Source: a virus (lineage: Duplodnaviria; Caudoviricetes). From it: a DNA stretch of 33,690 nucleotides. The position numbers were made by a program, and so were the translations under genes. The notes beneath the pieces were generated by a model that was not told where the DNA came from, made no database searches, and saw only the letters and a program-made list of their open reading frames with translations. The stretch lies in the IMG/VR virus record IMGVR_UViG_3300007987_001205, positions 1 to 33,690 of that record; one strand, given 5' to 3'. The first letter of the stretch is position 1; every line of letters begins with the position of its first letter. Of this stretch, positions 1 through 33,690 are shown in pieces.

Positions 1-339
1 GCGTTTTGAACAGAAACTCCGCCAGTAGGGGATGGGTTTCTCGCATGCGCCGCAACGGTTGGCCAGCAGGAGCACCGCGTCGCCGGCTCGAAGCTCCCGC
101 GCCTCTTTCCATTCGTCCTGCGACGTGAGGAACCTGTGATTGGGCGTGCAGGCCACATCGCCGCGCCAGTCCGAGCGGTGGTAGGCGAGGCGGATCATGG
201 GGCCGTCGTACTCGTGGGTGAAGGTTCGCGCGACCTTGCGAAATCGAAGCCTATGGGTCAGCACCTTATCCCCGGCCAGGAGTTGGGATATCTTCTTCCA
301 GCCTTCCGGCGTGAAGACGGGCACGTGAGCGGGGAAGCA
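1..339 (-). mobile_element. Intein (N-terminal part) inserted at the MuF HPN|C motif
   Basis: CFPAHVPVFTPEGWKKISQLLAGDKVLTH (block A), CTPNHRFLT (block B TxxH), WKEARELRAGD, then in-frame CGAC..FCS; C-terminal blocks lie outside the window. Confidence 0.85.
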
Positions 340-2511
340 GTTTGGATGCACGGGGATGACCGCCCGTGCCTCATCGAGCGTGAACTTCTTGCCGATCTTG
401 GTCCCCGGCAAAGAGTCCGAGACCGCGCGGCAGGCCGGGCACGCGTCGCCCGCCAGGAGGAAGGTCACCTCCTCGACGTCGTTTTGCTCCAAGGCGTCGA
501 GCGTGCCCAGGTTGTAGGCGCGGTTGGCCTCGGTGCGGGCGATGATCTCGGCCGAGTCCGCGCGCGACAGGGACCGGGTGTAGGGCCCCTGGAAAACCCG
601 GCCACGGTCGTCGGTCGCGCCCTTGACCTGCACCGTGACGAAGTCCGAGAGCTTGGCCGCGATGCGGTCGCGGATCTGCGGGATGGTCTCATTTCGCGTC
701 AGGCCCTCGACCAGCTCGCGCCGCAAGGAATCCTTGATGGACGTCGCGACGTTCGCGGCCACGACGATCGAGTTCTTGCGGATCAGCTCCTCGAGTTCGA
801 CGCTGATCTCGTCCGGGGTCTCCACGCGAGAGCGCGCCGAAGAAACCTTGAGCCCCCTGCGGGCGAGTCTCAGGTTGAAGCGCTCCAGCAGTTCAGCCAC
901 CCGATCCTGGTCGATGGCCTCGAGCAGGACCTCCAGTTCGGGAAGAGCCTTCACCGCCTCGGGCGCGCGGTAGCCCACAAAGCGCATGATGCTGTGCGCC
1001 GCGACGTATTCCTCGAACTTGGGGGCGATGGCCCGGAGCTTGTCGCCCAGATCCTGCATCTTGAGCTTGGGAAGCCGTTCCTCGATTCGGTTGGCGAAGC
1101 TCCCGAGCAACTGCTTAAGCGAGGTCAGGAAGCTGTTCTCCAGCTTGATGACCGCCTGCGTGGCGTTGGTGATCGTGTCCGAGCGGCCGCGCAGGGCCTT
1201 GAAGATTTCGTCGTCTTCGACGCCCATGGCTTTCCTGATCTGCGGCAGTCCGGCCAATACGATCGGGCGCACCTCCTCGGGGCGCAGGACGCCGTTGCTC
1301 AAGTAGATGTTGAGGATATCCGCCTGCTGCTTCTCGTCGATGGTGCGCCGGTTGAACTCGAAGGCCCAGTCCGTGATGCCGAAGCCGTTGTTGATGATCT
1401 GCTGGGTGATCTTCTCGGCTACGCGGCGCTGGAAAGGGGCGACGGTCTCTTCATAGAAGTTCTGTCTCTGCGTGTCGCCAGTGCCAGCCCCGATGTTGCC
1501 CGTCTCGATGATCGAGACCATGGCGGGCGGCACGCCATAGACGGCCAAAATCTCGTTTCTGGTGAATTCGCGTAGGCTCAGGAACTCCATGTCCTTCTGC
1601 GTCGTGCCGATTTGTTTGAACTCGACCGGGCCCTCCAGCACGAGGTCGGCCTGGGCCAGGTTCATGTCCTTGGCGCGGGCCTTGAGGAACTCGCGGTTGC
1701 GCTCCACCTGCTCGGGCGTCGCGTCCTTCATCACGTAGGCCCCGCGTATCTTCGCGCCGTTCAAGAAAAAGGCCCTGTTGTATATCTGCGCGAACTTATC
1801 CACGGTCACCGGCAAGATGAGAGAGGCCAAAGGCGAGAGCCCGTAGAGCGCCGAGCCCTTGGTCCCGAGCTTGTTGTGCATGACCTCGCGCGGCTCGAAG
1901 GCGACATCGCTCTTGCCGCCAAGCGCTACCGCCGGCACCTGGACATAGCCCAGGATCAGGCCATGCGGGTCGATGCGCACCCGCATCGAGGGGGCGTCCA
2001 GCGTCCACATCTCACGCGGCTTGCCGCCCAGTCCGCGGACCACCTCGGTGAAGGCGTTGCCGAACACGAACGAGTCGCGCGTGATGTCGTCTAGGATCTC
2101 CACGAAGGTGTCCTGCGGGTTCGGGTTGGCGAAGAACTCCCGCAGGGTCTCGGCGTTTTTGGGATCGGCGTCCGGGGAGAGCGGCCGCAGGCCCCAGCCC
2201 TTGGCCGTCACCGCCTTGGTGATGACGCCGACCACCGCGCGGACCCAGCTCGTCTGCTCGAACATCTGATCGAAGACGGTGAAGTCGATGGGCGGCAATA
2301 TCCCATGCCGGTCAGACAACCCGAAGGTCGTATGGGGCTGCACGCCCTTGCCCTGCTTCTCGACCTCGCCGCGCAGCGCGCCCAAGAGGTCCTTGGCCGC
2401 TGCGGCCTCTTCGGCGCTTAAGCCCTGGACATGGTGGATGCCGCCGCCGCTCCCGGCCGTGATATCGGGCTCGCCGAAGAGGGCTTTGGCGATGCGCTCG
2501 CGGAGGCTCAT
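1..2511 (-). CDS. Portal protein fused to MuF/SPP1 gp7-like head morphogenesis domain, intein-containing (runs off window)
   Basis: Not in the ORF track because there is no stop in the window. Manual translation from ATG 2511 (MSLRERIAKALFG): portal-like motifs NPNP..FGNAF, YGLSPL, FFLNGA, DMEFL..EILAVYGVPP; later IARTEANRAYN..CPAC..IPVHPNC typical of MuF; directly downstream of terL. Confidence 0.88.
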   Translation of the reverse strand, partial: MSLRERIAKALFGEPDITAGSGGGIHHVQGLSAEEAAAAKDLLGALRGEVEKQGKGVQPHTTFGLSDRHGILPPIDFTVFDQMFEQTSWVRAVVGVITKAVTAKGWGLRPLSPDADPKNAETLREFFANPNPQDTFVEILDDITRDSFVFGNAFTEVVRGLGGKPREMWTLDAPSMRVRIDPHGLILGYVQVPAVALGGKSDVAFEPREVMHNKLGTKGSALYGLSPLASLILPVTVDKFAQIYNRAFFLNGAKIRGAYVMKDATPEQVERNREFLKARAKDMNLAQADLVLEGPVEFKQIGTTQKDMEFLSLREFTRNEILAVYGVPPAMVSIIETGNIGAGTGDTQRQNFYEETVAPFQRRVAEKITQQIINNGFGITDWAFEFNRRTIDEKQQADILNIYLSNGVLRPEEVRPIVLAGLPQIRKAMGVEDDEIFKALRGRSDTITNATQAVIKLENSFLTSLKQLLGSFANRIEERLPKLKMQDLGDKLRAIAPKFEEYVAAHSIMRFVGYRAPEAVKALPELEVLLEAIDQDRVAELLERFNLRLARRGLKVSSARSRVETPDEISVELEELIRKNSIVVAANVATSIKDSLRRELVEGLTRNETIPQIRDRIAAKLSDFVTVQVKGATDDRGRVFQGPYTRSLSRADSAEIIARTEANRAYNLGTLDALEQNDVEEVTFLLAGDACPACRAVSDSLPGTKIGKKFTLDEARAVIPVHPNCFPAHVPVFTPEGWKKISQLLAGDKVLTHRLRFRKVARTFTHEYDGPMIRLAYHRSDWRGDVACTPNHRFLTSQDEWKEARELRAGDAVLLLANRCGACEKPIPYWRSFCSKR

Positions 2512-2819
2512 GAGCCGGACACCACCGTTGGGCAAGTAGCAAGAATGGGAAATGATAAAATAGACATTCTCGGAGGGAAAAAATGAGTTTCAACCGACTC
2601 TGTGCGTACGACTTTTGCGAGGACAAGGAGATCGAGGGTAAGGGCGGCAATATCTTTGCGTGCAGCAAGTGCGGTGCCAAGAAGCCCATGCACAAAAATT
2701 GCGTTGACATGCACATCCAGGAGAAGCATAACGGCAAGGCGTATCCAAAAGCTCTGCCCGATCTCGATCTTCCAGGGCCGATCGGTTTCAGCACTCGTTA
2801 GCGTAGCGTCTCCTTTCAC
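2508..2819 (-). CDS. Putative 103-aa bridging ORF between terL and portal
   Basis: GTG overlaps the terL stop (GTGA), GGAGG 4 nt upstream, TGA overlaps the portal ATG (ATGA); codon-aligned antisense to 2583-2801, so it could be a shadow ORF. Confidence 0.3.
   Translation of the reverse strand: MKGDATLTSAETDRPWKIEIGQSFWIRLAVMLLLDVHVNAIFVHGLLGTALAARKDIAALTLDLLVLAKVVRTESVETHFFPPRMSILSFPILATCPTVVSGS
2553..2561 (+). promoter_or_regulatory. Extended -10 promoter (TGaTAAAAT) for the antisense small gene
   Basis: TGATAAAAT in an AT-rich patch, followed by GGAGGG and ATG 2583. Confidence 0.55.
2583..2801 (+). CDS. Small Cys/His-rich (probably zinc-binding) protein, moron-like
   Basis: 72 aa, C-x4-C...CSKC...HKNC..H...H; own RBS and promoter; opposite strand to the morphogenesis operon. 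Confidence 0.7.
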   Translation: MSFNRLCAYDFCEDKEIEGKGGNIFACSKCGAKKPMHKNCVDMHIQEKHNGKAYPKALPDLDLPGPIGFSTR

Positions 2820-4177
2820 AGGTCCTCCGCGAAGCTGATCCGAGGCTCCACGCGCTGCATCTCCACGCCCTGAAGCGCCAGCCACAGAGCATCCATGAGG
2901 TCCAAGGTGCCGTCCGGGAAGCCGAGGAGCTCTTCTTCCAACTGCTCGACCCAGGCCGCGTCGCTTCGGGGAAGCCGTATCGCCCCGACCTCGAAAAGCG
3001 GAGCCAGGCCGCGCAGCCGCGCGTGCTTATCGCCCTGCGTGTTGTGGGGCCGAAGCGGCAGGCGGCGGGTATCGGGGTCGGTGCGCAGGGACTCGGTGAA
3101 GGCGGCCTGGTAGGCATTGGCCTCCGGGACGATCAGCCGTGGGTGGTGATGGCGATGGATGCGCTTGGCCGCCTTCAGTTGCTCGTTAAACGGGATGCGG
3201 CCCTTGTAGCCGTCGATCACGCAGACATCGCCGGTCTTGAGGTCGACGCCGATCACCGCATAGGCGAAGTAGGCGTTGCGCGAGCGCTTGCCGATGGCGA
3301 GGTCGATGCCCGCGAAGATGGTCAGGTCGTCGGGCTGCTTGTCGAAGCGCCCGGAATCCAGCCAGGCGGCCTTGAAATCCTGGCCCTCGACCGATTCGGG
3401 CGAACTGCGATAGATGCACTGGTAGTTGGCCGTGCCGAGCTGGGCGCGGATCGTGCGGAGCTTCTCGGGGGTGAACTTTTCGGGCAGGAGCGCGTGGGTC
3501 TCGCCCTGCGCGTCCTTCCAGTCGGCGGCCAGCTCGATGACCTTCCAGTCCGCATAGCCGGGGTCCTTCTTGATCTGGCCTGGCAGGTCGTCGCGGTTCC
3601 AGCGGGTCGAGACCACGATGATCTGGCCGTTATCCCCCAGGCGGGGCACCAGGTCGCGGCGGAACCAGTCCCAAATCTTGCGACGCTGCGTGGATGTCTG
3701 CGTGTTTCGGTTCGAGCAAGGGTCGTCTACGATGATGAGATTCGGGTGCTGCGAGACGAGCGTCCCCATGACCCCGACCGCCAGGATCGTGGGCTCCTTG
3801 CGGATGACGGTGCGGGCGAGCTGGATTTTCTCCTCCGACCACTTGTCCGCGTCGATGTTCCAGTCGCCGTAGCGCTCGCGGAAGGCCTCGTTGTCGCGGA
3901 TATGCCCCTTGATCTCGGCCAGGAAGCCCTTCGAGTTGTCGAGGATTTCGTTAACGATCATGATCCGCATGTCGCGGTCCTCGGTCAGCCGGAACAGCGG
4001 ATAGGTGATCGTGCAGCAGGTGGACTTAAGATGCCCCGGTGGCGCGATCAGCAGAAGCTTCTTGTGCTTGAGCAGATCGTCGAACCAGCCGAGGTGAAGG
4101 TCGGTGAACTCATCGTATCCGAGGACGTACTTGCCCAGGTAGAAGCACTCGGTCAGCCGCCGGTCGTGCGTCTTCAT
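2816..4177 (-). CDS. terL: Terminase large subunit
   Basis: Walker A-like APPGHLKST, Walker B IIVDD, nuclease GIDLA and DLMDA; ATG 4177 preferred (ATGA overlap with upstream ORF); upstream of portal. Confidence 0.93.
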   Translation of the reverse strand: MKTHDRRLTECFYLGKYVLGYDEFTDLHLGWFDDLLKHKKLLLIAPPGHLKSTCCTITYPLFRLTEDRDMRIMIVNEILDNSKGFLAEIKGHIRDNEAFRERYGDWNIDADKWSEEKIQLARTVIRKEPTILAVGVMGTLVSQHPNLIIVDDPCSNRNTQTSTQRRKIWDWFRRDLVPRLGDNGQIIVVSTRWNRDDLPGQIKKDPGYADWKVIELAADWKDAQGETHALLPEKFTPEKLRTIRAQLGTANYQCIYRSSPESVEGQDFKAAWLDSGRFDKQPDDLTIFAGIDLAIGKRSRNAYFAYAVIGVDLKTGDVCVIDGYKGRIPFNEQLKAAKRIHRHHHPRLIVPEANAYQAAFTESLRTDPDTRRLPLRPHNTQGDKHARLRGLAPLFEVGAIRLPRSDAAWVEQLEEELLGFPDGTLDLMDALWLALQGVEMQRVEPRISFAEDL

Positions 4178-4428
4178 GGGGCGGGCCGCCGGGTCCGGGC
4201 ATTCAAAAAGAATTTTGAAGTGAAAATAAGGATAAAGCGGCAAAACGTTTTGAATAAAAAATATAGATACGAAACAGGTTTCACGTTCAAAACGCGACGC
4301 TGACAGGAGTGTGCGCGATCGGCGTCCTGATTTTTACGCAAAGCCCGCGCGAGCTGGTAGGAGTCGATTCCTCGTCGGGAGAACACTGCGCATAATGGAC
4401 GATTATGTCTACTCGGAAGTTGCTTCAT
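4174..4428 (-). CDS. Putative 84-aa ORF spanning the AT-rich inter-terminase site
   Basis: AAGGAG RBS, start overlaps the end of 4409-5014, stop overlaps the terL ATG; no recognisable domain. Confidence 0.35.
   Translation of the reverse strand: MKQLPSRHNRPLCAVFSRRGIDSYQLARALRKNQDADRAHSCQRRVLNVKPVSYLYFLFKTFCRFILIFTSKFFLNARTRRPAP
4202..4315. other. Candidate packaging initiation (cos/pac) region
   Basis: AT-rich island between terminase genes with TTCAAAA-N4-TTTTGAA, CAAAACGTTTTG and CGTTTTGAA-N31-TTCAAAACG; 4286-4315 matches 27147-27176 at 27/30 nt. Confidence 0.55.
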
Positions 4429-5014
4429 TTGCTCCTTCCGCCGTCGGTTTCTCCGTCGGCACGTCGATCACCTCGCCGCTCGTCTGATCGCCTCGTTCAC
4501 CTTCAGGGCGCGACCCGCGCTGGCTTGCGGACGCCTCCTTCTCTTCGCGATTGCGCGTGAAGCGCGCGACGATGACCTCCATCTCCTGAATGGCCTTATC
4601 CTGGTCGGCCTTGGGGATGAGTTCCTTTTGCTCGTTTGCGAGGCTTCCGCCGGAAGCCTTTTCGAGCCGCAACAGATGCGGGATCACCTTGTCGATGAAG
4701 TTCGTGCGCTGCTGCAAGAGCGCCGCGTCGGTTTCCTTCTTCGACTGTTTGAACTGAAAAATAACCGAGCTCCAACCTTCCCCGCAGACCGTATCGCGCG
4801 TCTTATCGTCTAAGCCGTCGACGGCGATCAGCGCCTTCTTGTCCTCAGGCCCGAGGTAGTTGTCGGCGTGGTCCATCCAATACTTGACCGAGTTGGCCCG
4901 CGTGCCGATCTCTTCTGCGACCGAGCACATCGAAGCCCCGCCGCGGACCTTCTTGATCGCGTTGATGATTGTCTCGCGGGGATAGCGGCGTGAGCCGCCC
5001 TTGGGCTTATCCAT
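4409..5014 (-). CDS. HTH protein, probable terminase small subunit
   Basis: N-terminal HTH (YPRETIINAIKKV..SVAEEIGTRANSVKYW), helical middle, acidic tail; position upstream of terL. Confidence 0.6.
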   Translation of the reverse strand: MDKPKGGSRRYPRETIINAIKKVRGGASMCSVAEEIGTRANSVKYWMDHADNYLGPEDKKALIAVDGLDDKTRDTVCGEGWSSVIFQFKQSKKETDAALLQQRTNFIDKVIPHLLRLEKASGGSLANEQKELIPKADQDKAIQEMEVIVARFTRNREEKEASASQRGSRPEGERGDQTSGEVIDVPTEKPTAEGANEATSE

Positions 5015-5195
5015 TCGTCTGTTCCAACTCCTGCCAGGTCTTTTTCAACTCTCGCCGCTCCTTGCGCCGGTAGTCCCGCATGTACCTGCGACGCCGCTTC
5101 GGCCGGCAGTCTCGGCATATCTGCTGATTGGGCGAGAGCGCCTGAAAGCGTTTGTCGCAGTGGCGACAGCTTCTCATCGGATATAGAGTTCTCAT
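5007..5195 (-). CDS. Small basic zinc-finger protein
   Basis: CRHC..CRDC with Arg-rich helix; GGAGG upstream; overlaps the next start. Confidence 0.6.
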   Translation of the reverse strand: MRTLYPMRSCRHCDKRFQALSPNQQICRDCRPKRRRRYMRDYRRKERRELKKTWQELEQTNG

Positions 5196-5252
5196 GTTAT
5201 AGTCGCGGCCTCCCTCCTAAGTCCATGCACAAGTCAAAATGTGAACAGCGTT

Positions 5253-5660
5253 TCATGCGCTTGCTCTCGTCGGAAAACGCGGGAACTTCACGATGATTTG
5301 CGTCCGCGCGTCATGCCACACTCCCATCACGCGCGGCAGAATGTATTTGTCGTTGGTGACGATGCCGCCGGCTTCCATCGCGTCGAAGAGGACCTTGCCG
5401 TAGTTGTGCGCGTCGCAGTTGGTCCGGGGCAGGATGAACCACAGGTCCAGCCGGCAGTAGGAGTCGATAGGCCGGAACTTCTTGAAGCGCGCCCAGAGCT
5501 TGAGCGCGAGGCCGACGGACCGGATGTAGTCCCTGGCCTCGGCGGTCAGGATGTCCCGGCACAGGCGGCCCATCCGGACGGGGCGCATCCTGGCGTTGGT
5601 CGAGGGGCAAAGCGGCAGGAAGAGCAGCACCCCGTCGGAAAGCCGCTGCGAGGCGATCAT
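5253..5660 (-). CDS. rusA: RusA-family Holliday junction resolvase
   Basis: PSTN near the N terminus and DAHNYGKVLFDAMEAGGIVTND motif; ATGA-coupled. Confidence 0.85.
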   Translation of the reverse strand: MIASQRLSDGVLLFLPLCPSTNARMRPVRMGRLCRDILTAEARDYIRSVGLALKLWARFKKFRPIDSYCRLDLWFILPRTNCDAHNYGKVLFDAMEAGGIVTNDKYILPRVMGVWHDARTQIIVKFPRFPTRASA

Positions 5661-8600
5661 CGTGCTCGGTCCCCATCATCGTTGTGCTGGTCCGAGTTGC
5701 CATGCGCTCCTCCATTTCCGAACAGCGACTCAAACCAATCGGGTGATTCGCCGCGAGAGGGGTCGAAACTCTCGCAGGTCGCGGGCGATTCCCAAGCGAT
5801 CTCGCATCCCATCAGGTCGCGGACCCTTGCCCGGAAGTACGGGGTATCGGCCGCAAGGATGGCGGTGGACCAGGGCGACGCGCCGCCCTGCTTTCTGGAT
5901 CGCTTTTGGCGGAATCTGAAAAGGCCCAAACTCCAAGACAAGGTAGTCTTGACTTGTGGGCCTTTTCGGATCAGATGTATTTTCCTGTCGATTTCGTGTT
6001 TTGCGGCCTTGGTGGAGGCGAATAGATCGGGCCATCGATCGGCCAAAATCCGGGGGACCAAGGGCAGCGTGCCCGCGCCGCGCATGTACGCCTGGCCGAG
6101 CCTGCTGACCGCGCGGCCGACCAGGATATCTCTAAAGCTCGCGAGCCTGTCCACATCCAGGTCCAGCGGCAGCTTGCTCAAGATGTAGACCTCCTTTGCC
6201 GTGTTCGTGTAGACCAGCCGGATGCGGTCTACGGCCTGGACCGATTCGCGCTCTCGCTTAAGCTCGAGGACGCGTTGAACCCGGGGATCGGGGTGCGTAT
6301 GTACCCGAGCACCGGCCTTGTTTCCGTTCTTGATCCGATAGCCGCGCAGAGTCTCTACATACTCGCCTGGAAGGCTCAGCGGCTCGGGATCGTCGTCCCA
6401 GATCGCTCGGGCGAGCCCTTCGATATCGCGAGCACGCGGCTGCTCGCGGCCGATCATCAAGACCGCCTCATGGTGCTTCCAGTCGTCCACGCCTCGGACG
6501 CGGCCGAAGTGCGCTATCGTCGCGCCCTTCCATTCGCAACACAGGGGCAGCTTCTCGTCCCTCTCCCCCGTGATGGCGCGGCGAACGGGCTTGGCGCAGA
6601 TGACGAACAGCCGGGCGCTTCGCGCAAGTTTTTCGATGAGACTCTTGATCTGCGCGATCCGTTTGGCCGCCTGAGCAGCCAGTTTCGGCGGCGCGCCGGG
6701 AAATCCGATCAGCGACCTGCGGGAAAACGAGGAGCTGTGGCATTGCGTCACTACCGCGTTCCGTGATACGGAGATCGCCACGTGCTCAAGCGGTTCGCCG
6801 AAAAGCCTTCGGTTGATCTCGCCGTCGGCGTCCGCATCGATCAGGAGCAGCGGCTTGTACTTGCCCGCCAGGACCTTCTGCCGCCATCGGACGAAGATCC
6901 GATTCTGGCGCTCTGTCTTGCCGTTGACCGTCACCGCATCGTTGCGCCGGAGCTCGACGGCGTGCGAGCCCGGACGCTTGAGCGCGACCTCATTGGCGAG
7001 CTGCCGCAGAAGGAGCGCGATCTTCTTGCGCTCGGACTCCTCGAGCGCGGCCAGACGCTCCACCGCCTCGCCCTCGGGCATATCGGGGGTCACGCCCGTG
7101 TCCCCGTCCTCCCGCCCTTCGGCCGCTTCCGCGGCCCGCGCGAGGATTTCCCCGTCTAGGCCCTGCGCCCTCGCCGCCTCGAGGAGCGGCTTGTCCTCAG
7201 AGAGCGCCTTGCGAACGCGGTCGAGGCAATCCGCCGACTCGCCCTCGGCCCAGGAGGGCGTCTCGGCCAGGCGGTCCGGGGCGAAGGCAAGCTCCCCTGC
7301 CAGCGTTTCCACGACCGACTCGTCGACGATCACCATGTTCGCCGCCGGGAAGCCCGACGGCATGGGCAGGTGAAGGTACTGGTGTGACCATATCCTTACC
7401 GCCGGTCCGCGGTCGTTCCACTGTTTGATCCAGGGGCAGTGGTCGTAGTGCTCGCATGTCCCCGCGCCGGACCTGCACAGCGTCTTGAAGACGTTTAGCC
7501 CTAGCCGACTGGCCAGGTCCGCCGCGTCGGGTTTGCGGCACATCGTCTTGGGCTCGCGAGGCCCGCGCTCTTCGGTCGCCTCGGCCAGCCTGCCACGCAT
7601 GACGCGCACCTCGGGACCCGGCGCAAATCGGGGGTCGAAGGAAAGCTCGACGATCCGTTGGGCCAAACGCTCGCCTAGGTCCAAGGTCGGGACGAAGATC
7701 GATATGTGCAAGTCCCTGAGCTTCGGGCGGGACACGATTTCCTGGACGACGGCCTCGGTCTTTCCAATCCCCGCCACGGCCTGCACCGCGAGCCGCGGGG
7801 CCGCGCGTAGATCGGCGATGCCGTACTTCTCCTTGACCTCGGCGCGCCAAGCGTCGGCGATCTCCCGCGGCGTCCGGCGCGCGAACCGAGACTTGTAGCG
7901 TCGAGCGAGCTCTCGTCGGGCCAGCGCCAGGGCCTGCGTCTGGTCGAACCACTGCGAGATGCAAGAGCGCAACTGAGCGGACGCCTCGTCCCTCGCGAGG
8001 GGCTTGGAGAGATATGCGGGCGGCACGCCATCGACGAGTTTCCACGGCGAGAGACGTTGACGGGCGAAGCCCTTGCGCCGGGCTCCCGCGATCATGGCCG
8101 ACACCTCGCCGCGAGTCTGCTCTGTCGTCCAGCCGGATAGGGTATAGGGCTCGGCCTTGGCCAGGATGTCCTCGTCGGACCATCCCGCGGCCACGAAACG
8201 GGCCACGGCGCGCAGCATCGGCGCGTGCCAGTTGCCCGGGCCCACCTGGCCAAGAAGGGTCTCGGCGTCCGGTGACGGACGAGAAGGGTCAATCGAATGT
8301 CGCCGTCGGGGAGCCGTTGGATGATTGCTTGGGGGCGCTGGCTTCTCGGCAGGGGAAAAGAAGCGCGCGACCCTGCCCTCCGGATAGGGGCTGCCGTCGG
8401 GACGGACGCTGAAATCTGTGCGCTCCACGACCCGGCCGGGCTTCTTGGGCCAGGCGATGGAGCCCGCGAGACGCATGACGCGGCTGGGATTCGTGACCGT
8501 GGTGTCGCCGCCCATAGCGTCGGCGAGGGCTCGGTTCTGCCGGCGGCACAGGTCGGGATCTGCGACGGGAGTCTCCTGCCGCCACCAGAGTTGCGCGCGA

Positions 8601-8995
8601 GTGTGGGGATGCTTCCCCGTCACGCCCACGGCGGTAGGTCTAACATCCCGGGTCAGTGTGAGAGCCCGGTTGTAGGCTCCCGCCTCGTCGAGGTCGACAT
8701 AGAAGGCGGTCAGAGCGTAGAAGCTCGCGTCGGCCGCGCGCCTGTTGCGCGGCGTGCCGTGCTTGCGCAGCGCCGCGCCGATGTAGACGTTCTGCCCGGC
8801 GACGGCGTTTACGCGCGCGGCGGTTTCTGCCAGGTCGTCTAAGCAGTCGGTCTCGAAGAGCCGGGAGTGGCGCAGCTTGCCGTCTTTCGCGTCGGCCCAG
8901 GCCAGCTCCACGAGGCCGTCCTGGTATTCATCGAGCCAGCCGCCGAAGAGGTGCTCCAAGTGGGCGCGCATGGCCTCAGCGTCGGGCTTCATCAT
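5657..8995 (-). CDS. RepB-like (AEP) primase fused to an SF2-like helicase/origin-binding module
   Basis: N-terminal NVYIG..FYVDLD..NPSRVMRLAGS; AVAGIGKT Walker A, IVDES Walker B, four-Cys cluster (MCRK..LCRS..TCEHYDHCPW), QAVDRIR. Confidence 0.75.
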   Translation of the reverse strand: MMKPDAEAMRAHLEHLFGGWLDEYQDGLVELAWADAKDGKLRHSRLFETDCLDDLAETAARVNAVAGQNVYIGAALRKHGTPRNRRAADASFYALTAFYVDLDEAGAYNRALTLTRDVRPTAVGVTGKHPHTRAQLWWRQETPVADPDLCRRQNRALADAMGGDTTVTNPSRVMRLAGSIAWPKKPGRVVERTDFSVRPDGSPYPEGRVARFFSPAEKPAPPSNHPTAPRRRHSIDPSRPSPDAETLLGQVGPGNWHAPMLRAVARFVAAGWSDEDILAKAEPYTLSGWTTEQTRGEVSAMIAGARRKGFARQRLSPWKLVDGVPPAYLSKPLARDEASAQLRSCISQWFDQTQALALARRELARRYKSRFARRTPREIADAWRAEVKEKYGIADLRAAPRLAVQAVAGIGKTEAVVQEIVSRPKLRDLHISIFVPTLDLGERLAQRIVELSFDPRFAPGPEVRVMRGRLAEATEERGPREPKTMCRKPDAADLASRLGLNVFKTLCRSGAGTCEHYDHCPWIKQWNDRGPAVRIWSHQYLHLPMPSGFPAANMVIVDESVVETLAGELAFAPDRLAETPSWAEGESADCLDRVRKALSEDKPLLEAARAQGLDGEILARAAEAAEGREDGDTGVTPDMPEGEAVERLAALEESERKKIALLLRQLANEVALKRPGSHAVELRRNDAVTVNGKTERQNRIFVRWRQKVLAGKYKPLLLIDADADGEINRRLFGEPLEHVAISVSRNAVVTQCHSSSFSRRSLIGFPGAPPKLAAQAAKRIAQIKSLIEKLARSARLFVICAKPVRRAITGERDEKLPLCCEWKGATIAHFGRVRGVDDWKHHEAVLMIGREQPRARDIEGLARAIWDDDPEPLSLPGEYVETLRGYRIKNGNKAGARVHTHPDPRVQRVLELKRERESVQAVDRIRLVYTNTAKEVYILSKLPLDLDVDRLASFRDILVGRAVSRLGQAYMRGAGTLPLVPRILADRWPDLFASTKAAKHEIDRKIHLIRKGPQVKTTLSWSLGLFRFRQKRSRKQGGASPWSTAILAADTPYFRARVRDLMGCEIAWESPATCESFDPSRGESPDWFESLFGNGGAHGNSDQHNDDGDRAR
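5918..5967. repeat. Nested inverted repeat, candidate phage replication origin
   Basis: GAAAAGGCCCA/TGGGCCTTTTC (11 bp) and CAAGAC/GTCTTG share one symmetry centre (5942.5) in a lower-GC patch. Confidence 0.5.
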
Positions 8996-11508
8996 CCCAT
9001 GCGCCTCGCGGCACAGCGCGCGATTGCCGCGCTCAGAAGGTCTCCCGCCTCGCCCGCGGTAAGTCCCGGAGGCGGGTTGATGCGGAACTTGGTCAGCGCG
9101 TTTAGGACCTTGCTCGACGCGGGCCTTCTTCGCCAGGAGGCGTTTTCGGACACCAGCGTTTCCGCCCGTGCCCGGCGGATGTAGTCCTCGCCGATGCCCT
9201 GTGCTAACTCGAGGTCGACCGGCGCGGATTGGAGTTTCTCGTGCGACGCCCAGCGGTCACGAGGCGCGACCTCGACGATCCAGCCGTCCGAGCGCTTCGC
9301 CATGAGAACCATGCCGTGATTGCCGGCCGAGAGCGCGTAGAGATCGGGCGATGCTTCGACCCAGTGGATGCTCTTGCGCGCGCGGCGCTCCTTGTTGGCC
9401 TCTAGGTACGACTGGACCAAGTCGTCCTCTCGCGATTTCCGCTCGTCCTGTTCTTCGAGCGCCTCGGTCACCGTTTCGTCGCCCACCTCATCGGGGTTGA
9501 GGCCGAAAAGAGCCGGAGCTTGCACGAGCTTGTGGTCGCTCGACGCCCCGGCCAAGTCGATGATGAGGCAGTCCTCCTTGCCTGGGAAAATCCGCGTCCC
9601 GCGGCCGATCATCTGGAGGTAGAGCGTCTTGGACCGCGTAGGCCGCGCGATCATGACGGCCGATATGGACGGCTCGTCGAAGCCTTCAGTGAGGACCGCG
9701 CAGTTGCAGACGACCATGGTATCGCCGGTCTTAAGCCGCCGAAGGATGGCCCTGCGCTCGTCGATCGGCGTGTCGCCGGATAGGAACTCGGCTGCGACGC
9801 CGCGAGCCTGGAGGGCATCGGCGGTACGCCGCGCTTGGTCGACGGTGACGGTGAAGATCAGCGCCTTGCGGCCGGGGGCGTGTTCGACATACGCCTCGGC
9901 GGTCGCTTCGGCCGCGCCCGCCCGAAACATGGCCTCGCCGAGTTGGCCCTGGTTGTAGTCAGAACTCACGAGGCCAATGTCGTCGAGGCTGAAGTTTAGT
10001 TCGACCTGCTTGGTGCGCAGATCCACCAGCCAGCCGTCCTTGATGGCCTGAAGGAGCTGAAGTTGGTAGACGATCTCCTGAAACGCGGTATCTAAGCCCA
10101 GCCTGTCGCCGCGTTCGACCGTGGCGGTCAGGCCGAGGGTGGGCGGTCCGCCGTTAAAGCAGCCGAGATGTTCCAGCGTTCGGCGATAGGTGGCCGCGGC
10201 CGCGTGATGGCAGTTGTGGACGAGGATGCCGCTTACGAAGTAGTTGTGGTTGCGCTCGACTTCGAGATTGTAGACGTGACCACCCGGACACAGCCCGCCA
10301 AATTCTTCGTCACCTCTCGGTTCGAGAACCTCAACACTTTCCACCCGAGCGAATCCAAGAGCTCTTCCTTCTTCCGATCTTGCAGTCTGCGCTCGATGGC
10401 GTTGTGGCTGCCGCCGTCCACTTCTATCGCGATCTTGAGCCCCGGGTGCGCGATATCCAGCTTGTAATGGTTGGGATAGCCGCTCCCCCGGCCGGTCCTC
10501 GTCGGAAGAACAAATTCCGTCTCCCATCCTAATGCGTCGGCAAGGGCGGCTTGCGGTTTCGTAAGTCCACGTCCGTTCCCGCCGCGAGGCAACGGCCCGT
10601 GGCCGATCCTTCTGAGCGTCGCAGACATCTTCTCGCGGACGGACCGGCGGCGCATGGGATTGTTCGCCCGCATTCTCCCGGACGCAAAAATCCTGTTCGT
10701 TCTGGACATTGTTCGCGAGGATACCGATCTGACATAGGCAGCTTTGCAGGATTCGGAGCAATAGGCCCTTCCCGATCTGCGCAGGAGATCCCGGCGGCGC
10801 TTGCCGGTCACGGCGGTATTCGCCTCGCACCAAGCGCAGTGAGCGATCTTCATCGGATGCCTCCTGTTTCCACAAAACCAGTCCCGAGCCAGGACGTAGA
10901 CGATAGGCGGGAACCCAACGTCCGTCCGAGAAGAAGGGATGCCCGGGCGTACAGATCACATCCCCGATACCGGCCACCGTGACTCGGAGCAGACCCGACG
11001 GCTTCCGCTTGAAAACCCGCCTGACGGCTCTTCGCTCAAGCAGGCCGGTCGGACTGACTGACCAGACGAGGTCACCCGGCACGAGTTTCTCTATAGGCTT
11101 TCCATCGACAAGCGTTCCGGCGGGGAAGCACTCGTCCACCACGACAAGGTCGAAGCCGGAGAGTCCCTCGAGGCGGCCGGGCCTGGAGACAGTCTGTATC
11201 GAGCCGAACACAACCTGCGCGTCCGTCTCGTCGCGGTCCGCCTTGACCACCCCGGTCTCGGCCGCGGGCCAGACCGCGCGCATCGCGCGCTGCGGCTGCT
11301 CGATGAGTTCGTCGCGGTGAGCGAGCCAGAGCGTTCGCGCGCCGAGCCGCTTGGCGATGGCGAGCCCCGTCACGGTCTTGCCGCATCCCGTGGGCAGGTT
11401 GATGATGCCGCGCCTGAGTCCCGCCTCCCTCTTTCCGTCCCAGGCGACCATCGCGGCCTCTTGGTAGGGTCGAAGGACAATGCCGGTCTCTTTGTGGTTG
11501 TTCTGCAT
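8992..11508 (-). CDS. SF2 DExH helicase (ResIII/Irc3-like), intein-containing
   Basis: LRPYQ, PTGCGKT, DE|CH split by intein, LTAT, TEGFD, QMIGRGTR; ATG 11508 preferred. Confidence 0.93.
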   Translation of the reverse strand: MQNNHKETGIVLRPYQEAAMVAWDGKREAGLRRGIINLPTGCGKTVTGLAIAKRLGARTLWLAHRDELIEQPQRAMRAVWPAAETGVVKADRDETDAQVVFGSIQTVSRPGRLEGLSGFDLVVVDECFPAGTLVDGKPIEKLVPGDLVWSVSPTGLLERRAVRRVFKRKPSGLLRVTVAGIGDVICTPGHPFFSDGRWVPAYRLRPGSGLVLWKQEASDEDRSLRLVRGEYRRDRQAPPGSPAQIGKGLLLRILQSCLCQIGILANNVQNEQDFCVRENAGEQSHAPPVRPREDVCDAQKDRPRAVASRRERTWTYETASRPCRRIRMGDGICSSDEDRPGERLSQPLQAGYRAPGAQDRDRSGRRQPQRHRAQTARSEEGRALGFARVESVEVLEPRGDEEFGGLCPGGHVYNLEVERNHNYFVSGILVHNCHHAAAATYRRTLEHLGCFNGGPPTLGLTATVERGDRLGLDTAFQEIVYQLQLLQAIKDGWLVDLRTKQVELNFSLDDIGLVSSDYNQGQLGEAMFRAGAAEATAEAYVEHAPGRKALIFTVTVDQARRTADALQARGVAAEFLSGDTPIDERRAILRRLKTGDTMVVCNCAVLTEGFDEPSISAVMIARPTRSKTLYLQMIGRGTRIFPGKEDCLIIDLAGASSDHKLVQAPALFGLNPDEVGDETVTEALEEQDERKSREDDLVQSYLEANKERRARKSIHWVEASPDLYALSAGNHGMVLMAKRSDGWIVEVAPRDRWASHEKLQSAPVDLELAQGIGEDYIRRARAETLVSENASWRRRPASSKVLNALTKFRINPPPGLTAGEAGDLLSAAIARCAARRMG
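10213..11130 (-). mobile_element. Intein (306 aa) in helicase motif II
   Basis: Begins CFPAGTLV, block B CTPGHPF, block F VYNLEV, ends LVHN followed by Cys; removal restores VVVDECHH. Confidence 0.95.
10233..10853 (-). CDS. Vsr/DUF559 (EDxHD-type) endonuclease nested out of frame inside the intein
   Basis: AGGAGG (10860-10865) 6 nt before ATG; CAWC..YCSESC, NNPM..VREKMS (NUMOD3-like), LDIA..IAIEVDGGSH..DRKKEELLDSLGWKVLRF. Confidence 0.88.
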   Translation of the reverse strand: MKIAHCAWCEANTAVTGKRRRDLLRRSGRAYCSESCKAAYVRSVSSRTMSRTNRIFASGRMRANNPMRRRSVREKMSATLRRIGHGPLPRGGNGRGLTKPQAALADALGWETEFVLPTRTGRGSGYPNHYKLDIAHPGLKIAIEVDGGSHNAIERRLQDRKKEELLDSLGWKVLRFSNREVTKNLAGCVRVVTSTISKSSATTTTS

Positions 11509-11560
11509 GGGCTTCCCGCCGAAGCCCCGGCCCGGGCAATCCCGGACCGGGGGCCTCTGC

Positions 11561-12141
11561 TCAGAAGGGCACGGGCTCCTCGTCGACCGCGCCGGGGCGC
11601 TCCACCTGCTTGTCCGTGGGCGTCTGCCGCGCGCCCTTGCGCGGCGTGCGCGGGGCCGGCAGTTCATCGGGCTCTGGATGGGACTCGGTGTAGAGTTCCT
11701 CGATGAAGTTCTTCTCGTTGGTGTAGGTCCGCCCGTCTACCACCTTGTCGTAGGTGGTTACGCCCAGAAGGACGCGAAACGATCGGCCCTTAAGGTCCGA
11801 CTCGGCGAGCCGGAACTTTCCATCGAAAGGCAGGCCCACGGCGCGCAGGAAGTGAACCGCCATGCCGTGGCCGGGGTTGGCCTTCTCGCCCGAACCGCGC
11901 GGTATCCAGACCACGTTGTGCCAGACGCGCTTACCGAAGTGATCGCCCTCGTCGGCGATCTCGCAGACCATCTTCGTGATCGGCGTGCCCGGGTTCTTGC
12001 CGCCGCGTGTCCGTTCGCCGTCAGAGTGCTCGGCGATTTGGAGGGTGTAGAAGCCGCGCGGGGCGGGGCTGAAGTCCCCTCCGCCAGCTCCCGGGCTGCT
12101 CTCCGCGCCTCTGCGTCCGCGTCGAAGTCGATTTCTGCCAT
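11561..12141 (-). pseudogene. DUF669-like phage ssDNA-binding protein with an apparent 1-nt frameshift near the 5' end
   Basis: GGAGG plus ATG 12141 (MAEIDFDADAEA) is out of frame with the body (DFSPAPRGFY...DEEPVPF acidic/aromatic tail); follows the Sak4-like gene. Confidence 0.7.
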
Positions 12142-12143
12142 AG

Positions 12144-12971
12144 TTACTTTCCTCCCTTGGTCTGAGCTTTCGGTTTCTTGCCCGCCGCTTTCTCCGGCTC
12201 GGTCGCCGGCGCTTTTGCATCCGCCGCCGCGCAGACCGCGGCCCACTGTCCCGCGCGCGGGAGCATGATGGTCTTGTCCTCGAGTTCGGGGATGCGGCTT
12301 CCCCAGGTACCGAGGGGGCCGCCTTGGAAGCTCACGAAGTACTGGGTGACGCTTCCGACTTGCTTTTTGTAGCAGTGGCCGATGGCGTCGGCTTCGGCGG
12401 CGATGTAGCCGCCGAGTTTGCCGGGGATGCTGATGCCAGCGGGCACGATGACCCGGCCGTCGGCATCGATCTTGGGCTCGCGGCTATGGGCCACGAGGAC
12501 GGCCAGCTTGCCCGAGGCTTTGAGCAGGCTGATGAGCTTCTCGAAGCGCGAGCGGAGCTCCTTCCAGACCTCGAAGCCGTTGACGCCCTCCTTGCGCTCG
12601 CTGACGCTGTCGAGGCCGAACTGCTCGGCCACGTCAACCTCGAGCCAGTCGCTTACGACGTCGAGGCTGTCTATGACGATCGCCTTGACGTTCGCGTCCT
12701 CGACTGCGGCCATGACGGCTTGGCGGAAGACCTCGAGGTCGGGGATCTCCTGAATCCAGCCTTCGACGCGGTCGGCCCCGCCGCGCTCAAGCTCCAGGAG
12801 CACGCCTCCCGGGATGCCGGCCGAGAGCGTGGTCTTGCCCGCCTTGGGCAAGCCCGCCAGAATCCACAGCCCGTCGGTCGGCATGCCCGTCTTGAGCTTG
12901 CCGCGGGGCGGGGCGAACTTGAACTTCGGCGGCGCGTCCTGCGCCGGTGCTGCGGGTGTTTCGGTCGTCAT
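12144..12971 (-). CDS. AAA_24/Sak4-like ATPase (ssDNA annealing recombinase)
   Basis: GLPKAGKTT, IVIDSLD, LVAH; between exonuclease and SSB-like genes; AGGAGG RBS. Confidence 0.8.
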   Translation of the reverse strand: MTTETPAAPAQDAPPKFKFAPPRGKLKTGMPTDGLWILAGLPKAGKTTLSAGIPGGVLLELERGGADRVEGWIQEIPDLEVFRQAVMAAVEDANVKAIVIDSLDVVSDWLEVDVAEQFGLDSVSERKEGVNGFEVWKELRSRFEKLISLLKASGKLAVLVAHSREPKIDADGRVIVPAGISIPGKLGGYIAAEADAIGHCYKKQVGSVTQYFVSFQGGPLGTWGSRIPELEDKTIMLPRAGQWAAVCAAADAKAPATEPEKAAGKKPKAQTKGGK

Positions 12972-12996
12972 ATTTCCTCCTAGAGTTCCTTCCGCC

Positions 12997-13845
12997 CTAA
13001 AACGGGCAGTTCGATTTGCGCTTCTTCTTGGCCGGGACCTTGGCCACGGCCTCGGCCGCGCGGGTGGCGGCTGTCGAGAACGTCGGCTTGCTGATGATGG
13101 GGACGCCGTTTAGGCGCGTCATCTCCGCGGCGGTGAGAAAGCCCCGGACGGCCGCGGTCATGTCGGAGACCGGCCGCCCTTCGGAGTCATACGGCGGCTT
13201 CTTGCCGAAGCGCACGATCTCGGCCCACGCGACCTCGACGCCGTACTGCTCGGCCAGGGCGCAGGCGTAGCCGCCGACCTGGTAGGCATACTCGTTGCCG
13301 TAGAAGCCCGAGGACGTCTTGTAGTCGACGATGCCGAAGCCCCCGCGCGTGGGCGAGTAGCCCACGGCGTCGAGGCGACCGCCGAAGCGATGCTCAAGCG
13401 AGGCCACGGGAAGCTCGAGGCCGACGAGTTCGATGTCGCTTTGCATGCGCCAGCGCTTGAAATCGCGGGCAGGCTCGGCGAGTTCTTCGGGGACGGCCTC
13501 GGGCTCCTTGCCCTGGATGATCGCCTCAAAGATGTCGTGGCACTTGGTGCCGAGGTCGGCGGCGTCTTTGGCCTTCCTGCGGTGTGCGCCGGCCGCGTCC
13601 TTGGCGATCTGGCCGAGAGTCTCAGGGGTGAGGGCGCGCGAGCCGAGGCGCAGGAGTTCCGTCTTGAAGTAGGAAGCCGACTCGCGCGCCGCCCAGCCGA
13701 TGAGCGCCTCTTTATTGAGGACGCTCAGGACCTTGGTCACCGAGACGAGCGGTCCCACGACGTCGCCGTTCGGCAGGGCGATGCTGTATCGGTGCTTGAC
13801 GTCGGTCACCGTGTATTTCGGTTGAGGCAGTTTCATGTGGGTCAC
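12997..13845 (-). CDS. PD-(D/E)xK recombination exonuclease
   Basis: SVTKVL, GTKCH, GGRLDAV, IVDYKTS, QVGGY motifs. Confidence 0.85.
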   Translation of the reverse strand: MTHMKLPQPKYTVTDVKHRYSIALPNGDVVGPLVSVTKVLSVLNKEALIGWAARESASYFKTELLRLGSRALTPETLGQIAKDAAGAHRRKAKDAADLGTKCHDIFEAIIQGKEPEAVPEELAEPARDFKRWRMQSDIELVGLELPVASLEHRFGGRLDAVGYSPTRGGFGIVDYKTSSGFYGNEYAYQVGGYACALAEQYGVEVAWAEIVRFGKKPPYDSEGRPVSDMTAAVRGFLTAAEMTRLNGVPIISKPTFSTAATRAAEAVAKVPAKKKRKSNCPF

Positions 13846-14109
13846 CTAGTCGTCCCGCTTCACGCGAAGCTTCCTCAGGAGAGCCTCGACGGCGGGGTGG
13901 GTCTTGGAGGCTTCGCGGTCCTCGAAGCTCTCGGGGCCATCGCTTTCCTGGAGCCGGGCGAGCGCCGTGCTGTGGCTCAGGTCGAGGTGCTTCATCGCCT
14001 TCCACACCACGGCGTCCTCGACGTCGTGCAGGGCGAAGATGCCACCCAGGACCTGGGCGATGTCGCCGATCGTCGCGTCGAGAACCTGTCTTGCTTTAAG
14101 CGCGTTCAT
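13846..14109 (-). CDS. Hypothetical protein (87 aa)
   Basis: AGGAGG RBS before ATG 14109; abuts the exonuclease start. Confidence 0.7.
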   Translation of the reverse strand: MNALKARQVLDATIGDIAQVLGGIFALHDVEDAVVWKAMKHLDLSHSTALARLQESDGPESFEDREASKTHPAVEALLRKLRVKRDD

Positions 14110-14124
14110 CCCGGCCTCCTGATC

Positions 14125-14155
14125 TAAACGGGCGATTTCCTCCACCGCGTTACAA
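14125..14155 (-). promoter_or_regulatory. ECF-like promoter copy 1 (TTGTAACGC-N7-GAAA-N3-CCCGTTTA) ahead of the replication operon
   Basis: Same three blocks and spacing as 18667-18697. Confidence 0.65.
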
Positions 14156-15010
14156 CCGTCCCGAGGATTCGAGGAAGGGCCGGACCTTGGCCTTAGCGCG
14201 GTGGTAGCGCACCCGCATGGCACCGGCGGTCGCGCCCGCACTCTCGCCGATCTCGGCGAACTGTTTTCCTTTAAGGCCGTGCTCGATCAGGAGTTCGGCC
14301 TCCGCGGCGGTCAGGAGTCCACGCTTCGACAGCTCCCGCAGCTTGCGGGCCAGCAGCTCCGCCTCGGGAGCGCTCAGTTCGTTGCGGCGGGAGGACTCGA
14401 ATGCGCGCTTGGCGCAGCGGCGCAAGTCGCGCGGGGGGATCGCGTCGGTTATTCGTCGAATCTCGAACCCTCGGTGGTGCGGCTTCTGGGGCATGATCCG
14501 ATCGAGGTCGGACTCGATGAATCCGACCGCGCGGTCAAGCTCTGAGCGCCGCGCTTCGCAGCGCACGACCTTGCGCACGCGCCCTTCGGTGTTCCAGCGG
14601 AGGTTCGCCGCGATCTTGTCACGCTTGGCGAGCCGGAAGGAGGCGATCTCTTCGAGGAAGGACCAGTAGATTTCGGCGAACAGGTCGGGGAGGTGGTTTT
14701 CGAGGCGGGCGAGCTTGTAGAAGAGGTGGTCCAGGCCGGGCCACATGCCCAAGAGCAGCAGGTTCGTCGCGCAGAAGCGTCCCGGCTCGAGGCCCTGCGC
14801 CGCCGCGATCAGCGCGTGAAGCGCGGCGTCCTTCTTCTCGTAGAGCCGCGCCTCGTCCGAGCGCAGCATGCCCAGCAGGACTTCGATGTTGGGGTAGGGG
14901 TTCAGGGCCGGGGTGCGGCTCCCGAGCTTGAGGTACTTCTCGGCGAACTTCTCGGTGTTGCAGGTGCGGCAAAGGTCCTGGCGGACCTTGTTCTTCCATT
15001 CCAGGTGCAC
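14150..15010 (-). CDS. Sigma-70/ECF-like RNA polymerase sigma factor
   Basis: C-terminal region 4 pattern LTAAEAELL..GKQFAEIGES..GAMRVRYHRAKAKVR; weak region-2-like DLFAEIYWSFL; GTG start. Confidence 0.7.
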   Translation of the reverse strand: MHLEWKNKVRQDLCRTCNTEKFAEKYLKLGSRTPALNPYPNIEVLLGMLRSDEARLYEKKDAALHALIAAAQGLEPGRFCATNLLLLGMWPGLDHLFYKLARLENHLPDLFAEIYWSFLEEIASFRLAKRDKIAANLRWNTEGRVRKVVRCEARRSELDRAVGFIESDLDRIMPQKPHHRGFEIRRITDAIPPRDLRRCAKRAFESSRRNELSAPEAELLARKLRELSKRGLLTAAEAELLIEHGLKGKQFAEIGESAGATAGAMRVRYHRAKAKVRPFLESSGRL

Positions 15011-15011
15011 G

Positions 15012-15072
15012 GACGCCCTCGCGGCCGGGCGTCAAGCACCTCGTTTGGCCTATTTATTGGGCGTCTAGCACC
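15012..15072 (-). promoter_or_regulatory. RBS-occluding hairpin plus direct repeats (candidate Com-binding leader)
   Basis: mRNA stem GACGCCC/GGGCGTC covers most of the GAGGG next to the GTG; GGTGCT(A/T)GACGCCC occurs at 15059-15072 and 15027-15040. Confidence 0.6.
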
Positions 15073-15104
15073 ACTGGATTGGGGCCGGCATATGCGCCGG
15101 TCAC

Positions 15105-15317
15105 TTATTGCTGCTGACTTCTTCCTTTATTCGTTTGCTGTGTATTGATCTCCTTGCATCTTGAGCAAAATCCGGATACGGTGCCGTCAATGATGTAGCG
15201 ATCTCGCTGCGAAGTCTGGATGTGGATGCGGTCGCCTTGTCGCGTACCTAAGAGTCGGCGACATGCGCGGCAACGCCATTCTTCCGAAGGCTGTGACTGT
15301 CTGTTTAGATTCCTCAC
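15105..15317 (-). CDS. Mu Com-like zinc-ribbon regulator
   Basis: EWRCRACRRLLG...CSRCKEIN; GAGG plus GTG 15317. Confidence 0.72.
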   Translation of the reverse strand: MRNLNRQSQPSEEWRCRACRRLLGTRQGDRIHIQTSQRDRYIIDGTVSGFCSRCKEINTQQTNKGRSQQQ

Positions 15318-15324
15318 TGCATCC

Positions 15325-15567
15325 TCATTGCCCTCGGATCGTGAACAAGTCGTCGAATCCAAACTCGGGGAGCTCCCTCAACTTCTGGACATCGTTGAGC
15401 TTCTTGATGATCCGTTCCCGCAGTTCCGGCGAGGGGTTCCGTTCCCCGCAGAGAAGCTGGGACATGTACCCGCTCGTCACCCCGATGCGCCGAGCGAAGG
15501 AGTTCTGCGACAGGTTACGCTTCGCGAGGTGCCGCTTCAGCGTCGAGGCCTTGAGTTTGACGATCAC
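15325..15567 (-). CDS. Cro-like XRE HTH regulator
   Basis: LSQNSFARRIGVTSGYMSQLLCGERNPS; divergent from the repressor; GGAGG plus GTG 15567. Confidence 0.85.
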   Translation of the reverse strand: MIVKLKASTLKRHLAKRNLSQNSFARRIGVTSGYMSQLLCGERNPSPELRERIIKKLNDVQKLRELPEFGFDDLFTIRGQ

Positions 15568-15602
15568 GGTTGGAATCCTCCATTTTCTTTTCCTACAAGG
15601 CA

Positions 15603-15681
15603 ACTATAGCAGAAGATAATAATTGCTGTCTAGCGTTTGCTAATGAAAGTGCTTGCTAAAGATAGCAGGAGATGCTATACT
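15603..15681. promoter_or_regulatory. Divergent promoters and operator of the lysis/lysogeny switch
   Basis: Rightward TTGCTA-17-TATACT (with TG extension); leftward TAGACA-18-TATAGT (with TG extension); palindrome TGCTA-N4-TAGCA at 15654-15667 plus further half sites. Confidence 0.7.
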
Positions 15682-15729
15682 AGGGACGTCAACAAGCGGT
15701 TTTACGACGAGAAAAGAGGGCACAACGAC

Positions 15730-16074
15730 ATGGGCGAAGGACTCGCAGAGTTCCTGAAAAAGAAGAGAACGGAGCTGGGGTACTCCCTCAAGGACGCCGC
15801 CAAATCGACCGGCATCCAGGAGGCGTACATCTGGCAGCTTGAGAACGGCAAGCGCAAGCAGCCCCGCCCCGATACGTTGAAGCAGCTCGCAAAGGGCTAC
15901 GGTGTCCCTCTTGAGACGCTGTTCAACTGCGCCGGGTATACCGAAGCGCCGGCCGACCCGAAGAAGGAAGCAGAGGCCGAGACCAAGCTGATGTTCCGGG
16001 ATTACGAAAAGCTCCCGGAGGACAAAAAAAAGTTGTTCCAAATCCTCCTGAAGGGGCTTAAATCCGACAAGTAG
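15730..16074 (+). CDS. XRE-family prophage repressor (ImmR/CI-like)
   Basis: YSLKDAAKSTGIQEAYIWQLENGKRKQP HTH; directly upstream of the HExxH peptidase. Confidence 0.88.
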   Translation: MGEGLAEFLKKKRTELGYSLKDAAKSTGIQEAYIWQLENGKRKQPRPDTLKQLAKGYGVPLETLFNCAGYTEAPADPKKEAEAETKLMFRDYEKLPEDKKKLFQILLKGLKSDK

Positions 16075-16082
16075 ACCCCCGC

Positions 16083-17063
16083 ATGGCCATCAAATTCGAG
16101 AACTGCATGGGCAGCCAACCGCTGACCTACGTCCGGGAAGTCCTTTCCCACTTCGATTTCAAGAAGCCTCCCATCCCCGTGGAGGAAATCTCGGATTTCA
16201 TTGGTCTCAAGATCAAGACGGTCCCGAACCCGAAACCAAACTCAGCGGAGGCGCACGAACTCTTGACGAGGGTTCCCTGCTGGCTAGACCGCGAGAAGCA
16301 CGAGATTCAGCTTTATGAGCGCTGTCCTCGAAAGCGCAAGAGGCTCGGAATCGCCCACGAAAATAACCACTACATCATCCCGTACCACGAGGGGCTCAAC
16401 CCGTTCTGCCCCGAGGCAGACGACCCGACGTGCCGCAAGCACACCGAGCAGGAGGCGTTTCTCGGCGGCGCGGCCATGATGTTCTACCCCAAGCTGTTCT
16501 TCCCGGACGCTCTCAGCTTCGATCGCATTGGAATCGGTGCCGTCGAGAAGCTGTCCGACCGCTACGACGGCTCGATCGAGGCGACGGCGAACTGGTATAT
16601 CCGGACGCATCCAAAGATCTGCGCGGTCGTCATCGCCCAGCCGTTCCAAAGAAAGGCCGTCCAGAACGGGGACCCCGGGACCATGAAGCTCGGCCTGGAC
16701 CTGAGGCACTCAAAGCGGGTGAAGAACCCAACGCCGCTCGCCCGTCTGCCGCGCAAGTTCGCCGACTACGGGATGAATTACCCGCTCGAGGTGAAGTATG
16801 CCATCCGTTCACATCGCTTCCCGAAGTGGATTAGGTCGGGCGTCGGCATTCCGGAGACCAGTCTCATCAACCAGTGCTATCAGGCTGACGTGCGCATGAG
16901 CGGTGAGGTACCCGCAGGGGACCTCGGCTCACGGTCCCCTTTCTCCTACACCGCCGAGTGCCTGCCGTTCGGGGTCAACGGGTCCCGGTCCGTGATGGTC
17001 ATCCTCACGCTGCCCGACAAGCAGCAGAACTTCGGCTTTCTCACGCCGACGCTGGGCTGGTGA
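16083..17063 (+). CDS. ImmA/IrrE-family zinc metallopeptidase (antirepressor)
   Basis: PPIPVEEI, IAHENNH (HExxH), EQEA, HTH-like segment and long C-terminal extension. Confidence 0.85.
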   Translation: MAIKFENCMGSQPLTYVREVLSHFDFKKPPIPVEEISDFIGLKIKTVPNPKPNSAEAHELLTRVPCWLDREKHEIQLYERCPRKRKRLGIAHENNHYIIPYHEGLNPFCPEADDPTCRKHTEQEAFLGGAAMMFYPKLFFPDALSFDRIGIGAVEKLSDRYDGSIEATANWYIRTHPKICAVVIAQPFQRKAVQNGDPGTMKLGLDLRHSKRVKNPTPLARLPRKFADYGMNYPLEVKYAIRSHRFPKWIRSGVGIPETSLINQCYQADVRMSGEVPAGDLGSRSPFSYTAECLPFGVNGSRSVMVILTLPDKQQNFGFLTPTLGW

Positions 17064-17070
17064 TGCGGCC

Positions 17071-17484
17071 ATGGTGGTTACCGTCCAATGGAGCGACGTC
17101 GGCCGCGATCTCGACCTCTGGGACCTTTCCCGCGGGCTCTACTCCTATCTGACGACCGACGCCGCGGAAATCCTTTACATAGGTGAGGTCGACGGGACGA
17201 CCGTCCGCGGGCGCTGGAACCGTTCCGGGAAGGAAGGGTTTTGGGGCGATCTTGAGGAGCGGGGTATCGGCGAGCACGTCGTGTTGGTCGGGGAAGTCCT
17301 GCTCGATGCGGGTTCGCGCCTGACGCGGGAGTTTCTGGCCGACGTCGAGAGCCTGCTCATCAAACGCATCGTTCCGTGGGGCAACATCCAAAGCACGCGC
17401 ACACGGATCTCACGGCCCGGACTGCGCGTCCGCTGTGAGGGCGACTGGCCATTGCAGAAGCGGGAATTTCTGGACATCGGATAG
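17071..17484 (+). CDS. GIY-YIG-like nuclease
   Basis: GLYSY..LYIG..RGRW..VESLLI..N motif spacing. Confidence 0.68.
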   Translation: MVVTVQWSDVGRDLDLWDLSRGLYSYLTTDAAEILYIGEVDGTTVRGRWNRSGKEGFWGDLEERGIGEHVVLVGEVLLDAGSRLTREFLADVESLLIKRIVPWGNIQSTRTRISRPGLRVRCEGDWPLQKREFLDIG

Positions 17485-17496
17485 CACGAGGAGCGT

Positions 17497-18093
17497 ATGC
17501 CCGAGGATAAGCCGAAGCGCGCGATCGTTTCCCAACCAGCTGCCGTATCCCTCGTATTCTCAGCCATAGAACTCTTCCAAATTCCAGGACTTGGGGATTC
17601 GTATGAGTCTTATGGTTATATTTTCGGGCATCGCGATTTTAATGCAGAGGTCGATACGCTGTATATTGACCACGCCCTCCCTCTCGTCTATGTTGCAGAT
17701 CGGACGCGAAGAAGCGTTGCCCCATACCATGACTTCGAACAGTTGCGTGGGCGTCTTTGGACCCTTCAACATCCCATTCTTCATTCGACTTTATATGGGA
17801 GCAGAATGATCGGATCCTATCATTCACATCCTGTCAGCGGCCAGGCGGCACTGTCCGATGCCGATCGCGATGCGATTCGCCCGAACAATATCGGCGCGGT
17901 CGTCGGCGTCTCGCGCCCGACCGAGGGAGGGGAAGAGCCGCACTGGAGGCTCGAGAACAACGTCCTGAAGGGGCGACTAGATGTCGTCGATATTCAGATC
18001 GGCATATGGTACCGCGAGGGTCAAGAGATCGTGCAATATCAGCCGATCTGCCAGAGCCTGCTCGGTGCCGACGCCTACTGGGACATCGAGTGA
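17497..18093 (+). CDS. JAB/MPN (JAMM) metallo-isopeptidase-like protein
   Basis: ESYGYIFG..IGSYHSHP..LSDAD: E...HxH...SxxD motif. Confidence 0.82.
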   Translation: MPEDKPKRAIVSQPAAVSLVFSAIELFQIPGLGDSYESYGYIFGHRDFNAEVDTLYIDHALPLVYVADRTRRSVAPYHDFEQLRGRLWTLQHPILHSTLYGSRMIGSYHSHPVSGQAALSDADRDAIRPNNIGAVVGVSRPTEGGEEPHWRLENNVLKGRLDVVDIQIGIWYREGQEIVQYQPICQSLLGADAYWDIE

Positions 18094-18599
18094 GCCGTCG
18101 CGCGCCGACGCCCGGTCGCTCGATTACCGATCCCGAAAGACTCGAACACTTGCCCGACCTCCGGACTGGAAAGGTCCACGTTCGCCAGAATCCAACGAAG
18201 GGCAACTGCCTGGCGGGTCTGAACTGTCAGATTGTCCCAACCGACGGCGTCAGTCGCCGTCGTATCCCGCAGCGCATTGCGCGCTTGAGCCTGGTGGCCT
18301 GGCGAGAGCCAGATCCTTCGCGCCGAGAACATGAAGCGCACGTCCGAATTGCCGGTCTTGCGACCCGCTGACTCGACCGCCTCCTTCAGCCATGCGGGAA
18401 TGACGAGCTCCCGACCGGAGGAGACCGCGAGCGCCACGCGCATCGCGACCCTCCCCACCTGAACGACGACGGGCACATCGTAGCCGTCCTCGAACTCCTC
18501 GGACATCGCGGCCGGTACCGAAACGGTCGTCGTCAAGGTGCTGATCGGAATTGTGCGAATCTCATCGCCAAGAATTTCTCTGCTCACAGCGTCCTCCAT
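18075..18599 (-). CDS. Hypothetical protein, possibly DUF1905 + OmdA/YdeI-like
   Basis: VPVVVQVG..LKEAVESAGRKTG then ALRD..WDNLT..LRWI; resemblance by eye only. Confidence 0.45.
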   Translation of the reverse strand: MEDAVSREILGDEIRTIPISTLTTTVSVPAAMSEEFEDGYDVPVVVQVGRVAMRVALAVSSGRELVIPAWLKEAVESAGRKTGNSDVRFMFSARRIWLSPGHQAQARNALRDTTATDAVGWDNLTVQTRQAVALRWILANVDLSSPEVGQVFESFGIGNRATGRRRATAHSMSQ

Positions 18600-18602
18600 A
18601 AC

Positions 18603-18629
18603 ATATCTTATGGATATTCTATAAGATAT
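18603..18629. promoter_or_regulatory. AT-rich inverted repeat (operator-like)
   Basis: ATATCTTAT-N9-ATAAGATAT immediately upstream of ATG 18599. Confidence 0.55.
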
Positions 18630-18666
18630 ACTGTGGAATGGCAAGCTCCCGACGCCTCCCTGGGAA

Positions 18667-18697
18667 TTGTAACGCCCTACCCGAAACCACCCGTTTA
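18667..18697 (+). promoter_or_regulatory. ECF-like promoter copy 2 ahead of xis-int
   Basis: TTGTAACGC-cctaccc-GAAA-cca-CCCGTTTA. Confidence 0.65.
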
Positions 18698-18760
18698 TTG
18701 AGGAAGGATGCCGGCCGCGCCAGTTCGGGCGCTTCCGACTTCCTTCGCGGGGGACAATGC

Positions 18761-18943
18761 ATGGAGGAAAAGCGCCTGTTGAGCGTCGACGAACTATCGG
18801 CCTACCTGAGCCTGCCCAAGTCTACGATCTATAGCTGGGTCAGCATGCGGCGAATACCCGGCGTGGTGCGGCTGGGTCGGGCGCTGCGCTTCGAGAAGCA
18901 GGCCATCGACCGCTGGATCGACGCGGAAAAGACGCGGGCATGA
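18761..18943 (+). CDS. Excisionase-type HTH protein
   Basis: LLSVDELSAYLSLPKSTIYSWV..IP..RLGRALRF; upstream of the integrase. Confidence 0.85.
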   Translation: MEEKRLLSVDELSAYLSLPKSTIYSWVSMRRIPGVVRLGRALRFEKQAIDRWIDAEKTRA

Positions 18944-19001
18944 CCCGCGGCGGGGCCGCTCCCGAAGGCCGCGATTCGGGGCCGCTTCGCCGTCGAGAAT
19001 C

Positions 19002-19033
19002 GCCTTGCTTTCCGGCGGGAGTCCTTGTACCTT
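19002..19033 (+). promoter_or_regulatory. Putative integrase promoter TTGCTT-17-TACCTT
   Basis: Canonical spacing; 19 nt identical (inverted) to 27001-27019. Confidence 0.55.
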
Positions 19034-19060
19034 CGTCACTGACCGACGAGAAGGTCGACG

Positions 19061-20152
19061 ATGCGAATCTATAGAAGGCACAAGGATCGCCCCGAGTGGC
19101 ACATCGATTTCCGCTACAAGGACGAGAACGGCCAGTGGAAGCGGCGCATCGAGGTCGTCGGGCCGAATAAGAAGCTGGCCGAGCAGGTGCTGCGCAAGCG
19201 CATGGGCGAGGTCGCCGAGGGGAAGTTTTTCCCGGAGCGCAAGAAGCGGCGCATCTCCTTCTCGGAGATGGCGGACCTCTACATGGAGCTTCACGGCAAG
19301 CACCAGCCGAGCGGCCATATCACGAACCACCACGTCCGGCGGCTCAAGAAGCATTTCGGCGCGAAGATGCTCGACAAGATCACGATTCCGGACGTCCTGC
19401 GCTACGTCAACGGCGTCAAGGAGCGCACCTCGGCCTCGACCGCCAACCGCCACCACGCGATCCTGCGGGCGATCTTCAACCGGGGCATCGAGTGGGAGAA
19501 GTTCGACGGCCCGAACCCCGCCGCCAAGGTCAAGCCCTTTCGCGTGGAGAACAGCCGCCTGCGCTTCTTGTCCAAAGAGGAGATCGGCAGCCTGCTGGAG
19601 TCCTGCTCGCCGCGCATCTATCCCTTGGTGGTCTGCGCGCTTCTGACGGGCATGCGGCGCGGCGAAATCCTGGGGCTCGCCTGGGAGAACGTGAACTTGG
19701 CGCAAGACGTTCTCTATGTGCTAAAATCCAAGTCAGGGAAACCTAGGGAGATTCCGATCGCCCGCAAGTTGCGAGAGGTATTGGTGGCTCTAGGCCCGAA
19801 GAAGTCCGGGCGGCTCTTTGAAATTTCGGACATGACCCTCAGGCGGGATTTTCCCGTCGCGCTGAGGGCCGCAGGTATCGAGAATTTCAGGTTTCATGAC
19901 CTGAGGCATACGTTCGCGTCCCATTACGTGATGCGAACCAACGATTTGCCCGCCACGCAGAAGCTGCTCGGGCACCACAGCCCGGTCATGACCCAACGGT
20001 ACGCCCACCTATCCACGGGGCACTTGAAGGTCGGAATCGAGCTCCTGGATACGGGATTGGATACGAATTGGATACACGGGCCTAAATCGGCCCAGGGCGA
20101 AACCGAGAAACCTAAAGATTTACAACCAAACGCGGGCGTGGTTCAATGGTAG
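19061..20152 (+). CDS. int: Tyrosine integrase (prophage)
   Basis: TGMRRGE, K, FHDLRH, LGH, RY catalytic motifs; stop inside the tRNA. Confidence 0.95.
   Translation: MRIYRRHKDRPEWHIDFRYKDENGQWKRRIEVVGPNKKLAEQVLRKRMGEVAEGKFFPERKKRRISFSEMADLYMELHGKHQPSGHITNHHVRRLKKHFGAKMLDKITIPDVLRYVNGVKERTSASTANRHHAILRAIFNRGIEWEKFDGPNPAAKVKPFRVENSRLRFLSKEEIGSLLESCSPRIYPLVVCALLTGMRRGEILGLAWENVNLAQDVLYVLKSKSGKPREIPIARKLREVLVALGPKKSGRLFEISDMTLRRDFPVALRAAGIENFRFHDLRHTFASHYVMRTNDLPATQKLLGHHSPVMTQRYAHLSTGHLKVGIELLDTGLDTNWIHGPKSAQGETEKPKDLQPNAGVVQW
20046..20075 (+). repeat. Three TGGATAC direct repeats (candidate integrase arm sites)
   Basis: Copies at 20046, 20058 and 20069, inside the int 3' end, 56 nt before the tRNA. 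Confidence 0.6.
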
Positions 20153-20205
20153 AACGCTACCTTGCCAAGGTAGAGACGGCGGTTCGATTCCGCTCGCCCG
20201 CTCCA
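20132..20205 (+). tRNA. tRNA-Gly (GCC)
   Basis: Acceptor GCGGGCG/CGCCCGC, D arm GTTC/GAAC, anticodon arm CTACC-TTGCCAA-GGTAG, T loop TTCGATT, encoded CCA. Confidence 0.97.
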
Positions 20206-20390
20206 ATTTCCAAGTAGTTCGAATCGCGCCGGAGCCCGCAATCGTAGCGGCTTTGGCGTTTTCTTTTCTCCGTCGAGGATTGGGAAAAGTGGCGAGGAAG
20301 TCGGGGCTTCTTGGGTGGCGCGAAAGGTGCGCACTCGGCTAAATCGGGCCCCGAATTAGCTCCGCAACGCTTGGATCGTGTCCAAGAGCC

Positions 20391-20453
20391 ATGTCCCTCC
20401 GTGGCCCTCCATGACCCCCGATATCCCGGGGCTTGTTAGCAAAAGTGTTAGCA
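20391..20453 (+). repeat. att-arm-like repeats
   Basis: 10-nt periodic ATGTCCCTCC/GTGGCCCTCC/ATGACCCCCG/ATATCCCGGG, then TGTTAGCA twice (20434, 20446). Confidence 0.55.
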
Positions 20454-20460
20454 GGAATTC

Positions 20461-21600
20461 TTAGGGATGCTCGATAATTTCCTGGACGGTCGGTGCCCAA
20501 ACCATCGCCATTCCATCACTCAATACAGAGCGAATGTACGGGCCTTGGGTAGAGCACTCGTCCTCAAAGGCCAATTCGGAGATTTTGTCCAGTGAGCCGC
20601 TAATGATTGAATCATGGATCTGCGAGTCCAAACCCCAGAAGAACACACCGGCCTTCGGAATCTCCGTCTTTCCAAACAGATGTGCGGGCCAATGGGCACC
20701 ATCAAAAATGGTCCCATTGAAACGCCGTTGACCAATCCGAAAAGAAACACGTTTCGACAAACCACCCCGGCGAACATTGACCCCGCCTTTTAGGTAGGCA
20801 TCCCAAGTCTGATCCCCACCCCTGATGAGGCCCATCAGGCTATTGGCGACTTCTCGAAATCCTTGGATTGAAAAGACACGAAGATAGTGCTGCAACAAAA
20901 AGCGGTAGCCAAAGTATTTGTCAGGATTTGATCCCGGGCCTTCCGGATCGCAGACAAGAATATCCGTTGCCCTGCTGTTTGGCGTACTTCTGGGAGCGAA
21001 AAGCACGCCCATTGCGTGGCGATAGTCTCGCCAACTCCTGAGTTTGTCGCGGATGCCCTGATGGGCTGCAGGCCAGCCCACCCGGTCAAAGCGCCCTCGG
21101 ACCTCGAGCTTTAGCGCTCCCGGGGACAGATTCGGTGCCATGAAATCAACTTGGCCCATCCCTGTCGACTTCCACAAAGAAAGCCGAATGCCATAGACGC
21201 GCTTCGCCACCAGTAGCCCCACGCCGGTCCCGAGCAATTCTGTAACCAGCCCCTTGAGCCTTGCCAACTTGGGATTGTCGAGCACCAACCTATATGGGGG
21301 GCCGCCTCTGGGGATCTCTGCGCGCGGATTCCAGGCAGAGAGAATCAACCAGCACAAACTGGCACGGACGCGCATCTCGCCCACGCCAAAGGGATCGATC
21401 GTGGAATTGATGAAGTGATGCGCGGCGTGCGTGACAATGGAGGAAATCTTCAGCGTTATCCCATTGGCCTGGAGATCTGACAATGCCGCCCGAATCGCCG
21501 CGTTCGTAGGCGTGCAATCGCGCTGGTCTACCTCAACTCGGAAATGAACTTCATCGTTGGGTAAGGGGGTGGCAGCCAGAGGGACTATCGGAGTGGGCAT
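20461..21600 (-). CDS. Hypothetical protein, possible PD-(D/E)xK-fold nuclease
   Basis: 379 aa; ELLG helix followed by VDF..LKLEVRG; downstream of the GmrSD-like gene. Confidence 0.55.
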   Translation of the reverse strand: MPTPIVPLAATPLPNDEVHFRVEVDQRDCTPTNAAIRAALSDLQANGITLKISSIVTHAAHHFINSTIDPFGVGEMRVRASLCWLILSAWNPRAEIPRGGPPYRLVLDNPKLARLKGLVTELLGTGVGLLVAKRVYGIRLSLWKSTGMGQVDFMAPNLSPGALKLEVRGRFDRVGWPAAHQGIRDKLRSWRDYRHAMGVLFAPRSTPNSRATDILVCDPEGPGSNPDKYFGYRFLLQHYLRVFSIQGFREVANSLMGLIRGGDQTWDAYLKGGVNVRRGGLSKRVSFRIGQRRFNGTIFDGAHWPAHLFGKTEIPKAGVFFWGLDSQIHDSIISGSLDKISELAFEDECSTQGPYIRSVLSDGMAMVWAPTVQEIIEHP

Positions 21601-21636
21601 TGTGCTATTTTCGACAGAACCCAGCAGACATCCGGC

Positions 21637-23505
21637 TTAGATTGCCTGACTGGCGGCCGCGGCCGACGAGTCGCTCGCAATCTGGCTGATGTCCCAAACC
21701 TCTTTGGTCAGATTGATGAGCAGCCCTTGACGCCTGTCAATGTTCGCAGCCGTCCATTCGGTGAAGGACTCCAACTTGCTGTTGATTCTCGTGATCGAGC
21801 TGTTGTTCCCAACGGAAGCCAGCCCGGCGATACTACTGGTAAGGTAATTCTTGCACTTGGCGTACTCGGCCTTTTTGAGTGCAAAGAAGTTGTTGCTGGC
21901 CACGATGTTAATCGGCTTTTCGAGTAGGGTCAAATTTCCCAGCTTGATCTTATACTCTTCGTACTCCGCTTTTGGGTTCTTCTCGGCGAAGTCAGCGCGC
22001 AGGTCCGGCTTGGGATTATTTGGCAGGATGTGTTCGATTTCGAGCACGGTATAGTCTCGAAGCGCGCCCGGTTCCCGAAGCCCCTTATAGGCCATATCGA
22101 CATGCTGTGCCAACTTCGCAAGAAGATAGCGCGTCCGGTACTGCTGCATCGAATATAGCGTGTAGCGCTTCAGCGCATCGGACAACTCTCCATCCTTCGC
22201 TGACATATTCTTTTTGAAGCGTTCCGCGATGAATGCATTAAGCTTGTCTGCTTGGGTCTGTGGATCAGGAATCCCCACGATTGCCCGAAGCTCATCTGCC
22301 CAAGTCGAAAAATTCCTCTCCAGGTCTTTCGTCGGTGTCTTCGTGAAGATGTAGTAGAACAGGAAACTCTCGAGCTGCCGGACGAGATGGTCGAATAGAT
22401 GCTTGGGAAGGCTGCTGGCGGCCAGCAGGAGCACATAGTGCAGGCTGAAAGCTCCGCCGCAAAGCAATTTCAGACTACTCATCGCGATGCTAGACTTCTT
22501 ATCATTGCCCAGGCCATCAGAAAACGCGATGTAGTTTTCGACGTTCTGGATGACTTTGCGTACAAACTCGAATGGTTTCTCCGAGTAGTTGCAGAGTTTG
22601 GCATTTGCCTTGTTTACGAACCAGTTGTAAATCTCATCCTCGCGAACGACCGCGTCTCCCCGGGAGCTCTGGATCTTGTAATTAGCCATCAAGAAATAGC
22701 GGAGGAAGCGGAGCGGCTTCTCTTTGTTGACCTCGAGGGGCTTGGTTATCTTCTTCCATTCATTCTTCAGGCGCGTAAACTCGTCCATCCGTACATGCGT
22801 GAAGAGCAGGTTCTTCAGAAGATCCATCGGGTTCAGCCCAACGCCTCGTTCATTTATGGTTTCAAAGATCTTCAGGGCGCTGCTGACATCCGTTGATATT
22901 TGGATGAAAACCACATTGTTGGCGAGATAACCCCAAAACTTCTTTAGCTTGGTCTTGTTGTCGTAGTTGTCGGAAAGATATCTGCAAAGAGTGCCATAGG
23001 CGTTAACCAGATTTTCAAGGGAGCCAAAGCTCGTTATCCCCGCTCCCTGGATGCCGTTTCGAGTCGACAGGGGATCTGCGTTCAATTCGACAATCTTCGC
23101 CATAACGTCGCCGGCATTCTCATATCTGGGTTCTAGCTTGAGGGTTGTCTGCGTTTCACCGGTGCCAGAGGTGTAGCTAGTCGAGATCAGCCCGCTGATC
23201 GTCTGAACTTGGGGTTCTCCTTCAAAGAGATGCTTTAGCGCGCAGAGCAGGAGATAGAACGTGGTCAGACGTTGCTGGCCGTCAATGACGTCATAGTGGT
23301 TCTTCTGATCCCTGGGCGAAACGAGAACCGTGCCGACGAAATATTCGCGGCTTGTCCCCTCATCGATCTGCTCGTTAATGTCGTCGAGGAGCTGCTGAAT
23401 TTCTGTATCCGTCCATACGTACTCGCGCTGGTAATCTGGAACAACATAGAAGCACTCACGGAATGCTTCTTCTACGCTGTATTTGTGGTTTTCAATTTTT
23501 GCCAT
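21637..23505 (-). CDS. DUF262-DUF1524 (GmrSD-like) modification-dependent restriction protein
   Basis: VPDYQREYVW, IDGQQRLTT, FETINERG, IEHILP, LGNLTLL. Confidence 0.9.
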   Translation of the reverse strand: MAKIENHKYSVEEAFRECFYVVPDYQREYVWTDTEIQQLLDDINEQIDEGTSREYFVGTVLVSPRDQKNHYDVIDGQQRLTTFYLLLCALKHLFEGEPQVQTISGLISTSYTSGTGETQTTLKLEPRYENAGDVMAKIVELNADPLSTRNGIQGAGITSFGSLENLVNAYGTLCRYLSDNYDNKTKLKKFWGYLANNVVFIQISTDVSSALKIFETINERGVGLNPMDLLKNLLFTHVRMDEFTRLKNEWKKITKPLEVNKEKPLRFLRYFLMANYKIQSSRGDAVVREDEIYNWFVNKANAKLCNYSEKPFEFVRKVIQNVENYIAFSDGLGNDKKSSIAMSSLKLLCGGAFSLHYVLLLAASSLPKHLFDHLVRQLESFLFYYIFTKTPTKDLERNFSTWADELRAIVGIPDPQTQADKLNAFIAERFKKNMSAKDGELSDALKRYTLYSMQQYRTRYLLAKLAQHVDMAYKGLREPGALRDYTVLEIEHILPNNPKPDLRADFAEKNPKAEYEEYKIKLGNLTLLEKPINIVASNNFFALKKAEYAKCKNYLTSSIAGLASVGNNSSITRINSKLESFTEWTAANIDRRQGLLINLTKEVWDISQIASDSSAAAASQAI

Positions 23506-23552
23506 GGATGCCCTCTCCGCAGATCGTCCTCAGCGCCGACGGAATGCCGCGG

Positions 23553-23747
23553 TTACTTTGGTTGACAGAATGAGCACTCTTGAACAGGCAGGCCCGTCGT
23601 CGATGCATATGCCTTCGCGTCTGCCATAGAGTCGTGGTCCTTATATTCTCCCCGGCCCTCTCCGCCACGCTTGCGAAGCTGGTTGCAGTCTTGTCGATGA
23701 ATGGCTACGTGCGGGTTATGACGATTTTCGTAAGTGGTGAATGCCAC
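23553..23747 (-). CDS. Small putative zinc-binding protein
   Basis: HxxxC..CxxC; GGAGG RBS before GTG. Confidence 0.65.
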   Translation of the reverse strand: MAFTTYENRHNPHVAIHRQDCNQLRKRGGEGRGEYKDHDSMADAKAYASTTGLPVQECSFCQPK

Positions 23748-23767
23748 TATTCCTCCAGTCGGTCGTG

Positions 23768-24010
23768 CTATTCGGGTGAAATGTCGGAGTCGAACATTTC
23801 CTTCGCCGCCTTGAAAATCGACTCCCCCACATAACGCATTTTATTCTTGGTCGCGCGAACAACGGGCTCGGTATCAATAAATCGCTGATCTTTCGTTACG
23901 ACCCCGTTTTTCCATCCGCGTATTGAAATCCACGGAATTCGTCTTCCATCTTCACCCCGCTTCACGTCTACCATTACGTTCACTAAAATTGAGTACCGCT
24001 TCTTTGTCAT
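23768..24010 (-). CDS. Hypothetical protein (80 aa)
   Basis: ATG start; first gene of a tight leftward run. Confidence 0.55.
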   Translation of the reverse strand: MTKKRYSILVNVMVDVKRGEDGRRIPWISIRGWKNGVVTKDQRFIDTEPVVRATKNKMRYVGESIFKAAKEMFDSDISPE

Positions 24011-24210
24011 GATTGCGCTCTCTGGGCGTGATTCTCCCTTATCGGGACCACGGATTTCACTATTCTAGAAATTTGAGCGATGGCATCTTGAAGTGCTAAA
24101 ATTAAGTGTCACCGTTAGTCGGTGGCTTCTGTATTTTGCCCCGGCCTGATCTAGGGCTAACAAAGTGCTAGAATAAATTTTTTTCGGGCAGGCGCTATTA
24201 GGATAGGGAT

Positions 24211-24510
24211 TTACGGAAGCACGTTCCGAGAAAGAAGAACGCGTTCATACTCGGCTTGATCCATTGGACACGCCAACAGATCGCAAGCTTCTCTGAATGT
24301 CAGGTTCCCTAGCTGGCGAGTCATTTTCCGAATTAGATCAGCGCCGTAATCTCTATAGCCCGTGCCGGTTGAAATCTTTGTTCGCACTCGAGTGCGGCGT
24401 CCCTGATAAATGAAATAGTAAAAGCGATGATCCCGGGCGTCTTGCTCAAACCCCTTCGAAGCTAGAGACCTTTCGATAGTATTACGCGGTATAGACCGCA
24501 TCTTCGACAA
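24211..24510 (-). CDS. HicA-like toxin
   Basis: IERSLASKGF..DHRFYYF..TKIS..LIRKMTRQLG; small and basic; overlaps the HicB-like gene. Confidence 0.7.
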   Translation of the reverse strand: MSKMRSIPRNTIERSLASKGFEQDARDHRFYYFIYQGRRTRVRTKISTGTGYRDYGADLIRKMTRQLGNLTFREACDLLACPMDQAEYERVLLSRNVLP

Positions 24511-24919
24511 AGCCTCGATACTGTTGCTTTAGGTCCAGCGCGCCTCTTGAGAGTTCATTGTCTGGCGTACGAGTATAGACGAAATAATCGTGCACAATAA
24601 ATTCCACAAGGTCTTGTTTCGCTGCTTCGAGCGAGTCGCCATGACCAAATAGTTCCAGATCGGGAATTTCGACAAACCATTCAGCATCACTCCGCTGGAC
24701 GTTCAACTGAAGCGCCTCTCTCAAATATAGACGGCCCTCCGCGCTGGAAATTTCTCCCCAGAGGTGATAAGGCTTTTCAACCGCGATGGGGTGAACATCG
24801 GGCCTGATTTCTCCAATCAAGTCGCGATACTGCAAGGTGCGCGAATCTTCCTGAGGCTCGTTAGCGGAGACCCATTCGAGCGGTGCTTCCGGGGACACCA
24901 AAGTCGCGGTTGGAGACAT
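24482..24919 (-). CDS. HicB-like antitoxin
   Basis: WFVEIPDLELFGHGDSLEAAKQDL motif; acidic; no C-terminal DNA-binding domain evident. Confidence 0.7.
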   Translation of the reverse strand: MSPTATLVSPEAPLEWVSANEPQEDSRTLQYRDLIGEIRPDVHPIAVEKPYHLWGEISSAEGRLYLREALQLNVQRSDAEWFVEIPDLELFGHGDSLEAAKQDLVEFIVHDYFVYTRTPDNELSRGALDLKQQYRGFVEDAVYTA

Positions 24920-25624
24920 TTAGTTCCTCTGTTGGCGCATGACTTTTAGATAGTCGGCCGTTATCAGACTGGAGAAAACGCTCTTCGTGTGCTTATGTGA
25001 TTCGTCTAAATAACCGGCAAGTTGCCTAAACTCAAGTCCGCCTTGTTTAATGTAGTCGAAGTCCAACAAAATAACATCCCCGCCAGTTTTGTCCTGGGCC
25101 TTGGCTAGTTCAACAGCAGTCTTAAGCCGACCTTCTCCCAGACGAGTGGTAATGGTGGACGCAAAATGATCGAGCTTCGCTGGTATTGCCTCCGGCGTCA
25201 AGTAGGCAAAGTTGAGATATTTCTCCAGAGGTACTAGTCCATCCTCTCTGAGGGCAGGGATATGATTAATGTATCGAAGCCCCGTTTGCTTCAGCTGGGT
25301 GAGTTGGCACATTTCGCCAAATTTTTCGAAAACGGCCAATGCCTTTTTCTTAAATTCCTCAAATCGAGCATAGTTATAAGTGTGAAAGGAGACCTTATTA
25401 ATGCAGAAGTGGATGAGTTCCTTCCCATCAGCACTGGTCAAACGGTAAGGAATGAGATCCGGGTGCGAGGGCTCCTTTGAAACCGCAACACCAAGCGTTG
25501 GATAATCCGTTTCGAAAGCCTCTTGAATAAGATGCTTTTGGCTGTCTACCAACAACTTGCCGTCAAACCGAATCTCGAATACAGCCTCGACCAGAGGCGC
25601 ATTCGGCAAATGCTCATCAATCAT
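24920..25624 (-). CDS. TIGR04255-family protein
   Basis: LPNAPLVEAVFEIRF, GLRYINHI, LLDFD; TAA abuts the next ATG. Confidence 0.8.
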   Translation of the reverse strand: MIDEHLPNAPLVEAVFEIRFDGKLLVDSQKHLIQEAFETDYPTLGVAVSKEPSHPDLIPYRLTSADGKELIHFCINKVSFHTYNYARFEEFKKKALAVFEKFGEMCQLTQLKQTGLRYINHIPALREDGLVPLEKYLNFAYLTPEAIPAKLDHFASTITTRLGEGRLKTAVELAKAQDKTGGDVILLDFDYIKQGGLEFRQLAGYLDESHKHTKSVFSSLITADYLKVMRQQRN

Positions 25625-25751
25625 ATAGGGGCCCTCCTGGAGTGTAACAGACGCGCCGCATAACCGCCAGGAGCGGCTTCTTTCTAGGATTTATAGCAAA
25701 ATTCTAAACTCCGTTCATTCTGACCTGCAGCCCCCTTTCACACGCCACCGT

Positions 25752-26786
25752 CTAGTCCGATATAGTGTCGCGGTATACTGCGCTGGATGCGCTCGGCAAC
25801 CTCAACACCGCCTCCCGCAGGCTCGACGGCATGAGGTGGGCGTAAATCTGCGTCGTCTTGGGACTCGAATGCCCGAGCATCCGGCCGATGCGGAAAAGAT
25901 CGACGCCGGCCATGGCGAGATGCGAGGCGAAGCTGTGGCGAAGCGCGTGCAGGCCTCCCTTGGCCACGCCTGACTTCTCGAGAAAGCGCGTGAAGGCCTT
26001 GCTCAGATGCCCGGGGGCCAGCGACGGGAGCAGAACCCTGTCGGTCTCGGCCGCGCCGTTCTTGAGCTCGCGAAGCACCTCCTCCAACGCCGGGTGCAGC
26101 TCGATCTCGCGGGCCTCGTAGTCCTTGGGCGTCCAGCCTTCCTTGGGCGTGATGCGAAGCTGACGCGAGCCGAAGTCTACGTCGCGCCACTGAAGGGCCA
26201 GCATCTCCCCGCGGCGCAGGCCGGCGTAGAAGCCGAGGTGGATGACGGTCCGCCAGAACGGGTCGGCCGCGGCGAGGAGCGTTTGGATCTCCTCGTGGGT
26301 GTAGAAAACGGGGCGCTTCTTGACTTCGGGGAGGCGCTTGACGCCGCGCAGGCTCGCGCAGGTGTAGCCCCACTCCTCGGCCTTATTCACGATGGCCTTT
26401 AGCAGCGAGAGCTCGCGGTTGATCGTCGCGGGCTTTCGGCCGAGCCTTTTTCGCAGGAGCTTGTAGCGCTCCAGGACCTCGGCGCGCAGGTGGGCGAGCT
26501 TCTCCAAGTGAAAGGCGCGGTTAAATTCCTGGAGGATGATCCGGTTGAGCTCCCAGGTCTTGGGCGCGACGCTGGCCTTGGCGTAGGTCATGTACTTCTT
26601 GGTGAAGTCGGCCCAGGAGATGTCCTTGCCGCCCGCTCCGCTTCCGCCCGAGCGCAGGTTCTTGATGATCTCGGCCAGCTTGATGCGGGCCACGTCCTTA
26701 TCGGCCGAGAGCGAGCGCCAGATATGTTTCTTGCCCTCCCACCAGCAGCCGTACCAGCGGCTTCCCCGCTTAAGCAAGGTCGCCAT
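25752..26786 (-). CDS. int: Tyrosine integrase (island)
   Basis: AGLRRGE, K, LHALRHSF, LGH, IYAH. Confidence 0.95.
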   Translation of the reverse strand: MATLLKRGSRWYGCWWEGKKHIWRSLSADKDVARIKLAEIIKNLRSGGSGAGGKDISWADFTKKYMTYAKASVAPKTWELNRIILQEFNRAFHLEKLAHLRAEVLERYKLLRKRLGRKPATINRELSLLKAIVNKAEEWGYTCASLRGVKRLPEVKKRPVFYTHEEIQTLLAAADPFWRTVIHLGFYAGLRRGEMLALQWRDVDFGSRQLRITPKEGWTPKDYEAREIELHPALEEVLRELKNGAAETDRVLLPSLAPGHLSKAFTRFLEKSGVAKGGLHALRHSFASHLAMAGVDLFRIGRMLGHSSPKTTQIYAHLMPSSLREAVLRLPSASSAVYRDTISD

Positions 26787-26789
26787 CGT

Positions 26790-26984
26790 TTAGCTCCATG
26801 CGTCCTCGCGCCCGCGCAGCCAGCGCTCGATCTTGTCCGGGTTAAAACGAATCACCTGGGCCTCAATGTGCAGGGCGGGCAGCTTCCCAGCCCGCACCCA
26901 TTTGCGCACCGTCTTAGGGGCGAGCTTAAGCAGCCGCGCCACCTCGGCCACGGTCAGAAGGTCCCTGCGCCCGGCCGCGCTCAT
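26790..26984 (-). CDS. Excisionase-type HTH protein
   Basis: LLTVAEVARLLKLAPKTVRKWVRAGKLP..IRF. Confidence 0.88.
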   Translation of the reverse strand: MSAAGRRDLLTVAEVARLLKLAPKTVRKWVRAGKLPALHIEAQVIRFNPDKIERWLRGREDAWS

Positions 26985-27433
26985 GACGAGGTACCTTCCT
27001 TCCCGCCGGAAAGCAAGGCCTTTCTCGGCTCGCAGGCTCCGAGCCCGGTTCGAGGGCCGTTTTGCGCCCGTTCAGCGATTCGTTCATACGGGTTCCCCGT
27101 CGAGCGTTTTGAACAAACAAAAAATGTGTGAAACACCGCATGCGCCTTCAAAACGCGGCGCTGCCATGAGTGTGCGGGGTTTGGGGTCGAAAATTTGCGC
27201 TTTTTCCGGCGGGCCCGAAATCCAGAATTGTCGTTGCGAATCAAAAGGAAACCTAATGTGCGATTAGGTCCCCCTGACGAGGTCCCTCGTTCGCCCGTTC
27301 CGAGCCCATGCCACGCCGCGACCGGCCCCGCGACCCTGCTCCGGCAGGGGCAGGGGGGCACATTCAAGGCGGGGGCCGCGCTGGCTGGATTTGAGCTTCT
27401 CTGTTGCTTCTTTTGCCGGGAGCGTTCAGTCAT
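26981..27433 (-). CDS. Putative 150-aa bridging ORF between primase and xis
   Basis: GGAGG plus ATG overlapping the primase end; TGA overlaps the xis ATG; no recognisable domain. Confidence 0.3.
   Translation of the reverse strand: MTERSRQKKQQRSSNPASAAPALNVPPCPCRSRVAGPVAAWHGLGTGERGTSSGGPNRTLGFLLIRNDNSGFRARRKKRKFSTPNPAHSWQRRVLKAHAVFHTFFVCSKRSTGNPYERIAERAQNGPRTGLGACEPRKALLSGGKEGTSS
27105..27176. other. Copy of the prophage inter-terminase element (candidate packaging site)
   Basis: CGTTTTGAA-N16-GAAACA..TTCAAAACGCGGCGCTGCCATGAGTGTGCG, matching 4246-4315. Confidence 0.6.
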
Positions 27434-29954
27434 CGCCCCTCCCGCGGTCGACCGCGTACCACTGACGCACGAGCGACTCGACCGTCTTCTCGGCCTCCTC
27501 GCGCGAGAAGCCGTCCTCATGCTCGAAGGTTCCCGCCTTCTCTTCGAAGATGTCCTTGTAGTACTCGGGCCAATCCTCGATACGCTCGGGAAGCTCGGGA
27601 GGGAAAGACTTGGACCGGCTCGGACCGGGCAGACCGGCTTGTTCCGACCTTTCTCCTTCCGGCTCCTCTTCCTCCTCGAAAAGATCGATTCCAGGTGAAC
27701 TAAAGTGGGCGGAACCCGGTCTTTCCGGTCCATCCCGGTCCGGCGCGTCCTCGGCCCAACCCAGGCCCAGCCAGACGCGCAGCTTCCTGCCGCCCTCGGC
27801 CACTTCCCGCCCCTCGCGGACGGCCAAGGTCTCCGAGAGGCGCTTGTTGAAGGTCTTCTGGCTGACGGGATGGGGCACGCCGATCTCGGCCGCCCAGGCC
27901 TTGTAAGCCTCGTAGGTCTCGGCCTTGGCCAGCGTATGCCCCTGCACCACGCGAAGCCGCTCCTCAATGAACTCGTAGACGTTGTCGCACTGCCGGCGGT
28001 ACTTCTCGGTGGCGGCGCTGACGCTTGAAGATTCGGTAAAGCCCGCCTGGGCTTCCAGGCGTCTTAAGCCCGCCAGCGCGCGATTAAGCCACGCGCTTCT
28101 CGCCTCGGGCGTTACGAGCTTCGCGCTCAGCCCGCGATCGGCCTTCTGGCCTTCAAAGCGATTGGGAAAGGGGATGATCAGCCAGCGGCGGAAAAACCCC
28201 GGCGTCAGGTCGCGGCTCGGCGGCAACTCGTTGGCGCTAAAGAGCAGGCGGCTGTAGGGGCGCAGGTCGAAGGGGTGCTGGAACTTCCGCTCGGCCTTGA
28301 TCATGTCGCCGGTGACGACGGCCTTGAACACGTCGCTTTTCTCAAGCGCCTTGGCCGGCAGGTCGGGGTAGATGTTGGCCAGCTTGCCCAGAAGCTCGGC
28401 CGCGGCGAAGCGGTTGTCGCTCATGTCCTGCAAGGCGACGTGACTGATGTTCTCGTATCCCAAGAGCGCCTCGACGGCGTTTAAGAAAGTGGACTTGCCG
28501 TTGGCCCCCGCACCCAAGAGCATGAAGGCCTTCTGATGGCGCGTGGTCGGGAGCAAGAGATAGCCCAACATCTCCTCGGCCAGGGGCAAAGCGTCTTCCG
28601 GGAAGACCTCGGGCAAGAAGCGCTCGACGACCGGGCAGCGCGCCTCGGGGGAGTAGGCGGCGTGGATGCGGAAGGTGGAAAGATAATTCTTCGAGTGAGG
28701 GCGCAGCTCCCCAGTGCGCCAATTGAGCATCCCGTTTTCGAGGTTGATCAAATCCAAGGCCCGGGGATCGAGCTCGCCTTGCTCCTTCTTGCCGGTTTCC
28801 TTTATGAGCGCGACCGTGGACTCCAGGCGGTCGGGCTTCGAGAGATAATCCAGCTTCTTATGCGCGATCGTCCGGGCGATGCTGGCGCCGTTTTGGAAGA
28901 CGCCCCCTTCGTAGGTGAGAAGCCGCACCCCCTTTCCCGCATCGTCGATCGGGCTCGAAATAAACACGCGCGATCTCATGATCTTGCGGCAAAGTTTGGC
29001 GGGAAGAAAATCCTTCTTGTTGAAAAACTCCGTGGGGTCCTCATCGGCGTCCTCGTCTTTTTCCGGGAGCAGCCCGCCGCTAAGCAGGCTCGCCAGCTTG
29101 TAGAGCGGCTTGGCCCCCGTCACCGCGGACGAGAGCGCTTCCTTAAATCCCTCGGCGTCTTTCTGGTGCAGCTCGTTGGCGTCCTTGGCCCCTTCCAACT
29201 GAACCGCGAAGGCCTCGCCGGTAAAGCCGATCTCGCGCAGGCGCTGGGCCAGCCCTTTGATCAAGGCTTCGCCGCCTTGGTCCGGCTCCTGGATCGCGTA
29301 GACTCGCGCGGCCTGGGCCACATGCTCCGCTTCAAGAACGCCCGTCATGTTCGCGCCCGGAAGCCCCAGCGCAGCGAAACCGTGATACCAGAGCGTCCAG
29401 CAGTCGGACTCGCCTTCGACGAGATAGAGCCGCTCGTCCTTGCCGTAGTCCTTGAGCCGCCACAGGCCGTAGGGAACCGGCCGCCCGCCGGCGCCCATCC
29501 AAATGCTCCCGTCCTTGGCCTTAAGCGCGCGGCGGAGGCGCTGGCGCGGGGCGAGCGCGCCGCCGATCAGCCGGTAGGTGATCTTGACGACGTTGTTTTC
29601 GTAAATGTCGATCAGGTCGTAGACGCCCTGCTCTTTAAGGAACTCCTCGGGCAGCTTCTTGTCGGCCGCGAGTTCGACCAAGGTAAGGGTTTGGGGCTCT
29701 TTCTTCCGGGGAGCGCGCTTTTTCTGCGGGAAGAGATCGCGCATCGCAAGGCCCATCTCCGCTACAACGGTCTTGGTCTCGCAGCCGGCGAAGCACTTGA
29801 TGAGTAGCTTCCCGTCCGTCGCCTGGCTGACCGAGAGGCTGCGCTTCTTGTCCTCGTGGGCCGGGCAGCGCGCAATCCAGCCCTTCTTGTTCTCCTTGAC
29901 CTCTTTGAGGCGGGGCAGGAAGTCGTCTATAGGGTTGGTCTTGTTCATCTTCAT
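27426..29954 (-). CDS. P4-family primase-helicase (Zn finger, TOPRIM, D5/SF3 helicase)
   Basis: CPAHED..KCFAGC, VEGESD, DQGG, GANGKST, FSANELP, RRWLIIPF; start 29954 or 29948. Confidence 0.92.
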   Translation of the reverse strand: MKMNKTNPIDDFLPRLKEVKENKKGWIARCPAHEDKKRSLSVSQATDGKLLIKCFAGCETKTVVAEMGLAMRDLFPQKKRAPRKKEPQTLTLVELAADKKLPEEFLKEQGVYDLIDIYENNVVKITYRLIGGALAPRQRLRRALKAKDGSIWMGAGGRPVPYGLWRLKDYGKDERLYLVEGESDCWTLWYHGFAALGLPGANMTGVLEAEHVAQAARVYAIQEPDQGGEALIKGLAQRLREIGFTGEAFAVQLEGAKDANELHQKDAEGFKEALSSAVTGAKPLYKLASLLSGGLLPEKDEDADEDPTEFFNKKDFLPAKLCRKIMRSRVFISSPIDDAGKGVRLLTYEGGVFQNGASIARTIAHKKLDYLSKPDRLESTVALIKETGKKEQGELDPRALDLINLENGMLNWRTGELRPHSKNYLSTFRIHAAYSPEARCPVVERFLPEVFPEDALPLAEEMLGYLLLPTTRHQKAFMLLGAGANGKSTFLNAVEALLGYENISHVALQDMSDNRFAAAELLGKLANIYPDLPAKALEKSDVFKAVVTGDMIKAERKFQHPFDLRPYSRLLFSANELPPSRDLTPGFFRRWLIIPFPNRFEGQKADRGLSAKLVTPEARSAWLNRALAGLRRLEAQAGFTESSSVSAATEKYRRQCDNVYEFIEERLRVVQGHTLAKAETYEAYKAWAAEIGVPHPVSQKTFNKRLSETLAVREGREVAEGGRKLRVWLGLGWAEDAPDRDGPERPGSAHFSSPGIDLFEEEEEPEGERSEQAGLPGPSRSKSFPPELPERIEDWPEYYKDIFEEKAGTFEHEDGFSREEAEKTVESLVRQWYAVDRGRGDD
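27612..27741. repeat. Mirror-arranged iterons, candidate satellite origin
   Basis: GACCGG at 27613, 27623, 27632 and CCGGTC at 27716, 27725, 27735. Confidence 0.65.
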
Positions 29955-29964
29955 CCGCTCCAAC

Positions 29965-30004
29965 AAAAAAAGCGCCGCCGGCCCCCGCGGGGGCTTGGCA
30001 GCGC
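29965..30004 (-). terminator. Intrinsic terminator/attenuator directly before the primase RBS
   Basis: GC-rich hairpin GCGCTGCCAAGCCCCC..GGGGGCCGGCGGCGC followed by T7 on the minus strand. Confidence 0.7.
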
Positions 30005-30032
30005 TTCGATTCCGCTCGACGGCGCTTACGGC

Positions 30033-30227
30033 TTAACGGCTCGAATTGTCCCGGACTTCGTCCGGCTTGAACGTCTGCGTCAACGTCACGAAAGAGATCT
30101 TCCCGCCTTGAATCTTGAACGTCCCGTCGCCAAAGAACCCGCTGTGGGCGACGCGTCCCAGAAAGTCGGCGAACTCGCCCACGGACAAAAGGCCGCGCTG
30201 CGCATCGGCGACACGGCGCTCCCTCAC
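30033..30227 (-). CDS. Small hypothetical protein (DUF2292-like)
   Basis: FFGDGTFKIQGGKISFV..TFK pattern; GTGA-coupled. Confidence 0.55.
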   Translation of the reverse strand: MRERRVADAQRGLLSVGEFADFLGRVAHSGFFGDGTFKIQGGKISFVTLTQTFKPDEVRDNSSR

Positions 30228-30508
30228 GGCCTGGGCCTCTCGCGGCGCAGGCCATGAATGAGCGACTTTAAATCGACGATGGCGTTCTTGTAGGCCAGCG
30301 GATCAACGCCCGCCCGGTGGCCGTAGAAATCCTGGATGAGGGCCTCGCGCCTGGGCGAGTCCTCGAGCACGAAGAGCACGCGGCTTCCGCCGGCGGGATC
30401 TAAGCGCAGAAGCGGCAGCCCCTCGGCGATCAGGTAGGCGGCCAGGTAGAAATCGGAGAGCGCGTAGGACGCGGGCGCTTCGTCGTCGGTTTTCATGTTC
30501 TTCTTCAT
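30224..30508 (-). CDS. DUF5659-like protein
   Basis: SDFYLAAYL..RVLFVL..VDPLAYKNAIVDLKSLI. Confidence 0.65.
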   Translation of the reverse strand: MKKNMKTDDEAPASYALSDFYLAAYLIAEGLPLLRLDPAGGSRVLFVLEDSPRREALIQDFYGHRAGVDPLAYKNAIVDLKSLIHGLRRERPRP

Positions 30509-30569
30509 CTTCGCTCGGGCCTCGCGCCCGCTTCCACTCTACTTTAACCTGCGCCGCCGCGGGAGTAAA

Positions 30570-30650
30570 TGCACAGGTTAACTTGTTGACAGCGTATCGG
30601 TAGTTTACGTGGCCGCTGGGTCCGGGTCCATGCACTGTTTAAACTGTGCA
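30570..30650. promoter_or_regulatory. Two related 20-bp palindromic operator-like sites
   Basis: TGCACAGGTTAACTTGTTGA (30570-30589) and TGCACTGTTTAAACTGTGCA (30631-30650). Confidence 0.55.
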
Positions 30651-30735
30651 CAGTCCGATCCGCCCTCACTTACTAAAGGGGGATCGAGAGGCCGAGACGG
30701 GGACGGGGATTTGCCGGAGAGGCCGAAGCGCAAGT

Positions 30736-30764
30736 TTTACAGGTCTATTAAATTTGCTTAAATT
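30736..30764 (+). promoter_or_regulatory. Sigma-70-like promoter for a leaderless transcript
   Basis: TTTACA-17-TAAATT, ATG 5 nt downstream, no SD. Confidence 0.6.
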
Positions 30765-30769
30765 GCCTT

Positions 30770-30961
30770 ATGCGCCCACAAGATATTGTTAGTGCCCGAG
30801 ACGCCTGCCAACTCCTGGGAATCAGCCGGCCGACTCTTTACTCCTGGATCGAGCAGGGCAAGCTCAAGCCTTGGGGCAAGGTCGGCGGCAACGAGGCCTG
30901 GATTTTCCTGCGAACGGAAGTTCTTAAAGCACACGGAACCAAGTACCAGAGGATCAAATAG
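30770..30961 (+). CDS. AlpA/excisionase-like HTH regulator
   Basis: VSARDACQLLGISRPTLYSWIEQGKL. Confidence 0.8.
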   Translation: MRPQDIVSARDACQLLGISRPTLYSWIEQGKLKPWGKVGGNEAWIFLRTEVLKAHGTKYQRIK

Positions 30962-31039
30962 CTCCCATGGCCAAGAAAGGAATAATGCTCGCCGTGGAAC
31001 ACGGGATTTGGCGCGGTGAAACCGCGCAGGAGCACCGCC

Positions 31040-32491
31040 ATGTTTGAGCAGACTTTTAAGAACATCGATGACGTTTTGTGGAAGGAAGCAGGCTGCACGA
31101 CGGAGCTCGATTACACCGAACAAACCTCGTGGATACTCTTCCTCAAGTATCTAGACGACCTTGAGCAGGAGCGCGCCACCGAAGCAGAGCTGGTCGGCAA
31201 GAAGTACAGCCACATCATCGACAAGGACTTCCGCTGGGCGAAATGGGCCGCCCCGAAAACGAAGGACGGTTCCTTCGACCACGACAAGGCGCTTACCGGC
31301 GACGACCTCGTCGAGTTCGTCAACAAGAAGCTCTTCCCCTACCTCCAGGGCTTCAAGGAGCGCGCCTCGACCCCCGACACGATCGAGTACAAGATCGGCG
31401 AGATCTTCGGCGAGATCAAAAACAAGTTCCAAAGCGGCTACAGCCTCCGGGACGCGCTCGAACTCATCGATGCGCTGCGCTTTCGCTCCCAAAAGGAGAA
31501 GCACGAGCTCTCGCACCTCTATGAGGCCAAGATCAAGAACATGGGCAACGCCGGCCGCAACGGCGGCGAGTACTACACGCCCAGGCCCTTGATTCGCGCG
31601 ATGATCCAAGTCGTCAAGCCCAAGGTCGGTGAGACGATTTACGACGGGGCCTGCGGGTCCGCCGGATTCCTTTGTGAATCGCACGACTATCTGATGCGGA
31701 GCAAGCTCTCGACGAAGCAGCTCGCTCGGCTTCAGGACAAGACGTTTTACGGCAAGGAGAAGAAGAGTCTCGCCTATGTGATCGCGATCATGAACATGAT
31801 CCTTCACGGCATCGACGCGCCCAATATCATCCACACCAATACGCTCTCGGAGAATTTGGCCGACATCCAGGAGAAGGACCGCTACGACATCATCCTGGCC
31901 AATCCTCCTTTCGGGGGAAAGGAACGCAAGGAGGTTCAGCAGAACTTCCCGATCAAGACGAGCGAGACGGCGTTTTTGTTCCTTCAGCACTTCATCAAGA
32001 TGCTCAAGGCGGGCGGCCGTGCGGCGGTGGTCATCAAGAACACCTTCTTGTCGAACTCGGACAACGCCTCAAAGGCGCTGCGCAAGGAACTCTTGGAATC
32101 CTCCAATCTCCACACGATCCTGGACTGTCCGGGAGGGACATTCCTCGGCGCCGGCGTCAAAACCGTCGTTCTCTTCTTTGAGAAGGGCTCCAAGACCCGG
32201 AAGATCTGGTACTACCAGCTTGAACCCGGTCGGAACCTCGGCAAAACAAACCCGCTAAACGATGATGATCTCTCCGAGTTCGTGAAGCTTCAGGCAAAGT
32301 CCGGCAAATCCAGCTCCTCATGGACGGTCGACGCCAAGGACATTGAGCAGGATAGCTTCGACCTATCGGTCAGGAATCCGAACAAAAAGGAAGATATTGA
32401 GCTCCGCAGCCCGAAGGAGATCATTGCCGAGATTAAGCGACTCGATGAGGAGAGCGCAGAGATTCTCAAGAAGATTGAGGAATTGGTTTGA
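31040..32491 (+). CDS. hsdM: Type I R-M methyltransferase subunit
   Basis: GEYYTPR, DGACGSAGF, NPPF; AGGAG RBS at ATG 31040. Confidence 0.95.
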   Translation: MFEQTFKNIDDVLWKEAGCTTELDYTEQTSWILFLKYLDDLEQERATEAELVGKKYSHIIDKDFRWAKWAAPKTKDGSFDHDKALTGDDLVEFVNKKLFPYLQGFKERASTPDTIEYKIGEIFGEIKNKFQSGYSLRDALELIDALRFRSQKEKHELSHLYEAKIKNMGNAGRNGGEYYTPRPLIRAMIQVVKPKVGETIYDGACGSAGFLCESHDYLMRSKLSTKQLARLQDKTFYGKEKKSLAYVIAIMNMILHGIDAPNIIHTNTLSENLADIQEKDRYDIILANPPFGGKERKEVQQNFPIKTSETAFLFLQHFIKMLKAGGRAAVVIKNTFLSNSDNASKALRKELLESSNLHTILDCPGGTFLGAGVKTVVLFFEKGSKTRKIWYYQLEPGRNLGKTNPLNDDDLSEFVKLQAKSGKSSSSWTVDAKDIEQDSFDLSVRNPNKKEDIELRSPKEIIAEIKRLDEESAEILKKIEELV

Positions 32492-33690
32492 AGAACGGTT
32501 GGAAAAACCTCCCCCTCAAGGAGGTGTGTACGGTCTTCGCAGACGGAGATTGGATCGAAACCAAAGATCAGTCCCCATCTGGTATTCGTCTTATCCAGAC
32601 CGGCAATGTTGGCGCGGGTCTTTTCAAAAACCGTGAAGGTAAGGCGCGGTTCATTTCTGAACAAACTTTCCGTCGTCTTAAATGCACGGAAATCCTTCCG
32701 GGGGACTGTCTCGTGTCGCGCCTGCCGGACCCAGTCGGCCGCGCATGCCTTTTACCTAATATTGGCGAGAGAATGATCACTGCGGTCGATTGCACGATTG
32801 TTCGCCCAAAAAACAACATCCTTTTGCCGAAATTTTTGAATTACTATGCGTGCTCTTCAAAGTACCTTTCCGAGGTCGAAAAGAAGTGTACTGGAGCAAC
32901 GAGAAAGCGCATTAGTCGGAAAAACCTTGGGCTTGTTCCAATCCCCATCCCCCCGCTCCCCGAACAAAAGCGAATCGTCGGGATCCTAGATAAAGCCTTT
33001 GCGGAGATTGATCGTTCGATAGCAAATAGTCAGTCAAGCCTAACTCAGATCAGCAAGCTCATCGCATCGGTGCTTGAACGAGAATTCCAAAAGGCTTTAC
33101 AATTTGGATCCTCTCCTGTCGGCGAACTTGCAGACCACTGCCTGGGGAAAATGCTCGATAGGCGCAAGAACCAAGGAACCCCAAAGATGTACCTCAGGAA
33201 TATTAATGTCCGCTGGTTCGAATTTGACCTCAGCGATCTTCTTGAAATGCGCTTTAAGGATGATGAATTCGATCGATACTCCGCCAAGAAAGGCGATGTT
33301 CTGGTTTGCGAGGGTGGATATCCTGGTCGATGCGCCATCTGGACTAGTGATGAACCCATCTATTTTCAAAAGGCCCTGCATCGCGTCCGGTTCCATAACC
33401 CGCTCCATGCGAAATGGTTCATGTACTTCATGTTTTATTGCGATCAGGCGGGCCTCCTTCGACGGAAATTCACCGGCGCCGGCATACAGCACTTCACTGG
33501 TAAAGCCCTGAAGGTCTTCGAAGTGCCCATCATTGCAGACGATCAAATGAAACGCTCATTATCCTTGATCGAGGAACTCTTTACCGAATCTTCCAGGCTG
33601 ATCGAGAGCCACGGACGGAAGATTCAAACGCATAATGAGCTCAAGCAAGCGTTCATGGAAGAGCATTTCTCAAAGGGCGCCGAATCGTGA
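32488..33690 (+). CDS. hsdS: Type I R-M specificity subunit
   Basis: W..LKEV start, two TRDs, PIPPLPEQKRIVGILD conserved region; TTGA overlap with hsdM. Confidence 0.93.
   Translation: MKNGWKNLPLKEVCTVFADGDWIETKDQSPSGIRLIQTGNVGAGLFKNREGKARFISEQTFRRLKCTEILPGDCLVSRLPDPVGRACLLPNIGERMITAVDCTIVRPKNNILLPKFLNYYACSSKYLSEVEKKCTGATRKRISRKNLGLVPIPIPPLPEQKRIVGILDKAFAEIDRSIANSQSSLTQISKLIASVLEREFQKALQFGSSPVGELADHCLGKMLDRRKNQGTPKMYLRNINVRWFEFDLSDLLEMRFKDDEFDRYSAKKGDVLVCEGGYPGRCAIWTSDEPIYFQKALHRVRFHNPLHAKWFMYFMFYCDQAGLLRRKFTGAGIQHFTGKALKVFEVPIIADDQMKRSLSLIEELFTESSRLIESHGRKIQTHNELKQAFMEEHFSKGAES

Follow-up and report, generated by a model that had tools for sequence, protein, structure and literature searches.

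The helicase gene in the stretch of phage DNA analysed here (33,690 nucleotides, hereafter the window) carries, with high probability in our assessment, a contiguous intein made of two superimposed parts: a spacer that is free of stops in the helicase frame and, in the +1 frame, a separate gene for a Vsr-fold nuclease, likely with its own start and predicted to be a homing endonuclease. The features on which this reading is based are the following:

8992..11508, minus strand: SF2 (ResIII/DEAH-type) phage DNA helicase precursor, 838 aa; open reading frame matching phrog_16 DNA helicase (E=9e-87)
11131..11508, minus strand: N-extein, 126 aa, with Walker A; its C-terminal end is the Walker B sequence ...VVVDE
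10213..11130, minus strand: contiguous intein, 306 aa, CFPAG...LVHN followed by C; Cys1, block B T61-x-x-H64, block F VYNLEV, terminal HN, +1 Cys
8992..10212, minus strand: C-extein, with first residues CHH (completing DECH) and the helicase C domain
10233..10853, minus strand: nested +1-frame gene for a 206-aa DUF559/Vsr-fold endonuclease, the predicted homing enzyme, wholly inside the intein
10860..10865, minus strand: Shine-Dalgarno (SD) sequence AGGAGG of the nested gene, 6 nt before its ATG and coincident with intein codons Q-E-A
10746..10838, minus strand: predicted zinc finger of the nested protein, C6-x2-C9...C32-x3-C36, with weak FCS/MYM/TRASH-like matches
10251..10568, minus strand: nuclease catalytic domain, aa 96-201, with residues invariant in 86/86 aligned relatives
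10233..10346, minus strand: doubly constrained stretch, in which nuclease GWKVLRFSN and the C-terminal helix share their DNA with the intein RVESVEV strand, LCPGG and block F

An earlier note on this DNA had described a 306-aa intein that interrupts the helicase DECH motif in an open frame, and this description holds. The reading frame is unbroken from 11508 to 8992, the intein matches the Pfam Intein_splicing profile (E=2.5e-9, 37.6 bits against a cut-off of 35.8) and the exteins match ResIII and Helicase_C (Pfam). The intein lies between DE and C of the SF2 helicase, which is a prophage gene, and the insertion is precise and in frame, as judged from an intein-less homologue (L149) that reads DE-CHH, the hyphen marking the insertion point. 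Class 1 inteins have Cys or Ser at position 1, a TxxH motif in block B, a terminal His-Asn, and Cys, Ser or Thr at +1. The window intein carries every one of these motifs (C1, T61/H64, HN and +1 Cys), and among 86 relatives C1 and TxxH are found in 86 each, with terminal HN in 82 and SN in 4. We predict, from these motifs, that it is a class-1-type intein able to splice: the helicase-intein precursor, translated as a single open frame, would follow the class 1 route, discarding the spacer and restoring DECH in a helicase of a predicted 532 aa. The middle of the intein, read in its own frame, appears from sequence and selection to be an unstructured stop-free spacer. No indels in the intein and no intein-less joint of the window phage were seen in the contig sets of 4 low-depth runs (of 24 runs).

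The nested open reading frame lies on the same strand as the intein, shifted to the +1 frame, and begins 277 nt from the intein start. Its 621 nt, stop codon included, are open in both frames, and it stops 20 nt before the intein end, so that it overlaps block F; the coordinates, the double coding and the AGGAGG that had been reported 6 nt upstream of the ATG were all reproduced. Synonymous recoding of the window's nested frame created a mean of 3.9 intein-frame stops, with none in 1.5% of 200 trials, and the stop-free double coding in the window is thus more than chance. Across the family, 72/86 relatives have an ATG no more than 30 codons from the first CxxC, and 64% of these nested starts have an SD energy of -5 kcal/mol or lower, a level reached by 19% of the internal ATGs (n=644) and 15% of the extein ATGs (n=626; p about 1e-13). 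The signal is not universal: 14/86 lack an ATG in the span tested, and the SD is weak at 36% of the starts that have one. Some of the enrichment may also be a by-product, because 19/45 strong SDs coincide with an intein Gly-Asp/Glu codon pair; the window's own SD is not among them. A search for sigma-70-like promoters within 10200-11700 found 0, against 0.2 expected. These signals, together with the selection described below, suggest that an internal SD-ATG on the same mRNA would direct synthesis of a 206-aa protein with a zinc finger and a nuclease domain.

Alternatively, ribosomes could shift to the +1 frame near intein codon 90 and so make the nuclease as a fusion to N-extein and IntN. The members without an ATG or a strong SD would be accommodated by such a mechanism, and one locus (L105) does carry IntN fused in frame to the nuclease; this fusion looks like a single indel, because its twin (L124) is contiguous. 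The SD-ATG enrichment at nested starts argues against frameshifting, as does the observation that the free-standing and the fractured relatives have a Met of their own and start at the same CxxC, and we consider this route improbable.

The profile search suggested for the 206-aa frame identified DUF559 (PF04480; E=6.4e-11, 42.5 bits against a gathering cut-off of 20.6), a match shared by 19/19 family members examined. The predicted structure of the nested protein (pLDDT 90) is closest to 3hrl (Z 12.6, rmsd 1.3), followed by the homing endonuclease I-Bth0305I (3r3p; Z 11.0, rmsd 2.6 over 90 residues, and the top Foldseek row at E=0.0099) and Vsr (1cw0; Z 9.5). D133, E144, D146, G147, H150 and D159 are invariant in the 86/86 aligned relatives; E144 and D159 have aligned counterparts in 3r3p, H150 falls one column off the H213A site, and D133 may correspond to D196 of I-Bth0305I, judging by spacing only. 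The aromatic residues that precede the catalytic His in Vsr and I-Bth0305I, described in Vsr as the DNA-intercalating Phe67/Trp68 (Dassa 2009), are absent, and the nuclease reads EVDGGSH, as in DUF559/3HRL. The zinc finger is followed by a long basic helix and then a conserved NNPM helix motif. The N-terminus had been labelled NUMOD3-like; this label was dropped, as no NUMOD family matched in 19/19 aligned members at E<=0.05 (such short motifs are easily missed) and the region instead weakly resembles FCS/MYM/TRASH zinc fingers. The nested protein is a predicted DNA-cutting enzyme that likely spreads the intein.

Evidence for mobility comes from paired alleles and from the range of host genes. 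Phages phi673 and phi674 have flanks that are 99.1% identical and differ at the site by 302 codons, phi673 carrying the intein and phi674 being empty with DE-VH; the mismatches number 5 in the first 24 nt downstream and 0 in 161 nt upstream. Related Vibrio phages have full, mini and empty alleles at the same site, and the closest intein-less helicase relatives of the window read DE-AH in 5/6 loci (L144-L148) and DE-CH in the sixth (L149). The host proteins include SF2, SNF2, UvrD and, in 7 clusters among the matches listed, DnaX, with the intein at Walker B sites. Together, the patchiness of full and empty alleles (phi673/phi674; Vibrio) and the switching between these hosts point to horizontal spread. 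We propose that the nuclease would cleave the empty alleles of co-infecting phage close to the Walker B codons, as EDxHD biology and the full/empty pairs suggest, and that recombination repair would then copy the whole element with a short flank bringing the +1 Cys codon. Counting against this proposal are the DE-AH and DE-VH sequences of most of these empty alleles and the missing aromatic residues of the nuclease.

A nuclease of this kind might instead serve competition between phages, or marker exclusion in general, as a free-standing endonuclease would, with no homing at its own site. Seven free-standing members are in keeping with such a role; for six of these, the next gene downstream is an intein-less helicase gene, which in one case (L167) has DECHH. 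The family nevertheless keeps to Walker B sites across unrelated hosts, with DE-C or DE-S at 85/90 junctions in one set and 51/63 in another (7 of the 51 at contig edges), and such fidelity is expected if the cut site is the insertion site. We therefore judge a purely competitive role to be about as improbable as frameshifting, and favour homing.

The earlier note's central proposal, an unbroken intein whose nuclease has a gene of its own, selected in its own frame, is supported by the substitution pattern. Over the linker of 9 hand-picked close pairs (1542 codons), differences per nuclease codon position were 0.24/0.20/0.43, and amino-acid changes numbered 457 in the nuclease frame and 809 in the intein frame; a Vibrio phage pair had 2/0/30 substitutions at the three positions, with 3 amino-acid changes in the nuclease frame vs 26 in the intein frame. 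These sequence comparisons indicate purifying selection on the nuclease frame that is relaxed in the intein frame. Recoding nulls gave 11.7 expected intein-frame stops per element across the family. In the overlap, the Gly170 codon ends in G in 77/85, whereas at the third position of Gly147 the four bases are spread 26/23/21/15, a contrast that suggests dual constraint. Amino-acid selection thus acts in the nuclease frame; the intein frame has to stay free of stops and is under real constraint at its overlap with the nuclease tail, in the C-terminal strand and block F. This overlap makes a clean deletion of the nuclease impossible, and a dead relic might be retained through it; two decayed members exist, one keeping the tail only (L030) and one without the catalytic His/Asp stretch (L034). 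It is very unlikely that the nested frame in the window is such a relic, given that it retains all invariant residues, the start and the SD, that residues distant from the overlap are invariant in 86/86, and that substitutions are biased towards synonymous changes in the nuclease frame.

The two-frame arrangement recurs throughout the close relatives. In the first scan, whose patterns include the overlap motif, both ends of the intein were visible in 91 relative clusters (90% identity), and 88/91 were contiguous in the same phase; in the second, run on metagenomes with patterns that avoid that motif and with a free-standing copy as lead query, 62/78 clusters were contiguous (one of these uses NCBI code 25), and another 5 were in the same phase but ended at contig edges. 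The scans used the best 80 of 340 and the best 80 of 388 matches, respectively, so the proportions describe close relatives only. In total there are at least about 147 clusters of distinct contiguous elements in the same phase. A search with one free-standing copy alone (L067) matched only itself, and 7 distant DUF559 matches in genomes, without an intein (L133-135, L137-140), were left out of the family counts. A tblastn search of 50,697 phage records returned 40 matches (Vibrio 37, Corynebacterium 2, Pseudomonas 1). The possibility that two indels in the assembly displaced an ordinary in-frame endonuclease, of which the family does hold one example (L227), is refuted by this conservation, by its extension to cultured phage genomes, by the two open frames and by intein DNA identical across 3/3 IMG/VR contigs compared, so that the check for indel errors came out against an artefact.

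Besides the contiguous form, the family includes the free-standing members, a fractured four-member clade (L177/L111, L187, L195, L199) plus L028, the in-frame member and a mini-intein remnant. An intein broken by a stop with a separate IntC start, the mark of a split intein, occurs only in relatives; the window frame is open. The fractured clade has an 88-aa IntN and a 48-57-aa IntC. A latent split-intein restart in contiguous copies found no support: the GTG that opens the intein C-terminal strand (GTG in 77/85) shows no SD enrichment (7% vs 17%, p=0.88), and there is accordingly no sign that contiguous copies double as split inteins. Stop depletion in 13 non-contiguous copies was clear in 2 (L199, L227), marginal in 2 (L187, L167) and absent in 9. 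Quick trees drawn for the direction of evolution had little resolution (11/95 and 6/68 branches starred), with L028, L034 and L227 as long branches; free-standing copies need 6 changes on the tree, and their monophyly was not rejected (AU p=0.138, outgroups L138, L139, L232 and L028 left out).

The window had been proposed as an intermediate toward split inteins. The kinship stands, since fractured relatives belong to the same family, but the notion of a rare transient stage does not: the contiguous two-frame state is the dominant, long-maintained form. More tentatively, and with somewhat less than even confidence, we suggest one ancient, widespread dual-coding intein family whose homing targets are the Walker B codons of numerous unrelated NTPases, and in which the contiguous state is ancestral; a single stop shortly behind the nested start, together with a restart, would yield natural split inteins, an indel the in-frame endonuclease, and deletions the mini-inteins. 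If true, split inteins could arise by a route on which nuclease entry leaves the gene unbroken and the nuclease WKV codons themselves provide the intein C-terminal strand.

Out-of-frame intein endonucleases have been treated as rarities, and a single family here supplies all the contiguous elements counted above. It is hidden in GenBank phage annotations: the nested gene is unannotated in 6/6 phage records opened, which bears out the expectation that gene callers miss it, except that the window's own nested protein was called as a gene on 1 contig (vs 16 for the helicase). The fractured clade provides new candidate natural split inteins, and phi673 and phi674, a cultured, 99%-identical pair whose laboratory host (Corynebacterium glutamicum for phi673) is harmless, make nested translation and homing directly testable.

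The earlier note implied that the architecture was new. Inteins with an endonuclease in another frame or strand are, however, already published, as the accessible parts of two preprints show. Gosselin, Arsenault and Gogarten (bioRxiv 10.1101/2025.01.02.630785) describe contiguous phage inteins that, like the window, have an unstructured in-frame middle and a separately encoded homing endonuclease (HEN), including full inteins with VSR-like HENs, and predict decay to mini or split inteins and movement into frame by indels. In the cases given there, the VSR-like HENs are antisense, the same-strand case is endonuclease VII-like in frame 3, and the hosts are polymerase, capsid, terminase and thymidylate synthase; the window family differs in having a same-strand +1 DUF559/Vsr nuclease that overlaps block F, at helicase and clamp-loader Walker B sites. 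Phillips, DeSimone and Gogarten (bioRxiv 10.64898/2026.09.14.751524) report a cyanobacterial dnaX intein with an out-of-frame LAGLIDADG endonuclease in a +2 ORF, with SD motifs and frame-specific dN/dS. The overlapping ORF, the putative SD, the co-occurrence of full, mini and empty alleles and a DnaX host are shared with the window family, which instead has a Vsr fold and several unrelated NTPase hosts. A same-strand DUF559 intein family was not found in the literature searched, mostly open-access, and the supplementary tables of Gosselin may list related elements; the accessible literature on such inteins yielded no bench demonstration of any out-of-frame intein nuclease.

Three further systems, compared from the accessible portions of their reports, resemble the window in part. 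I-Bth0305I (2011, PMC3239194) shares with the nested protein and DUF559/3HRL a Vsr-type C-terminal domain, aligned E...H...D spacing and a modular N-terminal DNA-binding region, at about 21% identity; it is intron-encoded, with NUMOD2 and EVNGVYWH, whereas the window nuclease is intein-nested, with a zinc finger and a DUF559-like EVDGxxH. The ShiLan element (Arsenault et al. 2025, PMC11855218) likewise hides an out-of-frame nuclease in an open host frame, a phage methylase, but the nuclease is HNH and there is no splicing domain. In the loci of Dassa 2009 (PMC2677866), a Vsr-like gene lies on the same strand between intein halves and its 3' end overlaps IntC by 6-69 bp, comparable to the window's same-strand overlap; in those loci a stop and 27-51 nt of non-coding DNA separate the intein halves, and in the window the intein is unbroken. 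The fractured members of our family share the arrangement of Dassa 2009 with one difference: at the four helicase loci, the end of IntN and the start of the nuclease overlap. The family thus holds every state of the Dassa and Gosselin models (free-standing, nested, fractured, in-frame and mini), so that the succession of steps by which inteins and split inteins evolved is testable within one lineage.

We found the layout in the window to be real, widespread and under selection. In a prophage-like region that also encodes a portal, a terminase, a Sak4-like protein, an exonuclease and integrases, it comprises the following features:

11508-8992, minus strand: SF2 helicase ORF
11130-10213, minus strand: 306-aa intein (by score), splitting Walker B between DE and CHH
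10853-10233, minus strand: nested ORF of 206 aa, entirely within the intein, one base out of phase

An AGGAGG lies 6 nt 5' of the nested start, and the nested stop falls 20 nt short of the intein end; intein, nested ORF, phase shift and AGGAGG spacing were all as described in the earlier note. The HMM search it had proposed matched the 206-aa product to DUF559 (E = 6e-11), and its NUMOD3 label was dropped, with a match in 0 of 19 family members. Indel errors as the source of the out-of-frame layout found no support: the intein DNA was identical in 3 of 3 IMG/VR contigs, and contigs from 4 of the 24 listed runs contained no indel. In some contigs, the GTG opening the intein VESVEV strand (window 10344, minus strand) is the called start of a C-terminal helicase gene (database proteins P0005 and P0007-P0011); in two database variants the terminal HN of the intein is replaced by NN. 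A 1112-aa ORF overlapping the helicase stop (5657-8995, minus strand) gave weak Pfam matches only (RepB_primase, E = 0.016) and no PHROG match, and is possibly a divergent primase. A further group of genes (19061-20152, plus; 25752-26786, minus; 27426-29966, minus; 31016-32491, plus) comprises two integrases, a primase that looks P4-type and one gene resembling a methyltransferase, which suggests a second integrated element alongside the prophage.

We modeled the nested protein with AlphaFold2 from a 19-sequence alignment (pLDDT 90, pTM 0.56), obtaining a small beta/helix N-terminal unit with four Cys, followed by long helices and an alpha/beta domain. The latter aligned with 3hrl (Z 12.6, rmsd 1.3), I-Bth0305I (Z 11.0, rmsd 2.6) and Vsr (Z 9.5); these were likewise the top three in Foldseek, where none reached E ≤ 0.001. 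The family profile matched 3hrl at 3e-11 and 3r3p at 0.002, and D133, E144, D146, G147, H150 and D159 were invariant in 86 relatives from searches keeping the best 80 of 340 viral matches. The predicted nuclease resembles EDxHD enzymes in fold and catalytic set but, because the aromatic residues ahead of the His are missing, we place it with DUF559/Vsr-like proteins rather than among strict EDxHD members.

Scanning with the nuclease as query yielded 30 viral loci, then the best 80 of 340 viral matches, and 20 genome loci. Many of the resulting loci (L001-L140) were duplicated between scans; the intein C-end was present in 131, forming 94 clusters at 90% identity. Both ends were visible in 91 of these, and 88 were contiguous, each in the window's phase, counting L030, which is reduced to a mini-intein remnant, and L034, a decayed copy in a terminase. 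The three exceptions were L028, L111 and L105, the last with a contiguous twin, L124. The set also held two free-standing close relatives (L067, L070) and seven distant DUF559 matches without an intein. Since the first patterns contained the overlap motif, we repeated the test on metagenomes, using different patterns and leading with a free-standing member as the query. Among 78 clusters from the best 80 of 388 matches, 62 were contiguous in the +1 frame, 5 were in phase but ended by a contig edge, 4 were fractured, 1 was in frame and 6 lacked an intein. One of the 62 (L189:1526-2581) sits on a contig reading TGA as Gly (NCBI table 25), under which both frames are open. With four clusters common to both scans, these top-80 sets give about 147 distinct contiguous elements. 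Of 90 junctions among the matches kept, 85 were DE|C/S, and host proteins include SF2, SNF2, UvrD and DnaX.

To compare substitution in the two frames we used 9 close pairs, chosen by hand. Differences in the N-terminal intein part were most frequent at third positions of the intein frame (0.25/0.17/0.40), and those in the linker at nuclease-frame third positions (0.24/0.20/0.43), which are intein-frame first positions; linker amino-acid changes numbered 457 in the nuclease frame versus 809 in the intein frame. Where the nuclease overlaps the intein C-terminal strand, variation fell to roughly half the linker's rate. Random synonymous recoding would be expected to introduce 11.7 intein-frame stops per element (3.9 in the window). 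That none of the 86 scored elements has a stop follows from how they were selected; the measure free of this circularity is 88/91 and 62/67 clusters with both ends visible. The cost of keeping the intein frame open is visible at an invariant Tyr ahead of a Lys, which uses a single codon in 86/86 (entropy 0); five of seven free-standing copies use TAT there, which would give an intein-frame stop. Within the overlap, intein-side constraint shows at Gly170, whose third base is G in 77/85, compared with an even spread at Gly147. An ATG lies shortly 5' of the first CxxC in 72/86 elements, with a strong SD at 64% of these starts, whereas the two control sets gave 19% and 15%. Among 45 strong SDs, 19 fall on intein Gly-Asp/Glu codons.

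The nuclease was present in forty phage records, and in all six examined only the helicase was annotated, with the window's layout. Corynephage phi673 carries a 302-aa intein and phi674 none (empty site DE|VH), with flanks 99.1% identical and mismatches at +1, 2, 3, 9 and 24 downstream and first at -162 upstream, a pattern that fits either recent gain with short co-conversion or loss through recombination. The phage paper reports the intein, its available passages mentioning neither homing nor the nested gene (PMC6132909). In related Vibrio phages the Walker B site occurs with a full intein, with a mini-intein or empty. Among the intein-less helicases nearest to that of the window, five loci read DE|AH and one DE|CH. 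The helicase of Vibrio phage PS65A.1 (L154:301-3432) has two inteins, a 150-aa mini-intein at Walker B and a long one at Walker A with LAGLIDADG-like motifs by reading of the sequence.

Four helicase loci (L177=L111, L187, L195 and L199) form one clade (SH-aLRT 98) with an 88-aa IntN whose stop lies a few codons past the nuclease ATG, 15-35 stops across the former linker, and an IntC of 48-57 aa with a Met start in the original phase; they are likely natural split inteins. L028 is fractured too, in a gene that reads as terminase-like and whose C-part has no Pfam match; further upstream this gene (63-2324) has a second intein of the ordinary kind, bearing LAGLIDADG-like motifs, and the 410-aa nested nuclease repeats the zinc-finger unit many times. 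In L227 the catalytic core lies in frame inside a UvrD intein; the VCPDG after it recalls the LCPDG that nested copies have in their intein frame. Six of seven free-standing copies lie directly 5' of an intein-less helicase gene; the free-standing nuclease of L184 (1956-2600) precedes what reads as a replication-initiator-like gene and not a helicase. The helicase 3' of the L070 copy (3054-4584) is frameshifted exactly at the Walker B codons, which may be an error or a scar. Trees of these states were weakly resolved, monophyly of free-standing copies was not rejected (p = 0.138), and residual stop depletion was clear in only 2 of 13 non-contiguous copies (L199, L227). Parsimony would favor contiguous to fractured as the direction, because one stop and a restart suffice, whereas the reverse must purge at least a dozen stops.

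The data show that both frames are open and both under selection, that the nested gene has start signals, that its nuclease fold is intact and that alleles are patchily distributed. We consider it very probable that the helicase-intein precursor would splice, and that the nested nuclease would be translated by internal initiation and cleave at the Walker B codons, allowing the intein to spread by homing; phi673/phi674 provide a ready pair for laboratory tests.

The earlier note had assumed the architecture to be new. Out-of-frame intein endonucleases are, however, already described in the available parts of Gosselin et al. (bioRxiv 10.1101/2025.01.02.630785), with full inteins whose HENs are VSR-like or LAGLIDADG on the antisense strand, or endonuclease VII-like on the same strand in frame 3, and of Phillips et al. 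(bioRxiv 10.64898/2026.09.14.751524), with an overlapping LAGLIDADG ORF, SD motifs and frame-specific dN/dS. The accessible text of Dassa et al. (PMC2677866) describes the fractured layout, and that of Arsenault et al. (PMC11855218) a hidden HNH with the splicing domain absent. A same-strand DUF559 Walker B intein family was not found in the literature searched, subscription papers and bioRxiv supplements aside. The worth of this family lies in its breadth, its overlap into the splicing domain, and its holding all proposed evolutionary states together.
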